In this document: positions 1 through 64,000 of the stretch, in pieces
How the letters are laid out: every line of letters starts with the position of its first letter
Numbering within the stretch: the first letter of the stretch is position 1
Assembly (NCBI GenBank): GCA_049964715.1
Contig: JBMFXB010000001.1
Span: 34,085-98,084 of the forward strand
Direction: 5' to 3'
Source of the DNA: Candidatus Dormibacteria bacterium
Lineage (GTDB): Bacteria; Chloroflexota; Dormibacteria; Aeolococcales; Aeolococcaceae
DNA length: 64,000 nucleotides
Notes under the pieces: model-generated
What the model saw: only the letters and a program-made list of their open reading frames with translations
What the model was told of the DNA's origin: nothing
Databases searched by the model: none
Translations under genes and position numbers: made by a program

Positions 1-1221
1 TTTCTGCAGTGATGCAGCCAAGTCCTTACCAACATCGTGCGTTGCAGAGTAAACCAGGCGTGCTTCAGGAATCCGGCTGACTATCCGCTTTGCAATTCGC
101 TGGACATCCTTCTTCGAGATTGCATTGATTGCAGCAAGGCGAGCCTCTCGACTCTCAAATGGCTTTCCTGCTCCCCAGCGGATGGCAGTAGCAAGACCTC
201 GCATCTTTGCAGACTCTTCCTGATAGCCCATGGCAAAGGCAAACTGCTTCTTTGCATCCGCAATCTCTTTGTCTTTCGGTCCATTCTCTGCAAGGTCAAC
301 GAGTTGTGCAACAGCAGCTGCAAGTGCAGGAGAGCCATTTTCGGGAAGTGCTGAAGTGGAGATGACAAAGGCACCGCAATTCTCGTATCGCTGCGACTCA
401 GCCGTTATACCGTAACACAGTCCAAGCTTTCCCCGCACCACTGCAAACAAGCGTGCAAGCATTCCACCCGAAAGTATCTGCTGAAGCACTGAATCTGCAA
501 GCCAGTCAGGGTCATCACGTGCAATTCCGGGAAGAACAAGCGACACATCAAGCTTGGGCCTATCTCCGGGAATTGGCTGTCGTACATATTTCACTGGAGG
601 ACGTGATGCTGCCTGCCATGAAGGCGCGTTTCGTAGTCGGACTGCTGGACGACCTGGGACAAGGGATGCTGTGCACGCACGTGCAGTCTTCTCATCGAGA
701 GTCATTCCTCCAGTCACAATGAGTGCACACTGATCTCCCCGAAGGAGTTGCTTCCTGAATGCAAGGAGCTCCTCACGTCGAACATGTTCAACAACCTTTC
801 GATCTGGAAGCTCTGCCTTTGCAAGGGAACTGCCAGGTGCAAATGCTGTGGAGAGGACATGGTGTTCTACCCATGATTCAGGATCCATCTGCAGGGTATC
901 GATGGCATTGAGTATTTCCTGACGAGTACTATCGACATCTTCCACAGATGGAGCAGGGTTGTTGACCATATCCCCCAGGAGCTCTGCCAGCTTTTGAAGG
1001 TCTGATGCACGCCCGCTGATCTGAAAGACTGTCGACTCAGGGCTCACCTTCACCTTCACAGAGGCGCCAAGTGCATCGATTTCCTCAAGCACAGCTTCCC
1101 TGTCTGGACGATGTGTTGTTGCTCCAAAGAAGAGTTCCGCAACGAACTGGGTAAGGCCTGTCTCTGTTCGTTTCTCATCACGAGATCCTCTTCGAACAAC
1201 TAGGGTTATTGCCCCCATCAT
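1..1221 (-). CDS. M16 (pitrilysin/insulinase) family peptidase-like protein, N-terminal ~406 aa; C-terminus runs off the window edge. The zinc motif HxxEH is degenerate (TQFVAEL), so it is probably a non-catalytic M16 subunit
   Basis: Manual reverse-strand translation from ATG at 1221: MMGAITLVVRRGSRDE...GLTQFVAELFFGATTHR... This is the typical M16 N-terminal domain layout. The ORF is absent from the track because it has no stop inside the window. Confidence 0.7.
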   Translation of the reverse strand, partial: MMGAITLVVRRGSRDEKRTETGLTQFVAELFFGATTHRPDREAVLEEIDALGASVKVKVSPESTVFQISGRASDLQKLAELLGDMVNNPAPSVEDVDSTRQEILNAIDTLQMDPESWVEHHVLSTAFAPGSSLAKAELPDRKVVEHVRREELLAFRKQLLRGDQCALIVTGGMTLDEKTARACTASLVPGRPAVRLRNAPSWQAASRPPVKYVRQPIPGDRPKLDVSLVLPGIARDDPDWLADSVLQQILSGGMLARLFAVVRGKLGLCYGITAESQRYENCGAFVISTSALPENGSPALAAAVAQLVDLAENGPKDKEIADAKKQFAFAMGYQEESAKMRGLATAIRWGAGKPFESREARLAAINAISKKDVQRIAKRIVSRIPEARLVYSATHDVGKDLAASLQK

Positions 1222-1389
1222 GGCTCCTGGAGTTGTCATGTTTACAAACTCCACACCATTTGGGAGCGTGGTCACCAGTGGGGCGGAATGTGTAGAATCT
1301 GCCATGGAACGGAGTATACCCATTCGTCGGTGCGATGGTCATCACACCAAGGTGACAAGACTCCCTCCGGGATCCGTGAAGGGCGAGCC

Positions 1390-3882
1390 CTACCCTTTAC
1401 TTCTGTCTCTCCTGCTTCGTCGAAAAAGAACAAGCATGCAAGCGAAGACCAATACTAACGCAAGTATCACCACTGCACCACTCTCAACTGGAGAATATGA
1501 CTTCTTTCTATGCAGTGGTTTTCCAGCGTGCTGATTCATGGTAAGGGCAACTGCATGAGCTGGCACAAGACGAACGATAAAAGTGTACGATACTCCATCC
1601 TTGATATAGGTTCCTGCTGCAAGACACTGGCTGGCATTCCCGCAGGTCACAGAGTCCAGAGCGTCCTCCGTCGTTGGCGACTGATTGGCCACCTTTTCCG
1701 TGATCCATGAGGACCCATTCCATGCGATCAGCACATTTCTCGAATCCTGGGTTGCCTGTGTGTTTCCTACGGCATAGCAGACATTCGTGGCTGTACAAGT
1801 CACTGAACGTAGTGTCACTGCCCCTCCGGAATCAGGCAGTCCAATCTCTGCTGTCTCAAGTGTGCTACCTGTCCAGATATCTGCTACGGGCATACTTCCC
1901 GTACCTGTTTCCCGATTTCCCACTGCCATGCATGTTAGTCTCGACAGGCAGAATACTCCGTCAAAACTCCCTGAAAATGATTGATTACCTGCAATGGGAA
2001 TACTTTGCAGAGCAGAACCATTCCACTGAATGAGCACAGGCGTATTTCTAAAACTCCCCACAGCCAGGCACGTACCAGACACTACACAGGAAATGCTCAT
2101 GAGCCTACTGGTATCAGGTGCTGCATGCACCGTCCATGAAGCACCATCCCAAATGGCTACCATCCCTGTAGCAGGATTTCCTTCATCACCGACAGCAGCA
2201 CAAAATGCCAGTGTTGTACAGCTGACTGATGACAACAATCCATTCACTCCTGAAATGCCCGATGATATCGATTGCCACTTGGTACCATTCCACTGTTCAG
2301 CAAGAACGACCTGTTTCCCTGACTGATCAGTGTGTCCAACAGCCACACAATCAGCCGAATCAATGCAACTCACACCTGAAAGCGTCCATGACATCGACCC
2401 TGGAAATCCGACGCCTGAGTAACTGTTCCACCCAGCTCCATCCCCTTGCCCCACAGAAGGATTCCCATACAGAGTATTGGTTGTAGCCTCTGTATGTCCG
2501 GTTGGGTCTGTCATGTCCCCAACAAGCATGCAAAACGCTCCACTGGTACAGGAAATCCCCCGTGCAAAATGTCCCGTACGTGGAGCTGTAAATGGAGAGG
2601 ACTGTATCTCAATGGTTCCTCCTGGTTTCCATACAACTGGAGTTGCACCAATGAACACCACGCATGATGAGGTAGGACAGGCGAGTTTCCAATCGACAGG
2701 AAGGAGTGGGACAGAACCAGGATTCACTGAAGGTTGTGAAATGTTCCACTGGGATCCATTTAAGACAGCCCCAAAAAACTGTCCCAAAGCGTAGTTCCTA
2801 CTATTTGAACTTGTTCCCCCTGCTGCAGTGCAGTAATTCACTGCTGTGCACGTCACTGCATTGAGCCACAGATCACCATGCGGGTCAAGTGATGGCGATG
2901 GAACGATTCTCCAGGAGGATCCATCCCACACTTCTGCAAGTATCCGCTGGAATCCCCCGAGAATGACTGCATACGTCCCTAGGGCAAGACAATATGTTGT
3001 CGTTACACAGGATACAGACGTTATGTCGTCACCACTTGTTGTAGTCCCTGGAGTCTGTAAAAGTGTTGTCTTCATTGTTCTGCCGGGTGTCCAGGTCAGA
3101 ATGTCATTTTCCACTCCTGAACTTGTAGAACTATCAGAAACAAGAAGCATGCACCAGTTGATTCCTGCACAAGAGGCGCTGAGCATTTCAGGTGGGTTCC
3201 TCGTTCCAAAGCCTGTACCACGTGGAAGACTGAGATTGTGTCCATTGCTCCATGATGACCCGGAAAGAATGCTGTACCACGAGGCAGTACAGTCGCCTGA
3301 ACAACCCGCTGTTTCCACTGTCGATCCAAAAGCAATGCACGAGTTGCCACTGCATGAGGCATCCTCAATAGTCTGGTAAAGGCACGATGGTCCGAAGAAT
3401 GTAGTACATGACATCCCTGAAGTACAACCTGGAACTGTACTGCACTGTGCACCTACAACTGCAACTGTATTTGGGGCTGTAGCATTCCAGTGTGTACCAT
3501 TCCACACATACGAAGCATTTCCATATGCAAGACAGTACGTTGTTGATGCACAACTCACACCATTGAATTGCGGGGAGAATGTATTCGATGCCGTGAGAGT
3601 GAGTGCTGTTGACCAGGATGAGCCATTCCAGCTGAGAAGCACTGCTTCATTGTCACCAAAGCTCCCAGCAGCTATACAGAACGATGGGCCCCCACAGCTC
3701 ACATACGGAAATGCAGCAGTTGGATACTGTGCTCCTGTTGGTCCCCACTGGAAAACCCACTGCTCTGGCGTAACTGAACGGGCATCAGCATAGCTGGCAC
3801 TAGCTGAAAACAGCAGTGCTACTACAACGACCATCATCCGAAGGTATTGAAAGTTAGGCAAACGGAAGTGCAGTACATTCAT
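1390..3882 (-). CDS. Membrane-anchored surface repeat protein. Domain order: signal peptide, then ~14 tandem ~50-aa repeats (SCxSxxxCxAVG...WNGSxW), then a C-terminal TM anchor with a basic tail
   Basis: 873-aa ORF. Probable start at MNVLHF/MMVVVVALLFSASASYADA (signal peptide). Repeats seen directly, e.g. VSCASTTYCLAYG...VWNGTHW, SCVTTTYCLALG...VWDGSSW, SCTTLAFCAAVG...IWDGASW. C-terminus ends AVVILALVLVFACMLVLFRRSRRDRSKG. Confidence 0.7.
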   Translation of the reverse strand: MNVLHFRLPNFQYLRMMVVVVALLFSASASYADARSVTPEQWVFQWGPTGAQYPTAAFPYVSCGGPSFCIAAGSFGDNEAVLLSWNGSSWSTALTLTASNTFSPQFNGVSCASTTYCLAYGNASYVWNGTHWNATAPNTVAVVGAQCSTVPGCTSGMSCTTFFGPSCLYQTIEDASCSGNSCIAFGSTVETAGCSGDCTASWYSILSGSSWSNGHNLSLPRGTGFGTRNPPEMLSASCAGINWCMLLVSDSSTSSGVENDILTWTPGRTMKTTLLQTPGTTTSGDDITSVSCVTTTYCLALGTYAVILGGFQRILAEVWDGSSWRIVPSPSLDPHGDLWLNAVTCTAVNYCTAAGGTSSNSRNYALGQFFGAVLNGSQWNISQPSVNPGSVPLLPVDWKLACPTSSCVVFIGATPVVWKPGGTIEIQSSPFTAPRTGHFARGISCTSGAFCMLVGDMTDPTGHTEATTNTLYGNPSVGQGDGAGWNSYSGVGFPGSMSWTLSGVSCIDSADCVAVGHTDQSGKQVVLAEQWNGTKWQSISSGISGVNGLLSSVSCTTLAFCAAVGDEGNPATGMVAIWDGASWTVHAAPDTSRLMSISCVVSGTCLAVGSFRNTPVLIQWNGSALQSIPIAGNQSFSGSFDGVFCLSRLTCMAVGNRETGTGSMPVADIWTGSTLETAEIGLPDSGGAVTLRSVTCTATNVCYAVGNTQATQDSRNVLIAWNGSSWITEKVANQSPTTEDALDSVTCGNASQCLAAGTYIKDGVSYTFIVRLVPAHAVALTMNQHAGKPLHRKKSYSPVESGAVVILALVLVFACMLVLFRRSRRDRSKG

Positions 3883-5168
3883 GTGACATGCTCCTTTCTG
3901 GAATACAGCCAGTACCCTCCTGCGAGCAGTACACAAACGATAATTACTGCAACAACATATGACCAACTCCATGGAGCAGGAAGCCTGATGAACTCCAGCC
4001 TTTCCCTGCACGAACTACAGGAGGAAGCAACAAAAGAGCATGTACTTGGACTTGCACACGGTTCAGAAAGAGCATCAACTTGCGGAACTGTCCTAATCGT
4101 TATGATCTTCCCTGACCCAGTATCAATTGACAGAACTTGTGCTGGATGAACCGGATATTGCACGTCTGGAATAATCACAATGCATGACCCTGAATATGGA
4201 CATGTCAGCTGTGTGTCAATCTGCATATACGAAATATTTCGAAGAACTGTCATGTTCCAAGTGGATCCTGAGATAGTGGCAATGAAGGCGTATTCCCTGT
4301 CATTGAGCCCATTCTGAAATCTTGCTTCACTTGTTCCTGCAACGATGCAAAAAGAGGCTCCTGTGCAGGAGATTCCCTGATACTGGTACTCTGCGTTCTT
4401 GCTTGCTGGCTGTGCAGGTAGAACAGTCCAGCCCGATTCTGAATGTTGTACAACCACAGCATTGCCATTAATAATTCCATGCAACGTTGCTGTATCTGCT
4501 ATGGCATTGCATTCATTATTTCCTGAACACGAAACTCCGCTAAAGCTGTATCCACTGCTCAGCTTCGGAGGCGGGAGCACACTCCACTGGCTCCCATTCC
4601 ATTCTGTAGCCACAGGTTTCGTGAAAACGGTATCCCTGAAGCCTCCCTCCGCATTACCAACGGCAAGACAGTAGCTTCGTGATGTACAACTGAGATGGTT
4701 GAGGATCACGCCAAGTCCTGCAACGTGGGTATCAATATTCTTCCTCTCCCACGCAGAACCATTCCACAGCTCTGAAAATGGTGGTTTTACTCCATTGCTT
4801 CCACCAAGAGACATGCACCAGGAGGGGGAAATGCATACCACTTGGGAAAGTCCCCACGCCCCCTGTAGGTTCTCTGATAACGGCAAGGGTCTTGGGGACC
4901 ACTGTGATCCATTCCACTGGGCTGCAACTCCGAAACTGAAATAGTCTTTATTTGTGTACGTACCAACGGCCATACAAAAGGAACGGGATGTACAGGAAAT
5001 TGCTGAGTACGTTGTTTCCCCATACTGCGTCGGAACTGGAAGGGCGCCTCCCGCAGTGGATACAACTGGTGTTGCAGATCCAATTCCTGCAGTTGCTACA
5101 GTCAACACGAAAGCTAACACAATCAGGGTGACGACAAGACCGAGAAGACGAATGGGATGACGGGTCAT
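3879..5168 (-). CDS. Paralogous membrane-anchored surface repeat protein (~7 copies of the same Cys-pair/WNGSxW repeat). N-terminal TM/signal and C-terminal TM anchor
   Basis: 429 aa. N-terminus MTRHPIRLLGLVVTLIVLAFVLTVATAG. Repeats SCTSRSFCMAVG...QWNGSQW, SCTSRSYCLAVG...EWNGSQW. C-terminus YVVAVIIVCVLLAGGYWLYSRKEHVT. Its stop overlaps the start region of the upstream paralog. Confidence 0.7.
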   Translation of the reverse strand: MTRHPIRLLGLVVTLIVLAFVLTVATAGIGSATPVVSTAGGALPVPTQYGETTYSAISCTSRSFCMAVGTYTNKDYFSFGVAAQWNGSQWSPRPLPLSENLQGAWGLSQVVCISPSWCMSLGGSNGVKPPFSELWNGSAWERKNIDTHVAGLGVILNHLSCTSRSYCLAVGNAEGGFRDTVFTKPVATEWNGSQWSVLPPPKLSSGYSFSGVSCSGNNECNAIADTATLHGIINGNAVVVQHSESGWTVLPAQPASKNAEYQYQGISCTGASFCIVAGTSEARFQNGLNDREYAFIATISGSTWNMTVLRNISYMQIDTQLTCPYSGSCIVIIPDVQYPVHPAQVLSIDTGSGKIITIRTVPQVDALSEPCASPSTCSFVASSCSSCRERLEFIRLPAPWSWSYVVAVIIVCVLLAGGYWLYSRKEHVT

Positions 5169-5253
5169 GCTGCCATTCTACTTCTGAGTATGTAACGACG
5201 AGCACAGCATCGGATGGGTTGTCATGTGGTATGACAGCCCATCCGATATTCAC

Positions 5254-6558
5254 CTACCCGGCAAATGTGTCTACACCAAGCAAGCCACACCCGCAAGTAT
5301 CCCCCGTTACGGGGTCGATAAAGATGAGACTTCCCATCCCCTTACATGCATCATAGGAATCATGGACAAGGGGTTCAGCTGATTGGATTTTCACAACACC
5401 GATTCCATTCTCCTCGATGGAGTCATATGGAACAATGGAACGTTCCTGCAGATCCACAATGCCAACTATTTCAACAACCCGAGCGTGGGTTTCTCTTGTT
5501 GAGTGTCGGAGAATATATCGCTTTCCAGCAAGTAGTGGCTGGGCTGCAAACCAGAGAACAGTCACCTCAAGATCGCTTGAAGAGGCAGGGAGTTTTCCAG
5601 TCGCTATCGTGTCTCCACGTGAAACATCAATATCCTCTGCCAGGGTAATCTGCACGGACTCTCCTGGAACAGCACTGGCTGCAGGACCACTGCTTTTGAG
5701 TATTGCGGAGACAGTTGCACTAATACCTCGTGGAAGGACTGTCACCGTGTCACCTTCCCGCAGATTGTCGCCAAGAACCATGCCTGCATACGCTCTGCCA
5801 CCATTTTTCGATCGGATCGTCCACTGGACTGGCAAGCGGGAGCTTCCTCCTGGGATATGGGAATTTGTAGCTGCTTCAAGACTGTCCACTGCACCAAAAA
5901 CACTAGGACCCGTATACCAGGATGCATGTATTGAGTGGGTTACAACATTATCACCGTACAGTGCAGAGATTGGAACGACAATTGTTGTACGTATGCCAAG
6001 TTCCTGTGCGAAATCTTCCAGTTCTGTTGCTACTGACTCAAATGGCTCCCTCTTCCAGCCAACCCTATCCATCTTGTTCACTGCAGCAACGACAGAAGTT
6101 ATTCCCATGAGGCGTGCAATTGCGAGATGGCGCTTCGTTTGTTCGCGTATTCCCTTCTCGACATCGATAACCACGACAGCCGCATCAGCTGTCGACGCCC
6201 CTGTTGCCATGTTCCGTGTGTATTCGACATGTCCTGGGCAATCCGCAATAATGAGTTTTCGTGTGGATGTTGCTGCATACCGGTATGCGACATCAATCGT
6301 AATACCTTGCTCGCGTTCTGCCTTAAGCCCATCCGTCACATATGCAAGTTCCACTCCCTCAACACCACGCCGTGCACTTGCATCAGCAACTGCCTGAATC
6401 TGATCCCGAAAGAGCTGCTTTGAATCGTGGAGAAAGCGACCAATGAGTGTTGACTTTCCGTCATCCACTGAACCAATGGCTGCAATGCGAAGTAAAGGGG
6501 CATCTTCAATGGTATCCCTTCCTGGCTCTGTCGTACTTGACGTCATGGAATGAGACAT
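5254..6558 (-). CDS. cysN: Sulfate adenylyltransferase subunit 1 (CysN GTPase). No CysC kinase fusion
   Basis: GTPase motifs GSVDDGKSTL, DCPGH and NKMD. Overall EF-Tu-like CysN architecture. Adjacent to and overlapping cysD. Start chosen at MSHSMTSS to abut the cysD stop. Confidence 0.88.
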   Translation of the reverse strand: MSHSMTSSTTEPGRDTIEDAPLLRIAAIGSVDDGKSTLIGRFLHDSKQLFRDQIQAVADASARRGVEGVELAYVTDGLKAEREQGITIDVAYRYAATSTRKLIIADCPGHVEYTRNMATGASTADAAVVVIDVEKGIREQTKRHLAIARLMGITSVVAAVNKMDRVGWKREPFESVATELEDFAQELGIRTTIVVPISALYGDNVVTHSIHASWYTGPSVFGAVDSLEAATNSHIPGGSSRLPVQWTIRSKNGGRAYAGMVLGDNLREGDTVTVLPRGISATVSAILKSSGPAASAVPGESVQITLAEDIDVSRGDTIATGKLPASSSDLEVTVLWFAAQPLLAGKRYILRHSTRETHARVVEIVGIVDLQERSIVPYDSIEENGIGVVKIQSAEPLVHDSYDACKGMGSLIFIDPVTGDTCGCGLLGVDTFAG

Positions 6559-6559
6559 C

Positions 6560-7477
6560 CTAGAAGTACCCTTCACGCTTTCTCTCCTCCATCGAATGCT
6601 CTGAAAATCGATCATCAGCACGGGTTGCACCGCGCTCACTCACATCGGACATTTCTACTTCCCGCAGAATCTCTGCTATTGTCCGTGCAGCAGATGGAAC
6701 TGCAGCTGTGCAGGTTGCATCCCCCACAGTGCGAAAGCGTACTGTGGATCTGGATGTTGCCTCACCGTCTCCTGGCTGGAGAAACTCTGTCACTGCAAGC
6801 AGCATATTGTCACGAAGAACGACCTCCCGTTCATGTGCGAAATAGAGTTCGGGTAGAGCAATCGATTCACGCTCGATGTATTGCCAGATATCCCGTTCTG
6901 TCCAATCTGAGATGGGGAAGATCCGAAGATGCCGACCCTGGTTCCTGCTCATGTTGAAGATATTCCAGAGTTCTGGTCTCTGGTGCCGTGGATCCCACTG
7001 ACCAAATGAATCCCGCACGGACACAATCCGTTCCTTGGCCCGGACCTTGTCCTCATCACGTCGGGCACCTCCAATGAGGGCATCGAAATGGTACTCATCT
7101 ATTGCATCGAGAAGCGTCACGCTCTGGAGACGATTTCTTGAAACTCCATCACCAGGATCAGTGACTCGACCCATGTCAATCGATTGTTGTACAGAGGCAA
7201 CAATGAGCTCTTCCCCAAGCTCCTGCATACATTGATCCCGAAATGTGAGCACCTCTGGAAAATTGTGTCCTGTATCCACATGGAGTACTGGAAATGGAAA
7301 TCGTGCAGGACGAAATGCTTTCTCTGCAAGTCGCAGGAGAACAGCTGAATCTTTCCCTCCACTGAAGAGCAGTGCTGGTCGTTCGCACATTGCTGCAACT
7401 TCACGAAGGATGTATATGCTTTGTGATTCAAGTGAATCGAGATGCGAGAGACTGGACAACGTAGGTGGGGTATGCAT
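6560..7477 (-). CDS. cysD: Sulfate adenylyltransferase subunit 2 (CysD, PAPS-reductase-like ATP pyrophosphatase fold)
   Basis: LTHLDxLESQSIYILREV N-terminus, SGGKDS P-loop, and conserved CysD core. Immediately upstream of cysN. Confidence 0.9.
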   Translation of the reverse strand: MHTPPTLSSLSHLDSLESQSIYILREVAAMCERPALLFSGGKDSAVLLRLAEKAFRPARFPFPVLHVDTGHNFPEVLTFRDQCMQELGEELIVASVQQSIDMGRVTDPGDGVSRNRLQSVTLLDAIDEYHFDALIGGARRDEDKVRAKERIVSVRDSFGQWDPRHQRPELWNIFNMSRNQGRHLRIFPISDWTERDIWQYIERESIALPELYFAHEREVVLRDNMLLAVTEFLQPGDGEATSRSTVRFRTVGDATCTAAVPSAARTIAEILREVEMSDVSERGATRADDRFSEHSMEERKREGYF

Positions 7478-7575
7478 GAATCATTTCTTAAGGCTTTCCT
7501 CAGATAAGAGGACTCCCTCTACCTTTATCATAGTGCTCAAGACTGCTCCCTGAGACTCGCCTGAGAACCACTGGG

Positions 7576-8295
7576 GTGCACCCACAGGAGACAAAGATGA
7601 CTCGGACAGCACCCAACCATTCTGTAGAGGAACTCTCGGAAAAGTCTGCAGCATTTGAACATGCTCATCCTGAAGAGATCCTTTCATGGGCAATTGGGGA
7701 GTTTGGGAATAGCATCGTTCTTGCATGTTCATTTCAGGACTGCGTTCTCATCGACATGGCAACAGCAATTGATCCTGCCATCGAGGTTGTCTTCCTCGAC
7801 ACTGGTGCACATTTCCCGGAAACACTGTCCTTCGTCGAAACAGTACGATCCCAATTCAATCTCAACCTCACTGTCACATCCCCGCCTGCTGAAGCTGCAG
7901 CGTGGACCTGCGGCACAGCCCACTGCTGTGAACTTAGAAAGGTTGAACCCCTGCGCTCTGCACTTGCAAGAAAGGCTGCATGGATCACTGCACTTAAACG
8001 ATGTGATGCCCCCACACGAACTGCTGCACCAATCTGCTCTTTTGACAATCAATTTGGTCTCGTGAAAATCAATCCGCTTGCTACATGGTCTGACGAAGAT
8101 GTAGAGGAATACCGTATCGGACACGACCTCCCAGCTCATCCACTCATCGCCAAGGGATTTCCCTCTATTGGTTGTGCACCAACCACACGACCAGTTGCCC
8201 CTGGTGAACATCCCCGTTCTGGACGGTTCTTCGGAATGGAAAAAACAGAATGCGGGCTCCATCTTCCCTCTTCAACTGCTGCATCTCAGTCGTAA
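7576..8295 (+). CDS. cysH: Adenylylsulfate (APS)/PAPS reductase, thioredoxin-dependent, with Fe-S cysteine pairs (CysH)
   Basis: PAPS-reductase fold (ILACSFQDCVLIDMA, VVFLDTGAHFPET). Cys pairs CC...ECGLH are typical of the [4Fe-4S] APS reductase type. Transcribed divergently from cysDN. Confidence 0.8.
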   Translation: MHPQETKMTRTAPNHSVEELSEKSAAFEHAHPEEILSWAIGEFGNSIVLACSFQDCVLIDMATAIDPAIEVVFLDTGAHFPETLSFVETVRSQFNLNLTVTSPPAEAAAWTCGTAHCCELRKVEPLRSALARKAAWITALKRCDAPTRTAAPICSFDNQFGLVKINPLATWSDEDVEEYRIGHDLPAHPLIAKGFPSIGCAPTTRPVAPGEHPRSGRFFGMEKTECGLHLPSSTAASQS

Positions 8296-8493
8296 GCAAC
8301 AATCCCCACGCTTCGCCTCCACCATCACGACTGCACCCGCACCTGTACAACGATAGCCTCCCTTGGGATGACAACTATCAGTGGGAAACCTGCTACTGGC
8401 AATTTTTCTTCCCAGCAGGTACAATGGTTCAAGGAGTCATATAGGTAGATCGACATACGGTCTCCTGTCTTACTCGCAAGAGAGGGGAATGGG

Positions 8494-9462
8494 GTGATTC
8501 GTATTCCATGGGTGCATGGGCATAAGTTACAGTCCGATGTAGATTCATCGTGGTATCAAGCGATGACGTCTGGACATGCGGATGATGTTGCGCCTGCAGC
8601 ACACAGCGCCTGGGGACCGGAGTATTGGCCACAGGAAGTGCGCGACAATCTCACAAGCTGGCCACCAACATTCAAGGAACGACAGATCATAGATGCTGTC
8701 CGTACACCGTGGAGTGGACCAGTTGTCCTTTCTGTAATGGGACGAAAGCATGGCGTGGGGAAAAGTACGATTGCACGTCTTCTGCAGCAGATATATGCCC
8801 TCCACCGCAATGACACAATCGTGCTCGTTCGACAACAAGGATTGAAGGAAAGCAGTGTTGTTCCAAGTGAAGAAACGCTTGTACAAGTAAGCGGTACACC
8901 TGCTACTCAACTTTCTTTTCCTTCAAATCCTGCAATGCGACCATCCCCGAACATGACACCTGAAGTGGACCTCATGCCCGGTACAAAACTCGCCTTTGCG
9001 GATGCTCCTGCTGATCCTTCCCGGATCCGTGAACTTCTTGCACATCTCAAAAGGCAGTACTCACTCGTCATCTGCGACATTGAGGACACGACGAATGACG
9101 ATGCTGTCTTTGCATACCTTTCTCAAAGCACACAGATTATCATGGTCGCAACTCCAAGTATTGATGGGGTGTATGCAGCCTCATCTACGCTTGACTGGCT
9201 TCGTGAACAAGGATTTCGTGAACTCAGTGATCAGGCAATAGTCTGCATTAACCAGATCCGAACAATACCTTTCAGCACACTTGTTTCCATAACGCGATAC
9301 TTCCAGCAGCATCGACGCACTGTTGTGCGTGTAGTCTGGGACAGGGCAATTGCACATGATGTCCACGTTCCAGATCTTGATGCTCTCCTGCCCTCAACAA
9401 GGACAGGTCTCCATGAGCTTGCAGCTGCTGTCGCACTTCAAAGTTGTTATTCGCATGCATAA
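8494..9462 (+). CDS. ParA/MinD/CpaE-family P-loop ATPase with ~75-aa N-terminal extension (deviant Walker A: GRKHGVGKST). First gene of the VirB4-centred cluster
   Basis: GTG start preceded by GAGAGGGG. Walker A VLSVMGRKHGVGKSTIARLL. Walker B-like SLVICDIEDTT. MinD-like C-terminal region IMVATPSIDGVYAA. Confidence 0.6.
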   Translation: MIRIPWVHGHKLQSDVDSSWYQAMTSGHADDVAPAAHSAWGPEYWPQEVRDNLTSWPPTFKERQIIDAVRTPWSGPVVLSVMGRKHGVGKSTIARLLQQIYALHRNDTIVLVRQQGLKESSVVPSEETLVQVSGTPATQLSFPSNPAMRPSPNMTPEVDLMPGTKLAFADAPADPSRIRELLAHLKRQYSLVICDIEDTTNDDAVFAYLSQSTQIIMVATPSIDGVYAASSTLDWLREQGFRELSDQAIVCINQIRTIPFSTLVSITRYFQQHRRTVVRVVWDRAIAHDVHVPDLDALLPSTRTGLHELAAAVALQSCYSHA

Positions 9463-9512
9463 TCAGGTATTACATAAGGATAGTGTTTTGTCTCGACAAG
9501 GAGGACGGGAAC

Positions 9513-9803
9513 ATGTGGGTATTGGGTGATGTGAGCTGGACACCAAATCCCAGCGCTTTGCCAGGTTTCGGAACACTGCAGGCTATTACCGATGCAGTTG
9601 GTGCCTATGCACTACTCGGATGCCTGATTGCAATTATTGGTGGTGGGGTCGCCTGGGCAGCTGGATCAAGTTCAGCAAATGCACAGGTCGCAGCAATGGG
9701 CAAGAAGACCGTTGCAGGAGCTATCATTGGAGCACTCATCATTGGTGCATCCTCGATCCTGATCAACTTCTTCTACCATACAGGCCAGACGCTGCAATCC
9801 TGA
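9513..9803 (+). CDS. Small two-TM membrane protein, pilin-like (VirB2/TrbC-like or PrgI/VirB3-like) component
   Basis: ATG at 9513 with AAGGAGGA 7 nt upstream. 96 aa with two hydrophobic helices (AVGAYALLGCLIAIIGGGVAWAA and VAGAIIGALIIGASSILINFF) separated by a short Ser/Ala loop. Position is between the ATPase and the VirB6-like gene. Confidence 0.5.
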   Translation: MWVLGDVSWTPNPSALPGFGTLQAITDAVGAYALLGCLIAIIGGGVAWAAGSSSANAQVAAMGKKTVAGAIIGALIIGASSILINFFYHTGQTLQS

Positions 9804-9838
9804 TCAACTTCTTCTACCATACAGGCCAGACGCTGCAC
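9757..9838 (+). repeat. Perfect 2 x 41-bp tandem direct repeat (tcctgatcaacttcttctaccatacaggccagacgctgca[a/c]) spanning the 3' end and stop codon of the pilin-like gene
   Basis: Copies at 9757-9797 and 9798-9838 differ only at the last base. The gene stop TGA (9801-9803) lies inside copy 2. The alternate-frame ORF 9620..9841 ends with the same peptide (ILINFFYHTGQTLH). Confidence 0.9.
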
Positions 9839-9859
9839 TAAGCCGATTTTGTAGTTGCA

Positions 9860-9893
9860 CGGGCTCCCGAATCCGGGGAGAGACGGGAGTCCG
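9860..9893 (+). promoter_or_regulatory. GC-rich stem-loop (cgggctccc...gggagtccg) in the pilin/VirB6 intergenic region. Possible attenuator or mRNA-processing hairpin
   Basis: Inverted repeat with 8 of 9 positions complementary, plus an inner ctccc/gggag stem. Located 57 nt after the pilin-like stop and ~60 nt before the GTG of the next gene. Confidence 0.35.
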
Positions 9894-9955
9894 TACCGCG
9901 TCGTTGACCTACGTTCGAGGGGTGACGAACACGTAGGAGAGAGCAGGGGGAATCA

Positions 9956-11419
9956 GTGGTGAGATTCGTTCGCTACGTCCAAGGGGCGTACGTACGCATT
10001 GCGTTTGCAATCCTTACACTCGTATGCTGCATGTCGTTCTTTTCCGGCTCAGTAGCAGCAGCGACAGTTGATCACGCCCCGACACCCATTGTTGCATCAA
10101 GTATTTTTGACACGTGTCAGATACCGGTCATTTCCCAGGCATGCAAGACTGCCTCAAGTGCATCAAGTACACTATCAAATCCAGCTGACTCTCTTGCAAG
10201 CTCCGTCGCATCATCTGTCCTAAATGCCATCGATTCCTGGGTAACGAATGCTGCAGTCTGGATCCTTGACAAGATTGTTGCACTCATCAACTCTTCAACT
10301 ACACCTAATCTCTCTGCCCCATGGTTCATGCAGCACTACAGCGTCATGGTGACTCTTGGAGCACTCGTAATGCTGCCGCTTCTCCTTCTAACTGCACTCC
10401 TCGGTGCAATCAAGGGAGATCCGTCACTTCCGCTCCGTGCTGCGTTTGTCTACGTTCCAGTTGCTTGTATTGGCACCTTTGTGTCGCTTCATGTCGTTGA
10501 TGCACTCCTGAAAATTGTGGACTGGATGTGCAGCGTTGTCCTCACAGGCATGAACTCAGATTATTCATCTTTTGTCTCAAACATCAGTACTGCACTCAAT
10601 GGGGGAAATACCCCATCCATAGCGACTCCTTTTATTGCACTCATATCAAGCTTCCTCATTGTCGTTTTTGGCTTTTTCATCTTCATCGAACTTCTCGTTC
10701 GTGAAGCAACAATTTATGCAACTGCCATCTTCATACCTCTTATCCTCACGACACTCGTATTTCCACAGGCATCTCGTATGGCAACGAAAATGTTTGAAAC
10801 ACTCATCTTCGTCATCATTTCAAAATTTGTCCTTGTTGTTGTCCTGTCAATTGGTATTGCTGCGCTCGGGGGCGGAACTACAGGAGGGTTCGCTGCTGTT
10901 CTTGCTGGTGTAGTCATAGTTATCATGACTGCCTTTACCCCAGCTGCAATCCTTGCCCTCGTTCCAACCATTGAAGGTTCAATCTCGACATTTGTCACTG
11001 CACAGACTATTGGCATTGGGGAGGGACTTGTTGCTGCAACGACAGGTGCAAATGTATACAGTGGCATACGGCGGTTCAATGAGGCTCGCATTGCCTCAAG
11101 CTCCGTCACGAGTGCCTCTGCTGGAGCAGCTGGCGGGGCTGCAGGAGGTGCTGCTGGTGCTGTTCATCTCATCGGCAGCCGTGCTGCTCAATCTGGTCAA
11201 AGTTTCCAACAAGGAGCAACCCAACACCAGCCAAACACGTCTGGTGGTGTGGGAAATTCCCAAACTCAAGGAGGTCCGACTGGCTGGCGAGGAGCCCAGC
11301 AACAGTCACCTCAACCCAGAACTACGATCGTTCCCAGTGAAACCCGAGGGGGGACAGGTCCATCGTCGAATGGTCCGTCAGTTCCACCCACTTCGGAAGG
11401 AGGTATGAGTGATGTCTGA
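9956..11419 (+). CDS. VirB6/TrbL-like polytopic inner-membrane protein. Domain order: signal peptide, periplasmic N-domain, ~6 TM helices, Gly/Ala/Gln-rich C-terminal tail
   Basis: GTG start with GGGGG RBS. Signal MSFFSGSVAAA. TM helices such as YSVMVTLGALVMLPLLLLTALLGAI and IATPFIALISSFLIVVFGFFIFIELLV. Low-complexity tail AGAAGGAAGGAAGA...QQGATQHQPNTSGG, typical of the TrbL/VirB6 architecture. Confidence 0.55.
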   Translation: MVRFVRYVQGAYVRIAFAILTLVCCMSFFSGSVAAATVDHAPTPIVASSIFDTCQIPVISQACKTASSASSTLSNPADSLASSVASSVLNAIDSWVTNAAVWILDKIVALINSSTTPNLSAPWFMQHYSVMVTLGALVMLPLLLLTALLGAIKGDPSLPLRAAFVYVPVACIGTFVSLHVVDALLKIVDWMCSVVLTGMNSDYSSFVSNISTALNGGNTPSIATPFIALISSFLIVVFGFFIFIELLVREATIYATAIFIPLILTTLVFPQASRMATKMFETLIFVIISKFVLVVVLSIGIAALGGGTTGGFAAVLAGVVIVIMTAFTPAAILALVPTIEGSISTFVTAQTIGIGEGLVAATTGANVYSGIRRFNEARIASSSVTSASAGAAGGAAGGAAGAVHLIGSRAAQSGQSFQQGATQHQPNTSGGVGNSQTQGGPTGWRGAQQQSPQPRTTIVPSETRGGTGPSSNGPSVPPTSEGGMSDV

Positions 11420-12896
11420 TGATCTTCGGTACCGTTTTGGTCCGCTGGAGCAGCGTGGATTTCTTTTTGGACTCCGAACTGCACAAGTCGGTCTCCTCTT
11501 TGGTGGTGCATTTCTCGGCGTCATTGCCATGCATGCACTGCCCGGAAGCGGTGGCATTGCTCTCGCCATGCTTTTTCTCACAGTAGCTGCTGGTTCATGC
11601 TTCTGGCATGTGAGCGGGAGAAGTGTTGACCAGTGGGTACCTGTTGGTATGCGCTGGCTCGTACGCAAGCTCAAAAGAGAGAATATCCATGTATCCCAAG
11701 CACCACTCCAGGGCCACAGCTGGAAGACACCCCTCATTCCAAAGGATGCACCTCCAAGCCTGAAATCCATCTCCATCATTGCTGCACCCGTAGCAGGCGG
11801 TGAACTTGGTGTGGTGAAAGATGCACTGTCCGGTACATACACTGCAGTTCTTGCAGTCCGTGGCCGCTCCTTTGCACTTCTTGACCAACAGGACAAGGCA
11901 CGACTTCTTTCCCAGTGGGGAGATGTCCTTACAGGACTTGCCCGAGAGGGAAGTCCCATCACACGACTCCAGTGGCTTGAACGAACCTCTGCTGACAGTG
12001 GAGAGACTGTTGCACAGTATCTCCGGGAATCCGTGAAAGGAGACTACACGTCCCCCGCTGTACGAAGCTACCTTCAGCTCATTGAAGAAGCAGGACCAGT
12101 TGCACGCCGTCATGAAACGTACCTTTCTGTGCAAATTGATGGACTCCGTGCACGACGTGCCATTCGACAGTCTGGTGGTGGCGATACTGGAGCATGCCTC
12201 GTACTAGCTAGAGAGATTTATGGCCTTGCCACACGATTACAGGCAGCAGATCTCGATGTTCTCGGCCTACTTACTCCACAGGTACTTGCTGAAACCATTC
12301 GCACTGCCTATGACCCTGCTGCAAAGAATGGGCTCGCCATGAAAAGTGTGATGTACCCAGATGAGATGGGTGTCAATCCTGCCCATGCATGGCCCATGAA
12401 GACAGTGAGTCACTGGGATCATCTCGCTTCTGACAGTGCTGTCCACGCAACGTATTGGTGTGCAGAGTGGCCCCGCACTGATGTCGGTCCCGATTTCCTT
12501 GCACCACTCCTCCTGCAAACTTGGGTGCATCGTACAGTCTCTGTAACGATGGAACCAGTCTCACCGCTGAAGGCCCAACGTGAAGTGGAGACTGCCCGTA
12601 CTGCAGACATTGCTGATGCAGAAGTACGTCAGAAGCACGGATTTATAACCACCATGCGGCGTCAACGCCAGCATGAGGGTGTACTTCGTCGTGAACTGGA
12701 GCTTGCGGATGGACATGCTGACATTCGATTCAGTGGCTACATCACAGTCACTGCTCAAAACCAGGAAGAGCTTGAAGTAGCCTGCAGCGAAGTCGAGCAA
12801 CAAGCTGGACAGTCCCGAATCGTACTCCGACGCCTCTCTGGTGAACATGACGTTGCCTTCACATATACCCTGCCTCTTGCACGAGGGCTCCGATGA
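11409..12896 (+). CDS. N-terminal half of a VirB3-VirB4-like protein: two N-terminal TM helices plus a soluble domain. Translationally coupled to the downstream ATPase half
   Basis: GTG/ATG start overlaps the upstream stop (GAAGGAGG RBS). TM1 VGLLFGGAFLGVIAMHAL and TM2 IALAMLFLTVAAGSCFW. ATGA overlap with the next ORF at 12893-12896. The size (495 aa) plus the next ORF (438 aa) approximates a fused VirB3/VirB4. Confidence 0.5.
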   Translation: MMSDDLRYRFGPLEQRGFLFGLRTAQVGLLFGGAFLGVIAMHALPGSGGIALAMLFLTVAAGSCFWHVSGRSVDQWVPVGMRWLVRKLKRENIHVSQAPLQGHSWKTPLIPKDAPPSLKSISIIAAPVAGGELGVVKDALSGTYTAVLAVRGRSFALLDQQDKARLLSQWGDVLTGLAREGSPITRLQWLERTSADSGETVAQYLRESVKGDYTSPAVRSYLQLIEEAGPVARRHETYLSVQIDGLRARRAIRQSGGGDTGACLVLAREIYGLATRLQAADLDVLGLLTPQVLAETIRTAYDPAAKNGLAMKSVMYPDEMGVNPAHAWPMKTVSHWDHLASDSAVHATYWCAEWPRTDVGPDFLAPLLLQTWVHRTVSVTMEPVSPLKAQREVETARTADIADAEVRQKHGFITTMRRQRQHEGVLRRELELADGHADIRFSGYITVTAQNQEELEVACSEVEQQAGQSRIVLRRLSGEHDVAFTYTLPLARGLR

Positions 12897-14209
12897 ACAC
12901 CCGCTCACACCAACTCGCACATCGCGTAACGACAGCACACTTCCAGGCTGTGTACCCCTTTATCTCTGAGGGAGGACTTGGCGGTCGTGGTTGCTACATC
13001 GGACAAGACCTGTTTGGTGGAGCATTCTGCTATGACCCCTGGGAACTGTATGGACGACACTTGAGTGGTCCAAACATGCTTGTCATTGGTCAGATAGGGT
13101 TCGGGAAGTCATCATTCGTAAAGAGCTATATCTACCGGCAGCTAATCTTTGGGCGTCGGGCTGTCATGCTCGATCCAAAGGGAGAGAATGGAGCACTTTG
13201 CGCTGCTGTTGGAGTTGACCCCCTCAAGCTCCGACCTGGCGGTGAAATCCGCCTCAACCCGCTTGACCCAGAAGTCGGCGATCCAAACAGGCCAGTCGAG
13301 CAGATCACCCAGGATCAGCTCGGTGTCCTGCTTGCCATCATTGCAGCAGCCCTCAATCGTCCGCTCACCCCGGAAGAGCGTGCAGCGTGCGGAGTCGCGC
13401 TCGACAGTGCAAGACAAAACCATGTGGGACAACCCACCCTTCCACATGTAGTCGAAGCACTGCTCTTCCCGGACGATGAGGCTGCTTCAAAGCTGGCAAC
13501 AACGAAGGAACGCCTTGCCACTGGCTCACGCGAAGCTTCCCTTGAGCTTCAACGACTCTGTCAGGGCGACCTCAGGGGTATGTTCGATGGTCCCACATCA
13601 GGGAATATCGATCTCACTTCCCCTCTTGTCTCTTTCGACCTGAGTTCTGTCTACCAGTCTGAGGCACTTGGCATTCTTATGGTATGCGCAGCCGCATGGC
13701 TCCAGCGAGCACTTGCACGTCAGGAGACAACAAAGCGTATCCTCGTTCTCGATGAGGCATGGGTTTGTCTGAGGAATGTCGCCATAGCCAGGTGGCTCCA
13801 GGCATCGTACAAGCTTGCTCGTGCCTATGGAGTGCAGAATATTGCCGTTGTGCATCGCCTCAGCGACCTCTCTGCAGCAGGAGCAGGTGACAGTGAACAA
13901 GTCCAGCTCGCTCGAGGGCTTCTTTCAGACTCGGAAACTCGCGTGATCTACTATCAGGCTCCTGGAGATGTTGCTGTATCAAAGGGCCTTCTGGGGCTCA
14001 CGGACAGTGAAGCAGATCTCATCTCACAACTGCGACGCGGCCAATCACTATGGAAGGTTGGCACAAGAGGATTCCTTGTGCAGCATCGACTGAGCAAGTT
14101 CGAACGAAATATCGTCGATACGGACTTCAGGATGATCGACCTGCCTGGCATGCCAGGTGAAATTGGATCCCCAGCTCATCCGGCAATCCCTCCTGCTGAA
14201 TCTGCATAG
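12893..14209 (+). CDS. VirB4/TraC/TrbE-family ATPase, C-terminal NTPase domain
   Basis: Walker A NMLVIGQIGFGKSSFVKS. VMLDPKGE motif. Walker B ILVLDEAWVCL. VVHRLSDL motif. All match VirB4-type T4SS ATPases. Confidence 0.75.
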   Translation: MNTRSHQLAHRVTTAHFQAVYPFISEGGLGGRGCYIGQDLFGGAFCYDPWELYGRHLSGPNMLVIGQIGFGKSSFVKSYIYRQLIFGRRAVMLDPKGENGALCAAVGVDPLKLRPGGEIRLNPLDPEVGDPNRPVEQITQDQLGVLLAIIAAALNRPLTPEERAACGVALDSARQNHVGQPTLPHVVEALLFPDDEAASKLATTKERLATGSREASLELQRLCQGDLRGMFDGPTSGNIDLTSPLVSFDLSSVYQSEALGILMVCAAAWLQRALARQETTKRILVLDEAWVCLRNVAIARWLQASYKLARAYGVQNIAVVHRLSDLSAAGAGDSEQVQLARGLLSDSETRVIYYQAPGDVAVSKGLLGLTDSEADLISQLRRGQSLWKVGTRGFLVQHRLSKFERNIVDTDFRMIDLPGMPGEIGSPAHPAIPPAESA

Positions 14210-14393
14210 CACAAGGCGTCCTGTCCATACGCCCAAAAAGGTGGATGATGCACATCTGCTCTCATCCAGGGAGCACAGCTCCAACGCCTCCTTCCCCCAA
14301 GTAAGGAGGACCTAATTCGTGTCCAGGTAATTCCTAGGACGCGAGAGAACAACTGTTATGACAAAGCTGAGTTGACGCTGCAGCTTTTTGTAT

Positions 14394-15596
14394 CTACGGA
14401 TCCATTCTTGTCTCTGAAGGTTGCACTGTACCCATGAGCGTTCGGGGCAGTGCAAGTGCAGGAACGACAGCTGCACAGCTTAGAGCTGCAAGCACCCAAA
14501 ATACGGACATGACATCAGAATCGTTTACAAGAAAGCCAATTACCAGAACAAGAAGTGCACCAAGACCATTTGCAAGTCCAAGTGCAATTCCTGAACCCAT
14601 GGACCTGTTTTCTGGGAAGATATCCTGCCCGATGAGGATTGTTGTCGATGCAGTGAGAAAAAGCAATGGCCCTAGGAGTGCAGCAAGAACCCAGATCCAC
14701 GCACCGTGCGCATACGCAATGGGCACGACAAGAAGTGCTATTGCAAGTGTGGATACTACAAGTACAGGACGTCTTCCAAACACATCAGCCAGATGTCCTC
14801 CAAAGAGATTTCCGACTACTCCCACGACAATAATCGTCGAGATGATTGTGGCCCCACTTACAAGACTTCCTCCATGAAGATGCCAGAGAATCGGAATAAA
14901 AGTCACCAGACCGTAGATAGTGAATGCTCGAATCGAGCTATAACTCAGGAGAAGAAGGAGTGGCCTGCTGTGTGCCTGGAAGTGAAGTACACGTCCTGAC
15001 CGTGGACGGGCGGGGAGTTGTGGTGCAAGACGGAAGACAACAATCACTGTAAGAAGTCCAGGTATGGCAATAATCCATAAATACTGAAGCCCAAGATTGG
15101 CAGCAACGAGACTTGCTGCTGTTGGCCAGATGCCTCGACCAATTTCTCCTCCGACAAGAAACAGGGATGTGAAAAGTCCATGCCTCCCCTGGAGCATGCT
15201 CCGTACTCCTGCGAGAGCTTGGGGATGAAAGAGAGCACTCCCAATCCCAATCATGAGAAGAATGACAATAAGAAGACCCAGACTGTTTGTGACACCAAGG
15301 AGACCCCCTCCCAGGGAGCTGAGGAGAAGTCCCAAGGCAACGAACCATCGTCCTCCAACACCATCAGCAATCCATCCCAGAAACGGCTGGAGAGCCTGTC
15401 CAATCATGAGGGCAGCCATAAGTACGCCTGCCATATGTACGTTTCCGTGCACTGCAACGAGAACTGCAGGGAGCACTCCTGGAAGGTAGTTCGATGCACC
15501 ATCATTGAGGAGATGTGCCCAGGTAAGTGCAAGAAGCCGAGTTCGCAGACGAACTTCTCCTCGAGCTGTATCTTCCCGTGTCACTGGATCAGTCAC
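14394..15596 (-). CDS. MFS transporter (12-TM)
   Basis: 400 aa, highly hydrophobic with a two-fold repeat. N-terminal LALTWAHLLNDGASNYLPG and MFS-like loop motifs. Confidence 0.8.
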   Translation of the reverse strand: MTDPVTREDTARGEVRLRTRLLALTWAHLLNDGASNYLPGVLPAVLVAVHGNVHMAGVLMAALMIGQALQPFLGWIADGVGGRWFVALGLLLSSLGGGLLGVTNSLGLLIVILLMIGIGSALFHPQALAGVRSMLQGRHGLFTSLFLVGGEIGRGIWPTAASLVAANLGLQYLWIIAIPGLLTVIVVFRLAPQLPARPRSGRVLHFQAHSRPLLLLLSYSSIRAFTIYGLVTFIPILWHLHGGSLVSGATIISTIIVVGVVGNLFGGHLADVFGRRPVLVVSTLAIALLVVPIAYAHGAWIWVLAALLGPLLFLTASTTILIGQDIFPENRSMGSGIALGLANGLGALLVLVIGFLVNDSDVMSVFWVLAALSCAAVVPALALPRTLMGTVQPSETRMDP

Positions 15597-15666
15597 TGTT
15601 CATCTCACTGGTGTACTTCATGAACAATGCCACGCAGCCTTTTCTGTGTAATGTTCATTCCGAGTC

Positions 15667-17451
15667 CTAAGGATGTTCGTGTACAACTGGCTTCGAAGAT
15701 TCATCGAACTTTTTGGCACACCCTTCACAACAGAAGTAATAGGTCTGACCATCGCGGACTCTTGCAGAAGTGGTTACATTTGGCAATACTGTCATGCCGC
15801 AAATGGGATCCTTCGCCTCAGCAGGAAATGACTCTTGAGATTTCGGATGCTTTGCATCGAATGTCACTGCACACCCTTCACAGCAGAAGTAATACGTTGT
15901 TCCTTCAAACTCCCGCGTCGGGGTCGAGGAATCTGGTGTTACTGTCATCGAACATATGGGATCCACAGCGGACGGTGGGAGGTCAATCATGTCATTCTCC
16001 TTGGTGTGTACAGTTTCCGGGTCGTGCTGTGCATCAAAAATAGCTGCACAGTGTTCGCTGCAAAAATAGTAGGTAATGCCCCCGAGTTCACGTGTAGGCG
16101 GATTCGTGGAGGGATCAACAGACATTCCACAAATGGGATCTATTTCTGCTGCTGACATGTATTCCGGGGATGACACATTCCCGGCAGCAGTTCTCCCTTC
16201 CAGGAATCGATCCTTGCAGCCGTCACTGCAGAAATACCACGTCGTCCCGTCCACGGATGCTTGAGCAGGAGCAAGAGCTCGTTCAACCTGCATTCCGCAG
16301 ATGGGATCCCGGGCATACTTGTTTTCGGAAGCCCACTCCCTTTTTCGTGAAAGCCAAAATACTGTGCCCAAAACAGCACATCCAACAATGTTGAGAAGTG
16401 CTGTACCCACTCCTGGTGAAGCAATAGATGTAGCGAGATAGTGGGAGCTCGGAACGAGATGAACTGCACTGAAGATGAGGTCAGTCGCAAGTCCAGCAAG
16501 TGACATCGTCACCCACAGGAGAGCCACAATCCGCAGGGCAACTCTCCATCCGTACATCCTGCGATACGCAAGGATGAGTGGGAATGCAATGAGGTCTGCA
16601 AAGATGAAGCTCAGGACACCTCCAAAACTTATCCCGCCTACCCACAAAGCAGCTGCAAGCGGCACATTGCCTACAGAGCAGACGAAACTTAGCACTGCAA
16701 TTGCAGGACCTACAATAACATTCTCCAGTAGAGTGACAAAACCATGACCATGAATAAAGGCTGCATTCCAGACTGCATGCGGGACATTTGCCATGATGAG
16801 ACCTGCCACGACAAAGCCAATGAGGAGTTCTCTCCAAAGCATCGTGAGATCTGCAATCGTGTATGTTGCAGCATCAACCCATTTCCGTCGGTCTCGAACG
16901 GATAGGGAAGAAGACGTTACCGAGGGAAGATCGACATGCACTCGGGCATCCTGCTCACGAAGTCGTGCCTGCGTTGCATCAACTGCCCTTCCTCGAAGAA
17001 ACACTACTCCCAGAAGCGCAATGATGACGATCATGATTGCACTACCAACGTACTCACCCAGCAGGAACTGCCATCCCATGAGAATGAGGAGCACAAGGCC
17101 AAGCTCCAGAACAAGGTTCGTTGATGCAACCATGAACTCTATTGCAGCTATCATATCCGCACCACGTGCAATGAGTGCTCGTGTCATGGCTGAAGCTGCA
17201 TATGAGCAGGATGACGAGATCATGCCAAAAAACGATGCTCGAACTGTTGCGCCTGCTCCGTGATTCCCGAGCATGCGCTCCATTGTATGTCGACTGACAA
17301 ACGACTGGACTACTCCCGAAAGGGTAAATCCCAGAATGAGCACCCAGCCAGTTGCCCAAATCATCTCAACGGTATCCAGAAGACCCCGAACGATCCCCGC
17401 ACCGATTCCATCAATGATTGACCACATACCTAGGAGTCCTCTCTGCCACAT
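15667..17451 (-). CDS. Predicted permease (YraQ/DUF318-like polytopic membrane domain) fused to four tandem C-terminal YHS/TRASH metal-binding domains
   Basis: N-terminal ~400 aa is polytopic membrane with GMISSSCSY and CSVGNVPLAAAL motifs. The C-terminus repeats DPICGM(S)xV...Y(Y)FC(S/C)E(G)C...F four times (ICGMQVE, ICGMSVD, ICSMTVT, ICGMTVL). Confidence 0.75.
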   Translation of the reverse strand: MWQRGLLGMWSIIDGIGAGIVRGLLDTVEMIWATGWVLILGFTLSGVVQSFVSRHTMERMLGNHGAGATVRASFFGMISSSCSYAASAMTRALIARGADMIAAIEFMVASTNLVLELGLVLLILMGWQFLLGEYVGSAIMIVIIALLGVVFLRGRAVDATQARLREQDARVHVDLPSVTSSSLSVRDRRKWVDAATYTIADLTMLWRELLIGFVVAGLIMANVPHAVWNAAFIHGHGFVTLLENVIVGPAIAVLSFVCSVGNVPLAAALWVGGISFGGVLSFIFADLIAFPLILAYRRMYGWRVALRIVALLWVTMSLAGLATDLIFSAVHLVPSSHYLATSIASPGVGTALLNIVGCAVLGTVFWLSRKREWASENKYARDPICGMQVERALAPAQASVDGTTWYFCSDGCKDRFLEGRTAAGNVSSPEYMSAAEIDPICGMSVDPSTNPPTRELGGITYYFCSEHCAAIFDAQHDPETVHTKENDMIDLPPSAVDPICSMTVTPDSSTPTREFEGTTYYFCCEGCAVTFDAKHPKSQESFPAEAKDPICGMTVLPNVTTSARVRDGQTYYFCCEGCAKKFDESSKPVVHEHP

Positions 17452-17655
17452 CCCAGGCGACCAGAATGCAGCATGTCACATGTCTCTAGGTATCGTACCC
17501 TTCCATGTGGAATCTCATGCATCGTATGCGGGAACCACGTTCCCTGCTCCACCCCCCAGTTCATGAAGAGCCCCCTCTCGGGGCTGCATCCATGTTCCGG
17601 ATAGGGTTCAGTATAGCTGGCTGGTGGTATTCATCTTCGTCGCGTGAACCATCTG

Positions 17656-18447
17656 TTACATGCCCTCCGGAACACGGTACGAAAGAAGACTCGAATGTTC
17701 CTTTGCAGAGTCATACGAAATGAGATTCCGCAGTGCCTTCGTTACTGTGACAAGGAGTCTGTCAACCGGAAGAAGTTCCTGCTCTGGCATTGTCTCGTCC
17801 TCAGCCTCATCGACAATCACGCACAGGGCCCCTGCCCTCGCACCCCGGATATGGGCAAGCGGAAACAGTACACCGCATTCCATCTCTGCTGCAATGACTC
17901 CAGATCTCTTCCATGCTTCGTACGCATCTTCCATCTCCTGTGCAATAGGGATGGTCTCAGGTCGTATTTCACTGTAGAACGAATCTACTGAAACAGTAAT
18001 CCCGATTCTGTACCGCGAAGTTGTTTCCCTGCATGCTCGCTCCAGCATCGTCGTGACAAGAGTATCTGCAACAGCAGGAAATTCCACTGGTACATACTGC
18101 TTCGATGTCCCCTCAGCACGTACAGCAGCCTGCATGACAATGAGCTCTCCTCGACGAAGTGTTGGATCAAGTCCTCCGCATGTCCCAACACGAATGAACG
18201 TGTCTGCCCCACACTTCAAGAGTTCTTCCACTGCTATGGCAGTTGATGCACTTCCAATGCCAGTGGAGCATACACTCACAGGTACTCCATCAAGTGCCCC
18301 TGTATAGGTTGTAAATTCACGATTCGATGCAGCCTGATGGGGTGAATCAAAGTACTCAGCTATGAGTGCACTTCGGGCTGGATCCCCAGGAAGGAGAACG
18401 TACCTCCCGACATCGCCCTTCGCAAGTTGGATGTGGTATTCCTTCAT
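17656..18447 (-). CDS. Purine/uridine nucleoside phosphorylase (PNP/UDP family, DeoD-like)
   Basis: MKEYHIQL start. VLLPGDPARS, CSTGIGSASTAIAVEEL and EMECG motifs of PNP/UDP phosphorylase family I. Confidence 0.8.
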   Translation of the reverse strand: MKEYHIQLAKGDVGRYVLLPGDPARSALIAEYFDSPHQAASNREFTTYTGALDGVPVSVCSTGIGSASTAIAVEELLKCGADTFIRVGTCGGLDPTLRRGELIVMQAAVRAEGTSKQYVPVEFPAVADTLVTTMLERACRETTSRYRIGITVSVDSFYSEIRPETIPIAQEMEDAYEAWKRSGVIAAEMECGVLFPLAHIRGARAGALCVIVDEAEDETMPEQELLPVDRLLVTVTKALRNLISYDSAKEHSSLLSYRVPEGM

Positions 18448-18504
18448 ACAGGCTATTGTCCACATTTCCTAAGGGCAGTGCTGAAATTGAAAGGAGCAGG
18501 TTGC

Positions 18505-19815
18505 ATGCGGACTGTGGAAATTCTCGAAAAAAAGCGAGACGGTGATTCTCTTCATGCAGACGAGATCCGCTTTCTCATCGATGGGTACTGTCACGGCACG
18601 ATTCCTGACTACCAGATGGCAGCGTTTGCCATGGCTGTTGTCTGGCATGGCATGAGCTTTGAAGAAACACTCGCGCTCACCACAGCCATGATCGACTCCG
18701 GTGACACGATTGACTGCAGGGGTCTTGGCAAGAAATCAATCGACAAACACTCAACCGGTGGCGTCGGGGACAAGACAACTCTCGTTGTTGCGCCCCTTGT
18801 CGCATCCCTCGGCTATGCAGTTCCGAAGCTCAGTGGCAGGGGTCTTGGTCATACAGGTGGAACTCTCGACAAGCTCGAGTCAATACCTGGATACCAGACT
18901 TCTCTCGACCAGAATGCATTTCTAGATATCGTCCGTCGCATTGGCGTCGCAGTAGCAAGTCCAACGGAAAACATCGTTCCAGCTGATAAACTCCTGTACG
19001 CCCTCCGGGATGCAACTGCAACAGTCCGATCCCTTCCCCTCATTGCCTCTTCGATCATGAGCAAGAAGCTGGCTGTCGCCACAGATGCTATCTCTCTCGA
19101 TGTGAAGGTAGGTGAAGGAGCATTCTTCCGTACAATCGACGAGGCTCGGGAATTTGCCCATCTTGCAATCCGCATTGGTGACACAATGGGACGACGAGTC
19201 CATTGCATGCTTTCTGCAATGGATGCTCCTCTTGGAAATGCAATCGGAAATGCCCTTGAGGTACAGGAGGCTATCGCAACCCTTCACGGTATGGGACCAG
19301 TGGACTTTGTAGCTGTCTGTGAGTCCGCTGCACTTTCAATGCTCCATGCCTTAGAACCTGGACTCGATGAGGAGGAGGGAATGTCCCGCATACGGGAAGC
19401 GATTCATTCCGGACAAGCCTGGAATGTCTTTAGGGAGTGGATTGCTGCACAGGGTGGTGACATCCGTACCCTCGATGATCCTTCACTACTCCCACATGCC
19501 TCACGCATTATTGATGTACCAGCTCCCCACGATGGAACCGTGAGTGCTGTTCATGCACTTATGCTCGGGCACCTTGCCATGACACTTGGAGCAGGCCGAG
19601 AGACCAAAGAGGACTCCATCGACCCGAGTGCAGGCATCATTCTTCACGTACATCCCGGTTCATCAGTCAGTTCAGGTGATACTCTTGCGACGCTGTACAC
19701 AAACGTGGAAGGGGATGAAGCCCCCTGGATAGACCACCTACGTGCATCCTGTCCCCTTGCAACCATACCGGCCCACTCTGCACCATCCCCCATCCTGGAA
19801 ATGATTGGTGCATGA
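18505..19815 (+). CDS. deoA: Thymidine/pyrimidine-nucleoside phosphorylase
   Basis: ATG at 18505 with AAGGAG 8 nt upstream. MRTVEILEKKRDG...HSTGGVGDKTT...SGRGLGHTGGTLDKLE are signature motifs. Confidence 0.9.
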   Translation: MRTVEILEKKRDGDSLHADEIRFLIDGYCHGTIPDYQMAAFAMAVVWHGMSFEETLALTTAMIDSGDTIDCRGLGKKSIDKHSTGGVGDKTTLVVAPLVASLGYAVPKLSGRGLGHTGGTLDKLESIPGYQTSLDQNAFLDIVRRIGVAVASPTENIVPADKLLYALRDATATVRSLPLIASSIMSKKLAVATDAISLDVKVGEGAFFRTIDEAREFAHLAIRIGDTMGRRVHCMLSAMDAPLGNAIGNALEVQEAIATLHGMGPVDFVAVCESAALSMLHALEPGLDEEEGMSRIREAIHSGQAWNVFREWIAAQGGDIRTLDDPSLLPHASRIIDVPAPHDGTVSAVHALMLGHLAMTLGAGRETKEDSIDPSAGIILHVHPGSSVSSGDTLATLYTNVEGDEAPWIDHLRASCPLATIPAHSAPSPILEMIGA

Positions 19816-19825
19816 GCGCGTAATA

Positions 19826-20275
19826 TTACCTGCTTCGAGAAAAGACAAAGGGAATTGGGAGGAGGTCACTCAGTGGATGCACCTTCCAGTGTCCTTCTTC
19901 CACAAACATCACGGGGGTATCAGGGCCAGCGAATTCTGCAATGACCTGCCTGCATGCTCCACATGGTGACGTGGTAAAGGCAGTTCCATACACAGCAATG
20001 CGTATGATTCGCATTGTAGGTCCTTCGTTCACAACTGCCGAGAACACTGCAGTACGTTCTGCACACACTGTCAATCCATAACTTCCATTCTCGACATTGC
20101 ACCCACCAACAACAGCTCCCTTGGCTGTGAGTAATGCTGCACCAACTGGAAATGCAGATGCAGGAATGTATGCATGATCACTAACAGCGACAGCCTGTTC
20201 ACCCAGCTCCTTCCACATGGAGTCATCGAGTGTGGCGAGTTCGGCAAGAAGGGTATCTCTATGTGTCAGATCCAT
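19826..20275 (-). CDS. cdd: Cytidine deaminase
   Basis: Zinc-binding motifs CAERTAV and PCGACRQV. ~150 aa from MDLTHRD. Confidence 0.85.
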   Translation of the reverse strand: MDLTHRDTLLAELATLDDSMWKELGEQAVAVSDHAYIPASAFPVGAALLTAKGAVVGGCNVENGSYGLTVCAERTAVFSAVVNEGPTMRIIRIAVYGTAFTTSPCGACRQVIAEFAGPDTPVMFVEEGHWKVHPLSDLLPIPFVFSRSR

Positions 20276-21503
20276 GGACTCCGGTTTCTTGTGCTGGTAT
20301 GACTGGTACAGATGTCGGTGCAATACCGAACAGTTCCCAAAGAGAATCCACGACACCTCTCAGAGACAGTCCTTCAGCACCAACTGAAGCATGTGATCGG
20401 TCAATTCTCCCTGCTATCTCTTTAGAAGCACTCACTGTATCGAGATCATCGCGGAGGTGAGCCTTGACGTTCGCTGTGAGTTCGTTCGCTTCGTGTTGTG
20501 ATATGCGGATGTCACCATTGCACAGTTCATCAAGACGCCTGAACTCGTCTGTTATCTCCTCAAATTGTGCTGCTTCGTATTCCCAGGAGGTCCGATAATG
20601 GAACTGTGAAAGGAAGTATCGAACAGCCCGTGCTCCCTTTCGTGCACGAAGGTCACGTGCAAATACGAGGTTTCCAAGAGACTTGCTCATCTTTTCTCCC
20701 TCATAGCCAACATGTGACACATGTGCCCAGTACCGAACGAACGAGACAGCAGGCCTGCATGCCTCTGCCTGGGCTGCCTCGGATTCATGGTGGGGATAGA
20801 TGAGATCTTCTCCACCTCCATGAATGTCCACAGGTAGGCCAAGGAGAGTCTCCGCAAGTGTGGAGCACTCGATATGCCAACCTGGACGACCACGACTCCA
20901 TGGAGCATCCCAACTTTTCTCTCCAGGACCCTCAGGTTGCCAAAGTATGAAATCAAGAGGATTCCGTTTGTTTGGATCATCCGGGTTTGCCCCCCGCTCC
21001 CGTGACAGCGAGATCATTGTAGGAGTGTCGTAGTGGGAAACTTGCCCGTATCGAGGAAATGCATCAACCGAGAAGTACACCGTGCCATCGACAACGTACG
21101 CTGCACTACAAGCAACAAGCTCTGCAACCCGTGCAATCATTGCCTCAATCGCTTCCGATGCATACGGCTCATACGTGACAGGAGACATGTTCAAAGCATG
21201 GCAGTCTGCATGAAAGATCTCCATCTCTGATGCTACAAGACTATCAACAGAAACGTTCCGTTCCCGGCTCACCCGAAAGATGTCATCGTCCACATCCGTG
21301 ATGTTTCTCACACTCCTGACTGTATGTCCATCATGCTGTAGCATTCTCGTCAGTACATCAAATGTGTGGTACGTGAAGGCATGTCCAAGATGTGTTGCAG
21401 CATAAGGCGTTATGCCACAAACGTAGAGTGAGACCTCGTGACCAAGGTCGAGTTGTTGTTTTGATGAGGATGCTGTGTTGTAGAGTTCCATGTACAGCTT
21501 CAT
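20259..21503 (-). CDS. mshC: L-cysteine:1D-myo-inositol 2-amino-2-deoxy-alpha-D-glucopyranoside ligase (MshC, mycothiol ligase), a CysRS paralog lacking the anticodon-binding domain
   Basis: LYVCGITPYAATHLGHAFTYHTFDV, RGRPGWHIECS and KMSKSLGN. Length ~415 aa. These motifs match MshC rather than canonical CysRS. Confidence 0.8.
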   Translation of the reverse strand: MKLYMELYNTASSSKQQLDLGHEVSLYVCGITPYAATHLGHAFTYHTFDVLTRMLQHDGHTVRSVRNITDVDDDIFRVSRERNVSVDSLVASEMEIFHADCHALNMSPVTYEPYASEAIEAMIARVAELVACSAAYVVDGTVYFSVDAFPRYGQVSHYDTPTMISLSRERGANPDDPNKRNPLDFILWQPEGPGEKSWDAPWSRGRPGWHIECSTLAETLLGLPVDIHGGGEDLIYPHHESEAAQAEACRPAVSFVRYWAHVSHVGYEGEKMSKSLGNLVFARDLRARKGARAVRYFLSQFHYRTSWEYEAAQFEEITDEFRRLDELCNGDIRISQHEANELTANVKAHLRDDLDTVSASKEIAGRIDRSHASVGAEGLSLRGVVDSLWELFGIAPTSVPVIPAQETGVHGSDT

Positions 21504-21578
21504 TGTACGTGAGCACTCATGGGATACTAGAACGCGACACGATCTGTCAGATACTTGGCAATACGAGGGAGATACGCT

Positions 21579-22499
21579 ATGAAACTCGGGCTTCAGGTTC
21601 CTGACTTCACGTGGGAAGGTGGTCCGTCCCATATCGCTGACCATCTCCGCTCTATCGCTCTTCGTGCTGAAGAAGCAGGAATGGCAAGTATCTGGTTCAT
21701 GGATCACTTCTTCCAGATCTCAATGGTCGGACCAGCAGAACATGAAATGCTCGAAGGCTGGACAACACTCGGATTCGTTGCTGGCATCACCTCACGCATA
21801 ACACTCGGAACCATGGTTACTGGTGTCACGTACCGCAATCCTGCTCATCTCGTGAAGATTGCAACCACACTTGATGTCCTGAGTCAGGGCCGTGCATATC
21901 TTGGTATTGGAGCTGCATGGAATGAAGAAGAGCACCGTGGATATGGTTTCTCCTTCCCCCCACTTGGTGAGCGGTTTGAACGACTTGAGGAGACACTTCG
22001 GATCGCACACCAGATGTGGAAGGACAATGATTCGCCGTTCCACGGTACCCACTATTCACTGGAGCGTCCCCTGAACCATCCCCAGCCTCTTCACACACCC
22101 CACCCCCCAATCCTCATTGGGGGATCTGGTGAACAAAAGACCCTTCGTCTTGTTGCAGAGTATGCTGATGCCTGTAACCTCTTTGGCCATGCTGGTGCAT
22201 CAGTCGTCGCTCACAAGCTTGATGTCCTTCGCGAACACTGCGAACATGTCGAAAGAAACTACGATGAAATTGAGAAAACAGTCCTTCTCCCTGTGACACT
22301 TACACGAGATGGACGCAATGGTTCCATGACTCCTGAAGTCTTTCTTGAACTCCTCAGTCCTTTTCATGAATTGGGTGTGACCCATGTCATCACAAGCTTC
22401 AAGAATGTAACGAGTGAAGAGCCTTTTGCTCTCGTACGGGATGACATCATGCCTGAACTCAACAGGCACTTCTCTTCCACAACAGAACACCATCCCTAG
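21579..22499 (+). CDS. Luciferase-like monooxygenase (LLM) family, F420-dependent oxidoreductase-type
   Basis: MKLGLQVPDF start after GAGGGAG. TIM-barrel LLM motifs WFMDHF, LGIGAAWNEEEH and ILIGGSGE. Confidence 0.8.
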   Translation: MKLGLQVPDFTWEGGPSHIADHLRSIALRAEEAGMASIWFMDHFFQISMVGPAEHEMLEGWTTLGFVAGITSRITLGTMVTGVTYRNPAHLVKIATTLDVLSQGRAYLGIGAAWNEEEHRGYGFSFPPLGERFERLEETLRIAHQMWKDNDSPFHGTHYSLERPLNHPQPLHTPHPPILIGGSGEQKTLRLVAEYADACNLFGHAGASVVAHKLDVLREHCEHVERNYDEIEKTVLLPVTLTRDGRNGSMTPEVFLELLSPFHELGVTHVITSFKNVTSEEPFALVRDDIMPELNRHFSSTTEHHP

Positions 22500-22569
22500 A
22501 GATTCCATGGTGCGACCCTCGCTGTGTACATGTTGTACGATAAGCTGGCGCCAACAAGCGTTCACATGA

Positions 22570-22648
22570 GGCCCCGTGGTGTAGCCTGGTCAAACACGCC
22601 ACCCTGTCAAGGTGGAGAACGTCGGTTCAAATCCGATCGGGGTCGCCA
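22570..22648 (+). tRNA. tRNA-Asp (anticodon GTC)
   Basis: Cloverleaf read directly: acceptor GGCCCCG/CGGGGTC, anticodon loop CT-GTC-AA, T-arm GGTTCAAATCC, 3' GCCA. Confidence 0.88.
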
Positions 22649-22659
22649 GTCTCTCGCTT

Positions 22660-22690
22660 GTGTGAGGTTCCTCTCAGGAGGCCTCCTTTT
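22660..22690 (+). terminator. Putative intrinsic terminator for tRNA-Asp (GGAGGCCTCC hairpin + T7). Overlaps the 3' coding end of the convergent gene
   Basis: gaggttcctctcaggaggcctccttttttt immediately after the tRNA. Confidence 0.4.
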
Positions 22691-23330
22691 TTTGCGGAAT
22701 TGATGCATTGACTGTTCTCACAATGACATCAACCAGTCCATCATAGAATGCCTGACGTTCCTCAGCCTCCTGGGCTGGATCACTCCACTCCGCAACCACA
22801 CGGTGTCGAATCCATGGAGCCATTCTTCGCACAACAACACCATCATTCACTCGCGCAGTGACAACGGAATCGTGGTGCTCATCTACTGCAATTGCAACAC
22901 TCACAATCTTCTTTCCCTCAGCCCTCAGTGTCCACTTCCGCTCCCATCGTGGTGTACCGGAGACTCCCACTGCTCGACGAATGGCATATACCTGGATGGT
23001 TGCCTGCTCCAATTCGCTTCCAAGTGCAAGAAGGTACATGCGAACGTGCTCATCAACATGATCACCTACCCACACTGCCAGTGCTGGAGCACGAAGATTG
23101 AGTGCAGGACGTTCAGTATCTTCAACGTTTTCATCGAGTGCACGTGCGATACCTGCATGGCGGACACAATACACATGTCCATTCACCTCAATCCTGTGAT
23201 CCGCACACCACACTGAGGCACACTGATTCCCGTTGGGATCTGTAAATTCACACTGATCGATAACGGGATTCAGACACCCGTATCGAAAGCAACGAGTGCG
23301 TGAAGGAGAAGGTGCTGCATCAGTACTCAT
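22674..23330 (-). CDS. Hypothetical protein with Cys-rich (zinc-ribbon-like) N-terminal region
   Basis: 218-aa ORF. CFRYGCLNPVIDQCEFTDPNGNQCASVWCADHRIEVNGHVYCVRH. No family recognised. Confidence 0.5.
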   Translation of the reverse strand: MSTDAAPSPSRTRCFRYGCLNPVIDQCEFTDPNGNQCASVWCADHRIEVNGHVYCVRHAGIARALDENVEDTERPALNLRAPALAVWVGDHVDEHVRMYLLALGSELEQATIQVYAIRRAVGVSGTPRWERKWTLRAEGKKIVSVAIAVDEHHDSVVTARVNDGVVVRRMAPWIRHRVVAEWSDPAQEAEERQAFYDGLVDVIVRTVNASIPQKKEAS

Positions 23331-23447
23331 ACGGCGAATCCCATCCTCTTCGAAGGTCCATCATATTGCTCTAGTGATGGGATTAAGCATACGGACTCTG
23401 CCAACATTTGCCGGCTCTGTACGAACAGTTGTGACATGCCAGCTCGT

Positions 23448-24764
23448 TCATGCTTCATGACGAAGATCCCCCTCAATTCCAAGGTCCCTGAGAAGCTTCT
23501 CCACCATGGCTGGATCAAGGGGGGTTTGAAAGCATGCATCAATGCCTTTCGTACCCAGTGCTGAACGTATTTCTTCGTCCTCCTGCACACACTGAGCAAA
23601 ATTTCGTTCCTGTGAGACAGCCTGAAACGAGAGAGCCTGCACTCTTGCATACGCATCCTCCCTCGACCAGTGCGCCTCAGCAATGAGTGCAAAGAGCACA
23701 CGCTGCGAATATTCTGTGCCATATCCAAGACCAAGATTTCGCGTGATATGGGATGTATCGACAGTCATGTGTTCAATGACTTCCCCGAGATCCTTTGCCA
23801 TGAATGTCACAAGTGCACATGCATCAGGAAGGATTACCCGTTCTGCAGAAGAGTGTGAGATATCCCGCTCGAACCACAACGGAATGTCCTCAAGAGCAGT
23901 TGCTGCATAGCCTCTCAATACTCGGGCAAGACCTGCAATACGTTCACTCCGCACAGGATTGCGTTTGTGGGGCATTGCTGATGACCCCTTTTGATGGATG
24001 CCAAAGGGCTCCATGAGCTCTCCCAGCTCTGTCTGTTGCGAGAGTCGAATGACAAGTGCAATGCGTTCCATCACACTTCCAAGTATTCCAATGGCACAAA
24101 CGTAAGATGCATACCTGTCTCGCGAGACCACCTGGGTCGCAGAAGATACCCGTGGCAAGCCAAGGTGAGAGGCAACCGTTTCCTCTATTGTCTCTGGAAG
24201 GGTAGCATACGTTCCCACTGCTCCACGAACCTTTGCAACACACACCTCATCCCGGGCACTTTCAAGTCGTGAACATGCATGAAGAAGTTCGTCCCGTACA
24301 ATTGCAAACCGGAGTCCGATAGTAACGACATCTGCATGCACTCCGTGCGTACGACCTATGCACCACGTGAAAGCCTCTCTTCGGGCTACGGAAGCGAGTG
24401 ATTCAACAAGCACTGCACAGGCTGCAGCAATGCACTCTGTTGCACGTCGCATGACAAGAGATGATGCAGTATCAAGCACATCAGAAGAGGTCACTCCAAG
24501 GTGTACGAACCTGCCATACGCACCCATTTGTTCCTGGACATGGGTGACAAACGCAGCAACATCATGCCGCTGTTCCTTTTCCAACTGTGCAACGCGTGCG
24601 GGATCGATGATTACCTGGCTTATTGCAGCCAATGCCCCTTCTGGTGCAGTTCCTGCCTTCACCCAACCACGAAGAATTTCACGCTCTACTACGAGCCACG
24701 AATTGAATTTCGATGCTTCGGAAAAACAGTCCCGAATTTCCTTGGTACTGTACCGTTCGATCAT
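23448..24764 (-). CDS. purB: Adenylosuccinate lyase
   Basis: Fumarate-lyase signature GSSAMPHKRNP. Length 438 aa. PurB-like N-terminus MIERYSTKEIRD. Confidence 0.9.
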   Translation of the reverse strand: MIERYSTKEIRDCFSEASKFNSWLVVEREILRGWVKAGTAPEGALAAISQVIIDPARVAQLEKEQRHDVAAFVTHVQEQMGAYGRFVHLGVTSSDVLDTASSLVMRRATECIAAACAVLVESLASVARREAFTWCIGRTHGVHADVVTIGLRFAIVRDELLHACSRLESARDEVCVAKVRGAVGTYATLPETIEETVASHLGLPRVSSATQVVSRDRYASYVCAIGILGSVMERIALVIRLSQQTELGELMEPFGIHQKGSSAMPHKRNPVRSERIAGLARVLRGYAATALEDIPLWFERDISHSSAERVILPDACALVTFMAKDLGEVIEHMTVDTSHITRNLGLGYGTEYSQRVLFALIAEAHWSREDAYARVQALSFQAVSQERNFAQCVQEDEEIRSALGTKGIDACFQTPLDPAMVEKLLRDLGIEGDLRHEA

Positions 24765-24815
24765 GGTTGCTCCCTCACTATTCGAACCTGCCCCAAATAG
24801 TCTACAGTTCAGACT

Positions 24816-25595
24816 ATGAAGTCACTTGTGGGGGACGTTTCAGGAGAGCCACTGCGCTTCCGGATTCGTCGTACATTCCTTCGAAGGGTGCATGCCCATT
24901 CCACACCTCCACATTGGCTCCCTGATGCAACTGATGTGTTTTGTCATGGAAAAGACACACAACCACCTGTCCTGTTCGAAACCGCACACTTCTATGCTGT
25001 GCCTGACAAGTTTCCCATTACGCCAGGACACATTCTCCTCATACCCAAGCACCATCTTCCCTGCTGGGCAGCGCTTTCTCCTTCCATGTACGGCGAATTC
25101 AAGGAAGCGCAAAACGTCCTGAAGACATTTATCCGTAGTGCGTATGGCAAAGAACCCATGCTCTGGGAAAATGGTGGTGCATGGCAGAGTGTGCACCATG
25201 CACATCTCCACTTTATTCCCATGCCGTCTTCAGTTCGAAAACTCCCCCCTCCCTATGTTGCAACTCCTGTCCGAAGCTGGAGAGATGTGCGAAGATGCTT
25301 TTTTTCTGGTGAATACTATCAGTACGCAGAGTACCGCGGTGACAAGCGTGTCTTTCCTGCAGGAAGTCCGGATCTGTATAGCCTGAGCCTTCTCAAGGTG
25401 AAGGCACTCAAGATTTCCATCGCTGCGAACGGCAAATCCTGGGTTCGCACCACGTCTCCGACAGACATTGCAGAGACTCTATCCCGGTGGAAGGCCTGGT
25501 CCCACGAACATGGACTGCCGAAGGGATTCAGCCAGGGCACTCCCTCCTCTGTTTGCCTTACACATACAATGCGGATAACGGAGCCCATGCTCTAG
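24816..25595 (+). CDS. HIT (histidine triad) family protein with C-terminal extension
   Basis: HHAHLHFIP histidine-triad motif. FETAHFYAVPDKFPITPGHILLIPKHH. Confidence 0.65.
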   Translation: MKSLVGDVSGEPLRFRIRRTFLRRVHAHSTPPHWLPDATDVFCHGKDTQPPVLFETAHFYAVPDKFPITPGHILLIPKHHLPCWAALSPSMYGEFKEAQNVLKTFIRSAYGKEPMLWENGGAWQSVHHAHLHFIPMPSSVRKLPPPYVATPVRSWRDVRRCFFSGEYYQYAEYRGDKRVFPAGSPDLYSLSLLKVKALKISIAANGKSWVRTTSPTDIAETLSRWKAWSHEHGLPKGFSQGTPSSVCLTHTMRITEPML

Positions 25596-25727
25596 AATTC
25601 CTGTCCGCACACCACCTGCATTGTTGCATGCTGCTGGTGCGAGAAATCGTCCTGTACAACGACTCACCTCCTGCACTGCTAGGAAGTGGAAAAGAGATGT
25701 CACACTTGACGAGTGCACAGGCTTAAG

Positions 25728-26939
25728 TTATCCAACAACAGCATGCCCGCTCGTTGTTTCCTGCATGTGTTCTGCCTCGGGAAGAAGCTTCTTTCCGACA
25801 ACAGGAAAAACAAGTGCAGACAATGTTGCAGTAACGATCATTGCAGCACCCGTTTGCACAGAGAGAATTCCTGCTGACCGACCAAGCTCGGCTGTCGTAA
25901 TAAGGAGGGTGAGTGGTGCCATAAGCAGCATGGAACCTGATGCACTGAGGCGTAACGAATTTCCTCTCCACATGAGGAAGGGAATGAGCAGCAAGCGGGG
26001 GAGAAAAAGCACCACCAGAACAAGTCCTACAAGAGGTAACAAGGCAATAAGGCTAAGGTGAAGTGGTGTCTGCAGCCCAACGGACAGAAAGAACAATGGA
26101 ATAAAAAAACTATTGGCAACACTCGTAAGTCGTTCGACAATAGCCTTTGCATTTCCCATTACTGTCCGGAAAATGATTCCTGCCATGAGTGCTCCAAGTA
26201 CATCTGGAATTTTGATAAAAGACGTTCCAGCAACTATGAAAAACATGAGGGCAAATGTTCCCCGAAGGCCAAGTTCAATAGGATCATCCCTTCGAAAAAA
26301 GCGCTGAAAATGATGTGGAATGCGCGTTCTGAGCTTTCTAATGACCACTGCCACTGCCACTGCGAGAAGCACTAGTGCAGATGTCCGAAGTCCAACAATT
26401 ACTGCAACTGTATGGAGACTATGATTGGCAGAAGCTGCAACAAAGTTGAGAGCAATGATGTAGCTGAACTCTGCAACCGAACCAACGAGGAGGACCTCCT
26501 TGGCAAATGAAGAGTTTAGTATTCCCTGGGAATAGAGAACAGGGGCAGTGATTCCTACAGAAGTTGCAGCCCCACACAGCACCCAGAACGGTGATGCATT
26601 GAGGACACTGCCAAGCAGGAATTGTGAAGTGGCAAGGCTTACGACAAACAGGAGTACTCCAGCGACAATGGACCGCTTCGATCCCTTCCAGATTGATCGC
26701 AGATCCAGCTCCACTCCAACAAGAAACATGAGAATAATGAATCCCAGAGCCCCCAACGATGCAATGAATGTGCCCGATGCATAGGTTGAACTGGGAAGAA
26801 CCCATCCCAAAGCAAGTCCAACAACAAGCTCCAGTACTGCCCCAGGAATGCCGACTCTTTCAGCAAGGAGTGGTGCAGCAAATGCTGCAACTGCAAGAAC
26901 TGCAAGAGCAGTACCCACAAGTGGGGTCATGATGTCCAC
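25728..26939 (-). CDS. Cation:proton antiporter (Na+/H+ exchanger, CPA family)
   Basis: 403 aa polytopic. MDIMTPLVGTALAVLAVAAF...GLALGWVLP N-terminal helices typical of Na_H_Exchanger. Confidence 0.8.
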   Translation of the reverse strand: MDIMTPLVGTALAVLAVAAFAAPLLAERVGIPGAVLELVVGLALGWVLPSSTYASGTFIASLGALGFIILMFLVGVELDLRSIWKGSKRSIVAGVLLFVVSLATSQFLLGSVLNASPFWVLCGAATSVGITAPVLYSQGILNSSFAKEVLLVGSVAEFSYIIALNFVAASANHSLHTVAVIVGLRTSALVLLAVAVAVVIRKLRTRIPHHFQRFFRRDDPIELGLRGTFALMFFIVAGTSFIKIPDVLGALMAGIIFRTVMGNAKAIVERLTSVANSFFIPLFFLSVGLQTPLHLSLIALLPLVGLVLVVLFLPRLLLIPFLMWRGNSLRLSASGSMLLMAPLTLLITTAELGRSAGILSVQTGAAMIVTATLSALVFPVVGKKLLPEAEHMQETTSGHAVVG

Positions 26940-27156
26940 TCCTCTGTCTTGGCCTATGTACCAGCACGCACCATTGGATTGTGTACTTGGGGACAGTGCT
27001 GCATACGGTCGGTCTCAATCTACCCGCGTCCAGTATAGATAAACCGATAGTTCACGATACTGTCACGTCCCGTGCATACAGTGAAGATGAGTATCTTCAT
27101 TCTCCAATGGAGGGCCGTATTATTCAGTATGCTAACGAAAGAATCAGCTTTCCATA

Positions 27157-27936
27157 TTGGAACTGTGCATGACTTCTGCGCTAGCCCGACCGCATCCCCA
27201 GCTTATTGTTGCCCACCGAGGTGCACGTCAACATGCACCAGAAAACACTATGCGGGCATTCGAGGAAGCATACAAATGCGGTGCGGATATGATCGAATGC
27301 GACCTTCGAATGCTTGGTGATGGGACGCTTGTCATCATGCATGACGGGTTCGTGGGACGAAAACTTCTTCGTACGTTGACGTACGAAGAACTAAAGGCTT
27401 CGTGCCTCCCTGCTGCTGTCCCTCCAACTTTGGAGGAGGTTCTCCAGTACTGCGCTACGACTGGCATGCTACTTGACCTCGAACTCAAGGAAGGGGGGTA
27501 TGAACGGAACGTATTGGCTGTGCTGGATCAATACCTTCCTCGTTCACAGGTGCTCATCACATCCTTCAAGGATGCTGTCATTGCAACAGTCACGACACTT
27601 GATCCTTCATGGCATACAGGACTCCTCCTTGATATGCCACGTTCCAGGTCACCACGACAGCCCTCAAGGTCCCTACTTGAACGACGCATTGCCTGTGGTG
27701 CTGAATATCTGGTCCTCCAGCGTTCGCTGTATAGACTTCGTCCCACATTCATCCGTCAGCTTGAGGTGGACAAGGTTCCCTTTCTCGTGTGGACAGTGAA
27801 CCACAAGCGGAGTCTTGCCCGGTTGTTTGGTGACCGCAAAGTGCACGGCATCATTACGGACCGTCCCGATGTTGCACGCATCATCCGTGATCGACTTGAA
27901 TCTCGGAAAGCACTCCAGGGAAAGGAGCTTGCATGA
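27157..27936 (+). CDS. Glycerophosphodiester phosphodiesterase (GDPD family)
   Basis: LIVAHRGARQHAPENTMRAFEEAYKCGADMIECDLR...VIMHD motifs. Confidence 0.8.
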   Translation: MELCMTSALARPHPQLIVAHRGARQHAPENTMRAFEEAYKCGADMIECDLRMLGDGTLVIMHDGFVGRKLLRTLTYEELKASCLPAAVPPTLEEVLQYCATTGMLLDLELKEGGYERNVLAVLDQYLPRSQVLITSFKDAVIATVTTLDPSWHTGLLLDMPRSRSPRQPSRSLLERRIACGAEYLVLQRSLYRLRPTFIRQLEVDKVPFLVWTVNHKRSLARLFGDRKVHGIITDRPDVARIIRDRLESRKALQGKELA

Positions 27937-28027
27937 AAACGTATATACCGCAACCTCACACTGCCCACCTGCGTAACTACCGACAACATATGTCCGTTTT
28001 ACCTTCAGAGTAGAGAGAACACCGCTC

Positions 28028-28594
28028 ATGGCTGTACCACGCGACGAAGAAGAGCAGCTCGTTCGCAATGCTCAAGACAATCCAGAAGCTTTTGGAAAGC
28101 TGTACGACCACTACGTTGATCAGATGTATCGATACATTTACAGTCGCGTTCACTCACATGAAGTCGCTGAGGACATTACATCCGAAGTGTTCTTCAAGGC
28201 ACTCCGTGCCATTGGACGGTACAAACCCTCTGGTTCGCCATTCAGTGCATGGCTGTACCAGATCAGCTCGAATGCAATCACAGACTATTACCGTTCCCAC
28301 CACGTCATGACTCCCATTGATGATGCCATTGCTGTCAGGGATCCTGCCCGACCCGTTAGTGATGAAGTCACTTCCCGGGAAGAGGCACGGCGAATTTGGG
28401 GATTTATTGATACTCTCCCGCCTCAGCAACGTACAGCTCTCACTCTCAAACTCGGAGAAGATCTCAAGCTTTCACAGATTGGAGAGATCATGGGGAAGAG
28501 CGAGGGCGCAGTGAAGCTTCTCATTCACCGTGGCATGACCACACTCAAAGGCATACTCCAAGCTCATGCTCAGGAGGAGGGGACACCGACATGA
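28028..28594 (+). CDS. ECF-type RNA polymerase sigma-70 factor
   Basis: Region 2 (YRYIYSRVHSHEVAEDITSEVF) and region 4 (LPPQQRTALTLKLGEDLKLSQIGEIMGKSEGAVK). Confidence 0.8.
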   Translation: MAVPRDEEEQLVRNAQDNPEAFGKLYDHYVDQMYRYIYSRVHSHEVAEDITSEVFFKALRAIGRYKPSGSPFSAWLYQISSNAITDYYRSHHVMTPIDDAIAVRDPARPVSDEVTSREEARRIWGFIDTLPPQQRTALTLKLGEDLKLSQIGEIMGKSEGAVKLLIHRGMTTLKGILQAHAQEEGTPT

Positions 28595-30906
28595 GCGACA
28601 TCCACCAGCTTCCCGATCATGAACTCTGGGATGCACTGCAAGGAGACCCTGAACTCCTCAATACAGCAGAACGCTTCCGAAAGGCTGTGCAGCATGAGTC
28701 ACCAGATCCCCATTTTGTTGCACAACTCCGAAAGGAACTCCTGCTCAATGCACGGACTCCGCACATCACCACACATCGCAAGACCTCACACCTTCCTGTA
28801 TCTCTGCCGTTTGGGCTGGTTGCTGCAGCAGTAATTCTCTTCGCCCTTGTTGTAGGACTGAACATTCCCATTGGACGGCCAACTCCAGTAGCAACCATTC
28901 TTGCCTCTTCGCCTATAAATGGCAGTACGACTGTTGCACCATCACAGAAGAACATCACTGTTTCCTTCAATGTCCCCATGAATCACGCTTCTGTAGTCCA
29001 GGGCATCCACGTTGAACCAGCCATGGCGGTTACTGCTACATGGCAGGGCAACAGTCTTGTTATCCAGCCTTCTCATCCCCTGGCACCGAATACTCCGTAT
29101 GTCATTTCAATTGAGCCACAGGCACTTGTCACATCATCAGGAGCACATGCATCATCACCAGCAACGATTGCCTTCACAACTGGAAGCACTTCTCCTGCAA
29201 GCATATTGCCATCTCCTGGCACAACACCATCTGTACTATCCACAACCACGCTTGTTTCCATCCTTCCGACAGCACAATACAGCATAGGTGTCAATGACCA
29301 TGTGCTCGTTTCTGGAGCTGCAGGAACATCTTCAAATTCTCCTTCTGCACAACCATCCCCGTCCCCCTCTTCCAGTGCCTTAGGAAATCCCTCTCCAAGC
29401 AGCACAGTTGGCACTGCAGTCCCATCCGGATCATTTCTTACACCCGGTGTGTCTGGCGCACCATCCCCTATTGCTGGAAGTCTCATTGATGTTTCTCTTT
29501 CCGGAACATCCTCTCCCTCAGTGCTTGCACCCCAATCACTCACAGCAGTGCGGTCCCCTGACGGAACGACATACGCAGTCCTTGTCCCAGGTGCAAACGG
29601 AACGACTTCCCTTGAGCTGCTTTCCTCGTCTGGAGGACAGCCAACAAAAACGCCCGTTCAGGCAAGTGCGGCATCATTTCTCGACTGGACACTTACGAAC
29701 GGCATCCTCTATGAAAATGGGAACGTTCTCATGTCCTACTCTCCTGTTTCTGCAAGCATTACTCCTCTTGCCATACTTCCCAGTGATGCAACTGCAACAT
29801 GCGCTCCTTTCCGCCCTCTCTGTGCAGTTGTACCATCCCTTGCCACATCACCTGCCACTCCCTCCACAGCCCCCACTGGAGTAATCACGCTTCACCTTGG
29901 TGACCTGTTCAATGCCACAACCGGTAGCGTGCGTCAGCTTCCTGCTGGATCGTCAGTCGCCTTCAGTGATGACGGTTCCCACATGATTGTTCTTTCACAT
30001 ACCTCGCTAAGCACAGCCCTTACTTCCTCACCAGGTGTGCGCACTCCGTTGCCTGTAAACATTGTTGGTACACCTGAATCCACAGGAAACGATCTCGCAA
30101 TTTCGAATAGTGGTACAGCCATCGCGTACACTACGCAAACACAAGCTGGCTATGAAACGGTTGTTGCCACCACATCAGGAACAGTACTTGGAAGTATCTC
30201 TGGTGCCACTGGTCCTCTTTTTAATGCACTTGGCACGAAGCTTGTCGCACAAACTTCGAATATTCTTTCCCAGACAGCTGAACTCATTTCCGCACCCCTT
30301 CCCATTGTTGCCGAAGCGACATGGCCAGTTGACCCATCTGCACTCACCCTGATCAATGATGTCATCTCTGCACAGACAGGGCACGGTTCTCCTGCCTCAT
30401 ATCCAGCACTTGCATCAATTCAGCAAGATCCAGTCATTGATTCTGGCATGATTCTGCAGGCCCAACCTGTCTCAGCAACAGAGATTCAAGCGAACCTCCG
30501 TTTCACTGGTCTACCCTCATCATCATTCCCATATGGTGCAGTGCAGTTTGAACAGATCACCATACTTAAGGCAGCCGGAAAATGGACTCTCGCAACTGCG
30601 CATGCAACTGCTGTGACTGGTCTGTCAAATGGGCCCCATGTGCTTACAGAGTACCCAATCAATGCAAATGCCATTGCACTCGTCATCGATGGTGATCTCG
30701 TCCCAAGCTCTGTTCCTGCTGCTGTCTCCCTCCAAGAGAACGGAAAAATACTTCCTGCAGTCGTGAGCTATGACGCATCAGCACATACGATTCTTGTGAC
30801 TGCTGAATCACCAATTCCGCAAGGAGCAACTGTTGTTGTCTCAACGTCATTGCAGGATACGAACGGCTCGGACTTTGCAGCACCTTTGGCTCTCAAAGTG
30901 TCGTAA
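28591..30906 (+). CDS. Anti-sigma factor (N-terminal cytoplasmic domain + single TM) with ~670-aa extracellular Ser/Thr/Pro/Ala-rich domain. Translationally coupled to the sigma gene (ATGA)
   Basis: ATGA overlap at 28591-28594. TM LPFGLVAAAVILFALVVGL. Long low-complexity extracytoplasmic region with Ig-like segments. Confidence 0.6.
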   Translation: MSDIHQLPDHELWDALQGDPELLNTAERFRKAVQHESPDPHFVAQLRKELLLNARTPHITTHRKTSHLPVSLPFGLVAAAVILFALVVGLNIPIGRPTPVATILASSPINGSTTVAPSQKNITVSFNVPMNHASVVQGIHVEPAMAVTATWQGNSLVIQPSHPLAPNTPYVISIEPQALVTSSGAHASSPATIAFTTGSTSPASILPSPGTTPSVLSTTTLVSILPTAQYSIGVNDHVLVSGAAGTSSNSPSAQPSPSPSSSALGNPSPSSTVGTAVPSGSFLTPGVSGAPSPIAGSLIDVSLSGTSSPSVLAPQSLTAVRSPDGTTYAVLVPGANGTTSLELLSSSGGQPTKTPVQASAASFLDWTLTNGILYENGNVLMSYSPVSASITPLAILPSDATATCAPFRPLCAVVPSLATSPATPSTAPTGVITLHLGDLFNATTGSVRQLPAGSSVAFSDDGSHMIVLSHTSLSTALTSSPGVRTPLPVNIVGTPESTGNDLAISNSGTAIAYTTQTQAGYETVVATTSGTVLGSISGATGPLFNALGTKLVAQTSNILSQTAELISAPLPIVAEATWPVDPSALTLINDVISAQTGHGSPASYPALASIQQDPVIDSGMILQAQPVSATEIQANLRFTGLPSSSFPYGAVQFEQITILKAAGKWTLATAHATAVTGLSNGPHVLTEYPINANAIALVIDGDLVPSSVPAAVSLQENGKILPAVVSYDASAHTILVTAESPIPQGATVVVSTSLQDTNGSDFAAPLALKVS

Positions 30907-31214
30907 AGGCAGTGCAGGCGCCTGACCGTCATTCACATTTACTTTTTTCGTTATCGGGAAGCACCTTATTTTTCCAAGCTGACGACTACTGCAATTACGA
31001 AAGTGGTTGCTGCACAGTCGTGATTCATACACTGCTTGATGCCACGCAGGAGGGCTGCATACAAAAAGGCGGATTGTAAATGCCTAAAGCAGCCCACCTT
31101 AATCCTCACAAAGAATTCACAGCTATCGCTCGAACTGTATATTGCAAACTTTGTCCTTGATTTTTCCTACGTGATTGGTTTTTATTCTTCACTGACGAAC
31201 ATCGTCACCAATAC

Positions 31215-31766
31215 TTGATAATCTCCGGTAAACTTTCTGCAGTTTCCATGTGTCACAAAGTTATGTACGTAAATCAGCATTCCCCTTGCATTTTTCGCAC
31301 GTTACTATCCAATGGTTGGCTACTTCTGGCCACACTTGGAGTGCTTTTCTGGTGTACTTCTTGTGCAGGAATGCCTGCGCAGCATATTGCCAAAGCACAA
31401 TCCCCGGTTCCACATGCATCGGCGAATTCATTCCCCAATCACTCCCTGGCTTCCCTTCCTGCAACTCCACAATCTGCACCCCCACATAGTGTTGAGTTCT
31501 CTGGTGTCATAACCTCTGATTCCTGTGCAACCTCGTCAATTCCTATAGGGGATGTTGGGTGCTCGATAACAATCAGCAACACGCAGACTGTCTACGTTAT
31601 CCATGGAAATGCCTACAGCCCTTTACCTTGGGGGAGACTGCTTGGATTCACCTCAATATTCCACAACGAATCTGGCCATACCGTTGTTGTATTTGCTCAC
31701 AAACTGAGTCCCACCACATTTACGCTCCAGGGTTCAGTCTCGTATTTTGTTGACCTGACTTCATAA
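31215..31766 (+). CDS. Hypothetical secreted protein (signal peptide)
   Basis: Hydrophobic N-region WLLLATLGVLFWCTSCAG followed by a polar mature region. The start is uncertain. Confidence 0.35.
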   Translation: MIISGKLSAVSMCHKVMYVNQHSPCIFRTLLSNGWLLLATLGVLFWCTSCAGMPAQHIAKAQSPVPHASANSFPNHSLASLPATPQSAPPHSVEFSGVITSDSCATSSIPIGDVGCSITISNTQTVYVIHGNAYSPLPWGRLLGFTSIFHNESGHTVVVFAHKLSPTTFTLQGSVSYFVDLTS

Positions 31767-31886
31767 GCTGCTCCCTGAGTGAGAAGAGGCATGGAATGAA
31801 TCCTCTCAAGTTCGCCACTTGCATGGTTGAAAGCACGTACATTTTTTGCTTCATCTCATCCACATGGCAATCCGCACATGAACCCC

Positions 31887-32516
31887 CTACGTATGGCTCA
31901 CAATCCAGCACATTCGAGCAATCGCAATACGTACTGTTCCATCCGGAAGCACTGTTCCGTCACACGACTGTGCAAGTTCCATATTTGAGAGCTTCTTCAG
32001 AGCATCACCATTGGCATGAACATGTGAATCTTCCATGATCTGTACATACTCTGCTGCATGCCGGAGTACCACAGTGTCTCGAAGTGACAGTGTGTCAGTG
32101 CCAGAAAACGCAAGTGGAGAATTCGGGAGCCCAAGCTCTTCGTGGAAGAAGGCATCGGCTCGTCCAACATCGTGCGAAAGTTGATATTTTATGCTCCACG
32201 AATCAGGAAGTAGGGGTTCTCCAGGCTCATCTCCCACTAGTACTGTCCATGTTCGTCCTGATACATCAGGATTTGTCTCACACCGGATGTGCCCAGCATG
32301 CGGCAGGCCAGCACGGGCTGCATTCCAGCGGTCCTGTTTCTCTTTTGTGGTCACATGAATAACTATTTCCTCAAGGGTAGTACCCCCCATCCGGACAAGA
32401 GTCAGTGCAGGAATGATTGAGCCGACATTTGTTATCCACATTGCTCGAGCACTTCTGAGATTATCTATGGACTCAATAAGTGGAGCAACGCATGCACGAT
32501 CATACAATATGCCCAT
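31887..32516 (-). CDS. Hypothetical protein (no family recognised) adjacent to the biotin carboxylase genes
   Basis: 235-aa ORF. Start placed at an internal Met to avoid a 59-bp overlap with the upstream gene. Confidence 0.4.
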   Translation of the reverse strand: MGILYDRACVAPLIESIDNLRSARAMWITNVGSIIPALTLVRMGGTTLEEIVIHVTTKEKQDRWNAARAGLPHAGHIRCETNPDVSGRTWTVLVGDEPGEPLLPDSWSIKYQLSHDVGRADAFFHEELGLPNSPLAFSGTDTLSLRDTVVLRHAAEYVQIMEDSHVHANGDALKKLSNMELAQSCDGTVLPDGTVRIAIARMCWIVSHT

Positions 32517-32535
32517 GGCTGCATCCTCTGGAAGA

Positions 32536-33981
32536 CTATCCCCGCTGCACTGCAGCAACTGCTGCAATGACTGCTGCCCGTTTCCTCGGATCATCCACTA
32601 GATCCTGTACATTTCGTGAGGCATCCCATGCATTCGCAATGGCCACGAGCTCTGGGTGTTCCTCGATAAAAGCTGTTGTGTAGTTGCCCTTGCGGAACTC
32701 TTCGTTCTGCATTACTGCAGCATGATAGGGAATGTTCGTAGTCATTCCAGTAACAACGTACTCATAGAGTGCTCGTTCCATCCGGTGGATTGCCTGTTCC
32801 CGGTTACTGCCCCATACTATGAGTTTTGCGACCATGGGATCATAGTGGGGAGATACTGTACCTGGACCTGCAAGTGCACTGTCCACACGCACTCCAGGGC
32901 CCTCTGGTGCATGGTACCCACGGACAGTACCTGGTGATGGCAGGAATCCCTGGGCGTACGCTTCTGCGTTGATCCTGCATTCAATTGCATGACCAGTGCG
33001 ATGGATATCCTTCTGAGTGAAGGGGAGCTTCTCTCCTGAGGCAACCCTGAACTGTGTCTCCACAAGATCTATGCCCGTCACAGCTTCTGTAATGGGATGT
33101 TCTACCTGAAGTCGGGTGTTCATCTCAAGAAAAAAGAATTCTCCTCGGCTGAAGATGAATTCAACAGTTCCTGCATTGACATACCCAACGGCTGCTCCTG
33201 CCTTGACTGCTGCAGCTCCCATTTGTTCACGAAGCTCGTCAGTGATGACCACAGACGGAGTCTCTTCAATTATCTTCTGATGCCTTCTCTGAATTGAGCA
33301 TTCCCGTTCACCGAGATGAACAACATTGCCATGTGTATCTGCAATGATCTGGATTTCGATGTGGCGTGGCTCAGCAACATACCGTTCAAGGAAGAGAGCA
33401 CCGTTTCCGAATGCACGAAGGGCCTGACTCTGGGCTGTCTCGAAAAGTCGTGAAAGCTCTTCCGGAGTCGTAGCGACATGCATGCCAATGCCGCCACCAC
33501 CTGCACTCGCTTTGAGGAGAATTGGATAGCCAACAGTCTCTGCAACTGATTGTGCTTCCTCAACTGATGTGAGGAAGCCACTGCCAGGAACAATGGGAAC
33601 TCCGGCAACACGCATCCGTTCACGAGCACTTACCTTGTCACCCATCGATTCGATTGCTTCTGGAGTAGGGCCAATGAACGTTATCCCAGCATCACGACAT
33701 GCTGCAGAAAACTTTGCGTTCTCACTCAAGAAGCCATACCCTGGGTGGATTGCCTCAACTCCGGATTTCTTTGCCACATCAAGGATGGCATCAATATTGA
33801 GATACGACTGCTGCGGTTGCGGGGGACCAATGCAGTATGCCTCATCCGCAAGAGCTACAAAGGGGGCCCTTGCATCTGCCTCGCTGTACACAGCAACACT
33901 TCTAATACCAAGGTCCCTGGCACCACGAATGATTCTGCAGGCTATTTCGCCCCTGTTGGATACGAGAACAGATGACAGCAT
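32536..33981 (-). CDS. Biotin carboxylase subunit (pyruvate carboxylase subunit A / acyl-CoA carboxylase biotin carboxylase)
   Basis: MLSSVLVSNRGEIACRIIRGARDLGIRSVAVYSEADARAPFV. ATP-grasp domain. Length 481 aa. Confidence 0.9.
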   Translation of the reverse strand: MLSSVLVSNRGEIACRIIRGARDLGIRSVAVYSEADARAPFVALADEAYCIGPPQPQQSYLNIDAILDVAKKSGVEAIHPGYGFLSENAKFSAACRDAGITFIGPTPEAIESMGDKVSARERMRVAGVPIVPGSGFLTSVEEAQSVAETVGYPILLKASAGGGGIGMHVATTPEELSRLFETAQSQALRAFGNGALFLERYVAEPRHIEIQIIADTHGNVVHLGERECSIQRRHQKIIEETPSVVITDELREQMGAAAVKAGAAVGYVNAGTVEFIFSRGEFFFLEMNTRLQVEHPITEAVTGIDLVETQFRVASGEKLPFTQKDIHRTGHAIECRINAEAYAQGFLPSPGTVRGYHAPEGPGVRVDSALAGPGTVSPHYDPMVAKLIVWGSNREQAIHRMERALYEYVVTGMTTNIPYHAAVMQNEEFRKGNYTTAFIEEHPELVAIANAWDASRNVQDLVDDPRKRAAVIAAVAAVQRG

Positions 33982-33984
33982 GAA

Positions 33985-35859
33985 CTACTCCACAAGCACT
34001 ACTGGATCGTCAGGCTTCACGACACTACCTTCCTTGACATACACATCCTTGATGATGCCATCCCTTGTCGCAACGATATCGTTTTGCATTTTCATTGCTT
34101 CCAGTACAGCTACGACATCCCCCATCTTCACCTTTGCTCCGACAGTAGCATGCACCTTGAGGATGAGACCTTGCATGGGAGCCACGACAGTCCCTTCCTT
34201 TCGCTTCCCACTTGCTGGTTTCGAAGAAGGTGGGGATGCACTGCCTTCAACAATGGCTGCAACACCGGAACGTTCCAGGATACGAACGTGGTATGTTTCC
34301 CCATCGACTTCAACTGTCATCTCCTCGAAGGACTCCTCTTCAACCATTTCCTCAATGGGTGAATCTCCTTCGGACGATGCAGTCTCTGGGGCGCTTTCAG
34401 AAGCTGGCTCCTCTTCCTCTTCGACAACATCGTCAGGGAGTCGTTCAGGAATGAGTTCTCCACGTGCAAATGCAATATACAGATTTGGATACATTGCGTA
34501 CATCACAATTGATGCATCTGTCACAGGCACATCTTCTGCAGAAAGCATTTTCCTCGCCTGAGGAATACCTGGCTCAAGAACATCCGCAGGTCGACAGGTG
34601 ATTGGCTCTTCCATGCCATTCACTGTCCGCTCAACAGACGAGCTTATTTTTCCAAGCGGGTGACCATAGAGGCCAAGGAAGTAGTCCTTGATCTCCTGCG
34701 AAATCTGTACGTATCGATCTCCCTCGACTATGTTGTATGTCGCCTGCATGGCAATGATTTCCCGAAGAGGAGTTACCCAACCTGGCTCCCCCATATCCTC
34801 ACTCACTGCAGCTGCCTCCTTTGCAATGGCAGCAAGCCGTTCAGCACTGAGTTCCTCCAGTGACTGGAGATGCTCGAGTACAGCAGGAATACTGCTCACA
34901 GGAAGTGCACCCTCGAGTGGTGCTGTATCGTGCCTCCACCGAAATGGATCAAGCACATCTTCATACAGGCCAAGGATCGATACGGTTGCTTCCTCTGCAG
35001 CATGTCGTGCTTCTGTATCTCCAACAGCAAAGCTGACCTTCGACTCGAGTCCATGAATTACGGGTTCAACTGCTGGTGCAGATGCTGCACTTGAGAGGGA
35101 GGGAAGGCACGTATCAATGAACGTAGCTCCGGCATCAATGGCACCTGCATATGCGAGCGGTGCAATCCCTGTAAGCATCGATGATGCAATGCCACATGGA
35201 ACACCTACTTGCTTAACACATGTGGCAACGACTTCCTTTGCCTGATGCTCACTGAGGACTCCCAATGGATCGTAAACGGTAATTCGCTCACATCCTGCTT
35301 CAGACATTGCCTTAGCCGTTGCAGCAAGCTTCTTTGTTGTATACGACGAAGTGGGATTGTAGACAACGAATCCATCCACATGCTGTCCTGCATGCCGAGC
35401 TTGCTCTATGAGGTATCTGACTGAGTCGAGGTTGTTGAGACTGTCGTACACCCGAATCCAGTCAACTCCACGATTGTGAAGTTCCTTCACGATCATGTTG
35501 ATTACATCGTCTGGCAGGTGGTGGTGACTGAATCCCACCTGGCCCCCGAGTGTCACCATCATAGGTGTACTTGAGATCGCTGCACGTAGTTCGCTGAGCC
35601 GCTCAAATGGATCTTCTCCCAAAAAGCGGAGAGATGCCTCAAATGCTGCACTTCCCATGACATCGAGGGCAGCAAAACCGCATCCATCAAGGGCACGTGC
35701 TATCTGCACTGCATGGCGGGTACGGAGACGACTCACCAGTAGGGCTTCCTGTCCCCACCGGAGGGATGTATCGATGAGAGATATCTGGTTCATGTCTTGC
35801 ATTGTACCGGAGCGTTCTAGTGTTCCTTGATTTTTCCTACTGGACAACGTTGCTGTCAC
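33985..35859 (-). CDS. Carboxyltransferase 5S subunit with C-terminal biotinyl (BCCP) domain (pyruvate carboxylase subunit B / oxaloacetate decarboxylase alpha-like)
   Basis: ISLIDTSLRWGQEALLVSRLRTRHAVQIARALDGCGFAALDVMGSAAFEA (HMGL-like TIM barrel). C-terminal biotinylation motif VLEAMKMQNDI. Confidence 0.85.
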   Translation of the reverse strand: MTATLSSRKNQGTLERSGTMQDMNQISLIDTSLRWGQEALLVSRLRTRHAVQIARALDGCGFAALDVMGSAAFEASLRFLGEDPFERLSELRAAISSTPMMVTLGGQVGFSHHHLPDDVINMIVKELHNRGVDWIRVYDSLNNLDSVRYLIEQARHAGQHVDGFVVYNPTSSYTTKKLAATAKAMSEAGCERITVYDPLGVLSEHQAKEVVATCVKQVGVPCGIASSMLTGIAPLAYAGAIDAGATFIDTCLPSLSSAASAPAVEPVIHGLESKVSFAVGDTEARHAAEEATVSILGLYEDVLDPFRWRHDTAPLEGALPVSSIPAVLEHLQSLEELSAERLAAIAKEAAAVSEDMGEPGWVTPLREIIAMQATYNIVEGDRYVQISQEIKDYFLGLYGHPLGKISSSVERTVNGMEEPITCRPADVLEPGIPQARKMLSAEDVPVTDASIVMYAMYPNLYIAFARGELIPERLPDDVVEEEEEPASESAPETASSEGDSPIEEMVEEESFEEMTVEVDGETYHVRILERSGVAAIVEGSASPPSSKPASGKRKEGTVVAPMQGLILKVHATVGAKVKMGDVVAVLEAMKMQNDIVATRDGIIKDVYVKEGSVVKPDDPVVLVE

Positions 35860-36842
35860 CCAAAGAAGACGGAACGCCGATCCATAAGCTGCTTCCTGAG
35901 CCCGTCCTGGATTGTTCTCCGTACGAGTTCAGTCACATCCATGATGTCTGCTGCACGTGAAGCACCAGTCGAGACAAGCGTGTCTGTCTGAATTGGCGGA
36001 TGGAAATGAATACTCCACTTGCTTGGTAGAGGAACAAGCCCAAGAGGTCCAAGAAGGGGAAGAGTTGGAGTAATCGGAACATACGGGACACCCATGAGTT
36101 TGTTGAGATATGGGACCTCACCGAGCATGGGATACGTCTCTTCTGAGCCTACGACTGAGACAGGAATGATTGGAACATGGGCACGTGCAGCAGCTTCTAC
36201 AAATCCACCTCGACCAAACCTGCGCAATCGATATCGCTCGGAAAACGGCTTGCCTGTTCCCCGGATGCCTTCCGGAAAGACAAGGACGAGTTGATGTCCA
36301 GAAAGGAGCCGGAACGTATCATCCGGATGTCCAAGAGTTTGTCCTGCCCTGCGAATGAACCAGGATAGAAATGGCGTATTGAACATCCAGTCTGCAACGA
36401 GTGCCCGGACATGACGACTTGGACCCTCTGAGAGGACTGCAACCTTGATCATTGCTGCATCAAAGGGGAAAACTCCTGCATGGTTACTCACAAGGAGTGC
36501 ACCTCCCTCAAGAGGAATGTTCTCCACACCACTCACATCAACACGCCAGTAGTGATCATAGACGAGCTTCGCTAGAGGAAGGATCGTCTCTGTCCATACA
36601 GGGTCAAAACCAAAGTCATCAGTTGTATATTCGCCTTTGGTTCTCCTCTCATGCAGCTCAGCAAGTTCAGTTCTCATAGACCTGAGCATGTCGAATACAG
36701 CACTACGCTCCGTACTGTTCTTGCGAGGGGCTGTCTTGCGGGAGGTCCCTGAGCGGGATGCCTTTCGTCCAATTACCGTTTGCTCAGTCACGATGCGATC
36801 CTCCCTGATGTTCAAGCACCTGCTGTGCCATGTTCTTGGCAT
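35856..36842 (-). CDS. Lysophospholipid acyltransferase (PlsC/LPLAT family)
   Basis: NHAGVFPFD (HxxxxD) and FPEGIRG motifs. The start may be the internal MLRSMRTELAELHERR. Confidence 0.75.
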   Translation of the reverse strand: MPRTWHSRCLNIREDRIVTEQTVIGRKASRSGTSRKTAPRKNSTERSAVFDMLRSMRTELAELHERRTKGEYTTDDFGFDPVWTETILPLAKLVYDHYWRVDVSGVENIPLEGGALLVSNHAGVFPFDAAMIKVAVLSEGPSRHVRALVADWMFNTPFLSWFIRRAGQTLGHPDDTFRLLSGHQLVLVFPEGIRGTGKPFSERYRLRRFGRGGFVEAAARAHVPIIPVSVVGSEETYPMLGEVPYLNKLMGVPYVPITPTLPLLGPLGLVPLPSKWSIHFHPPIQTDTLVSTGASRAADIMDVTELVRRTIQDGLRKQLMDRRSVFFG

Positions 36843-37890
36843 GCTGCCTTCCCTTGGAGCGAAGGAACTCTTCTAGCTGTGCCTCGTACACATATGGTGT
36901 CTGTTCTTCCTGCAGCTTCCGTGTGCGGTATTGCCGTGAAAAGAGTGCAGCTGCTTCGAGAGTCGTGTACTGCGATTTTGTGCCCCATGTCCGCTCCCAG
37001 AGATGGCCATCAACTGCCCAGCCATATTGGATAAGTCGGAGGAAGTGGGGAGGAAACAGGCTACTCAAAAGCCGGAGTGCTGTTTGGACGAATACTTCCT
37101 GGCCAGCAAACGGGATGATTGGAAGCGTCATCTTTCCCATTAGTTCGATGAGCTGACTGAGTGGAATAACCCCACGTGGCGCAACATTGAACAGTCCGCT
37201 CTTCGGCACGAGTGTTGCTTTCGCCAGTGCATCAAGAGCATCTTCCTGGTGCATGACCTGCACTACAGGATCGAAGCCGAGCATTGTCGGAACTGCAGGA
37301 AGGGCAAGATACTCTGTCATGAGTGATTCAGAATCCGGCCCAATTACCTCACAGAAGCGGAGTATAGATACCTCCGTGTTCGGCTGCAAAGCCTTGTATT
37401 CATTGACATACCGCTCTGCCTCACGAAGGTCACGCTCATACCAGGTCCGGGGTGTTGCAGGTAGGGCCATACCTTCTGACCACAATGCAGGATTCTTTGG
37501 TCCTCCGCCATAAATAGCCGTGTCGGAAAGGACAACAACATTTCTGACAGGACTATCCGTTCCCGCGCATCCTGCAAGTACATTCATTGTGCCTATGACG
37601 TTTGCATCATGGAGGTGCCGCACATTGTGACGTGTGGTATTTCCTGACATGGTGGCATGGACAACTGTATCGATTTCGAGTTTTCGGACAAGCTTTCTAA
37701 TGAGCGAATGAGTAAGATCCGACTGAATGATGTCTGTTCTTGCAAGCTCACGTACTGGACCATTTCGGTCCACTGCAACAATGAGATCCACATCAGGATG
37801 TCTCTCAAGAATTGCTGCAAGTCCTGTTCCGAGAAACCGGGAGATACCCGTAATGAGGATTCGCCTTCCCTGTCCTTCTTCCCCTGCCAT
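36784..37890 (-). CDS. NAD-dependent epimerase/dehydratase (extended SDR)
   Basis: ILITGISRFLGTGLAAIL Rossmann motif. 3' overlap with the acyltransferase ORF. Confidence 0.7.
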   Translation of the reverse strand: MAGEEGQGRRILITGISRFLGTGLAAILERHPDVDLIVAVDRNGPVRELARTDIIQSDLTHSLIRKLVRKLEIDTVVHATMSGNTTRHNVRHLHDANVIGTMNVLAGCAGTDSPVRNVVVLSDTAIYGGGPKNPALWSEGMALPATPRTWYERDLREAERYVNEYKALQPNTEVSILRFCEVIGPDSESLMTEYLALPAVPTMLGFDPVVQVMHQEDALDALAKATLVPKSGLFNVAPRGVIPLSQLIELMGKMTLPIIPFAGQEVFVQTALRLLSSLFPPHFLRLIQYGWAVDGHLWERTWGTKSQYTTLEAAALFSRQYRTRKLQEEQTPYVYEAQLEEFLRSKGRQHAKNMAQQVLEHQGGSHRD

Positions 37891-37909
37891 GCTCCTTCCT
37901 CCGATTTCC

Positions 37910-39217
37910 CTACGGGTAGATTCCCCGCACTGCCATAGCATTTGCCACTTTTGTCACTGCCAACTCGTATGCTGCATCCCGTATCGTTTCGCCATGCTGA
38001 CGTGCATACTCTGCAGTCTCCTGAAAGGCACGAACCATAATTGCATCAAGCTTGTACTCAACCTCACGTTCAGTCCAGAAGAGAGCCTGAAGGTCCTGCA
38101 CCCATTCAAAGTACGAGACGATGATGCCCCCAACATTGGCAAGTATGTCCGGAATAATGGTGATGCCTTTTGCTGCAAGAATCTCATCAGCAGCAACATC
38201 TGTAGGGCCATTTGCTCCTTCGATAATGAGTGATGCCTTTATCGAACTTGCATTGTGTGCAGTGACTTGTGACTCCAATGCTGCAAGTACGAGAATATCG
38301 ACAGGAAGTGCGAGAAGATCAGCATTACTCATCTTCTCTCCATGCAATACATTGGCTAGTTTCCCCTTGCTGGCAACATGTTCCACCATCTCGGTAACAG
38401 GAAGCCCTTGTGGTGCATACAGTGCAGTTGAAGTATCACTCACTGCAACAACAACAGCTCCAGCTTCTTCCAGATATCGTGCAGCAGTTTGACCTGTATG
38501 ACCAAAACCCTGCACTGCAACTCTCTTGCCTGTGAGTGTTTCACCCTTCAGCCTAAGTGCTTCTCTTGCAACAATGGCAATTCCTTGACCAGTTGCAGTC
38601 ATCCGCCCTTCAGATCCACCAATATCCAGAGGTTTTCCAGTAACGGAAGCCGGTATGGAGAAGCCACTGTGCATCGAGAGGGTATCCATGATCCATGCCA
38701 TGACCTGTGGTGATGTGCCAAGGTCAGGTGCAGGAATATCCCGATTAGGACCAAGAAGAAGGGCTACCTCTGTCGTGAATCGACGTGTAAGACGCTCAAG
38801 CTCAGCTTCTGTGAGAGTACGAGGATCACACGATACTCCACCCATGGCACCTCCGAATGGCAGCCCAACAAGTGCTGTCTTCCATGTCATGAGCATCGCA
38901 AGTGCTCGAGCATCCTCGATCCCCATGGCATCGCGATATCGAAGTCCTCCAATGCATGGCCCACGGGTCACACTGTGTTGTACGCGAAAACCGGTCATCA
39001 TGGTGAAGCTTCCATCATCGCGTTCAACAGGGAAGTGTACAACGAGTTCTCTCTTCACACGTTCCAGCACGCATGCTGTGGAATCATCAAGACCAAGACG
39101 TTTTGCAGCTTGGCGAGTGCGATGAAGAACGGTATCGATGAGTGCCGCATGATCATTGCGGGCAGGATGTGCCGACGATTTCGACGACTGATGGGGAGGA
39201 ATATGTGTACCTGGCAT
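37910..39217 (-). CDS. gdh: Glutamate dehydrogenase (Glu/Leu/Phe/Val dehydrogenase family)
   Basis: GPCIGGLRYRD, KTALVGLPFGGAMGG and VAVQGFGHTG motifs. Confidence 0.9.
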   Translation of the reverse strand: MPGTHIPPHQSSKSSAHPARNDHAALIDTVLHRTRQAAKRLGLDDSTACVLERVKRELVVHFPVERDDGSFTMMTGFRVQHSVTRGPCIGGLRYRDAMGIEDARALAMLMTWKTALVGLPFGGAMGGVSCDPRTLTEAELERLTRRFTTEVALLLGPNRDIPAPDLGTSPQVMAWIMDTLSMHSGFSIPASVTGKPLDIGGSEGRMTATGQGIAIVAREALRLKGETLTGKRVAVQGFGHTGQTAARYLEEAGAVVVAVSDTSTALYAPQGLPVTEMVEHVASKGKLANVLHGEKMSNADLLALPVDILVLAALESQVTAHNASSIKASLIIEGANGPTDVAADEILAAKGITIIPDILANVGGIIVSYFEWVQDLQALFWTEREVEYKLDAIMVRAFQETAEYARQHGETIRDAAYELAVTKVANAMAVRGIYP

Positions 39218-39480
39218 AGCACCATCACCATACCAACTTTCCAGGCGCTCTGGGCAGATGAATTTCCTCCTTCAATCGCTGTACAAGAACTCATGCATCA
39301 ACATTGTTGTCCATAGCCACAAAAAGACTCATGAAAATGAGGAAAAGGCAAAGCTTGAACACCACATTAATACGCACAATTTTCTGGGAATAAATGTTTG
39401 ACAGGACTTAGTGGAAATCTTTGCTGTATGCTTGACGTACTGACTCTCTTAAAATTTCACTGGAAGGAGGCATAACTCTC

Positions 39481-40098
39481 ATGCCTGAACGAAAATCAAA
39501 ACCACTCAACAAGCATGTCGAAGCAACCGTTCGTGATGTGAAAAAGACTGTTGTGCGTGATGTGAAAAAAACTGTCCGCAGTGCACAGCGCAATGCAACG
39601 AAGGCAAGCCAGAATGGCAATGATCTCGTCAAGGTGTTTCAGAACCTTGTAAAGGCTATTCCCGTTGCAGAGATGGAGAAGCGTATGGCTGGTCTGGAGA
39701 AATCCGTGACTTCTCTGAGCAATGAAGTACAGAAGGCACTTGCTCGGGTTGGAGTCATGCGCTCCCCGATGCCATCGAGTCCTTCCGCCCCAGCACCACG
39801 GAAGCGTGGTCGCCCTGTAGGGAGCGGCAAGAAGAATTCAGCTTCTCGTACAGCAACAACCAAGACAACGAAGAGTCGTACAACCACCCCAAAATCATCT
39901 GCAACAACTGTGCGTTCCACATCTTCCACAGCAGCACCAAAGCCCAAAGCAACTACAAGTCGCAAACCAGTCGTAAAGAAGGTAGCACCTCGTTCCATTG
40001 CTCCCAAGGTGAAGAAGATTACTCGTCGATCTCCCAGTGAGACTCCTCATAGTGAGACTCCTCATGCAGATGAATCATCGGTAGTGAGTGTAAACTGA
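39481..40098 (+). CDS. Basic nucleoid-associated-like protein: helical N-domain with tandem VRDVKKTV repeat, AT-hook (PRKRGRPVGSGKK), and Lys/Thr/Ser/Pro-rich histone-like tail
   Basis: Strong RBS GGAGG 8 nt upstream. Sequence read directly. Confidence 0.6.
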   Translation: MPERKSKPLNKHVEATVRDVKKTVVRDVKKTVRSAQRNATKASQNGNDLVKVFQNLVKAIPVAEMEKRMAGLEKSVTSLSNEVQKALARVGVMRSPMPSSPSAPAPRKRGRPVGSGKKNSASRTATTKTTKSRTTTPKSSATTVRSTSSTAAPKPKATTSRKPVVKKVAPRSIAPKVKKITRRSPSETPHSETPHADESSVVSVN

Positions 40099-40118
40099 CG
40101 CACATTGACTGAACATTA

Positions 40119-40158
40119 TCGGTGACTGCAGTAAAAGCTGCAGTCACCGATTTTCTGT
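40119..40158 (+). terminator. Rho-independent terminator
   Basis: 13-bp perfect stem tcggtgactgcag / ctgcagtcaccga with loop taaaag, followed by TTTTCTGTCT. Confidence 0.8.
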
Positions 40159-40195
40159 CTCCAACCAAAGTTCACAAGTCGTGAGGAACTACTCC

Positions 40196-41140
40196 ATGCG
40201 TGTTCTAGTCACAGGTGGTGCTGGGTTCATCGGATCGCATCTTACTGAGGAATTTCGCAGTCGGGGTGATACCGTGGCCATTATTGATGATTTCAGTAGT
40301 GGCAAACAGGAGCATGTCCCTGCTGGTACGAAGATCTTCGAATGTTCTGTAGTTGACACTGCAGCACGCAAGGCTATCATTGAATTTGCACCTGAAGCAG
40401 TAATACATCTTGCTGCGCAGATTGATGTTAGACAGTCGATGGAGCAACCACTCCATGACACAACTGTCAATGTTCTCGGGACAGTGAATGTCCTTACTGC
40501 GAGTGCGGAAGCAGGCGTGAAGCACTTCATATTCGCTTCAAGCGGTGGCACAGTGTACGGGGATACTGAAGTCATTCCCACACCAGAGGACCACCCAAAT
40601 GCACCCCTGTCGTTCTACGGTGCAGCCAAGCGTTCTGGTGAGATCTACGGCATGATGGTTTCCGCCCAACATCCCATGCTTTTCACTGCACTTCGCTATG
40701 GTAATGTATATGGTCCACGGCAGGATCCTCACGGAGAAGCTGGCGTTGTTGCTATCTTCTGCAGCAGGCTATTCCAGCACGAACCCCTTGCTATCCACGG
40801 AGATGGAAAGCAGACACGGGACTACGTGTATGTCACGGATGTGATTGCAGCCAACTGTGCTGTTCTCGAGAATCATGCAGCCGGTATCTTCAACATTGGT
40901 ACTGGAATCGAGACCTCCGTCAATACCCTCTATGAAGTCATAGCTAAGCGATGTGGAGGACCACCGACTGCAGAACACGATGCTGCAAAGCCTGGTGAAC
41001 AGCGACGGTCCTGCATTGATATTTCACGTGCCCAGGAACTTCTCCATTGGTCACCACGCGTAACCCTTGAAGAAGGAATTGATGCCACTGCTGCTTTTTT
41101 CCAGATGAAACACGATCTCACTCGACAACCTGCACAATGA
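40196..41140 (+). CDS. UDP-glucose 4-epimerase-like NAD-dependent epimerase (GalE family)
   Basis: MRVLVTGGAGFIGSHL. YxxxK (YGAAK). SDR extended family. Confidence 0.8.
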   Translation: MRVLVTGGAGFIGSHLTEEFRSRGDTVAIIDDFSSGKQEHVPAGTKIFECSVVDTAARKAIIEFAPEAVIHLAAQIDVRQSMEQPLHDTTVNVLGTVNVLTASAEAGVKHFIFASSGGTVYGDTEVIPTPEDHPNAPLSFYGAAKRSGEIYGMMVSAQHPMLFTALRYGNVYGPRQDPHGEAGVVAIFCSRLFQHEPLAIHGDGKQTRDYVYVTDVIAANCAVLENHAAGIFNIGTGIETSVNTLYEVIAKRCGGPPTAEHDAAKPGEQRRSCIDISRAQELLHWSPRVTLEEGIDATAAFFQMKHDLTRQPAQ

Positions 41141-41219
41141 GCTGCATCGAGGGCGTATCGTGGGGAAACGGAGGAGTGCTTCACTGAACGGGTTCCTAGC
41201 TCCCCTGTCCTAAACGACC

Positions 41220-43622
41220 ATGCTCACCATACTCATTCTCACCATCATCATTGCTCTCGTCCTTGCGGGAGGTATATATGGATGGTGGTGGGTATTCAAA
41301 TCAGCTCTTCCCTTGACAACCGGGAATCTGACCCTTCCTGAACTTGATGCACCTGTCACTATAGGATTCGATGCACATGGTGTTCCCAACATCACAGCTG
41401 CATCCATGCATGATGGTGCCTTCACCATGGGCTTTCTCCATGGACAGGATCGGCTATGGCAACTTGAGCTCGCCAGAAGGATTGCTGCTGGCAGACTCAG
41501 TGAGTTTGCTGGAAATGCGACAATCGAGGCAGACCGATTTCTCCGCAGGGTAGGTCTTCGACGCCTTGCTGAAGAGGAATGGACTGGCACCAATGGCGAT
41601 GCGAAGATAATGCTTGAAGCATACGCAGCCGGAGTAAATGCTGCTAGGCGAATTGCCAAGCGTCTCCCACTTGAGTTCCGTCTCCTTCGTGGTCTTGATC
41701 CTGAACCGTGGAGCCCTGTGGACTCGCTCTCTATCGTGAAGCTTCTTGGCCTCAGTCTCTCCTTGAACTGGGATGTAGAAAAGCAGCGCCTCGACATTCT
41801 TCAGCTTCTCGGTCCTAAGAAAGCTGCGGAACTTGATGTGCTATATCCTGAGGCAAATCCAACTATCCTTCAGGAAACTGTCCGCCACCTATCTGGAGCA
41901 AAGCTCAGAACAGCGCAATCGCTTTTCCAGGAAGCAGATCGCTGGCTCAACTTTGGGAAGGGCGGAAGCAACTCATGGGTGCTTGGAGGTGGACGGACAG
42001 AGTCAGGAAAGCCACTACTATGTAACGACCCTCATCTTCTTCCTTCTGTTCCCTCCCAATGGTACGGTGCTCATATCCAGGTAGAGAAAGACTTCGAGTC
42101 AACAGGAGTCACCTTTCCAGGCATGCCGTTCATTCTTATCGGACACAACCGGAACTGTGCCTGGGGATACACGAACTCTTTCGCAGATGCCCAGGATCTC
42201 GTCGTGGAAGAGTTTGATGGACCAGGATACCGAAGATACCGCACGGAAAAGGGTGCTCGTCCGAGCAAGATTATTCGTGAAATCATTCGTGTCCGTGGTA
42301 GTTCAGATGTTGTCGAGGATGTCATCGTCACCCGTCATGGTCCCATTGTGGAACGACTTGATGCATCGGACCGGGGAAGCTGGAAGGGATTGGCACTGCA
42401 ATGGACAGCAAATCCCCCTGGACGCAATGCTGAAGCCATGCTTCGCATCCAGCGTGCACGCGATTGGGAGACATTTCGACAGGCTCATACCTTCCTTGAT
42501 GCTCCCTCGCAAAATGTTGTCTATGCAGATACGGAAGGGCATATTGGGTATTTCACCTGTGGTCGCATTCCAGTAAGGAAACGGGGACCCAGTGGACTTC
42601 CTGTTCCAGGATGGACAGGTGATGCCCTCTGGGAGCGGTACTTGAGTGATACAGAAGTTCCCCAGCTGTTTGATCCCCCGGAAGAATGCATTATCACGGC
42701 CAACAACCAGATTGTGGGAGATGGATTTCCGAAATACATTGGGAATGACTACATGAACGGCTACCGTGCAAAACGGATTGCAGCACTCCTCGACAGGCGA
42801 TATCTCACTCCGCAAGACATGAAAGAATTTCAGCTCGACACTATCTCCCTTCCTGCTCAGGAAACAATCCGGCTTCTCCGTGGACTCTCCTTCAACGGTA
42901 CTGCAGAAACCGTACGGGAGAAGCTTGTTGCCTGGGATGGATCAATGGACCCGAAAAAGGAGGAACCTGCACTCTACGAATGCTTTCTTAGACGACTCCA
43001 TGAACATGCACTTGTACCCTTTTGTGGTGATGCATGGACAACAGTTGCAGGGTTTTCCCTCACACACCCTGTCTTTGGATATCCAGGGAACACCATTGGA
43101 CGATTCACCCCATACCTTCTGAGCCTGTGGGCAGCAGATGATGCAAAACTCTTTCAGGGAATTACCTCATGGAGCCAGGTTGTCGAGCATGCCCTCAGCG
43201 ATGCAGTGACAGACCACCAAGCACTTGCCAAACGCATGCATTCGAAGAAATGGGGAAAGATCCACCATCTCACTCTCCTGCACCCATTTGGAGAACGGTG
43301 GTTTCTTCGTTTCATCTTCAACATCGGACCTGTGCCAATGGCAGGAAGTACTGATACTGTTGCTGCAAGTGCATTCAATCCCCGTGAACCGTTTGCGACA
43401 ACCATGTGGGCTCCCTCTTGGCGAGAGATCCTTGATCCTGGCAACTGGGATCTTTCAAGTGGTATCCACTATCCTGGGCAGTCAGGACAGCCTGGTTCCA
43501 AACATTACCGTGACCTCATGAAACGCTGGGTTAGAAACGACCAGCTGCCTCTTCCCTGGACGAACACAAACGTTCAAGCAGCAATCAAGAGTACGCTCAT
43601 ATTGACTCCGGGCACTGCCTGA
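41220..43622 (+). CDS. Penicillin amidase/acylase family protein (Ntn-hydrolase, S45)
   Basis: 800 aa. N-terminal TM, LHGQDRLWQLELARR, and the S/G-N autoprocessing region typical of penicillin G acylase homologs. Confidence 0.85.
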   Translation: MLTILILTIIIALVLAGGIYGWWWVFKSALPLTTGNLTLPELDAPVTIGFDAHGVPNITAASMHDGAFTMGFLHGQDRLWQLELARRIAAGRLSEFAGNATIEADRFLRRVGLRRLAEEEWTGTNGDAKIMLEAYAAGVNAARRIAKRLPLEFRLLRGLDPEPWSPVDSLSIVKLLGLSLSLNWDVEKQRLDILQLLGPKKAAELDVLYPEANPTILQETVRHLSGAKLRTAQSLFQEADRWLNFGKGGSNSWVLGGGRTESGKPLLCNDPHLLPSVPSQWYGAHIQVEKDFESTGVTFPGMPFILIGHNRNCAWGYTNSFADAQDLVVEEFDGPGYRRYRTEKGARPSKIIREIIRVRGSSDVVEDVIVTRHGPIVERLDASDRGSWKGLALQWTANPPGRNAEAMLRIQRARDWETFRQAHTFLDAPSQNVVYADTEGHIGYFTCGRIPVRKRGPSGLPVPGWTGDALWERYLSDTEVPQLFDPPEECIITANNQIVGDGFPKYIGNDYMNGYRAKRIAALLDRRYLTPQDMKEFQLDTISLPAQETIRLLRGLSFNGTAETVREKLVAWDGSMDPKKEEPALYECFLRRLHEHALVPFCGDAWTTVAGFSLTHPVFGYPGNTIGRFTPYLLSLWAADDAKLFQGITSWSQVVEHALSDAVTDHQALAKRMHSKKWGKIHHLTLLHPFGERWFLRFIFNIGPVPMAGSTDTVAASAFNPREPFATTMWAPSWREILDPGNWDLSSGIHYPGQSGQPGSKHYRDLMKRWVRNDQLPLPWTNTNVQAAIKSTLILTPGTA

Positions 43623-43633
43623 AGGACATTACC

Positions 43634-44140
43634 ATGATTCGAGCACCACACCTTGCCCTCCGCCGTGCATCTGCAGCACGCCGCTGTAGCGTGCTGCTCG
43701 GTGCTGCACTCCTTACAGTATGTGGAGGCCTTCTCGTATTCCCTGCAACGATCGTGCATGCAGCACATGACAAGCCATCCCCCCTTCCACAGCCTTCGAT
43801 CTCGCAAGGAACAACACCCTCTCCAACGGTTTCAGTGTCTCCAACATCGACACCAGTGACAATTCTCCTGCCCTCCTCGAGTGCCTACCCAACACCAACG
43901 GCTCCTCCTTCAGCTCCTCCCATCACTACGACAAGTTCGAGTGGGGGATTCTCCCCAGGTATTCCTGTTCACCTGCCGCCATCCTTTGTTGCACAGCCTT
44001 CCTACAATTTGGCTGCCGTCCCGCAATCAATTGTCCCTGGAAATGGGTCGACAACTTGGCAAGGAGTGTTTATTGTGATGATTGTCATCCTCCTCGGCGT
44101 TGGAGGCACTGTACTCATCATTCGTTCCAACATCGGCTGA
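43634..44140 (+). CDS. Hypothetical Pro/Thr-rich membrane protein (N-terminal signal/TM and C-terminal TM)
   Basis: CSVLLGAALLTVCGGLLVF...PT-rich...GVFIVMIVILLGVGGTVLIIRSNIG. Confidence 0.4.
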   Translation: MIRAPHLALRRASAARRCSVLLGAALLTVCGGLLVFPATIVHAAHDKPSPLPQPSISQGTTPSPTVSVSPTSTPVTILLPSSSAYPTPTAPPSAPPITTTSSSGGFSPGIPVHLPPSFVAQPSYNLAAVPQSIVPGNGSTTWQGVFIVMIVILLGVGGTVLIIRSNIG

Positions 44141-44164
44141 ACATCGCACACGGGGGTTACCCTT

Positions 44165-44827
44165 GTGGATTCACGAACTGCACAACTCGGAAGTATCCGT
44201 GGGTGTTGCTGCGGCACATTTCTCGCAGCAATCATTCTCCTGGGAGGACTTCTTGTCTGGAATGCCCACACGACCCCACCAGGGGTAACAGCTCCAATGG
44301 GCCCATCAACAGCCCCAACTGCTGCAGGAATCATTGCAGCTGTGGGTAATTCTGTGGAATCCCAGCTCCCAAATACTGGACATGCCCGGATCGTTCTTAC
44401 TGAGCGTGACCTTACTGTTCTTGCACAGTCTGTCTCTGGTGCAACTGCATCAGGAACGGACTCCACACTTCAGGTGACAACGTGGAATGGGAAGATTGTT
44501 ATTGCTGATGTCATACACATTGGTCCCATTGGTATCTGGAGAGCAGGGTACTTCACTCTCTCATCCGGAGAATCCCTTCCGCTCACTACTCCCACACTTT
44601 CAGCCATCCAATTCGGGAGTTTCAGTCTCCCCTCTGGACTAGTAGCTTTCCTGGGTTCAACCATTGCAAAGTCTGATCCTGTGGCAACACTGTTCCAGTC
44701 AAGTACTGCCCTCGCATCCTATTCACAAAGCTTTGACTGTGCCACAGTCACTTCGAACGGCATCGTGGTTTGGGTGCATGGCCCACGAATACCAGCTTTA
44801 CCAGGACTCTGCACCGAGCACCAATAA
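44165..44827 (+). CDS. Hypothetical membrane-anchored protein
   Basis: N-terminal TM CCCGTFLAAIILLGGLLVW. No family recognised. Confidence 0.4.
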   Translation: MDSRTAQLGSIRGCCCGTFLAAIILLGGLLVWNAHTTPPGVTAPMGPSTAPTAAGIIAAVGNSVESQLPNTGHARIVLTERDLTVLAQSVSGATASGTDSTLQVTTWNGKIVIADVIHIGPIGIWRAGYFTLSSGESLPLTTPTLSAIQFGSFSLPSGLVAFLGSTIAKSDPVATLFQSSTALASYSQSFDCATVTSNGIVVWVHGPRIPALPGLCTEHQ

Positions 44828-44840
44828 CAGTTGCATATTC

Positions 44841-46412
44841 TCACATGTGAACATGCCGCATGATGAAATACCAGCGAGCTTCCTCTCCAAGAATGCCCAG
44901 TACAAGTACTGCAACAGCAATCAGCATGTAGCCATAAAGTGTGTGCAGAAGGGACGGACCAAAGAACAGTCCCCCAATGATGGAGATGGGGAGCACAATT
45001 GGAAGTCCAGTGGCATAGATAGCCTGCGGAATGACGCTGGAAGAACTTCCTGAATGGTTGCCTCCACTTCCACCTCCCCCAGACGACGATGCCAAGGCAA
45101 AGGGCAATGGCAAAACACTCGCTGACGTTGTCGCTGTGGGACTGGGGGGGACGGTCGGTGTAGGTGTTGGGGTCTGCGTAGAAGTAGGTGTAGGGGTTGG
45201 TGTAGGGGTTGGTGTTGGTGTCGGGGTTGGTGTCGGTGTAAGTGTAAGTGTTGGCGTCGGCGTAGGCGTAGGTGTTGGCGTCGGCGTAGGCGTAGGTGTT
45301 GGCGTAGGTGTTGGCGTAGGTGTTGGGCTCAGCGTAGGTGTTGGTGTAGTTGGAGACGTTACAGTCAAGGTCGTGGACCCCGAGGATCCAAGAAAGAGTG
45401 ACGTGGAAGAACCACTACTCGTGTTGGAAAATGCTTCATTATACGTTGCAGTGATAGAGTAGGTTCCTGCTGTTGAAAACACTACTGGAGAAGTTGAGCA
45501 AGTTCCACCTGTTCCAATTGAGCAGGAAGCAAGTGGTGAACCTCCTGCACTATCAGTAAAAGTCACCGTACCTGTTGAAGCAGAACTGATAGTTGCAGAA
45601 AGTGTAGTTGAACTTCCCACCACTATTGAAGAAGATCCTACACTTACTGCTGTTGAAGTAGAGGTTGGAGTAATCGATACTCCGAAGTTGGGAGCTGCTG
45701 GTGTGAGAAGCTCTCCTCCTTGTCCAACCGGATTCTGGTTCGTGTACTCCGGAAAGATTTGGTACGTTGTTCCCGGAATATACGTTCCACTCTGGGAGAG
45801 TACTGGAGCAAGGCTAGAAAGGGGAATCTGAACGACTTGTTGCGAGGCACTGCCTACTGGCGTCACTACTATGGGTGTTCCAATACACGGTACGGTTGAT
45901 CCCGTGGTAATGCAAATGGAGCCCGCATTAGTATCATCAATCCCTCCTGTGGAAGAAACTTGATATGCTGCTTCAATATTCCCGTTGTTGATGACGCTTC
46001 TCAAAATGTTTGTGCTTGTATTGGTGATCACAACTGTAACTGAGGGGATACTGCTGCTGTTACACGTTGTTCCAGTCGAGAGAAGGCAAAGGATTGTGGG
46101 AGATGTAGTGCTTGCTGGTATCGACGTAACCCCAATTGCATCCGTTGCTACGCAGTTTCCCCCATTGGAGGAAGCATTAATGGGTGAGCCAACGGGTGTA
46201 CCACCAATACTGTAGGCAAAGGTTGATCCAGTGGAAGGACATGATCCAGTTGCTACCCAGTACCATTTCACGGATGTTGGCGTGTAATTTTGCATTTTGA
46301 CAAATTCACCAGACGATGCAGTAAGTGGCACAGCTCCTAGAACTGTCCCTTCACTCACTGTACCCAGTGTGAGAAGTGCACATACAGTCATCACACCTTT
46401 GAATAAACAAAC
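44841..46412 (-). CDS. Secreted Ig-like repeat protein with (Thr-Pro)n linker and C-terminal TM anchor
   Basis: Signal [15 protein letters not shown]. (TP)~30 tract [19 protein letters not shown].... C-terminal hydrophobic [13 protein letters not shown]. Confidence 0.65.
45140..45365. repeat. Hexanucleotide microsatellite (ggtgtNggNgtNggN periodicity) encoding the (Thr-Pro)n tract
   Basis: Visible 6-bp periodic repeat ggtgttggcgtaggc... across ~220 bp. Confidence 0.9.
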
Positions 46413-46451
46413 CATGAAGGATCTTCGATCTGAACGCACCATTCCTTTCTC

Positions 46452-49400
46452 CTATCGGGATGCGCGGGAATGAATGCCAATCACAACATTGGAATGTATC
46501 GTTCCCTTGGCATGTTCATCACTGTTGCCCTGGTCATTGCTCAGTGCTGCATGGATCCAGTGGTCAATGCACTGCCACGTATGGGGAAGATCACACGGGG
46601 GAGGCAGTGGAGTGCAATCAAAACGTGCAAGAAGAAATTTGTATGCTCCGAAGTGCCACCCTCTTCCAGGAAGATCGCAATGGTTTGGACCAACTGTCAG
46701 ATTGAGATTTCCTGAGCTTGCAAGAAACACTCCGCTTCCACTGTAGGTTGCCGTGACAGATTCCGTACCAGGAGTTCCTGTGGTAAAACTGCATGTCGCT
46801 GTCCCGTTCGTGAGCAGGACACTCAGGCACCCTTGAAGTACTGTGCCATTGATGGAGAAACCTACTGTGCCAGTTGGTGTGCCTACTGATGTTACATTCG
46901 ATGTAACCATAGCTGTAAGGCTATCCTGCTCATGTGGATGGAGTGCTTGCAGTGCAGAGGTGACTACTACCGTAGTTGCAACTCCTCCCACAAAATCACT
47001 CCCACTTGCAGATGCTGCCATGTACGAAGCATCACCACTGTACGTCGCTGTGATCGTGTCAGTTCCTGTCGGCAAAACACTCACACACTGGGCAAGTCCG
47101 TTCGTGAGTCCTACTGCTGTGCAGGAGGTAATCGATGCTCCATTGACTGCAAAGGCAAAGGTTCCTGTTGGGGATGCTGAAGTACCCTGAGGCAGTACGA
47201 GAGACGCAGTCAAAGTGACTTGTTCGTTTACCAAAGCAGGTTCCGGATTGATCGCAAGGTTTACAGCCGGAGTCGCCCTGGCAATGGAATCTGACACAGG
47301 TATTGCTGTACTTCCAAACGTAGAGCCATCTCCACTGTACGTTGCACCATAGGCGTAGCTGCCAGCTCCCGGAATGTAGGTGAACGATGCTGTACCATTA
47401 TTGATCTGGATTGTGGCAAGGGTCGCACTACTGTCAGTGAACGTTACTGATCCTGTTGGACTGTCAGCAGCTGTAACATGTGCTGAGATCGTCACTGAAG
47501 TTCCATACGTGCCCCCTTGGGGACTCACAGCTACAGTAGTCGTGCTTGCATCCTTTGTAACGGAGAAGGCAATTCCAACTGAGGAGCTTGCTGCAAAATC
47601 CAAAGTTCCCCCAAATGAAGCACTGATGTCATACGATCCCACACCAAGGCTTGATGTTGTAAAGGATGCAGTTCCATTTGCTCCAAGAGCAACCGTTCCC
47701 AGTACTGTTGATCCATTCAGGAATGACACATTACCGGAGCCAGGTGCTGCATAGGGAGCAGTTACAGTGGCAGTGAAAGTCGCAACAGATCCATATGCTG
47801 CAGATGCACTCGATTCACCAATTGCTGTTGTCGTTCCCGAAATCCCAACTGAGAGTGTGCTCTGGGCGGAAGTACTCCCCCCGTAGTTCGAAGATCCATT
47901 GTATTGTGCAGACAGGATATGTGTGCCAAGTGCCAGATCATTCACTATCAAGGTAGCAGTACCCTGGGAGCCAAGATTCACTGTTCCAAGCACTGCAGAT
48001 CCATCGAGGAATGAGACTGTTCCACCAAGTGGAAATCCTGCCTGTGCTCCTGAGACAGTGGCACTCAGTGTCACTGTCTCACCATAAATCGGTGAGGAAG
48101 GAGCAGCAGTTATTACAGTGGATGTTGCCCCCACATTCACTGTGACATCTACTGTAGGTGACGTGCTCCCTATGTATGTGGCATCTCCTGAATATGTCGC
48201 GGATACGGCATGCACGCCTGCAGCGAGTGCTGAGGTGGTGTACGTAGCAGAACTGCTGCTCAGGCTCGCTGTGCCTAGAATCGTCGTTCCGTCCGAGAAG
48301 GTCACAGTCCCTGTTGGGGCAGAAGTCTGTGTCCCTGCAGTCACGGTTGCTGTGAAGCTCACATTGTTCCCAAGCTGCACTGTTCCTGCACTTGCAACAA
48401 GGCTGAGGCTCGTTGTGGCCTGTGAAATGCTCACACCAGTGGCTGATGAAGTGCTGGACGCATCGTCAGCATTCCCCGAGAAAGTGGCAGTGATTGAATG
48501 TTGTCCTACGCTGAGTGCTCCAAGGGAGAGTGTTGCAGTTCCTTGGGAGTTGAGAGGTGCACTTCCAAGTACTGTTGTGCCGTCTGCAAATGTCACATTG
48601 CCTGATGCTACTGGTGCACCAGTAGCATCAATAACAGTTGCAGTTGCACTGATACTGGTTCCGTACATTGCTGAAGTAGCTGAAACTGACAGTGACGTGC
48701 TTGTAGCAAGCATGGTCACTGTGATGGAAAGTGGTGCTGATGTAGCCGATCCATCTGTACTCGACCCCAAATATGTTGCAGTCAGCGAATATGTACCTGG
48801 AACGAGAGTGTAAAGTACTAGGGATGCAGTCCCCGTGGAGCTGACAGTACTTGAACCAAGTGTTGTGCTGCCATTTGCAAAGGTGACTGTTCCCGAGGAT
48901 ACGGTGCTTCCACTACTACTGGATATCTGGGCGGTAAGTGTTATCGGAGTGCCGTATGCAGCAGTGGAAGGTGATGCACTGAACGCCACAGTGGTAGGAA
49001 TAAGCGTTATTGTCTCAATGTAGGCAGGAGAAGTGCTTCCTGCATAGTTTCCATCCCCTCCGTACACCGCTGTGACTGTATGTGAGCCCACAGTCAATGT
49101 TGATGTTGTAAGGCTTGCTGTAGCCTGTGATGTGAGTGAACCAGTCCCGATGAGATTTGTTCCATCATAGAACGATACTGTACCAATCGGGACTGTTGCA
49201 TTAAGTGTTGGTTGAACTGAGGCAGTAAACGTGACTGGAGCTCCAACCGTTGCCGTTGATGCCGATGCAGTAAGCGAAGTACTTGTACCTGCAGATGCAA
49301 TCGTCACTGTAATTGGGGAAGCAGTCGAAGCAGCAAAGTCTGCATTTCCTGCGTAGCTTGCCCCAATGGTATGGGTACCTACTGAGAGCGTTGCCGGGAG

Positions 49401-50288
49401 TACAAGGCTTGCAGACCCTCCATTAGACAGTGTGGAAGAGCCTGCAGCAGAGCCATCAACAGTGAACGTAACTGTGCCAGTGGGGAACAGGACACTGCCT
49501 TGTGCGCTCGATGCAGCAGTAACTGTGACTGCGGATCCCCAGGTGGAATCTGCAGGTGTAGCCGAGAGGACAAGGGATGTTGCTGCCTGCGAAACTGTAA
49601 CAGTGGTTGCAGGGGAAGTACTTGCTTCAAATCCCTGATCTCCACTATATGCAGCTGTAATGGAATTGCTACCAAGCGGGAGTGTGTCCACAGTAGTTGA
49701 CACACTCCACCCGTTGACAGCCACGCTCGCTATTGTCGAGCTCCCATCCAGAAACGTCATTGTTCCTGTTGGAGTTGCAGTCGTCCCGGTTCCTGTTCCA
49801 ATCTGCGCAGTCAATGTCTCGTCAGCACCATATGGGGGGGATGCTTGTGATGCTGACAGGACAACCCATGTAGGATTGAGCTGGACAGATTCTACAAATG
49901 TTGATGATGCACTTGCATTGTAGGTCGATGTCCCGTTGTACACTGCGCTGATGTCGTAGGAACCAATAGGAAGATCCGAGAGTGTGAGGACAGCATAGCC
50001 TGACGAATCAAGACTTACTGTTCCGAGATCTGAGTTACCGTTGTAAAAGGTGACTGTTCCAACAGTGACTGGAGTGCCTTGCGACGTTGTGACGGATGCA
50101 ATGAGTTCAATTGTCGTTCCGTAATACGCAGGATCCAATGTTGTCGTAGTGACGGTAGTGGTGGAAGAACCAGCTAGTGCTGTACTTGCCCCGTACACGA
50201 TGAGTGCAGCACATGCACCAAGTGCACTGACAATGCGCAGCCATCTGGCTACCCACTGACGCTGCAACTGCAAATATCGTCCCACCAC
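46452..50288 (-). CDS. Giant secreted protein made of >12 tandem bacterial Ig-like (Big) domains
   Basis: 1278 aa. Signal LRIVSALGACAALIVYGASTALA. Recurring ~90-aa units with TVTF.DG...LG...L...G.A.L......G.H.I.A.Y.GD pattern. Confidence 0.7.
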   Translation of the reverse strand: MVGRYLQLQRQWVARWLRIVSALGACAALIVYGASTALAGSSTTTVTTTTLDPAYYGTTIELIASVTTSQGTPVTVGTVTFYNGNSDLGTVSLDSSGYAVLTLSDLPIGSYDISAVYNGTSTYNASASSTFVESVQLNPTWVVLSASQASPPYGADETLTAQIGTGTGTTATPTGTMTFLDGSSTIASVAVNGWSVSTTVDTLPLGSNSITAAYSGDQGFEASTSPATTVTVSQAATSLVLSATPADSTWGSAVTVTAASSAQGSVLFPTGTVTFTVDGSAAGSSTLSNGGSASLVLPATLSVGTHTIGASYAGNADFAASTASPITVTIASAGTSTSLTASASTATVGAPVTFTASVQPTLNATVPIGTVSFYDGTNLIGTGSLTSQATASLTTSTLTVGSHTVTAVYGGDGNYAGSTSPAYIETITLIPTTVAFSASPSTAAYGTPITLTAQISSSSGSTVSSGTVTFANGSTTLGSSTVSSTGTASLVLYTLVPGTYSLTATYLGSSTDGSATSAPLSITVTMLATSTSLSVSATSAMYGTSISATATVIDATGAPVASGNVTFADGTTVLGSAPLNSQGTATLSLGALSVGQHSITATFSGNADDASSTSSATGVSISQATTSLSLVASAGTVQLGNNVSFTATVTAGTQTSAPTGTVTFSDGTTILGTASLSSSSATYTTSALAAGVHAVSATYSGDATYIGSTSPTVDVTVNVGATSTVITAAPSSPIYGETVTLSATVSGAQAGFPLGGTVSFLDGSAVLGTVNLGSQGTATLIVNDLALGTHILSAQYNGSSNYGGSTSAQSTLSVGISGTTTAIGESSASAAYGSVATFTATVTAPYAAPGSGNVSFLNGSTVLGTVALGANGTASFTTSSLGVGSYDISASFGGTLDFAASSSVGIAFSVTKDASTTTVAVSPQGGTYGTSVTISAHVTAADSPTGSVTFTDSSATLATIQINNGTASFTYIPGAGSYAYGATYSGDGSTFGSTAIPVSDSIARATPAVNLAINPEPALVNEQVTLTASLVLPQGTSASPTGTFAFAVNGASITSCTAVGLTNGLAQCVSVLPTGTDTITATYSGDASYMAASASGSDFVGGVATTVVVTSALQALHPHEQDSLTAMVTSNVTSVGTPTGTVGFSINGTVLQGCLSVLLTNGTATCSFTTGTPGTESVTATYSGSGVFLASSGNLNLTVGPNHCDLPGRGWHFGAYKFLLARFDCTPLPPPCDLPHTWQCIDHWIHAALSNDQGNSDEHAKGTIHSNVVIGIHSRASR

Positions 50289-50454
50289 TGCATCACCCCA
50301 TGACGCTGATGTGGAAATCGTATCATCGATAATTCCACGATACGTGGCGTTGCTGTGACACCCCCGTAACGAACTATCAGAGCAACCACAAGGACGTTAC
50401 AGGGACTGTATTTCATGCAGTGTACTGCTGGATGGTGATTGTCACACCTTCTTG

Positions 50455-52764
50455 TCACGAATCAGTTGCACATGGCCAAGCAATATCGACAGTTGTACCG
50501 ACATCACGAGTACTTGCAATGCTTATTGTTGCATCCTGAGCCTCTGCAAGTCGCTGGGCAAGCGACAATCCCATGCCCATGCCGCCAAAACTCCGGGTCT
50601 TCGAATTGTTCTCCTGGTAGAACTGGTCAAAGACAAGTGGCAGTGCATCTTCGGAAATACCTATGCCCTTGTCAGAGACAACGATATGACATATATTGCC
50701 CTCACGACTTCCAACCACCTCAATCACTCCCGACTCATTGCTGAACTTGATTGCATTGTGGACAATCGCTCGTATTACCTGTTCGAACCGCTGGGCCTCT
50801 GCCTGCACCTTCAGGTCAGATGGACACGTGAGGTTAACTGTCACGTTAAGATCCGACTGGAAAAGTCCCTTTGCATCATCGATTGCCTGCCTTAATGCTG
50901 GCTTGAGGGCAATTGCAGTTGGTCGGACAGTCAAGGTATCTGCACTGAGGAGTGAAAAGTCGACGAGTGTCTGGACGATGTCATTGAGCTGACGGCTATA
51001 GACATTGAGCTCCCGAATGAGATTCTTCTTCATTGCATCATCCCATGCATCCCATCCGAGTTCCATGAGTTCTGACTGACCCATGATTGTCATGACTGGC
51101 GTCCGCATTTCATGCTGGACTGTGGAAAGAAAATCAGATTTGAGTTTGTCGAGTTCACGGAGTCTCTCGACAGTAGCTCGCTCCTGTTCATACAGGTTCG
51201 TATTCTCAAATGCAATTGCTGCATAATTCGCAAGTGCTGCAAGAGCCCGAGCATCGGTATCGCTCAGCTCGTTTTGAGACTGGACTGCTATTGCACCACG
51301 AACAGTATTCTGAAACACCATGGAGAAAAGGTGAATAGACATATCGTTGTATGTCGTAGTGACCATGCTCTCGTGGGATAGTTCTTCAAGGAGATTCCCC
51401 GGAAGCGTGGGAAGCAGTGTTGCTGAGCCAGCAATACAAACTGGTTCAGAGGGTCCTTCAGCACTTCGATCGAGCTGAAAGAGGGCACAACTACTACCTT
51501 CACCAACAATGCGCTCTGCTGCCCGTATGACAGCTTCACCAAGACGCTCTTCACCAGTCGTTGTTGTTGTGAGAGCCTGGGACACATCACGAAGTCGCGT
51601 GAGCGATGCATCAATGTGGTGAATATAGTCAGATAGCTGACCTCGCATGATATTGACGTTGTCAGCAAGTTCACCCAGTTCATCATTGGAAATGTGAGGA
51701 ACTTCAGTTGCAAGATCTCCCTCAGCAATTTTCCTCACACTCTGCTCCAGCACTGCAATTGGACGTCCAACGAACCTGTGAACGAAGAGAAGTACGCCAA
51801 AAGTCGTGACCAGGACTCCCACAAGTGCAAGACCAAGGATGAGAAGATCGTCCTGCACTTGGCTCCCTGCAAAATCAGAAACTGGCACCTCCACTCCAAC
51901 GTACCCGACAATTGCTGCGTTCGTTCCTGCATCTGGTCCTGCAACTGCAACAAAACTCCCTGCAGTAGTGCCCACCCCTGGGCGGGAGTACAAGGCCTCG
52001 AAGCTATCCACATTGGAGTGATACACATCCGCCAGGGCAGCCGGAAGGGGAGCTGCACTCGTGCGAATTGTCGTGCAGGACGAAGTAGTGCAATGTGGAC
52101 GAAGTATGTATCCCTGCTTCCCCACGAAATACACAAAGCTTGTCTGATACTGCCCAACGATGCTTGAGTACAAATGCAACTGATACGGAAGGGGTGCTAC
52201 ATAGACAATTGCACCGAGCACCGTGGATGACGTACATCCAGGGACAGGCAGTCGGACAGGTAGTGGACAAATGGGAATTGCCACATCGTATGCAGGTTCT
52301 GTATTGCCGATAAACTCCACCCCTTCGACACTTGTACCCTGAAGCGCCTGGGATGCTGATGCATCCTTCGCAGTGAGCATCGGATTGTCCTTTGGCACAG
52401 TGGAGTACACAATAGTGCCCTCTTTATTGAAGACCACGATGTATTCCCCAGGAAGCTGTAGCTTCACTGTCCCTGAGAGTGCAGCAGCTATGGCATCCGT
52501 GGCATTTCCTGAACCCGTTGTTGGAAGCTGAACACCCTGTACAACATCTGGCAAAGCAACTATCTGCTGTGCTGCGAATTGTTCCTGTGGAGTCGTAATG
52601 TTCTGAAGCACCCCCCGGATAACATGAGCTCTGTTGTTCGCGTTGGAAAGTGCAGCATCACTCGTCTGGTTGTTGCGACTGACAATAATTGCACTTGTGA
52701 TTCCAAGAATGAGCACTAGTGACAACGTAATGCCAGCAATGAGCAACTTCGTTGCGAAGCTCAT
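50455..52764 (-). CDS. Sensor histidine kinase. Domain order: N-terminal TM, large extracellular sensor, HAMP, GAF-like, HisKA, HATPase. No cognate response regulator adjacent
   Basis: TM LLIAGITLSLVLILGITSAIIV. HAMP IAVLEQSVRKIAEGDL. H-box STVQHEMRTPV. G-boxes DKGIGI and GGMGMGL. Confidence 0.85.
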   Translation of the reverse strand: MSFATKLLIAGITLSLVLILGITSAIIVSRNNQTSDAALSNANNRAHVIRGVLQNITTPQEQFAAQQIVALPDVVQGVQLPTTGSGNATDAIAAALSGTVKLQLPGEYIVVFNKEGTIVYSTVPKDNPMLTAKDASASQALQGTSVEGVEFIGNTEPAYDVAIPICPLPVRLPVPGCTSSTVLGAIVYVAPLPYQLHLYSSIVGQYQTSFVYFVGKQGYILRPHCTTSSCTTIRTSAAPLPAALADVYHSNVDSFEALYSRPGVGTTAGSFVAVAGPDAGTNAAIVGYVGVEVPVSDFAGSQVQDDLLILGLALVGVLVTTFGVLLFVHRFVGRPIAVLEQSVRKIAEGDLATEVPHISNDELGELADNVNIMRGQLSDYIHHIDASLTRLRDVSQALTTTTTGEERLGEAVIRAAERIVGEGSSCALFQLDRSAEGPSEPVCIAGSATLLPTLPGNLLEELSHESMVTTTYNDMSIHLFSMVFQNTVRGAIAVQSQNELSDTDARALAALANYAAIAFENTNLYEQERATVERLRELDKLKSDFLSTVQHEMRTPVMTIMGQSELMELGWDAWDDAMKKNLIRELNVYSRQLNDIVQTLVDFSLLSADTLTVRPTAIALKPALRQAIDDAKGLFQSDLNVTVNLTCPSDLKVQAEAQRFEQVIRAIVHNAIKFSNESGVIEVVGSREGNICHIVVSDKGIGISEDALPLVFDQFYQENNSKTRSFGGMGMGLSLAQRLAEAQDATISIASTRDVGTTVDIAWPCATDS

Positions 52765-52983
52765 GCCGATCCGGTGCTGCTTGTGTTGCCCTGATGCAGT
52801 TCCCATGCCACACAGAATACGACGTATCTCCATGTTGGGGATGCAATACAACAGTGGAATACCCGTATCTGCCGAGAACTATATTCTCCTACGATACAGT
52901 TATGGGGGAACAAACATTACCATTAATTGCAACCGAAAGTCACCCCCTTTTCGAAGGTATCCTCGCTTTCGTACAGTACACGT

Positions 52984-53964
52984 ATGAAGAACTTCGTGGC
53001 CTTCGATCTCGAAACCACTGGTTTCGATCCACGGAGAGCCTCAATCATAGAGATTGGTGCTATCCGTTTCGATCGCTTCGGGCATGAGTTGGGACGGCTT
53101 TCCCTTCTCATCGATCCAGGCGGACCCATCCCGGACGTCGTTTCCAAACTCACGCATATCCGAGATGAGGATGTTCGTGGTGGATTCACCCAAGAGGAGG
53201 CTGTACGCATCCTGCTGGATTTCTGCAAGAACGACTATATCGTTGGCCACGGTGTCTCGTTCGATGTCGGTTTCTGCCAGGCCATAGTGAAGGGCGCATT
53301 TGAGAACTCCCTTGTCTTCGATACACAGAAGATTGCTCAGAAGTTGTACACGCCTGTAGAGACCATCCCTAACATCGAGACGCTTACAGAGCTCCTAGTA
53401 AACAAGAAGCGGATCCAGGAAGGAACATACACCCTTCCTTCCCTCACAAAGCAGCTCATCGACAACAACCTCATTCCCCCGGGACAGTACACATTCGAAG
53501 AACTTGCGCAAACATGCATCGACAAGAAACTCGTTCAGCGCGGTAGATATACCCTTGAGAACCTGGCACGACTCGTGGGTGCACGGCACTCCAACCCACA
53601 CAGAGCCTGGAGCGATGCACAGGCAACAGCCTCCTTGTTCAGAAAACTTCTCAAGCGGGCGCATGAACTGCCAAATGCAGAAATCTCGGCACTTCGTACA
53701 GACACGGATGTACAGCAGAACCCCTCCCTACATGAGTTCTTCTCAAACCTCGTGAGCCTCAAGCGTCCAGCACCCGGAATGAATAGGGAAGACAGTCCAG
53801 CCCCATCAGAGACTCCTCGTACAGGCAAGCGTCCCAAGCGTACTGTATATCGTCGTTGCCCACCTGCACTCATGCATCATGTCATTGCCAAGCGACGAAT
53901 TGTGCAGCCCCCAAAGCGGATCTCTCTCCGATCCACGCCCAATGGTGCTGGAAGAAGCCTCTAA
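52984..53964 (+). CDS. DnaQ-like 3'-5' exonuclease (DEDDh) with internally triplicated ~20-aa segment and basic C-terminal tail
   Basis: Exo I FVAFDLETTGF. Exo II IVGHGVSFD. Exo III HRAWSDAQAT. Three consecutive G-x-Y-T-[LF]-x-x-L units sit between Exo II and Exo III. Confidence 0.75.
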   Translation: MKNFVAFDLETTGFDPRRASIIEIGAIRFDRFGHELGRLSLLIDPGGPIPDVVSKLTHIRDEDVRGGFTQEEAVRILLDFCKNDYIVGHGVSFDVGFCQAIVKGAFENSLVFDTQKIAQKLYTPVETIPNIETLTELLVNKKRIQEGTYTLPSLTKQLIDNNLIPPGQYTFEELAQTCIDKKLVQRGRYTLENLARLVGARHSNPHRAWSDAQATASLFRKLLKRAHELPNAEISALRTDTDVQQNPSLHEFFSNLVSLKRPAPGMNREDSPAPSETPRTGKRPKRTVYRRCPPALMHHVIAKRRIVQPPKRISLRSTPNGAGRSL

Positions 53965-54003
53965 CCTCTTCTGGTCGGCAAAGCGGACCTTTCAGGCGAT
54001 ACG

Positions 54004-55125
54004 ATGATGCCCATGAAGATGACTCCCATGACCCTCTGGCATCGTGAACAGGGTGCACATATGAGTGCATTCGCTGGTTACGAAATGCCAATGCAGTACA
54101 CCTCAATTCGGGATGAACATCATGCAGTCAGAACTACTGTTGGCATCTTTGACCTCTCGCATATGGGTGAGGTCCGTATTACTGGTCCGTCAGCAAAGAC
54201 ATGGGTCCATGAACTCGTCACGAATGATGTCCAGCACCTTGAAGACGGGGGCATCTGCTACACCACAATGTGTACCCAGACTGGAGGCATCATTGACGAT
54301 CTCCTCGTGTACTCCGAGTCGGATGAAAGCATGTACCTCGTCATTAATGCGAGCAGAACTGCTGAGGACATCGACTGGATGAGGCAAAATGCTGATGAGA
54401 CCATTCGCATAGAGGATCTCTCAGAGGAGACTGCCCTCATTGCAGTCCAGGGACCACATGCTGCAGCTGTTCTCGAAGCATTGGGACTTGCTCCTGCTTC
54501 CCAGCCAGACCACTTTTGCTTTGTTGATACTGACCTTCAGGGGATCCCCGTACGGGTTTCTCGTACTGGATACACCGGTGAAGACGGTTTCGAACTGTAC
54601 ATCACAGGTAACCAGGCGCTAAACCTGTGGGAAGCGAGCGTAGCACTCCTTTCTGAACATGATGGGCGACTCTGCGGGCTCGGCGCACGTGACATTCTCA
54701 GGCTTGAAGCCGGTCTACGGTTATACGGCTCGGACATGGACACAACAAACTCTCCCTATGACACTGGTCTTGCCTGGACAGTGAAACTCAACAAGGTAGC
54801 ATTCATCGGCCAAGATGCTCTCAGGCTCATTCACGAGTCTGATACGCATTCTGCCTTCATTGGCTTGCGTTGCTCTGGTCGAACCATTCCCAGGCATGGC
54901 AATGCAGTACTCCATGACAATGTCCGCATTGGCACGATAACGAGCGGTGGATTCAGCTTCAGTCTTGGGTACCCTATTGCGACAGCCCGGATCGACCATG
55001 AGCATGCGAAACTTCCAACATATGATATTGCCATCCGTGATACCGTGGAAACGGCCGAACGGGTAGCTATTCCGTTCTATCGACGTGCCCAGTCACAAAG
55101 CAAGGAGGAATCCCGTGGGAAGTGA
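54004..55125 (+). CDS. gcvT: Glycine cleavage system T protein (aminomethyltransferase)
   Basis: MPMQYTSIRDEHHAVRTTVGIFDLSHMGE and overall GcvT length. Confidence 0.9.
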   Translation: MMPMKMTPMTLWHREQGAHMSAFAGYEMPMQYTSIRDEHHAVRTTVGIFDLSHMGEVRITGPSAKTWVHELVTNDVQHLEDGGICYTTMCTQTGGIIDDLLVYSESDESMYLVINASRTAEDIDWMRQNADETIRIEDLSEETALIAVQGPHAAAVLEALGLAPASQPDHFCFVDTDLQGIPVRVSRTGYTGEDGFELYITGNQALNLWEASVALLSEHDGRLCGLGARDILRLEAGLRLYGSDMDTTNSPYDTGLAWTVKLNKVAFIGQDALRLIHESDTHSAFIGLRCSGRTIPRHGNAVLHDNVRIGTITSGGFSFSLGYPIATARIDHEHAKLPTYDIAIRDTVETAERVAIPFYRRAQSQSKEESRGK

Positions 55126-55495
55126 TCTGTCCGACCTTCGGTTCACAGCGACACATGAATGGGTTCGTGTGGACAACGACACAGCAACAGTAGGCATCAC
55201 TGACCATGCCCAGTCCCAGCTGGGAGATGTCATTTTTGTTGATCTTCCAAAGGTTGGGAGCGTCATAACCGCAGGTGAGCGCATTGGTACTATCGAATCC
55301 GTCAAAGCAGCAAGTGATCTCTACGCTCCTGTTTCCGGCACGATCCTCGAATCGAATTCCGCACTGACTGATGCACCCGAACTCATCAATGCTCACCCGT
55401 ATGATGATGGGTGGCTCATCCGCATCCAGCCATTCAGTCTTCCTGATACACCGCTTCTTACTCATGAGGAGTACGAGGCACGGGCAAATGGCTAG
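55115..55495 (+). CDS. gcvH: Glycine cleavage system H protein (lipoyl carrier)
   Basis: GTG at 55115 with AGGAGG 6 nt upstream, overlapping the gcvT stop. THEWVRVD...VGITDHAQSQLGDVIFVDLP...ESVKAASDLYAPVSG (lipoyl-Lys motif). Confidence 0.85.
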   Translation: MGSDLSDLRFTATHEWVRVDNDTATVGITDHAQSQLGDVIFVDLPKVGSVITAGERIGTIESVKAASDLYAPVSGTILESNSALTDAPELINAHPYDDGWLIRIQPFSLPDTPLLTHEEYEARANG

Positions 55496-55537
55496 TGCCC
55501 CGCAGTACCCTGTACTTCCGGTACATTGAATGAGTAT

Positions 55538-55614
<77 letters not shown>

Positions 55615-55645
55615 CTGCTCCGACGATCGTTCCCGAGGAGAAGGG

Positions 55646-56389
55646 ATGTCAACATACAACCATCCTGAAATTTATGATCTCCTCCATGGGACCATCAAGA
55701 ATTATGAGCAGGAGGCGACAAACATCATCTCTCTCGTCGATGCTCGTCTTCCTGAGGCAGCTACCCTACTTGATGTTGGTTGTGGCACTGGACTCCATCT
55801 CTCGCACCTCCAAAAGCGCTTTCGCTGTATGGGGATTGACCTCAGTGCACAGCAGCTTGCCATTGCACGAAAGAGACTCAAGGGAATCCCGCTTATTGAG
55901 GGAGACATGCGTGACTTTCACTTGGAGGAGCAGTTTGAAGTCATCACTTGCCTCTTTGGTGCAATCGGGTATATGCGCACGAAGAAGGATCTCGTACATG
56001 CACTTCGGACCATGGGACTTCACCTCAGAAGTGGGGGAATCCTCATTCTTGAGCCATGGTACTTCACGACCTCGTGGATTCCAGGACTCATTGTGCATGA
56101 AACGCTCGACTACCCAGACCTAAAAATTTCACGCATGACCTCGTCTTCGGGAAGAGGAAGACTTTCACGCATGGAAATGGTCTACATGATCGGAAAGCCG
56201 GAGTCCATCACAACATTCCGCGAAAACCATACAATGGGGCTCTTCTCAAAGGATGAATACCTCTTCGCATGTGCTGCTGCAGGATTCGATGCAGAATATC
56301 TTCCCACTGCAGGACCAAGGGGACAGTTCATTGCGTCCAGGCGAGCTGTTTCCTCCTCACTGGAGCAGCATCAATCATCTACCTCATAG
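55646..56389 (+). CDS. Class I SAM-dependent methyltransferase
   Basis: LLDVGCGTGLHL motif I. 247 aa. Confidence 0.8.
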   Translation: MSTYNHPEIYDLLHGTIKNYEQEATNIISLVDARLPEAATLLDVGCGTGLHLSHLQKRFRCMGIDLSAQQLAIARKRLKGIPLIEGDMRDFHLEEQFEVITCLFGAIGYMRTKKDLVHALRTMGLHLRSGGILILEPWYFTTSWIPGLIVHETLDYPDLKISRMTSSSGRGRLSRMEMVYMIGKPESITTFRENHTMGLFSKDEYLFACAAAGFDAEYLPTAGPRGQFIASRRAVSSSLEQHQSSTS

Positions 56390-56934
56390 ACGTGTGGGGT
56401 TGCATAAAGTGGATTGTCCTTGTACACAGCCATGACATCCGTATCCCTGAATGCACCATCTATCCAAGCATGGCGTTTCAGGGTTCCCTCCACAACGAAC
56501 CCTGACTTCTCGTATACATGGTGAGCTGCTTCGTTACCTTCATGGACATGGAGATACACCTTTTCCAGACCAAGGGCACGGAATGCATAGCTCACCACAA
56601 GTCTGCATGTCTCACTCCCATACCCCTGTCCCCACATGGTTGAGGGCCCAATCCAGATACCCCATGATGCGTTCCTGTTTATGGATGAGATTTCGCTAAG
56701 CCCTGTCACCCCAAGGAAGATACCGCTTGTTTTTACCTCGATAGCCCAGTGTATACCGTGCTCACCTGTGTGCACACGTTCGATGAACTGTTTTGCTGTT
56801 GCAGGACTGTTGGGAAGCCAAGCCCACTCACCCACATATCGTCCGACACGAGGATGACTGACAAGACGGGAAATCTCCTGGGCATCATCCTCCACAAGGC
56901 CACGGAGCCGAACAGTGGTGCCAATGAGATCCAT
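56371..56934 (-). CDS. GNAT family N-acetyltransferase (RimJ/RimL-like)
   Basis: ~187 aa. Acetyl-CoA binding region GVTGLSEI...IGPSTMWGQGYGSE. Confidence 0.75.
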   Translation of the reverse strand: MDLIGTTVRLRGLVEDDAQEISRLVSHPRVGRYVGEWAWLPNSPATAKQFIERVHTGEHGIHWAIEVKTSGIFLGVTGLSEISSINRNASWGIWIGPSTMWGQGYGSETCRLVVSYAFRALGLEKVYLHVHEGNEAAHHVYEKSGFVVEGTLKRHAWIDGAFRDTDVMAVYKDNPLYATPHVYEVDD

Positions 56935-56949
56935 GCTGATCGGGATCGC

Positions 56950-57327
56950 CTAATGGGAACAGGCGCGTGCTTCTCCTGCACCGTCCGCAGTTTGGAAACT
57001 GTGTCCACAGCTGCAAGAACGAACAGCATTTGGATTATGGATCGTAAAACCACCGCCAATCATCTGGCCTACGTAGTCTATCTCTGCTCCTTCAAGGTAC
57101 TGTGCAGAGTACGAATCGACATACACGGTAATGCCATCAAGCTCAATCACCTGGTCCTCTGCTGACGGTTGCTGGTCATCGAAGCCCATGCCATAGGAAA
57201 AGCCTGAGCATCCGCCTGGCTCAATGAACACACGTAGTGCCACTTTGGTTGCAGTTGGAGATTCCTGTGACTGCTGGTCAATCAGGCTCGTAAGTTGTGT
57301 CCGTGCAGAATCTGAAACGGTGATCAT
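56950..57327 (-). CDS. Iron-sulfur cluster insertion protein (HesB/IscA/ErpA family)
   Basis: MITVSDSARTQLTSL start with GAGGA RBS. FIEPGGCSGFSYGM and C-terminal CSCGHSF cysteine motifs. Confidence 0.85.
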   Translation of the reverse strand: MITVSDSARTQLTSLIDQQSQESPTATKVALRVFIEPGGCSGFSYGMGFDDQQPSAEDQVIELDGITVYVDSYSAQYLEGAEIDYVGQMIGGGFTIHNPNAVRSCSCGHSFQTADGAGEARACSH

Positions 57328-57433
57328 CTGTATATCCTCATATAATTGGTGCACCTTGAACCACCCAAATGGTGCCCTTCTGCTATTGTAGCGTGACTTG
57401 GCCTGCTTCACCACATCTCATCCCTGGACATGC

Positions 57434-57616
57434 TCACGACAGACAGGTCGCACGACTCCATATCCGGAGGATCTCCTGATGGATGGCATGGGCGAACACG
57501 CTCCCAATCCACACACCCGCCTCTCCGCAGACAAGGCTTGCCCCTGCAATGCAAAGTACCAAAAGTACTCGGATACCAAAGCTTTCGTGGTCATCGGACG
57601 CAATATGTGCTGACAT
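57434..57616 (-). CDS. Candidate small (60-aa) single-TM membrane protein upstream of the IscA-like gene
   Basis: ATG at 57616 with perfect AGGAGG 6 nt upstream. Hydrophobic core IRVLLVLCIAGASLVCG. No homology recognised. Confidence 0.3.
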   Translation of the reverse strand: MSAHIASDDHESFGIRVLLVLCIAGASLVCGEAGVWIGSVFAHAIHQEILRIWSRATCLS

Positions 57617-57874
57617 GGTCTTCCTCCTGTGCCCCCTCACCACAGGAGCATTCTCAGGAACGGCAGCGACAGCTGTCTGTCGTTACTGCAGACACCTCCA
57701 TAACCCTGATGCCTGCCGTTAAGTACAGCGTTGGAAACCCATGTTGTTGTTCGCATACGAAACTGATACCCGCTACATGAGGTCTCGTTGAGGCATACAT
57801 ATACCGGTCGTCAGCACGGACTTTCTGCCTAGGAGGGATCGGCCAAGATCTTAATGAAAAGGTGGAAGTACTTC

Positions 57875-60472
57875 TCAGTTTTTCGTATCGCTTATCGTGC
57901 AACTACCCTTCTCATCAATGGTGTTCGCTTTACGACAGTGCAAAGCACGTTCAATGTCATCCTGGAGATCGAGCAGCTGCTTTTTGACGGATGCACTCAC
58001 CTTCGGCTCAGCGAGTACGGACCTTATCTCCTTCACGACAGCCGGATCCGGCTGAACAGGAACTGCATATGAAACGAGATTGTCGAGCGTTTGTTCTTCA
58101 CGACGATCATTCCAGGTCGTTATTGCAGCTGCAAGTTTCCCGTAATACGGTCGTAAAAGAGTTTCCTGCTCCGGCTGCCAAAATGCCTGCCCAATGGCTC
58201 GTGCCTCAGCAATTGTAATGCCATCTGCCATAAGTTCCTTCCATGCCTGCCTTTTTGCTGCCACTGTTGGACGGGCTGCACGTACTGCTTGCGCCTGAAC
58301 GCGGCCGAGAACAGAGTCATCTCCGAGTTCTTCCTTGTGTATGATCCTGTCTGACACTGCACCCAAAGCTGCAAGCTTTCCAATGATCTTCCATCTCATG
58401 TCCTGATCAACCTTGCCCTCACCTCCCGGTGCAAGGACTATACCTGGAAGATGTTCCCTGCCGGTAAGGAGATGCTTGAGAAATGTGATGTCCTTCTGAG
58501 AGCTAGTCGTTGCAAGGAACACTTGAAACCATGAAATGTGGAATGGTGTTCCCTCCGATTTCTTGAGCATTGCTGCAGCTGTATTATGGAGCTTTGCCTG
58601 GAGTTTGTCGCGTTCCCCAGGATCTGCATACAGCCTAATTGCTGTCTGTGCCCGTGCAAGAAGGGCTTCAAGCACTGAGGGGACTGATTCGTTTGCTTGG
58701 GCACACATCACATCGACAAACTCCCGAACAGGAAACACGCCATCCCGTGTCATGTTCCAGAGAGTGCTGTTGCACAGTGTTCGTGCAAGGGGAGATTCGA
58801 GTGTCTGTACTGCCTTCTTGACAACATCAAGAGACATCGGATCAAAAGCCACCTTTGCAAAGGTCCAGTCATCATCATTCACGAGCACAAGGTCTGCAGT
58901 CTTCTTTCCCACAAGTTCCCTGCACGAAGTCGCAGCTCCATCAACAGTGACTGGAATGGATTCTCGCAGGATGAGTCTGCCGTCTGCACCAAGATCGTAC
59001 AGGCCAACCTTAAGTCGATGAGGCCGCAGGGTTGGATATTCCTTCTTCGCAGCACCTTGCTCAATGATGAATCGTTCGTAGACCCCCTTCTTCGAATTGA
59101 AGTTTGCCCGGAGTGTATTGATGCCAGGCTCTTCCAACCATACCTTTGCCCATCTTGAAAGCGATACGCCTGATGCTTTCTCAAGGTGGTGAAGCAAGTC
59201 GTCTCGTGTTGCATTTCCAAATGATCTGTCAACAAGGTACGCATGGATACCTTTCCAAAAGGCATCTCCCACATATCGCTCAAGCTGCTGGAGAACAGAG
59301 CTTCCCTTTTCATACGTAATGCGGTCGAAGTTTGACCAAATCTCATTTGTGGCCTCAACGGGGACGGAAATAGGATGAGTCGAGGGCTTCTGATCTGCAG
59401 CTGAAGCTGCAGCTTTGGAGCTCGTTGCAAAATCGACTGCTGCAACCTTGAATGGTGTTGCCTCATCCTGCCCTCTATGCGAAACGAATGTTGCAAAACT
59501 CTCATTGAGCCACAAATCATTCCACCACTGCATCGTTGTCCTGTCACCAAACCACATATGCCCGAGCTCATGAAAGAGCACATTGATTTGGTACTGGAGC
59601 TGTGTTGCAGACACAACACCTCTTGGAAGGGTTCGCTCAACGAAAGTCATAAGTCCCGGATTTTCCATTGCGCCAAAGGTAAAGTCCGGAACCCAAGCCA
59701 GACCAATCTTCGGAAATGGATACGGCAGACCAAATCTTTTCTCGTAGTAGTCCACAGCCATTTTCATCGTCTGGAATGTCGGCTCCGGAGTAAGATACTT
59801 GGCCATTGCTTTCCGACAGTACAGCTCCATCGGGTACTTGTATGAGGAATCTGTCACCTTGTGGTAAGGACCAGCAAGAAATGTCGCAAGATACGTCGAC
59901 ATGACAGGGCTACGATCAAATGTCCATGTCGCAGTCGCTCCATCCTTCGCAACGTCTTTGCTCGTCTCTGGAGTGTTCGTTGCAACTGTCCAATTAGCCG
60001 GAGCAGTAACAGCCAGATCAAAGGTGCCTTTGATATCTGGTTGGTCAAAACATGCAAAAACGGAATGGATCTCGAATGCCTCACCCTGTGTGTAGAGGTA
60101 CGCATTTCCATCTTCAGGATCGATAGTCCTCTGCATTCCCATGCCACCCTGTCGATATGGACAGTGCGAAACAACGTGCAACGTATTCGATGCACGCAGA
60201 CCATCGAGCGCAATTCTCCCATCCTTCCATGCAGAGCGTGGAAGTGTCCTCCCATTGAGCACAATCTCCTCAACGGATTCTGCGACAAGGTCTATGAATG
60301 TGGCATTTCCTTCCACTGCAGCAAATGTCACGGTTGTTTCAGATCGAAACGATGAGTTGCCATCACCATCTTCCAGGGTGAGATGCACCTGATAGGACGG
60401 ATTTCCGAGTATGGTACGCTTACGTGCCTCAGCTTCAATACGAGATAGCGGCGGGATACGTACTTCCGTCAT
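57875..60472 (-). CDS. pepN: Aminopeptidase N (M1 family metallopeptidase)
   Basis: GAMEN, HELGHMWFGD (HEXXH) and WLNESFA motifs. Start at MTEVRIPPLSRIEAEARKR with AGGAGG RBS. Confidence 0.9.
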   Translation of the reverse strand: MTEVRIPPLSRIEAEARKRTILGNPSYQVHLTLEDGDGNSSFRSETTVTFAAVEGNATFIDLVAESVEEIVLNGRTLPRSAWKDGRIALDGLRASNTLHVVSHCPYRQGGMGMQRTIDPEDGNAYLYTQGEAFEIHSVFACFDQPDIKGTFDLAVTAPANWTVATNTPETSKDVAKDGATATWTFDRSPVMSTYLATFLAGPYHKVTDSSYKYPMELYCRKAMAKYLTPEPTFQTMKMAVDYYEKRFGLPYPFPKIGLAWVPDFTFGAMENPGLMTFVERTLPRGVVSATQLQYQINVLFHELGHMWFGDRTTMQWWNDLWLNESFATFVSHRGQDEATPFKVAAVDFATSSKAAASAADQKPSTHPISVPVEATNEIWSNFDRITYEKGSSVLQQLERYVGDAFWKGIHAYLVDRSFGNATRDDLLHHLEKASGVSLSRWAKVWLEEPGINTLRANFNSKKGVYERFIIEQGAAKKEYPTLRPHRLKVGLYDLGADGRLILRESIPVTVDGAATSCRELVGKKTADLVLVNDDDWTFAKVAFDPMSLDVVKKAVQTLESPLARTLCNSTLWNMTRDGVFPVREFVDVMCAQANESVPSVLEALLARAQTAIRLYADPGERDKLQAKLHNTAAAMLKKSEGTPFHISWFQVFLATTSSQKDITFLKHLLTGREHLPGIVLAPGGEGKVDQDMRWKIIGKLAALGAVSDRIIHKEELGDDSVLGRVQAQAVRAARPTVAAKRQAWKELMADGITIAEARAIGQAFWQPEQETLLRPYYGKLAAAITTWNDRREEQTLDNLVSYAVPVQPDPAVVKEIRSVLAEPKVSASVKKQLLDLQDDIERALHCRKANTIDEKGSCTISDTKN

Positions 60473-60853
60473 TCCAGTTCCTCCTGCGTGGAACGCCACG
60501 ACCAAACCCGATTCAGGTCCCAATCATACCCCATGGCAGTTGGATTCGTGGGAGCTGATGTACCACTGCAGGGACTTGGGTTGTGTGCAAGTCTATTACT
60601 TGATGTAATTGGAGCTAAGTGGTTCAATCACAACGCTTTGTTCTAGGGGTACAACGTTGTTGCACTGGAATATGTGAAAGAAGTTGCGGCCAAGTTGTAA
60701 TACCAATTGCTGCATCACTGTCATGTGATACTCGCAACACAAACCAGTCCTATACAGTTCGCTGCAACCAAGTCCACTCTTCTGCCAAAGAACCAACCTG
60801 TCCAGATGCACAAAAGCGGTAGTTCCGGACACGTAGCGAACGAAATATTTTTC

Positions 60854-61282
60854 TCATGGTGCACCCAGTTTCTCGAGAATGGGAGCAGCTATCCGAAGGA
60901 TCTCCTGTTCTTCATGGGAAAGCTTACGAATCTTCGCTTCGAGCCATTCTGTGCGTTTTCGCTGATCATCATGAACTAAAGCAACCCCTTCATCCGTGAG
61001 GACAATGTCCACACACCTCCTGTCCGACTCCCACGGAATCCTTCGAATATACCTTCGATTCTCAAGTTCACCAAGCACATGTGTCATGGTTGGTGCCTTC
61101 GTACGCTCATGCTCCGCAAGTGCGGACGGGGTCATTGGCCCAATTCGAGCAAGTGATGCAAGTACACTTCTCTCTGTCAATGAAAGCGAAGGATCCGAGT
61201 GTTCGGAGCGGAGGGCGCGACTCAGCCTCATGACAGAAAATCTAACAGCCTGGGCCACTGATAATATCGTTGCCTCTCTCAT
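60854..61282 (-). CDS. MarR family transcriptional regulator
   Basis: 142 aa winged-helix. LTERSVLASLARIGPMTPSALAEHERTKAPTMTHVLGELENRRYIRR. Confidence 0.8.
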   Translation of the reverse strand: MREATILSVAQAVRFSVMRLSRALRSEHSDPSLSLTERSVLASLARIGPMTPSALAEHERTKAPTMTHVLGELENRRYIRRIPWESDRRCVDIVLTDEGVALVHDDQRKRTEWLEAKIRKLSHEEQEILRIAAPILEKLGAP

Positions 61283-61296
61283 ACACTAATCATATC

Positions 61297-61317
61297 AGTT
61301 AGTTTTATAAACTAACT
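61297..61317. promoter_or_regulatory. Perfect 9-3-9 palindrome AGTTAGTTT-tat-AAACTAACT 15 bp upstream of the marR start. Candidate MarR operator
   Basis: Inverted repeat read directly in the AT-rich marR upstream region. Confidence 0.4.
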
Positions 61318-61376
61318 ATCTTGCGATCCCTTCAAATTCAACTAGCCTCGTCTAGCACACCAAAACCTTACACGCC

Positions 61377-62381
61377 CTAGGGTTGGATGGACTTTAGTCC
61401 TGGGTCATGGGCATTGTGTGCGTGCAACCTGAGAGGTTCAATGCGTGCAAATGTGCGGGGATTGATCTCTTCATGTGAAAGATACTGTTCAAGTGCATGT
61501 TGTGCAACGCCGCGTCTCCAGTGCCATAGGTATTCACCATCAGGTCGAGCTGGAATGAGTTCCTTCATGTACGAGAGCGACCACAGAACCTTGAGAACAA
61601 GAAAATCACTGAAATGATCACTAACGGGTGGAAGCGCATGACCTAGTGCAACTTCATCAAGTGCCTCAAAACACCTCCTGCGCTGCTCGTCGGAAAATCG
61701 ATAGGCGAGATGCTTCTTCACTGGTGTCTCAAGAGCAAAAAACTCCGTAAAGTCAATGGCATTCACAGAGTCATACCCTGCAGGTCCCCAAAAAAGATGC
61801 TCGAGGTCGATGATGCCGTGGTCCAGCATATTGAATGCATTGGCATCACCGTGGGAAGGTGCTAACGGGTATGACGCAAGCTCCTTCCGAGCACGTCGCA
61901 GGGAACTTCTGACAAGGGACAAGGGAAGGTCCGGATTCTCCTCGAGTACATTGGCAATGTTGAGTCCAGCATAAAGCTCATCACGCTTGGGGAAATGCTT
62001 TCCAAGGCGAAGCTGTGCATCAAGCCATTTAACGATGATTCCCTGAAATATGTCCACATCCGTATCTTCGACACACTGAGTCTCAAGATACTGGGTACGA
62101 AAACGCTCCCCAAGTGATTCACCACCCAAAGAGGTTTCTACCCAATATCCCAGATCCCCTATCTGTCCTATGTGCAGCACATGCGGTACAAGGAATCCTT
62201 CACGATGCAGCCAGGCAGTTTGCTTTCCTTCCGAAATAGTCATCTGCCTGGGACCTATGCGGAGAATACTCACTGCGTCTTCTGACCGGTATACAGCACC
62301 CCGACCGAGCACACGCTCCTTGATGAGGACCCACGGTCCCCCCGGTATCTGCTGCAGCACATCCCCTCTTTCCATGACCAA
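61377..62381 (-). CDS. Phosphotransferase enzyme family protein (aminoglycoside phosphotransferase/kinase-like fold)
   Basis: Catalytic-loop-like HGDANAFNML and IDLEHLFWGPAGYD (APH motifs). Confidence 0.65.
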   Translation of the reverse strand: MVMERGDVLQQIPGGPWVLIKERVLGRGAVYRSEDAVSILRIGPRQMTISEGKQTAWLHREGFLVPHVLHIGQIGDLGYWVETSLGGESLGERFRTQYLETQCVEDTDVDIFQGIIVKWLDAQLRLGKHFPKRDELYAGLNIANVLEENPDLPLSLVRSSLRRARKELASYPLAPSHGDANAFNMLDHGIIDLEHLFWGPAGYDSVNAIDFTEFFALETPVKKHLAYRFSDEQRRRCFEALDEVALGHALPPVSDHFSDFLVLKVLWSLSYMKELIPARPDGEYLWHWRRGVAQHALEQYLSHEEINPRTFARIEPLRLHAHNAHDPGLKSIQP

Positions 62382-62560
62382 TATCCTGTCAGGTATCGCA
62401 CTTTACGTCAATTTTTCTTTTGCGCTTAACGACAGACAGCTGTCGTAACACACAGTCATACAAGAGAAAATTGGTACACTCAAGTGCAGGAATTAGCCTT
62501 TCCTGCACCATTGCGTGACCTGCTTGGTGCCCATGACCACAGGAAGGAGGACATATTCAT

Positions 62561-62980
62561 ATGGTCAGAGAATATGAGGCAATGTACATCCTGCGTCCAG
62601 ATCTGGACGAGGATGGGGTGAAGTCAGAGATTGATGCAATTCACGAGCTCGTGGAGCACGGATCCGGCACTGTTGACAAAACAACACGCTGGGGCCGACG
62701 ACATCTCGCATACGAGATCGAAGGAAATCAGGAAGGGTATTACATCATCGACCGATTCCATGTCGAAGGCTCAGTCATCAAGGAAATGGAGCGAACTCTC
62801 CATATCAATGAACACGTCCTTCGACATCTCATCGTGTTGAGCTCCACTACAGCTGACATGTCTGTCAGTGAAAGTTTGAGTAGTGAGCGATCCGAGGATG
62901 AAGACGAATCCGGTTCCTTGTCCCGTACATCACACGACATAAGTGATGAGGATGACGAGGAAGAGGAAGAGGAGGAGTAG
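62561..62980 (+). CDS. rpsF: 30S ribosomal protein S6 with acidic Asp/Glu C-terminal tail
   Basis: MVREYEAMYILRPDLDEDGV...RWGRRHLAYEI. AGGAAGGAGG RBS. Confidence 0.9.
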   Translation: MVREYEAMYILRPDLDEDGVKSEIDAIHELVEHGSGTVDKTTRWGRRHLAYEIEGNQEGYYIIDRFHVEGSVIKEMERTLHINEHVLRHLIVLSSTTADMSVSESLSSERSEDEDESGSLSRTSHDISDEDDEEEEEEE

Positions 62981-62982
62981 CA

Positions 62983-63450
62983 ATGGCAGGTTCTCTCAAT
63001 CGCGTAATGCTCATTGGTCGACTTACCCGGGATCCTGAGCTTCGATACACTCCTTCGGGAACTGCAGTGTGTCAGCTTGCCATTGCAACCAACCGGTATG
63101 GTCAGGATTCAACCAGTGGCGAGCGAAAGGAATTCACGGATTACCATGATGTCGTTGTGTGGAATCAGGGAAATCGGAAGCTTGCAGAGCTCTGTGGACA
63201 ATATCTCCAGAAGGGTCGCCTCGTGTATGTTGAGGGTCGGCTTCAAACCCGTAGCTGGGATGATCAACAGACCGGAACGAAGCGCTACAAGACAGAAGTC
63301 AATGCAAATGACGTACAGTTCCTTGACAGCCGCCAGGACAGCCCCTCAAACGAACTCACCGGCAGTCCTGTTCCTGCTGCTGCCAAATCATCAGCACCAG
63401 ACGTATTCGGATCAAATGGTGACATCGATCCGGATGATATCCCTTTCTAG
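62983..63450 (+). CDS. ssb: Single-stranded DNA-binding protein
   Basis: MAGSLNRVMLIGRLTRDPELRYTPSGTAVCQLAIATNR and acidic C-terminal tip DDIPF. Confidence 0.9.
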   Translation: MAGSLNRVMLIGRLTRDPELRYTPSGTAVCQLAIATNRYGQDSTSGERKEFTDYHDVVVWNQGNRKLAELCGQYLQKGRLVYVEGRLQTRSWDDQQTGTKRYKTEVNANDVQFLDSRQDSPSNELTGSPVPAAAKSSAPDVFGSNGDIDPDDIPF

Positions 63451-63478
63451 TTTTTGACCATCCAGGAGAATTTCAATC

Positions 63479-63700
63479 ATGCGTGAACATCAGCGTCGCC
63501 GTAAAGTCTGCAGCTTTTGCCTTGACCAACGACGGGTTATTGACTACAAGGAAGTAACTCGCCTTCGCCGATACATCTCGGAGCGGGGAACCATCCTTCC
63601 AAGCAGAATGACAGGTACATGTGCACGGCACCAACGCTTGCTTGCACAAGCTCTCAAGCGTGCACGTCACGTTGCACTTCTTCCTTTCGTTGTCAGGTAA
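63479..63700 (+). CDS. rpsR: 30S ribosomal protein S18
   Basis: [58 protein letters not shown]. Confidence 0.9.
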
Positions 63701-63720
63701 GAACATACTGCATCACCATA

Positions 63721-63755
63721 CGACCTGACCACGCCATACAGCGTCGGTCAGGTCG
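63721..63755 (+). terminator. Long GC-rich stem-loop (14-bp stem, 6-nt loop) right after rpsR, without U-tract
   Basis: cgacctgaccacgc-cataca-gcgtcggtcaggtcg read directly. Confidence 0.4.
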
Positions 63756-64000
63756 TGGCATATCATGGTGACAATGACTGCTACTCCCGAATCTCGTCCA
63801 CGTTTGCTGCATTGCTGGAACGCACCTGCTGCTCGTTTGTACGCTGCAGTATTCCTGTGCGGCTGTATCACTGCGCTACTTGCCTCATTCCATATCCCCA
63901 TTACCTCGGACCAGTCATCAATTCTTCTAGAAGCGAATTCCTTTCGACATGGAAACCTCCTTCTTCACGGATGGGTCCTTCCTGCTGACAACTTCCTCTT

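Follow-up and report, generated by a model that had tools for sequence, protein, structure and literature searches.

Two neighbouring genes in Candidatus Dormibacteria, an uncultured bacterium from soil, appear to encode type-I membrane-anchored extracytoplasmic β-propeller proteins that would act as binding platforms, arise from a coupled message and represent a diverged branch of their family; we give this reading a probability of roughly 0.6. The genes, here called A and B, lie side by side on the minus strand of a 64-kb stretch of DNA, the whole of which is referred to as the window. B would display one seven-bladed propeller and A two. The blade type is a variant of a known fold and the family to which it belongs is far from rare. 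The features of the locus are as follows.

5168..3879, minus strand: gene B, 429 aa; one predicted 7-bladed propeller, signal/anchor and C-terminal TM anchor (ORF list and repeat HMM)
5070..5168, minus strand: B aa 1-33, basic n-region MTRHPIR and a 23-residue hydrophobic segment (Kyte-Doolittle peak 2.75)
3984..5015, minus strand: B aa 52-395, seven predicted blades (regular expression, AF2, Foldseek)
3903..3965, minus strand: B aa 402-422, C-terminal TM helix WSYVVAVIIVCVLLAGGYWLY (hydropathy)
3882-3902, minus strand: B tail SRKEHVT, directly after the TM helix
3879..3896, minus strand: putative translational coupling site, Shine-Dalgarno and ATGA overlap
3882..1390, minus strand: gene A, 830 aa; signal peptide, two predicted 7-bladed propellers and C-terminal TM anchor
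3784..3882, minus strand: A aa 1-33, predicted Sec-type signal peptide, h-region MMVVVVALLF and c-region SASASYA/DA (sequence reading and hydropathy)
2572..3714, minus strand: A aa 57-437, N-terminal propeller, blade Cys 63, 111, 177, 238, 292, 345 and 402
3289..3474, minus strand: A aa 137-198, Cys-rich elaboration
1567..2565, minus strand: A aa 440-772, C-terminal propeller, blade Cys 445, 506, 555, 599, 645, 696 and 747
1393..1479, minus strand: A aa 802-830, TM helix and basic tail (Kyte-Doolittle peak 3.13)
1423-1479, minus strand: A TM helix GAVVILALVLVFACMLVLF (hydropathy)
1393-1422, minus strand: A basic cytoplasmic tail RRSRRDRSKG, after the TM helix
1..1323, minus strand: M16 peptidase homolog, downstream of A and running off the window end (Pfam)

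A tandem pair with overlapping ends

The most likely start of gene A is the ATG at 3882 rather than the GTG at 4011, which gives a mechanical ORF of 873 aa, because this ATG overlaps the stop codon of gene B and has a Shine-Dalgarno sequence, AAGGAG (3896..3891), 8 nt upstream. The overlap between the ATG of A (3882..3880) and the TGA of B (3881..3879) forms a 4-nt ATGA, and the same overlap is found in the orthologous loci L081 and L083, where the orthologs are 47-51% identical. The NCBI annotation of the same MAG has products of exactly 830 and 429 aa, in agreement with this start. These are MGC8460244.1, with 100% the same sequence as the product of gene A, and MGC8460245.1, with 100% the same sequence as that of gene B and labelled ‘hypothetical protein’ from Candidatus Dormibacteria. 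Given the start at 3882 and these product lengths, the range of 1390-5168 assigned to the pair in the preliminary description is correct. The two genes had also been taken for tandem paralogs, and a BLASTP comparison of A with B bears this out (E 5e-18, ~28% identity). A and B would be made from one translationally coupled message, and the two products may associate.

Both proteins had been described as having an N-terminal signal and a C-terminal TM anchor with a basic tail, and the hydropathy profiles agree. The N-terminal segment of B (residues 1-33) is a putative Sec signal peptide or uncleaved signal anchor; the AF2 model of B contains a helix at residues 9-27 and another spanning residues 402-428. 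There is no sortase sorting motif before the C-terminal hydrophobic segment, A having SPVESG and B having LPAPW at this position, and the TLxTC sortase signature does not occur in the 64-kb window. One ortholog of A carries LATTG. The membrane topology given here for A and B is one that we infer.

The repeat unit and its conservation

The unit is ~50 aa long, and consists of L-x-G-V-S-C-x5-C-x-A-V-G, a variable loop and then T-L-A-E-x-W-[ND]-G-[ST]-x-W. A regular expression for C-x4-7-C locates seven positions in B and 14 blade positions in A, the Cys-rich insert being extra in A. The ~14 and ~7 copies counted previously are therefore upheld, and an independent HMM of the repeat, trained on 97 units from eight other proteins with A and B left out, concurs. 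The full-sequence E against this HMM is 6.4e-77 for A, with 13 domain matches, 11 of them significant, and 6.9e-37 for B, with six, of which five are significant. Such scores lie far above chance, and over the 64-kb window the HMM matches nothing besides A and B.

The motif had been called invariant, which proved too strong as it is a consensus only: a complete W-[ND]-G-x-x-W occurs in only ~6 of the 14 blades of A and ~3 of the seven of B, and ‘AVG’ is found in ~5 of the 14 blades of A. Blades are on average 27% identical to one another in A and 22% in B, as against 45-62% in typical family members, those of A and B being old, diverged copies. In B the first Cys of the blades are at aa 59, 112, 161, 214, 268, 323 and 371, with blade 7 having an additional conserved C-S-S-C at 384-387. 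In the N-terminal propeller of A blades 3-4 are degenerate. Four additional Cys (C147, C153, C159 and C167) are situated between blades 2 and 3 and the loop of blade 3 holds C194/C198; all eight Cys of the aa 137-198 region are kept in the 59%-identical L081 ortholog.

Across the family the spacing between the two Cys is 5 in 2,873 of 2,995 pairs (96%), and both are invariant or nearly so in the alignments. By DSSP on the AF2 model of B, the first Cys closes strand 1 and the second opens strand 2. Outside the TM helices there are 34 Cys in A and 16 in B, both even numbers, while an odd total occurs in ~28% of family proteins, as a raw count that includes signal peptides and fragments. From the near-invariance, the fixed spacing, the position flanking the β1-β2 turn, the even Cys counts and the secreted location, we infer that the Cys of each C-x5-C are bonded to each other, giving one disulfide per blade. 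The only family-wide invariant columns are C, W and G, and there is no polar residue that recurs throughout the family; among the invariant and near-invariant columns the sole polar one is a Ser, at the V-S-C position. Entropy and indels are focused in the β2-β3 loop and the β4-β1' linker.

The repeats are predicted to form β-propellers

The preliminary description had suggested that the repeats were propeller blades and had proposed a Foldseek search with AlphaFold models as a check. A repeat fold was obtained, and the searches against the PDB with the AF2 models of both A and B returned propellers only. The model of B (pLDDT 76.5, pTM 0.76) has four strands per blade, with the last blade of moderate confidence only. 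For A, pLDDT exceeds 90 over most of residues 490-775, also with four strands per blade; the model is confident at residues 57-135 and 286-470 and poor at 137-282 (146 residues), with aa 137-198 below a pLDDT of 50. The best match was that of B with the whole of the 7-bladed Ycf48 (TM 0.67-0.69), and GH74 and SorCS2 were among the matches to A. On the predicted models, DSSP gives four-stranded blades and the superposition on Ycf48 suggests that they form a closed ring. The four strands per unit and the propeller-only matches thus support the assignment of the repeats as blades.

A large family outside the searched libraries

By the blade profile, A and B belong to a C-x5-C / W-[ND]-G-x-x-W repeat family with 55,880 clusters at 50% identity (E≤1e-3), or 20,211 at E≤1e-30; two word-index searches gave 364 and 239 homologs. 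Whole-protein homologs have E-values of 1e-101 to 1e-56 at 25-36% identity, and the retrieved genome matches are from soil Actinomycetota and Dormibacterota/Chloroflexota MAGs. Family lengths group at ~380-430 and ~700-800 aa, in keeping with size classes of ~400 and ~730 aa for blade numbers that are multiples of seven, and the seven blades of B and 14 of A fit this pattern; canonical members have 9-15 blades with a mutual identity of 45-62%. Long relatives are fused to fn3 (10/28), Ig/PKD/TIG, dockerin or subtilase, all of them extracellular modules. In orthologs 47-59% identical to A and B, all Cys are retained along with both anchors. Judged from their sequences, A and B would constitute a diverged, membrane-tethered, Dormibacteria-specific branch, the remainder of the family being mostly secreted 7-/14-blade proteins.

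The blade family is very large, yet the family and structure libraries that were searched contain no description of it. Pfam and NCBIfam scans of A, B and canonical relatives gave only partial DUF2510/DUF6087 sub-matches, and a PDB sequence search gave no match for the repeat proteins even at E≤10, in line with the earlier view of the repeat as unrecognised. Precomputed matches to newer Pfam models were faint and spurious. In a check of A, B and 11 canonical relatives (E≤1 or E≤0.01), the Pfam models for Kelch, WD40, NHL, YVTN, PQQ, FG-GAP/VCBS, RCC1, TolB-type and PKD repeats had no match in any of them; such propeller and PKD domains occur solely in some of the long relatives, as distinct domains fused to the repeats.

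The sole curated model with any signal is DUF2510 (PF10708, 35 residues), a stand-alone small domain that is not known as a propeller blade. Membership was rejected, with B at E 0.14 (12.3 bits against a gathering score of 24) and A having no match at E≤1. Positions 17-34 of the model, an R-Y-W-D-G-x-x-W-T-like hairpin, match the β3-β4 hairpin of the blade, and in canonical relatives the scores added across repeats pass the gathering score. The match involves ~17 of the ~50 blade residues and does not cover the C-x5-C half.

Relationship to the Asp-box

The Asp-box is an S-x-D-x-G-x-T-W hairpin, obligatorily D/n at position 5, located between blade strands 3 and 4 as an 8:8 or 7:7 hairpin; S/t-x-D/n-x-x-x-W is termed a ‘short Asp-box’ (PMC2716378). 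The preliminary description did not recognise the repeat as BNR/Asp-box, a view that stands with respect to the motif but less well with respect to structure, where the closest neighbours are Asp-box-type propellers. It is conceivable, though we consider it doubtful, that A and B belong to the Asp-box (BNR) supercluster as distant members with a shifted motif, with the WNGxxW hairpin as a contracted Asp-box. The top structural matches are mostly Asp-box propellers (Ycf48, sialidases, GH74 and Vps10/SorCS2), and the conserved hairpin is at the Asp-box location between strands 3 and 4, W85 closing strand 3 and W90 opening strand 4 in the model of B, with the other blades alike. The [ND]-x-x-x-W spacing is also that of the short Asp-box. 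However, in an alignment of 2,620 family hairpins by their Gly, 96% have Trp where the Asp-box demands D/n, and the S/t position is variable (R, V, S, A, T). In addition, the modelled turn has four residues as opposed to the 8:8 or 7:7 hairpin, and the BNR, PSII_BNR and Sortilin Pfam models give no match at E≤1.

A proposed role in binding

The most likely role of A and B is that of an extracytoplasmic binding scaffold. Each ~50-residue repeat would form one four-stranded blade, in which strand 1 would end with V-S-C and strand 2 open with C-x-A-V-G, so that the C-x5-C brackets the β1-β2 turn and its two Cys are predicted to staple the strands together through a disulfide. A tight [ND]-G-x-x turn between the two Trp would connect strand 3 (T-L-A-E-x-W) to strand 4 (W-x-I-Q). 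The topology of a propeller would put both conserved hairpins on one face, with the hypervariable, indel-rich β2-β3 loop and β4-β1' linker making up the opposite one, which in propellers is the usual ligand-binding face. Taken together, the predicted disulfide-stapled blades and the hypervariability of this face suggest that A and B are most likely rigid, oxidation-stabilised platforms that resemble lectins, adhesins or receptors and are exposed on the outer side of the cytoplasmic membrane. Among 78 loci of the family no conserved neighbour points to a ligand.

A and B are probably not enzymes. Nevertheless, the best structural matches include several enzymes, with Foldseek returning sialidases, GH74 xyloglucanases, GH145 BT3686, PL25 ulvan lyase and CylK at E 1e-7 to 1e-6. 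On an alternative reading A and/or B would be a glycoside hydrolase, polysaccharide lyase or alkylating enzyme acting on an extracellular polymer. Since propeller active sites are often not repeated in each blade and there are only 3-4 orthologs, A or B may yet have a lineage-specific catalytic site. On the other hand, the identity to the enzyme matches is 8-14%, CAZy-related Pfam and NCBIfam models give no match and the only polar near-invariant residue is the Ser of V-S-C. Ycf48, the strongest structural match, is a non-enzymatic assembly factor. Family members carry fused binding modules or a catalytic domain distinct from the propeller (subtilase), which suggests that the propeller is the non-catalytic partner. 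It would seem unlikely, therefore, that either protein is catalytic.

The M16 neighbour

The gene downstream of A had been described as a probably non-catalytic M16 homolog, and this fits what was found: M16 domains are present (Pfam Peptidase_M16 3e-20, M16_C 3.7e-25) and the HxxEH zinc motif is absent from the 441 in-window residues, with GLTQFVAELFFGAT at the expected place. Its full-length L081 ortholog, M16a, also lacks HxxEH, and the next gene, M16b, has HFEEH. Heterodimeric M16B peptidases are made up of an active and an inactive subunit. By analogy, the M16 neighbour probably represents the inactive member of an M16B pair, whose active partner would be the adjoining gene in the orthologous loci.

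The order cysD-cysN-B-A-M16(inactive)-M16(HFEEH)-ABC ATPase-ABC2 permease, on one strand with short gaps, is kept in three lineages of Dormibacteria, although their B proteins share just 47-51% identity, and no convincing terminator was found between A and the M16 gene. A and B might on this basis be the surface part of a peptide-processing and export module with the M16B pair and the ABC-2 exporter, for example capturing or presenting a secreted peptide or product. We regard this as improbable: the synteny is confined to one class and may be mere inheritance, and neither M16 nor ABC neighbours recur across the 78 wider-family loci, where a LuxR/LAL-like regulator recurs most often (9 loci). 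Moreover, the M16 proteins would be cytoplasmic, as those of L081 have N-termini that by eye lack a signal peptide, whereas the propellers would be outside.

That the repeats are not closed propellers, or that the ORFs are unexpressed and the pattern a low-complexity or compositional artefact, could draw on the 146 residues of very low model confidence in A and on the degenerate blades (22-27% identity), but is effectively refuted by HMM E-values down to 1e-77, orthologs at 47-59% identity with all Cys and both anchors retained, homologs numbering tens of thousands, and a pTM of 0.76 with full-length superposition onto 7-bladed propellers.

Comparison with known systems

The downstream M16 protein without HxxEH and the second M16 protein of L081 with HFEEH resemble the heterodimeric M16B peptidases, a likeness that concerns the neighbours and not A and B. 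Here the gene for the active partner is outside the window.

For A and B themselves the closest comparison is with the Asp-box propellers (Ycf48/HCF136, GH33, GH74 and Vps10/sortilin), with which the models share four-stranded blades in closed rings. Both also have one strongly conserved aromatic hairpin, between strands 3 and 4, ending in G-x-[ST/x]-W, and GH74 has two tandem 7-bladed propellers, as in A. The A/B family differs in its motif, E-x-W-[ND]-G-[ST]-x-W with a four-residue turn, where Trp replaces the D/n of the Asp-box, and in adding to every blade an invariant C-x5-C at the β1-β2 turn that is absent from the Asp-box consensus. Its blades are also regular, in contrast to the characteristic irregularity of Asp-box propellers (PMC2716378).

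In the survey of Pereira and Lupas (2022), highly repetitive bacterial propellers amplified from single blades are sorted into WD40, VCBS, Asp-box, other ECOD families and an ‘UNKNOWN’ bin, and Actinobacteria and Chloroflexi are named as rich in recently amplified propellers (PMC9218822). No description of the Cys-pair/WNGxxW blade was found in this survey. The canonical members of the family resemble these amplified propellers, coming from the same phyla and having 9-15 blades of 45-62% mutual identity. The blades of A and B, at 22-27% identity, differ from recently amplified ones in being old and diverged.

Organisation and membrane anchoring of genes A and B

The two adjacent minus-strand genes, A and B, have exact look-up matches in MGC8460244.1 (830 aa) and MGC8460245.1 (429 aa). 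Each of these carries the name 'hypothetical protein', and both come from a 170,850-bp contig of a Candidatus Dormibacteria MAG. Gene B is the open reading frame below.

5168..3879, minus strand: gene B

The start of A is most likely the ATG at 3882, rather than the GTG at 4011 where the mechanical ORF begins; this ATG forms an ATGA overlap with the TGA stop of B and has an AAGGAG upstream at a spacing of 8 nt. Orthologous loci with B proteins of just 47–51% identity retain this 4-nt overlap, and A and B are therefore almost certainly co-transcribed and translationally coupled. Promoter and terminator scans gave fewer sites than shuffled controls. The preliminary description had called the proteins tandem paralogs, and a BLASTP E value of 5e-18 between A and B establishes that they are.

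The N-termini of both proteins are hydrophobic, and both end in a strong TM segment with a basic tail behind it, RRSRRDRSKG for A and SRKEHVT for B, as had been described. The C-terminal TM anchor is a trait specific to the Dormibacteria orthologs of A and B; most members of the wider family carry a signal peptide but lack a C-terminal anchor. Sortase anchoring of A and B was rejected, as they carry no sorting motif and no sortase with the TLxTC signature was found within the window.

Two of the orthologous loci merit separate mention. In L081 the ortholog of A (11290–13788, 59% identical) ends in ...KGLATTG-ITVLLVLLGMLGITLVLL-RRKRRRKVAC, a sorting signal of textbook LAxTG form (class E sortase-type); at the place of the LATTG the window's A reads SPVESG. 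In L001/L082 (4203–4932), from one Logan assembly, the A ortholog is called as 588 aa only and a 196-aa opposite-strand ORF spans its N-terminal part. An ENA assembly with an identical B protein has an intact 832-aa A gene, and the split is probably an assembly or frameshift artefact.

Repeats and cysteines

Between the hydrophobic N-terminus and the TM segment, both proteins repeat a C-x4-7-C pair roughly every 50 residues. A repeat HMM, built from 97 units of eight proteins other than A and B to avoid circularity, scored A at E 6.4e-77 and B at E 6.9e-37, with no further match in the rest of the window. The estimate of some 14 and 7 copies stands, at fourteen in A and seven in B, but 'invariant' was too strong a word for the motif, the full W-[ND]-G-x-x-W being kept in about 6 of the 14 blades of A and 3 of the 7 of B.

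Cysteine features of A and B
B, seven blade Cys pairs: residues 59, 112, 161, 214, 268, 323, 371
A, fourteen blade Cys pairs: residues 63, 111, 177, 238, 292, 345, 402, 445, 506, 555, 599, 645, 696, 747
A, Cys-rich elaboration: aa 137–198, window 3289–3474, minus strand
A, extra Cys: C147, C153, C159 and C167 between blades 2 and 3; C194-x3-C198 in the blade 3 loop
B, extra Cys: C-S-S-C at aa 384–387, directly before the TM anchor, window 4008–4019, minus strand

The extra cysteines are all kept in the L081 orthologs; they may form further disulfides, bind a metal or make up a redox-active CxxC.

Blade-to-blade identity is 27% in A and 22% in B, against 45–62% in typical relatives such as P0068, P0003 and many others, which have 9–15 blades. 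Such high identity indicates recent blade amplification. The blades of A and B are old and diverged, and the family covers the full range from near-identical to degenerate blades.

Predicted fold and blade anatomy

AlphaFold2 models of A and B were made with family alignments. The B model (mean pLDDT 76.5, pTM 0.76) has seven four-strand sets with a helix at each end. In A, the C-terminal half (residues 490–775) has pLDDT above 90 and four strands per repeat; residues 57–135 and 286–470 are reasonably confident, and 137–282, including the Cys-rich elaboration, has no usable model. Foldseek searches of the PDB with both models returned only beta-propellers, with sequence identities of 8–14% throughout. 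The best match for B was the 7-bladed Ycf48 (target-normalised TM 0.67–0.69), followed by sialidases, GH145, PL25 and CylK; A matched GH74, SorCS2/sortilin, LRP6 and Ycf48. At the level of predicted structure, the four-strand repeats and the propeller-only matches thus support the original suggestion that the repeats are beta-propeller blades.

The anatomy of a blade was read from the DSSP strings of the B model together with family statistics. The last residues of strand 1 are L-x-G-V-S-C and the first of strand 2 are C-x-A-V-G, so both cysteines flank the beta1–beta2 turn; their spacing is 5 in 2,873 of 2,995 family pairs. Strands 3 (T-L-A-E-x-W) and 4 (W-x-[ILV]-Q) are connected by Asn (74%) or Asp (20%), then Gly (100%), then [T/S]-x, a pattern that fits a type I' turn. 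Conservation of N-G-[ST] as an N-glycosylation sequon was discarded, given the Asp in 20% of hairpins and the invariant Gly. High entropy and indels occur only in the beta2–beta3 loop and the beta4–beta1' linker, which by propeller topology would share one face, opposite both conserved hairpins. Only Cys, Trp and Gly columns are invariant in alignments of 121, 41 and 28 sequences. With the Cys columns invariant, even numbers of cysteines outside the TM helices (34 in A, 16 in B) and a secreted location, the natural reading would be one disulfide per blade.

Family size, distribution and curation

A profile search over 1.84 billion cluster representatives (50% identity) gave 55,880 family matches at E<=1e-3, 40,056 at E<=1e-10 and 20,211 at E<=1e-30. 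Scanning GTDB species genomes with the single regular member P0068 gave at least 529 confirmed stretches. The best 78 loci are all in MAGs, several of which hold multiple family loci, and come from about 20 Solirubrobacterales, 18 Acidimicrobiia, 24 unclassified Actinomycetota, 5 Streptosporangiaceae, 1 Pseudonocardiales, 3 Dormibacterota, 3 Chloroflexi and 4 bins of other labels. By length, family members form two classes, one near 400 aa with 7 blades and one near 730 aa with 14. In long members the fusion partners are fn3 (10 of 28), Ig/PKD/TIG, dockerin, subtilase S8 or other propellers, all of which are extracellular modules.

The repeat had been reported as unrecognised, and Pfam and NCBIfam searches indeed gave no match for A or B. 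More regular relatives gave sub-blade matches only, to DUF2510 (profile positions 17–34 of 35) and a fragment of DUF6087. The newer Pfam accessions PF26292 and PF28238, listed for some relatives in precomputed annotation, were dismissed as models of the repeat, these being faint, spurious PUA_eIF2D and DUF6701_4th matches. Two family profiles found no PDB chain by sequence even at E<=10, and a search of the open-access literature on the motif, DUF2510 and disulfide-per-blade propellers in Actinobacteria found nothing relevant. The blade type is without description in Pfam, NCBIfam, PDB sequences or the open-access papers searched.

Genomic context

The genes on the far side of B from A are as follows.

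5254–7477, minus strand: cysD and cysN (with an EF-Tu-like GTPase domain), upstream of B and on the same strand as A and B
7576–8295, plus strand: cysH, on the opposite strand to A and B
8494–14209, plus strand: divergently oriented four-gene cluster; its products are a P-loop protein of 322 aa (GVGKST), an unknown protein of 487 aa, an EccE-like protein of 495 aa (PF11203, E 6.5e-8) and a P-loop ATPase of the AAA_10/TraG type, 438 aa
15667–17451, minus strand: 594-aa protein in which an ArsP-type permease is joined to four YHS/TRASH metal-binding domains

The cysD/cysN/cysH arrangement is kept in three Dormibacteria lineages. A link between sulfate assimilation and the Cys-rich A and B (34 and 16 extracytoplasmic cysteines) was set aside, adjacency alone speaking for it. 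The four-gene cluster has the look of a Dormibacteria secretion module of type VII-like or conjugation-like kind; in L081 the same cluster, plus a DUF6112 gene, adjoins cysH. The 594-aa protein is an unusual permease with a metal-sensing tail.

Downstream of A lies an M16 peptidase homolog, described as probably non-catalytic, and correctly so, which has no HxxEH. The order in orthologous loci is B-A-M16(inactive)-M16(HFEEH)-ABC ATPase-ABC2 permease, and with the HFEEH copy adjacent there, the downstream M16 probably serves as the inactive subunit in an M16B heterodimer. This order would fit a functional link of A and B to the M16/ABC genes, which we hold as only a minor hypothesis, as the synteny is seen within Dormibacteria only and no such neighbour recurs across the 78 loci of the wider family. 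Clustering of 572 neighbouring ORFs from these loci gave no recurrent neighbour except a LuxR/LAL-like regulator (9 loci). Given such confined synteny and the lack of shared neighbours, the propeller proteins look functionally autonomous.

Proposed role and significance

Dormibacterota, relatives of the Chloroflexota, are probably monoderm, so A and B would be surface proteins. We propose that both are exported by Sec and held by the C-terminal helix with its short basic cytoplasmic tail, displaying rigid propellers. Two features would lock each blade, a disulfide at its inner hairpin and the Trp-flanked Asn-Gly turn at its outer one, and the variable loops of the other face would give specificity for a ligand. 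With no family-wide polar invariant, and with the pattern of domain fusions, we favour a binding scaffold over an enzyme for A and B, a lineage-specific active site being possible.

A bolder reading makes the C-x5-C / WNGxxW blade an independent, major and uncatalogued propeller lineage with every blade covalently stapled, providing hyper-stable extracellular scaffolds. The lineage would have radiated into tens of thousands of clusters, chiefly among uncultured soil monoderms (Actinomycetota, Dormibacterota) whose genomes each hold several paralogs; A and B would then form a membrane-anchored hetero-complex, a surface receptor working with the downstream M16B protease and ABC exporter. We give this whole a probability of 0.15.

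The finding itself is real and the preliminary reading of A and B is supported. Within the window it explains two unannotated genes and reveals no new mechanism; its value lies in family curation and soil-metagenome annotation, the mechanism being unsurprising. The family comprises at least 20,000–55,000 clusters at 50% identity, and the genome hits examined belong to abundant, uncultured soil lineages. A curated model would turn many 'hypothetical proteins' of soil metagenomes into 'secreted disulfide-stapled beta-propeller', and studies of propeller amplification would gain a lineage with both near-identical and fully diverged blades. For ligand discovery, such a model would flag what is probably a major class of binding proteins, at the surface or extracellular, in Actinomycetota and Dormibacterota.

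Comparison with known propellers

Pfam searches of A, B and their relatives gave no support for membership of Kelch, WD40, NHL, YVTN, PQQ, VCBS or PKD. The sole curated sequence neighbour, DUF2510, covers one blade hairpin only. GH74, among the structural matches of A, has two tandem 7-bladed propellers. Structurally closest are the Asp-box propellers, in which, as in A and B, the conserved hairpin lies at beta3–beta4. By definition (PMC2716378), the Asp-box motif x-x-S-x-D-x-G-x-T-W has an obligatory D/n at position 5. A distant relationship to these propellers is unlikely: the family shares its [ND]-x-x-x-W spacing with the 'short Asp-box', but 96% of its hairpins have Trp at the obligatory position, its turn is shorter and no BNR-type model matched A or B in the Pfam search. 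A and B thus combine a well-known fold with a blade variant that is new, in a very large uncurated family, and are not a new kind of system.

What the first reader, a model, noticed from the sequence alone, without database searches (positions are those of the whole stretch)
8494..14209. Minimal chromosomal VirB4-centred translocon without relaxase, coupling protein or VirB11
The region holds five tightly packed genes with overlapping or coupled starts (GTG/ATG overlapping the upstream stop at 11409, ATGA at 12893).

- **ATPase:** ParA/MinD/CpaE-like with a deviant Walker A (KHGVGKST).
- **Pilin-like:** a 96-aa two-TM protein resembling VirB2/TrbC.
- **VirB6/TrbL-like:** signal peptide, periplasmic domain, ~6 TM helices and a Gly/Gln-rich tail.
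- **VirB4-like ATPase:** the N-terminal half carries two VirB3-like TM helices, and the C-terminal half has canonical Walker A (GQIGFGKS), the DPKGE motif and Walker B (LDEAW).

The flanks are housekeeping genes (cysH upstream, an MFS transporter downstream). There is no relaxase, VirD4/TraG, VirB11, lytic transglycosylase, integrase, tRNA attachment site or compositional shift. The only direct repeat found is the 2 x 41-bp tandem duplication inside the cluster at 9757-9838.

This gene set (VirB4 + VirB6-like + small 2-TM protein) parallels the archaeal Ced/Ted DNA-import machinery and minimal Gram-positive MPF-FATA cores rather than a self-transmissible element. A VirB4-based DNA-uptake or protein/DNA export apparatus of this kind would be unusual for an actinobacterial chromosome.
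Basis: partly seen in the sequence, partly recalled or inferred. Interest (0 to 1): 0.85.

Follow-up and report, generated by a model that had tools for sequence, protein, structure and literature searches.

The report
Stripped-down chromosomal type IV secretion core
A soil bacterium of the little-known Dormibacteria group keeps, among its housekeeping genes, a strongly conserved pared-down copy of a DNA-transfer (conjugation) machine that has lost the parts needed to export DNA, so it has probably been put to another use.

Summary
The five genes, their motifs, the overlapping starts and the 41-bp duplication are all present. No mobility gene was found anywhere in the 64-kb window.

**What the module is:** a type IV secretion core.
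- g2: VirB2/TrbC-like pilin (Pfam DUF6112).
- g3: VirB6/TrbL-like polytopic membrane protein.
- g4 + g5: a VirB4 split at its domain boundary. g4 is the SCO6880-family protein (VirB3-like hairpin plus VirB4 N-domain); g5 is the ATPase.
- g1: a divergent ParA-like ATPase.

- The host is Candidatus Dormibacteria, not an actinobacterium.
- The module family is neither rare nor unnamed. It occurs in at least 572 stretches of species-representative genomes, mostly labelled Actinomycetota among the 80 loci kept, and on 220 actinobacterial plasmids.
- It includes Streptomyces cmdABCDEF.
- A VirD4-like coupling protein follows the ATPase in 51 of 61 informative loci. A MobF relaxase lies within 10 kb in 21 loci.

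**What is particular here:** the window belongs to one clade that has lost the coupling protein, relaxase, DUF8175 and wall hydrolase. It keeps g2-g5 under strong purifying selection (dN/dS 0.02-0.09) and more conserved than most flanking housekeeping genes.

**Best reading:** a domesticated conjugation core running in coupling-protein-independent (pilus/translocon) mode. Its parts list matches archaeal Ted/Ced. DNA import is possible but unproven.

**Verdict:** a new variant of a known kind, of moderate interest.

The parts
8494..9462 (+). g1: divergent ParA/MinD (VirC1-like) ATPase, 322 aa. Walker A is KHGVGKST.
   Evidence: Weak NCBIfam hits to Ssd/MinD/ParA. 31 % identical over 278 aa (E 2e-23) to the ParA/CbiA-domain gene at the same position in Salsipaludibacter. 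Relatives carry canonical KGGVGKTT; the window's clade has KHG, KDG or KNG. dN/dS is 0.15 against L001. No homologue was detected in clade members L005 and L085.
9513..9803 (+). g2: DUF6112 protein, a VirB2/TrbC-like two-TM pilin, 96 aa.
   Evidence: Pfam DUF6112 E 4.5e-6, above its cutoff; T4SS_pilin E 0.003. Across 41 family members, 20 hit TrbC/VirB2 (best 3.6e-6) and 14 hit T4SS_pilin (best 1e-6). Two TM helices. dN/dS 0.088.
9756..9837 (+). Exact 2 x 41-bp tandem duplication across the stop codon of g2.
   Evidence: The 78 %-identical relative L001 has a single copy. Because 41 is not a multiple of 3, the C-terminus changes from ...QTLH* to ...QTLQS*.
9859..9894 (+). 11-bp stem-loop in the g2-g3 spacer.
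   Evidence: Read. Arms ACGGGCTCCCG / CGGGAGTCCGT are kept in L001, where a G.U pair becomes A-U. The stem appears in the MFE fold, but the spacer as a whole is no more stable than shuffles (z -0.17). No T-run follows. Function is inferred only: possibly differential mRNA stability after the pilin gene.
9956..11419 (+). g3: VirB6/TrbL-like polytopic membrane protein, 487 aa. It has an N-terminal signal-like helix, 6 TM helices and a disordered Gly/Gln/Pro-rich tail.
   Evidence: No direct Pfam/NCBIfam hit. 6 of 26 sequences in the g3 alignment hit Pfam TrbL (best 3.8e-6). The L005 orthologue hits TrbL at 2.5e-4. A JGI homologue is named TrbL and others carry PF19590, listed as TrbL_3. AF2 model pLDDT 69; its top five PDB Foldseek hits are all R388 TrwI/VirB6 (E 0.01-0.04, prob 0.96-1.0). 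dN/dS 0.034.
11409..12896 (+). g4: SCO6880-family protein, a VirB3-like TM hairpin fused to the VirB4 N-terminal domain, 494-495 aa.
   Evidence: NCBIfam NF042935 E 5.5e-103. Residues 295-491 align to positions 171-362 of the 752-position CD1110 VirB4 profile. AF2 model pLDDT 79; Foldseek against R388 TrwK/VirB4 gives E 1e-11 over about 410 columns. Two TM helices at about 27-68. dN/dS 0.023.
12893..14209 (+). g5: VirB4 C-terminal ATPase domain, 438 aa, with intact Walker A, DPKGE and Walker B motifs.
   Evidence: PDB 4AG5 (VirB4 C-domain) E 1.8e-19. Residues 55-391 align to positions 411-729 of the CD1110 VirB4 profile. Also hits TraC and VirB4_CagE profiles and Pfam AAA_10 and TraG P-loop. 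dN/dS 0.032 and 95 % aa identity to L001.

Best explanation
**What it is.** This is a domesticated, reduced type IV secretion core in a Candidatus Dormibacteria chromosome. It descends from the conjugation apparatus common in Actinomycetota (the SCO6880/DUF6112 or cmd-type module).

**What was kept and what was lost.**
- The ancestral gene order is: [wall hydrolase] - ParA - VirB2-like pilin - DUF8175 - VirB6-like - VirB3/VirB4-N - VirB4-C ATPase - VirD4-like coupling protein, often with a MobF relaxase nearby.
- The window's clade kept only the pilin, the VirB6-like protein and the split VirB3-VirB4. A degenerate ParA is kept in some members.
- It lost the coupling protein, relaxase, DUF8175 and hydrolase.
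- The remaining genes are functional and strongly constrained.

**How it most likely works (inferred).**
1. The g4+g5 pair forms the VirB4 motor.
2. The VirB3-like hairpin anchors the motor at the membrane on a VirB6-like platform.
3. The motor extracts DUF6112 pilin from the membrane to build a filament or conduit.
4. Without a coupling protein it cannot recruit a relaxase-bound DNA for export. It therefore stays in the default pilus/translocon mode, serving cell contact and possibly DNA import as in archaeal Ced/Ted.

**My probabilities.**
- T4SS-derived module of the SCO6880 family: about 0.95.
- Functional, and not a self-transmissible element at this locus: about 0.75.
- Pilus/translocon mode without a coupling protein: about 0.45.
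- DNA import: about 0.2.
For: **Shown: component identities.**
- g5 is a VirB4 C-domain.
- g4 is a VirB4 N-domain plus a TM hairpin.
- Together g4 and g5 cover positions 171-729 of one 752-position VirB4 profile, with the break at the domain linker.
- g3 is VirB6/TrbL-like.
- g2 is VirB2/TrbC-like at family level.

**Shown: ancestry.**
- The same gene order sits on an Iamia plasmid together with a 'TraM recognition' coupling protein and a MobF relaxase.
- 51 of 61 loci with at least 2.5 kb downstream of the ATPase carry a coupling protein after it. 21 loci carry MobF within 10 kb.
- In an NJ tree of g4, the window, L001-3, L005 and L085-87 form one clade nested inside that radiation. None of them has a coupling protein, MobF or DUF8175 (contexts).

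**Shown: function is retained.**
- Against L001, where synonymous sites are largely saturated (dS mostly >1), dN/dS is 0.023-0.034 for g3-g5.
- Their amino-acid identity is 92-95 %. Flanking cysN, cysH, MFS, udp, pyrimidine phosphorylase and cysS/mshC are 76-89 % identical (cysD 91.5 %).

**Shown: not a mobile island here.**
- Synteny with L001 runs through the housekeeping flanks.
- There is no mobility gene in 64 kb, no nearby tRNA and no bracketing repeats.

**From the literature.**
- VirD4 is required only for substrate transfer, and its deletion gives hyperpiliation (PMC13463995).
- Ced/Ted are domesticated VirB2 + VirB6 + VirB4 sets, with a ParA/VirC1-like gene in Ted, and they import DNA (PMC9905601).
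- Patescibacteria carry chromosomal relaxase-less T4SSs (PMC12102498).
- Deleting cmdA, the first gene of the Streptomyces cmd operon, gave no phenotype, while deleting cmdB-F did (PMC2782261). Whether cmdA is the coupling protein was not tested.
Against: - Only 64 kb of the genome is visible, with 8.5 kb upstream of the module. A coupling protein or relaxase could be encoded elsewhere; in Patescibacteria most coupling-protein genes lie far from virB4.
- No wall hydrolase or VirB8-like gene is present, so it is unclear how a filament would cross the cell wall.
- Conjugative pili have not been seen in monoderm bacteria (PMC9905601).
- The g3 and g2 assignments rest on weak individual scores.
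- The ParA Walker A is degenerate, and no ParA homologue was detected in two clade members.
- No experiment exists for any Dormibacteria.
- The tree is a quick NJ tree without support values.
Confidence: 0.6

Rival explanations
1. The module is an ordinary conjugative element (ICE or integrated plasmid). Its coupling protein, relaxase, hydrolase and integrase lie outside the module or the window and act in trans.
For: The wider family is clearly conjugative: coupling protein in 51 of 61 loci, MobF in 21 loci, and 220 plasmids. Coupling-protein genes can lie far from virB4 (PMC12102498). Only 8.5 kb is visible upstream.
Against: No mobility gene was found in 64 kb. Every clade locus with enough downstream DNA (window, L001/L002, L005, L085, L086) lacks a coupling protein, and none of the clade shows MobF in the available flank. 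The module sits in conserved housekeeping synteny in two genomes that differ by 22 % at nucleotide level. There is no tRNA, att-like repeat or GC shift.
Confidence: 0.15
2. It is the Dormibacteria counterpart of Streptomyces cmdABCDEF: a membrane complex acting in cell division, chromosome segregation or envelope development rather than in transfer between cells.
For: g4 belongs to the SCO6880 family. SCO6878, SCO6880 and SCO6881 are reported to resemble cmdB, cmdC and cmdD. cmd mutants show defective sporulation and chromosome segregation and do not affect plasmid transfer (PMC2782261). A ParA/MinD-like gene is attached to the module.
Against: The cmd mechanism is itself unknown, so this names a phenotype rather than a mechanism. 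cmd has six genes and the window lacks two of them. Orthology to cmd as opposed to the plasmid-type paralogues was not tested. It does not exclude the main explanation.
Confidence: 0.15
3. It is a coupling-protein-independent protein or toxin export system, comparable to Bordetella Ptl or Brucella VirB, for which no coupling protein is known.
For: T4SSs without a coupling protein exist (PMC12102498). Two fast-evolving secreted Cys-rich repeat proteins lie 3-7 kb upstream.
Against: No effector-like or toxin-immunity genes are conserved next to the module across the clade. Ptl-type export relies on an outer-membrane channel that has no counterpart here.
Confidence: 0.07
4. It is a decaying remnant of a former conjugative element with no present function.
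For: Loss of four ancestral components. A degenerate ParA Walker A. A 41-bp duplication at the end of g2.
Against: All five ORFs are intact. dN/dS is 0.02-0.09 for g2-g5, and they are more conserved than most flanking housekeeping genes. The ATPase motifs are intact. The same reduced set persists across relatives only 55-60 % identical. The duplication alters only the last one or two residues.
Confidence: 0.03

Closest known systems
Actinobacterial SCO6880/DUF6112-type conjugative T4SS (for example Iamia sp. plasmid NZ_CP050950; the related Streptomyces SLP2 transfer genes SLP2.21-23)
   Same: Same gene order and homologous proteins: ParA-like, DUF6112, VirB6-like 'type IV secretion system protein', SCO6880-family protein and VirB4-C ATPase. 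The VirB4 split is shared.
   Different: The plasmid and most genomic copies add a DUF8175-type gene, a VirD4-like coupling protein, a wall hydrolase and often a MobF relaxase. The window has none of these. Plasmid g4 homologues are only 30-39 % identical, against 42-60 % for the genomic copies.
Streptomyces coelicolor cmdABCDEF (SCO4126-4131)
   Same: A chromosomal, co-transcribed cluster containing a VirB4-like ATPase (cmdB), an SCO6880-like protein (cmdC) and an SCO6881-like membrane protein (cmdD). It is not needed for plasmid transfer and has a cellular phenotype (PMC2782261).
   Different: cmd has six genes; the window has four of the presumed equivalents plus ParA. The host is a different phylum, and no developmental biology is known for Dormibacteria. 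The mapping of cmdA to the coupling protein and cmdE/F to DUF8175/DUF6112 is my inference from gene order and was not tested.
Archaeal Ced and Ted DNA-import systems
   Same: Domesticated, chromosomal, relaxase-less and coupling-protein-less sets of a VirB2-like pilin, a VirB6-like channel and a VirB4-like ATPase. Ted loci also carry a VirC1/ParA-like gene (PMC9905601). This is the same parts list as g1-g5.
   Different: No sequence-level relationship was tested or claimed. The window's module is clearly derived from the actinobacterial bacterial lineage. DNA import is shown for Ced and untested here.
Patescibacteria (CPR) chromosomal T4SS
   Same: MPF-FATA-related, chromosomal, mostly without a relaxase, with VirB2-like pilins, and proposed to be co-opted. 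It occurs in a lineage placed next to Chloroflexota and Dormibacterota (PMC12102498).
   Different: CPR genomes usually encode coupling-protein homologues elsewhere and additional MPF-FATA parts. No phylogenetic link to the window's VirB4 was tested.
T4SSs without a coupling protein in diderm bacteria (Bordetella Ptl and Brucella VirB, cited in PMC12102498; Helicobacter ComB DNA uptake, from my own knowledge)
   Same: They work without a VirD4 coupling protein. ComB takes up DNA.
   Different: They are full diderm machines with VirB7-10 outer-membrane complexes. They resemble the window's module in principle only.

Membership tests
Type IV secretion system core (VirB/MPF) | VirB4-family ATPase with Walker A/B | tested here: met
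   g5: PDB 4AG5 E 1.8e-19; VirB4, TraC and CD1110 profiles; motifs GQIGFGKS and LDEAW present.
Type IV secretion system core (VirB/MPF) | VirB4 N-terminal domain | tested here: met
   The g4 model matches R388 TrwK/VirB4 at Foldseek E 1e-11 over about 410 columns. g4 residues 295-491 align to positions 171-362 of a VirB4 profile. It is encoded as a separate gene, as in every relative.
Type IV secretion system core (VirB/MPF) | VirB3-like two-TM membrane anchor | tested here: inconclusive
   There is a two-TM hairpin at g4 residues about 27-68, and one plasmid homologue is annotated 'PrgI family protein'. No VirB3 profile hit was obtained.
Type IV secretion system core (VirB/MPF) | VirB6/TrbL polytopic channel protein | tested here: met
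   6 of 26 sequences in the g3 alignment hit Pfam TrbL. The L005 orthologue hits at 2.5e-4. The top five PDB fold hits are TrwI/VirB6. g3 has 6 TM helices. The individual scores are weak.
Type IV secretion system core (VirB/MPF) | VirB2/TrbC-type pilin | tested here: met
   Met at family level: 20 of 41 DUF6112 members hit TrbC/VirB2 (best 3.6e-6) and 14 of 41 hit T4SS_pilin. The window protein alone gives 0.003 and 0.044.
Conjugative element (plasmid/ICE) | Type IV coupling protein (VirD4/TraG) | tested here: not met
   tblastn with two coupling-protein seeds found nothing in the window. Pfam/NCBIfam scans of all distinct ORFs of at least 150 aa found none. Applies to the 64-kb window only.
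Conjugative element (plasmid/ICE) | Relaxase | tested here: not met
   No MobF by tblastn. No relaxase domain in any scanned ORF. Applies to the window only.
Conjugative element (plasmid/ICE) | Integrase, attachment repeats or tRNA target, compositional island | tested here: not met
   No integrase (same scans). tRNAs only at 22570 and 55538. No bracketing repeats. GC is flat. Flanks are syntenic with L001.
Gram-positive-type T4SS (MPF-FATA-like) | VirB1-like wall hydrolase and VirB8-like protein | tested here: not met
   No SLT, DD-carboxypeptidase or DUF8175 homologue by tblastn. No such Pfam domain in the window. Whether DUF8175 is VirB8-like was not tested.
NCBIfam SCO6880 family (NF042935) | Full-length profile match above the curated cutoff | tested here: met
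   345 bits against a cutoff of 60, covering positions 3-476 of 477.
Streptomyces cmdABCDEF | Six-gene operon with cmdB ATPase, cmdC (SCO6880-like) and cmdD; developmental phenotype | tested here: inconclusive
   Three homologous classes are present. Two of the presumed six are absent. Orthology and phenotype cannot be tested with these tools.
Ced/Ted DNA-import systems | Chromosomal VirB2-like + VirB6-like + VirB4-like set without relaxase or coupling protein | tested here: met
   The composition matches (compared with PMC9905601). This is resemblance in parts list, not homology-based membership.
Ced/Ted DNA-import systems | Imports cellular DNA | not testable with these tools
   Needs genetics in a cultivable carrier.
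ParA/MinD ATPases | Deviant Walker A KGGxGK[ST] and ParA fold | tested here: inconclusive
   Only sub-threshold NCBIfam hits. 31 % identity to a relative that carries the CbiA and ParA domains. The signature Lys is kept, but the first Gly of the KGG triplet is replaced (KHG; KDG and KNG in clade relatives).

The most novel reading that the evidence does not exclude
A bacterial counterpart of the archaeal Ced/Ted systems. A conjugation apparatus was captured by the Dormibacteria chromosome and stripped of coupling protein, relaxase and wall hydrolase. Pilin, VirB6-like channel, split VirB3-VirB4 motor and a ParA-like positioning ATPase were retained for import or exchange of cellular DNA between cells. 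This would be the first such domesticated DNA-exchange T4SS in a free-living monoderm-type bacterium.
Probability: 0.2. Interest if true: 0.8.

Novelty: new variant of a known kind. Interest (0 to 1): 0.5.

Why it matters
Conjugation machines are usually the property of mobile elements. Known cases of host capture are few: archaeal Ced/Ted, the Patescibacteria T4SS, Helicobacter ComB and Streptomyces cmd.

This locus shows a clean, clade-wide reduction of a widespread actinobacterial-type conjugation module to four or five genes. The reduced set is more conserved than most neighbouring housekeeping genes. It sits in an uncultured soil phylum (Dormibacterota).

It gives a minimal natural parts list for what a VirB4-VirB6-VirB2 core can do without a coupling protein. 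It also links to the unexplained cmd phenotype in Streptomyces. If the module mediates DNA import or cell contact, it would bear on gene flow and survival in nutrient-poor soils.

Tried and rejected
- **Exact-sequence look-ups** of g4 and g5 found no record. The window genome itself is not in the collection. For g4 the listed GTG start may also be one codon too long.
- **Sequence-profile searches of the PDB** with the g4 family and the DUF6112 family gave nothing useful. Only the fold comparison revealed the VirB4 N-domain.
- **Direct Pfam/NCBIfam scans of g3** gave no hit. The assignment needed homologues and a model.
- **Promoter and terminator scan** was not above the shuffle expectation, so no operon boundaries are claimed.
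- **The g2-g3 spacer as an RNA element.** It is no more stable than shuffles; only one local hairpin is conserved.
- **Attachment-site search.** Only chance-level repeats were found.
- **Accessory genes.** Genes next to the module in clade relatives were compared with the window: a roughly 100-aa protein plus response regulator in L086/L087; HRDC, TrbL_4 and M23 in L005; and two small membrane proteins in L001. None is shared with the window.
- **Literature searches.** I found no description of a T4SS in Dormibacterota and no paper on an EccE-VirB4 relationship.
- **'Decaying remnant' reading** was rejected on dN/dS.
- **'Actinobacterial host'** was rejected on the names attached to close relatives.

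Full report
**1. The observation**

The region holds five + strand ORFs.
- g1: 8494-9462.
- g2: ORF from 9444.
- g3: 9956-11419.
- g4: 11409-12896.
- g5: 12893-14209.

g3/g4 overlap (GTGATGTCTGA; the ATG at 11412 is the likelier start) and g4/g5 overlap as ATGA. The gaps are 50 nt between g1 and g2 and 152 nt between g2 and g3.

All quoted motifs are present. Hydropathy gives 2 TM helices in g2, a signal-like helix plus 6 TM in g3, 2 TM in g4 and none in g1 or g5. The tandem duplication is exact, 2 x 41 bp, at 9756-9837.

**2. What the proteins are**

- **g5** matches the solved VirB4 C-terminal domain 4AG5 (E 1.8e-19). It aligns to positions 411-729 of the 752-position CD1110 VirB4 profile.
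- **g4** is a full-length member of NCBIfam SCO6880_fam (E 5.5e-103). Its residues 295-491 align to positions 171-362 of the same VirB4 profile. An AlphaFold2 model (pLDDT 79) matches R388 TrwK/VirB4 chains at Foldseek E 1e-11.
- **g4 + g5** are therefore one VirB4 split at the linker between its two domains. A VirB3-like two-TM hairpin sits at the N-terminus of g4. The split is present in the relatives whose gene calls I inspected, and g4 and g5 always map as separate adjacent hits.
- **g3** has no direct family hit. However, 6 of 26 sequences in its alignment hit Pfam TrbL and the L005 orthologue hits TrbL at 2.5e-4. The five best PDB matches of its model are all TrwI/VirB6.
- **g2** passes the DUF6112 threshold. 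Of 41 family members, 20 also hit TrbC/VirB2 and 14 hit T4SS_pilin.
- **g1** is a divergent ParA/MinD-type ATPase. It is 31 % identical to the ParA/CbiA-domain gene at the same position in Salsipaludibacter.

**3. The host is not an actinobacterium**

- The only close relative of g4 (94 %) sits in a cluster that holds an NCBI protein named 'SCO6880 family protein [Candidatus Dormibacteria bacterium]'.
- The closest species-genome loci are a MAG called B_DOR_08 and a Candidatus Dormiibacterota MAG.
- Most named neighbours of the window's PurB are Candidatus Dormibacteraeota, and none is actinobacterial.
- Candidatus Dormibacteria is a class of the phylum Candidatus Dormiibacterota.

**4. The module family is large, named and ancestrally conjugative**

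Among the 80 loci kept, most are labelled Actinomycetota: Acidimicrobiia, Thermoleophilia, Nitriliruptoria, Actinomycetes.
- 220 actinobacterial plasmids carry a homologue at 30-39 % identity.
- On an Iamia plasmid the order is: DD-carboxypeptidase, AAA/ParA, DUF6112, hypothetical, 'type IV secretion system protein', SCO6880 family, ATP-binding protein, HTH, TraM-recognition coupling protein, and further on a MobF relaxase.
- Mapping the components on 88 loci gives the canonical order [hydrolase] ParA - DUF6112 - DUF8175 - g3 - g4 - g5 - coupling protein.
- The coupling protein is present in 51 of 61 loci that have at least 2.5 kb downstream of the ATPase. MobF lies within 10 kb in 21 loci.
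- The family includes Streptomyces cmdABCDEF. SCO6878, SCO6880 and SCO6881 are reported to resemble cmdB, cmdC and cmdD. The operon affects sporulation and chromosome segregation and does not affect plasmid transfer. The related SLP2 genes are needed for conjugal transfer (PMC2782261).
- A Frankia context with the same annotations is listed in a 2026 preprint.

**5. What is special about the window**

- In a neighbour-joining tree of g4, the window, L001-L003, L005 and L085-L087 form one clade. It is nested inside the radiation that carries coupling proteins.
- No member of the clade shows a coupling protein, MobF or DUF8175 in the DNA available (contexts); L003 and L087 hold too little downstream DNA to judge.
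- tblastn of those proteins against the whole window is negative.
- Scans of all distinct ORFs of at least 150 aa show only housekeeping and surface-protein genes.
- There is no nearby tRNA, no bracketing repeat and no compositional break.
- The module lies at the same place (cysH | module | MFS) in L001, whose DNA is 78 % identical.
- L005 and L087 share another upstream context (peptidase S9 - PIG-L).

**6. It is functional**

| Gene(s), window vs L001 | dN/dS | aa identity |
|---|---|---|
| g3 | 0.034 | 92.4 % |
| g4 | 0.023 | 93.7 % |
| g5 | 0.032 | 94.9 % |
| g2 | 0.088 | 94.7 % |
| g1 | 0.151 | 74.8 % |
| flanking cysN | 0.114 | 76.4 % |
| flanking cysH | 0.075 | 79.3 % |
| flanking MFS | 0.080 | 81.1 % |
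| flanking pyrimidine phosphorylase | 0.044 | 87.6 % |

- dS is above 1 for g1 and g3-g5 (0.31 for g2), so synonymous sites are largely saturated.
- The flanking genes as a whole are 76-91 % identical.
- A decaying remnant is therefore excluded.
- g1 is the weak link. It evolves faster, and its Walker A has lost the first Gly of the KGG triplet in the whole clade (KHG, KDG or KNG against KGG in relatives).
- No ParA homologue was detected in L005 or L085.

**7. Mechanism**

Shown:
- The parts are a VirB2-like pilin, a VirB6-like platform and a split VirB3-VirB4 motor, with or without ParA.
- The export-specific parts are missing.

Inferred:
- Coupling proteins are needed only for substrate transfer, and T4SSs without them default to pilus production (PMC13463995).
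- The core therefore most likely assembles a pilin-based filament or translocon.
- The parts list equals that of the archaeal Ted system, including a VirC1/ParA-like gene, and resembles Ced. Both are domesticated conjugation machines, and Ced imports DNA (PMC9905601).
- Patescibacteria provide a bacterial precedent for a chromosomal, relaxase-less, co-opted T4SS (PMC12102498).
- DNA import is thus a reasonable but untested reading. I give it about 0.2.

Open problems:
- No wall hydrolase or VirB8-like gene is present.
- A coupling protein may be encoded elsewhere in the genome.
- There are no experimental data for this phylum.

**8. Verdict**

It is wrong about the host, and it overstates rarity.

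This is a new, reduced variant of a known and very common module. It is conserved across a Dormibacteria clade and has probably been exapted. Interest is moderate (0.5). It would be high only if DNA import or another new function were demonstrated.

Noticed in passing
window 9756-9837; L001 8385-8425: The exact 41-bp tandem duplication spans the g2 stop codon. It is single-copy in the closest relative. It shifts the frame only at the last codon (QTLH* becomes QTLQS*) and leaves a second copy in the 3' untranslated region. It is either a very recent event or an assembly artefact.
   Followed up: yes
L018 1749-4376; L048 11482-14106; L019 12327-14887: Some actinobacterial g5 (VirB4-C ATPase) homologues are interrupted by intein-like insertions. 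L018 and L048 read through as one frame of about 875 codons. Two insertion sites lie next to the P-loop: GKSSLVK|C...VVVHN|T in L018/L048 and GKGK|A...PTHN|S in L019.
   Followed up: partly
window 11409-12896 (g4 residues 232-350): g4 passes the Pfam EccE threshold (type VII secretion membrane component, E 6.5e-8). Its model weakly matches EccE chains of the ESX-5 and ESX-3 structures (7b9f_E E 7e-3; 6sgz_D). EccE has the same layout, two TM helices followed by a cytoplasmic domain. This hints at a relationship between EccE and the VirB3-VirB4 N-domain. I found no paper on it.
   Followed up: partly
window 1390-4011 and 3879-5168, minus strand: Two proteins of 873 and 429 aa have a signal peptide, many Cys-rich 'WNGSxW ... 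SVSC ... C.AVG' repeats and a C-terminal TM anchor. They have no Pfam or NCBIfam hit. They evolve fast: 57 % and 51 % identity to L001, where g4 is 94 % identical.
   Followed up: partly
window 14150-14445 vs L001 12739-14098: There is an indel directly after g5. L001 and L002 carry two small multi-TM protein genes (151 and 199 aa, no family hit) between the ATPase gene and the MFS gene. The window has 296 bp there instead.
   Followed up: partly
window 9859-9894; L001 about 8446-8480: An 11-bp stem-loop lies after the pilin-like gene. It is conserved in L001 with a G.U to A-U change. No T-run follows it. It may set the pilin-to-machinery expression ratio.
   Followed up: partly
L015 11437-16877; L037 11428-17040: In two actinobacterial loci about 5.5 kb is inserted between the g4 and g5 homologues, separating the two halves of the split VirB4.
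   Followed up: no
L065 and L082: Two separate complete copies of the module, each with a coupling protein, lie on two contigs of one MAG labelled Dehalococcoidia. This fits mobile copies in that genome, or a binning problem.
   Followed up: no
L005 9413-12304: In the closest species-genome relative, the ATPase gene is followed by genes for an HRDC-domain protein, a TrbL_4-family protein, an M23 peptidase and an SSB. This is a possible accessory set with nucleic-acid and wall-hydrolase functions. It is absent from the window.
   Followed up: partly
window 46452-50288 and 44841-46442, minus strand: A 1278-aa protein carries 12 Big_3_5 Ig-like repeats next to a 533-aa relative. The local reversal of GC skew at 45-50 kb coincides with these genes.
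   Followed up: no
window 20259-21707, minus strand: This cysteinyl-tRNA-synthetase-like gene scores below the curated cutoffs of both MshC (354 against 485) and CysS (327 against 340). PIG-L (MshB-like) deacetylases flank the module in L005 and L087. Such actinobacteria-like thiol-pathway genes may be why the host looked actinobacterial.
   Followed up: no

Follow-up and report, generated by a model that had tools for sequence, protein, structure and literature searches.

Results

A cluster of five genes, all on the forward strand and flanked by housekeeping genes, was found in the 64-kb stretch of Candidatus Dormibacteria DNA that was analysed here (64,000 nucleotides; the window). The first gene (8494..9462) encodes a ParA/MinD/CpaE-like P-loop ATPase, with weak NCBIfam matches to CpaE_hom_Actino, ParA and MinD, a ParA-like match in PHROG, and 31% identity (E 2e-23) with CbiA/ParA, the first gene of the Salsipaludibacter cluster; an ATPase gene of this type occupies the matching position in at least 14 loci. 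The second gene (9444..9803) encodes a small, T4SS pilin-like membrane protein of the DUF6112 family (Pfam, 26.0 bits; gathering threshold 25), which also has a weak T4SS_pilin match; its true start probably lies near 9516, giving 95 aa, the length called for the ortholog at locus L082. The third gene (9956..11419) encodes a polytopic VirB6/TrbL-like membrane protein of 487 aa, assigned by BLASTP and synteny: the Pfam search returned no match for the protein itself, in BLASTP it matched, with E 2e-16, the protein at the equivalent position on an Iamia plasmid, which PGAP annotates as 'type IV secretion system protein', and its ortholog in locus L085 has a precomputed TrbL_3 match. The position of the DUF6112 gene is kept in most loci, and the synteny of the DUF6112 and VirB6-like genes with the two genes that follow is kept in approximately 70 loci.

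VirB4 is the signature ATPase of type IV secretion systems, and the preliminary description read the last two genes as a VirB4-like ATPase encoded by two coupled ORFs, either a genuine two-subunit protein or the product of a very recent frameshift. ORF A (11409..12896; 495 aa) begins with GTG, although translation could start equally well from the ATG at 11412; direct reading of the sequence places its Shine-Dalgarno sequence GGAAGGAGG at 11395..11403, within the 3' end of the VirB6-like gene, which ORF A overlaps by 8 or 11 nt. ORF B (12893..14209; ATG start, 438 aa) is the last gene of the cluster. Verification of coordinates, frames, and start and stop codons bore out the ATGA overlap of the two ORFs at 12893..12896: in the junction sequence CGAGGGCTCCGATGAACACC, the ATG at 12893-12895 overlaps the TGA at 12894-12896, placing ORF B in the -1 frame relative to ORF A, as also seen in L082/L083. 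Between the preceding in-frame stop and the ATG at 12893, the frame of ORF B has no other start codon, and homology to ORF B orthologs starts at residue 1-5. The conserved Arg-Gly codons of ORF A double as an SD-like GAGGG (12883..12887), placed 5 nt before the start of ORF B. ORF A closes with the motif LPLxRGLR, and this C-terminal motif is kept in 74 of 79 loci.

ORF B is a VirB4 C-terminal RecA-like ATPase subunit resembling CmdB. The predicted Walker A/B NTPase domain was located as Walker A GQIGFGKS (13088..13111) and Walker B ILVLDE (13739..13756), and hydropathy analysis revealed no TM segment. ORF B matches AAA_10 and P-loop_TraG in Pfam and covers only the C-terminal half of VirB4 models (CD1110 positions 411-729 of 752; TraC 386-710 of 800). 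Furthermore, residues 30-404 align with residues 7-383 of PDB 4ag5 (E 1.8e-19), the crystallised C-terminal domain (CTD) construct of Thermoanaerobacter pseudethanolicus VirB4, to which ORF B corresponds. Scores against VirB4 HMMs are far under the curated cut-offs.

ORF A belongs to the SCO6880 family (NF042935; 345 bits, profile positions 3-476 of 477). Pfam and JGI label this family EccE. Hydropathy (Kyte-Doolittle windows of at least 1.6) and the helices of an AF2 model (pLDDT 80, pTM 0.79) agree with the earlier description of two N-terminal TM helices followed by a soluble domain. The helices (residues 24-43 and 47-65, the second ending at residue 64 in the AF2 model; 11478..11603) form a membrane hairpin that is VirB3-like or EccE-like, the likeness to VirB3 being putative, and the remainder (11616..12893) has a cytoplasmic fold resembling the VirB4 N-terminal domain (NTD). 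In a Foldseek search of the PDB with the ORF A model, TrwK/VirB4 chains took all of the top 14 places (E 2e-11 to 2e-8); the alignment to TrwK spans about 410 columns. By sequence, residues 295-491 correspond to positions 171-362 of the VirB4 CD1110 model; VirB4 NTD models match ORF A alone weakly (E 1.5e-3) and match 26 of 32 SCO6880-family members, and a search of the PDB with the family profile found no VirB4 chain. The predicted structure and the family-level matches are the main evidence that points to ORF A as the VirB4 NTD.

ORF A might instead be read as the type VII secretion protein EccE, a name also found in some GenBank records, with a VirB4-like neighbour that is incidental. The homology is significant: ORF A matches Pfam EccE at 33.3 bits (gathering threshold 23.7), TIGR03923 (T7SS_EccE) matches 21 of 32 family members over nearly the full model length (best E 2.3e-13; positions 3-335 of 344 against family residues 24-423), and Foldseek gives probabilities of 0.96-1.0 to EccE (1.0 to EccE3, chain 6sgz_D), which shares the two N-terminal TM helices and a cytoplasmic domain (PF11203; PDB 6SGZ chain D, 7B9F chain E). 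However, the TIGR03923 scores do not exceed 50 bits against a cut-off of 108, and TrwK outscores EccE as a structural match by nine orders of magnitude. EccE is also shorter, and it partners the FtsK-like EccC in ESX loci rather than a VirB4 CTD. The lack of EccB/C/D, MycP and WXG100 context, the invariant gene neighbourhood (VirB6-like, pilin-like and VirB4-CTD genes, usually with VirD4), the TrwK fold and the existence of natural A-B fusions indicate that ORF A is homologous to EccE yet not a type VII component, and we consider the EccE reading very unlikely.

Joined end to end, ORFs A and B (933 aa) are collinear with single-chain VirB4. The concatenated sequence aligns continuously through residue 495|496 to five full-length VirB4/TraC/TcpF models: residues 296-886 match CD1110 positions 172-729 at 100.6 bits, compared to 76.4 for ORF B alone, and the TraC, Mbov_0397 and TcpF alignments likewise span the junction. 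A concatenated AF2 model aligned to full-length TrwK over 830-870 columns (E 2e-18), with low-confidence interdomain geometry (pLDDT 67, pTM 0.55). Together with the match of ORF B to the 4ag5 construct and the TrwK NTD fold of ORF A, these alignments place the junction at the NTD/CTD boundary.

Conservation of the split was surveyed in 79 orthologous A/B loci from several classes of Actinomycetota and from Dormibacterota. None of these loci is fused, and all 79 share the position of the ORF A stop. The 120 best homologs are all approximately 490-500 aa long, and single-domain length was found in 149 of the best 150 of 3,330 matched 50%-identity representatives. Between the window and the L082 ortholog (94% amino-acid identity, identical overlap, same chromosomal context), both genes are under strong purifying selection, with dN/dS of 0.023 for ORF A, 0.032 for ORF B and 0.034 for the VirB6-like gene at dS 1.1-1.7; each of the three is more conserved than the adjoining cysH. 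A single continuous ORF, named earlier as evidence that would speak against a genuine split, was seen in only one small divergent clade of Acidimicrobiia, whose five full-length proteins and two fragments are truly fused in frame at the exact junction. This fusion shows that ORFs A and B work as a single functional unit, and that split and fused states interconvert by a 1-nt indel, which does not make the window sequence a broken one.

The -1 frame of ORF B and that 1-nt interconversion are what a recent frameshift, breaking a single-chain VirB4 in this genome as an early step of pseudogenisation, would predict. This account is refuted by the homolog lengths, the independent 94%-identical ortholog, the 79-locus survey and the dN/dS values at saturated dS, and also conflicts with the end-to-end coverage of the 477-position family model by ORF A and the frame change in third-position substitutions right at NTGA; its probability is negligible. 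A sequencing or assembly error that created an artificial indel is a generic risk of metagenome-derived sequence, with nothing specific in its favour here; however, the 94%-identical ortholog shows the identical 4-nt overlap on seven independent contigs, which come from three samples, and dozens of unrelated assemblies show it as well, which refutes this explanation and leaves it with a probability of essentially nil. Altogether, the VirB4 split is of ancient origin and is kept in thousands of genomes of Actinomycetota and Dormibacterota, and it is therefore not a sequencing or frameshift accident. Of the two original readings, the data support a genuine two-subunit VirB4.

The 4-nt NTGA stop/start overlap is present in 59 of the 79 loci, and in 55 of these 59 a G-rich, SD-like motif lies at -15..-5. 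NTGA alone is not improbable; the overlap exceeds chance because it is conserved, with the frame of ORF B opening exactly there. In 8 loci the genes are separated by small gaps, and in 12 of the 79 by 350-5600 nt of inserted unrelated genes, so A-B coupling is not obligatory. A full-length fused VirB4 could also arise if ribosomes underwent programmed -1 frameshifting at the overlap, as the -1 frame of ORF B, the G-rich run before the stop in many loci and the viability of the fused form in one clade would allow; however, the window sequence GGGCTCCGATGA lacks a canonical slippery heptamer, and the separated loci (12 widely, 8 by small gaps) mean that a fused product cannot be required, making such frameshifting extremely improbable.

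The surroundings of the cluster were also compared. A VirD4 gene lies 3' of ORF B in 60 of 80 loci, and the Iamia plasmid, the only plasmid inspected for a relaxase, carries MobF; in most relatives, which are actinobacterial plasmids and ICEs, VirD4 comes after the module, which presumably serves conjugation. The 64-kb window represents a Dormibacteria-like chromosome, and no homologs of VirD4, MobF, M23, SLT or DUF8175 were found in it, which adds a local absence of VirD4 and relaxase, like the SCO6880 membership of the N-terminal half, to what was first described. VirD4 could sit elsewhere in the genome, beyond these 64 kb. The presence of VirD4 in plasmid and ICE relatives and the loss of VirD4, relaxase, hydrolase and DUF8175 from the window would fit what remains of a decaying integrated conjugative element. 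Against such decay, the five genes are intact with dN/dS of 0.02-0.15 at dS >1, ORF A, ORF B and the VirB6-like gene outdo cysH in conservation, the chromosomal context is shared with a second species, a second Dormibacterota-type locus has no VirD4 within 4.3 kb downstream of ORF B, and no integrase or tRNA was found at the cluster borders. Such a remnant is thus very unlikely, and the data describe a reduced, strongly constrained T4SS-like cluster.

Discussion

VirB3-VirB4 fusion proteins occur in some T4SSs, and the joined ORFs resemble them in total length (~930 aa) and in the N-terminal TM segment before the VirB4 NTD; however, those fusions join two genes, whereas here the opposite boundary, NTD/CTD, is open. 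With canonical VirB4/TrwK/TraC/TrbE/CagE (R388 TrwK, PDB 7O43/8RTD; 4AG5), the joined ORFs share the two-domain architecture, the NTD fold, the CTD Walker A/B motifs, collinear alignments across the junction and VirB6-like and pilin-like neighbours, while VirD4 is shared only by the relatives. They differ in being split into two polypeptides where NTD and CTD meet, in the two-helix membrane anchor of the N-subunit, and in the absence of VirD4 and the sub-cut-off scores of the window system. In the literature, no paper was found that describes a split VirB4.

T4SS modules of actinobacterial plasmids and ICEs, among them 220 PLSDB plasmids (Streptomyces, Arthrobacter, Rhodococcus and others) and the Iamia plasmid (NZ_CP050950), have an identical gene order (AAA/ParA ATPase, DUF6112, (DUF8175), VirB6-like, SCO6880, ATP-binding protein). 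The Iamia proteins are 39-44% identical to those of the window; this plasmid continues to VirD4 and, ~5.7 kb further on the opposite strand, MobF, whereas the window cluster stops at ORF B. In Streptomyces coelicolor, the chromosomal operon cmdABCDEF (SCO4126-4131) has a related cluster, SCO6871-6884, in which SCO6878/6880/6881 resemble CmdB/C/D (Xie et al. 2009, PMC2782261). By this published description, cmd resembles the window cluster in a standalone ~430-aa VirB4-like ATPase (CmdB/SCO6878), an SCO6880-like membrane protein (CmdC) and a large polytopic membrane protein (CmdD); CmdB, a TM-less homolog of ORF B, fractionates with the membrane, none of the six genes is described as encoding a coupling protein, and CmdC/SCO6880 was not recognised as a VirB4 N-terminal half (PMC2782261). 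The window cluster differs in phylum and in having five genes, and the cmd phenotype (sporulation, chromosome segregation, actinorhodin) is not transferable to a Dormibacteria genome.

Taken together, we regard it as quite probable that ORFs A and B are a naturally split, translationally coupled VirB4 within a domesticated, VirD4-independent T4SS-like cluster. In canonical T4SSs, the VirB4 NTD docks the ATPase onto the inner-membrane complex. ORF A would provide a two-helix membrane anchor and this domain, and ORF B the soluble C-terminal RecA-like motor with Walker A and B intact. Termination-reinitiation at the ATGA, assisted by the SD-like GAGGG from the Arg-Gly codons of ORF A, may supply the two in matched amounts, and the complex they would form at the membrane would be non-covalent and include the VirB6-like channel protein and the pilin-like DUF6112 protein, whose genes lie just upstream. 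The absence of VirD4, relaxase and cell-wall hydrolase suggests that the five genes most likely encode a domesticated, VirD4-independent T4SS-like machine, by analogy with the chromosomal cmd operon of Streptomyces, for which a surface structure, secretion or DNA uptake are candidate outputs.

Architecture of the A/B gene pair

The preliminary description had placed a VirB4-like ATPase on two overlapping ORFs, and this observation was right in all details, from the coordinates and the ATGA overlap to the TM helices of the first ORF and the Walker motifs of the second. In the ORF listing, ORF A (11409..12896, +) has a GTG start and encodes 495 aa, with an equally good alternative start at ATG 11412, and ORF B (12893..14209, +) has an ATG start and encodes 438 aa. 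Two hydrophobic helices are present in A (residues 24-43 and 47-65); no hydrophobic helix was found in B, which carries the Walker A motif GQIGFGKS and the Walker B motif ILVLDE. At the A/B junction (...CTTGCACGAGGGCTCCGATGAACACC...), the sequence ATGA at 12893-12896 holds both the start of B (ATG, 12893-12895) and the stop of A (TGA, 12894-12896), which have three bases in common, and the frame of B is -1 relative to that of A. The ATG at 12893 is the earliest in-frame start of B after the preceding stop, and an SD-like GAGGG lies 5 nt before it, inside A; at the level of sequence, the pair thus displays the stop/start overlap and the SD in the upstream gene that define a translationally coupled pair. 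Furthermore, the VirB6-like gene and A overlap (11395-11419) by 8 nt or 11 nt, depending on whether A begins at ATG 11412 or GTG 11409, and a strong GGAAGGAGG is located ahead of A within the 3' part of the VirB6-like gene. Taken together with the ATGA overlap, these features make the three core genes a tightly packed string, which would be translationally linked from the VirB6-like gene through A to B. A promoter/terminator scan of 8200-14500 returned sites that were no more numerous than in shuffled controls, and the scan therefore gives no evidence for operon boundaries.

A and B correspond to different parts of VirB4. A matched the NCBIfam model NF042935 (SCO6880 family protein) with 345.4 bits over profile positions 3-476 of 477, passing the cut-off of 60 bits, and weakly matched the N-terminal part (positions 171-362) of the VirB4 model CD1110 (E 1.5e-3), a part of the model that 26 of 32 family members match. 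Sequence searches of the PDB with A (phmmer and profile) returned no VirB4 or EccE chain. An AF2 model of A was built on 32 homologs (pLDDT 80.4, pTM 0.79), and its 14 best Foldseek matches in the PDB were all R388 TrwK/VirB4 chains (E 2e-11 to 2e-8, ~410 columns); chains of EccE3 and EccE5 came next, with a probability of 0.96-1.0 and much weaker E-values. As modelled, A would be a VirB4-type N-terminal domain that stands ahead of the ATPase, and its relation to proteobacterial TrwK is visible at the fold level only. B aligned with the C-terminal half only of the VirB4 models (CD1110, positions 411-729 of 752; TraC, positions 386-710 of 800) and with the crystallised VirB4 CTD of Thermoanaerobacter pseudethanolicus (4ag5; E 1.8e-19, residues 30-404 to 7-383).

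When A and B were concatenated, a single HMMER alignment ran over the 495|496 junction for five full-length models, namely CD1110 (residues 296-886 to positions 172-729; 100.6 bits vs 76.4 for B alone), TraC-F (residues 392-829 to positions 271-691), Mbov_0397 (residues 434-622 to positions 401-583), TcpF (residues 440-596 to positions 348-504) and PRK13721, for which the alignment was likewise continuous. An AF2 model of A+B, of moderate confidence (pLDDT 67) and used for collinearity only rather than for the A-B interface, aligned with full-length TrwK over 830-870 columns (E 2e-18). These data indicate that the break lies within a canonical VirB4, at the NTD/CTD boundary where the preliminary description had put it. 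The curated VirB4 cut-offs (TIGR00929, 643 bits; NF045971, 325 bits; TIGR02746, 567 bits) were not reached, the best score being the 100.6 bits of A+B, and the arrangement departs from the VirB4/TraC/CagE definition of both domains on one ~800-aa polypeptide, given that there are two ORFs and that these are separate in 79 of 79 loci.

Conservation of the split among relatives

Homologs of A keep its length: the best 120 (45-94% identity) measure 488-504 aa, apart from two outliers of 448 and 548 aa. An exhaustive profile search of 1.84 billion representatives yielded 3,330 clusters (50% identity), of which 1,084 matched at E <=1e-30, and 149 of the best 150 of these 3,330 clusters have single-domain length. 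Eighty species-level loci were then compared, from Dormibacterota-type MAGs, Gaiellales, Solirubrobacterales, Acidimicrobiales, Nitriliruptorales and others, and the junction was counted in the 79 loci, including the window, in which A is complete and B identifiable. A and B are fused in none of them (0/79), and A always ends directly after a conserved LPLxRGL[RKATS] motif. The 4-nt overlap, NTGA, occurs in 59 loci (29 ATGA, 29 GTGA, 1 TTGA), small gaps separate A and B in 8 loci, and 350-5600 nt lie between them in 12. A G-rich SD-like motif, encoded by conserved Arg-Gly codons, is present at -15..-5 in 55 of the 59 overlapping loci. The DNA between separated A and B contains unrelated ORFs (an HNH-type homing-endonuclease ORF in locus L011, a PIN-like ORF with a small partner in L040, and larger inserts elsewhere), indicating that A and B are able to function as independent polypeptides. 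A programmed frameshift at A/B was rejected, given the lack of a slippery site and the loci in which A and B are far apart.

The preliminary description had weighed a genuine two-subunit VirB4 against a very recent frameshift, and had also raised an assembly error at the junction. An exact-sequence look-up of the window's A returned no record, and the 94%-identical ortholog P0001 (labelled Candidatus Dormibacteria by NCBI) was therefore taken in its place. This ortholog is found on seven contigs from three samples, with the same chromosomal neighbours and the same 4-nt overlap as the window, and an assembly artefact is thereby excluded. In the comparison of the window with this ortholog, dS is near saturation (1.1-1.7), and the dN/dS values of A, B and the VirB6-like gene are 0.023, 0.032 and 0.034, respectively; in the aligned DNA, the substitutions follow the third positions of frame A up to the NTGA and those of frame B beyond it. 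A very recent frameshift is refuted by the same overlap in the 94% ortholog, by the dN/dS of 0.02-0.03 and by the absence of any fusion among the 79 loci. The split is the normal state of A/B, and the reading as a genuine two-subunit VirB4 is supported with high confidence by the conserved split, the domain mapping and the collinearity of A+B. Amino-acid identity between the window and L082, a locus of the ortholog, is 92-95% across the T4SS-like core, 79% for the adjacent cysH and 75% for the ParA-like gene. Compared with L001, a second Dormibacterota-type locus, B is 82% identical and A only 58%, indicating that, of the two subunits, the motor changes far more slowly than the anchor.

Separately, some lineages have a hotspot of insertions at the A|B junction, with A and B intact on either side. 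A 294-aa ORF with two HNH-like motifs (LDHLCRNPACVNPEHLEP) is located at L011:4072-4956 and a remnant of it at L007:5593-5919, the PIN-like ORF and its small partner are at L040:6018-6751, and 5-kb cargo insertions are at L009:8440-13877 and L027:8430-14040. B itself is interrupted just past the P-loop (~residue 77) in three related loci (L012:1979-3381, L038:8775-10111 and L013:9536-10934), in frame and by 1401 nt (467 codons) in L012, and this interruption resembles an intein, inserted in the Walker A region and carrying a homing endonuclease.

A naturally fused clade

Among the best 150 clusters, a single representative, P0158 (928 aa), is of fused length, with A joined to B exactly at the junction; the protein reads ...LPLGRGLG-DRRLAHRP... 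at this point, and the DNA is the NTGA less one nucleotide. With P0158 as the query, four further full-length fusions (921-947 aa, 65-81% identical) were recovered from different samples, as were two N-truncated fragments with the same junction, and one P0158-like full-length fusion comes from an NCBI Acidimicrobiia MAG. The occurrence of several fusions in different samples indicates that the fusion is real and inherited in one small clade. This clade shows that A and B make up one functional unit, and that the split and fused states interconvert by a 1-nt indel. In a crude, midpoint-rooted NJ tree of A domains, the fused Acidimicrobiia clade stands beside the split loci L044 and L061; the midpoint rooting is not trustworthy, and the tree gives no polarity between re-fusion and ancestral retention. 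Two loci from MAGs assigned to phyla other than the actinobacterial ones, labelled Gemmatimonadales (L055) and Dehalococcoidia (L076), hold complete A-B-VirD4 modules and are nested among Solirubrobacterales/Thermoleophilia sequences in the A tree, a placement that could reflect horizontal transfer or a binning error.

Relation of A to EccE

A is named EccE in JGI and some GenBank records. Residues 232-350 of A matched Pfam PF11203 EccE with 33.3 bits (GA 23.7, passed), and 21 of 32 family members matched TIGR03923 T7SS_EccE (model positions 3-335 of 344, protein residues ~24-423, E down to 2.3e-13) over a span that takes in the TM hairpin and the greater part of the NTD-like domain. Judged by these matches and the Foldseek matches to EccE3 and EccE5, the free-standing VirB4 N-subunit and EccE appear to be homologous. 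The window's A had no match to TIGR03923 at E <=0.1, the family members scored at most 49.8 bits against a cut-off of 108 bits, and the ESX locus genes (EccB/C/D, MycP, WXG100) are absent beside A, where the neighbours are ParA-like, DUF6112, VirB6-like, VirB4-CTD and housekeeping genes. With scores below the equivalog cut-off and no ESX context, the identification of A as an EccE was rejected. A 2024 paper described an "EccE3-like domain fused to a VirB4-like ATPase" in CoCoNuT loci and did not tie EccE to the VirB4 NTD.

Gene cluster and chromosomal setting

The gene order (ParA/CpaE-like ATPase)-DUF6112-VirB6-like-A-B is kept in essentially all loci, and in the window both the VirB6-like and the pilin-like genes adjoin A/B. 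The window's 487-aa membrane protein had no match in Pfam or PHROGs; its putative VirB6-like identity is based on synteny and on its pairwise homology (E 2e-16) with a gene that occupies the corresponding place on the Iamia plasmid and that PGAP annotates as "type IV secretion system protein". DUF6112 gave a weak T4SS-pilin match. VirD4 follows B in 60 of 80 loci, and Salsipaludibacter albus, an isolate, carries genes for a lytic transglycosylase and DUF8175 in addition. On the Iamia plasmid, VirD4 is followed ~5.7 kb on by a MobF relaxase on the opposite strand, and the SCO6880 family is found on 220 actinobacterial plasmids. Altogether, VirD4 in relatives, MobF on the Iamia plasmid and the 220 plasmids indicate that the ancestral context was a conjugative T4SS.

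No homologs of VirD4, MobF, SLT, M23 or DUF8175 were found in the window's 64 kb. Next to the cluster lie cysN/cysD/cysH at one end and genes for an MFS transporter, an ArsP-YHS permease and nucleoside phosphorylases at the other, and no tRNA was found within 8 kb of the cluster; an ICE boundary was rejected, as tRNA, integrase and relaxase are all absent nearby. L001 likewise has no VirD4 in the 4.3 kb downstream of B, where genes for an HRDC protein, an M23 peptidase and a receiver-ParA protein follow, with a pyrimidine-nucleoside phosphorylase gene nearby. The missing VirD4 could be read as the mark of a decaying ICE, a reading that the very low dN/dS and the chromosomal setting rule against. 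The lack of VirD4 in the 64 kb of the window and in the 4.3 kb after B in L001, together with the very low dN/dS, indicates that the window's cluster is probably a functional, chromosomally resident, VirD4-independent variant. VirD4-less T4SSs are known elsewhere, as in Bordetella Ptl and Helicobacter ComB, where they serve in protein export or DNA uptake.

The closest studied analogue of the window's cluster is Streptomyces cmdABCDEF, an operon whose deletion has its effects on sporulation and chromosome segregation rather than on plasmid transfer (PMC2782261). CmdB, which is VirB4-like, is membrane-bound although it has no TM segment, and CmdC/CmdD correspond to SCO6880/SCO6881 (PMC2782261). 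The content of the window, with a standalone VirB4-CTD ATPase, an SCO6880-like protein plus a polytopic membrane protein and no coupling protein, fits the published description of cmd (PMC2782261); the likeness is one of description.

Other genes in the region were also noted. Two large ORFs of the window at 1390-4011 (-) and 3879-5168 (-), of 873 and 429 aa, have no Pfam/PHROG match, and their counterparts in L082 are of 832 and 430 aa. A 594-aa ArsP-type permease fused to four YHS/TRASH metal-binding repeats (15667-17451, -) lies beside the cluster in L082 as well. In L082, two extra small genes (151 and 199 aa, no Pfam match) are located between B and the MFS transporter (L082:12797-13848, -) and are absent in the window, indicating a local indel at the 3' border of the cluster.

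Discussion

Gene fission and fusion are common evolutionary events, and VirB4, to our knowledge the one universal T4SS protein, is a phylogenetic marker in the classification of conjugation systems. In place of a VirB4, HMM-based detectors and annotators see a short "ATP-binding protein" and an "SCO6880 family" or "EccE" protein; since VirB4 is two genes across this phylum-scale lineage, too few T4SSs are called in Actinobacteria and Dormibacterota, or their components are given type VII names.

In terms of sequence families, the locus is unremarkable and belongs to a large, already catalogued family pair (SCO6880 and "ATP-binding protein"). In the open-access literature, SCO6880 is named in two papers only and phrases such as "split VirB4" were not found; an earlier account may exist elsewhere. 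According to Guglielmini et al. 2014, there was no knowledge of how T4SSs of Actinobacteria are composed, and a 2025 T4SS nomenclature review makes no mention of a split VirB4 or of an actinobacterial system of this type. Three points seem undescribed: that the family pair is, as judged from sequence and modelled fold, a VirB4 divided at its domain boundary, where a coupling overlap is conserved; that split and fusion are toggled by one nucleotide; and that the N-subunit is an EccE homolog. What is particular to the window is that its version, in Dormibacteria, is chromosomal, strongly constrained and lacks VirD4. We propose, tentatively and as a view still short of one we would favour, that EccE descended from a free-standing SCO6880 protein, with ESX having recruited the N-subunit of a split T4SS ATPase, and that the VirD4-less cluster of Dormibacteria uses this two-subunit motor in a domesticated machine with no role in conjugation.

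The split amounts to a natural experiment for telling what the N-domain of VirB4 contributes (membrane docking) from what its C-domain contributes (motor), and the 1-nt toggle between the split and fused states is open to engineering. The well-supported homology between the N-subunit and EccE provides a concrete, testable architectural link between the T4SS and ESX/T7SS. Finally, the constrained, VirD4-less version in Dormibacteria, like cmd of Streptomyces, points to non-conjugative uses of these systems in poorly studied soil phyla.
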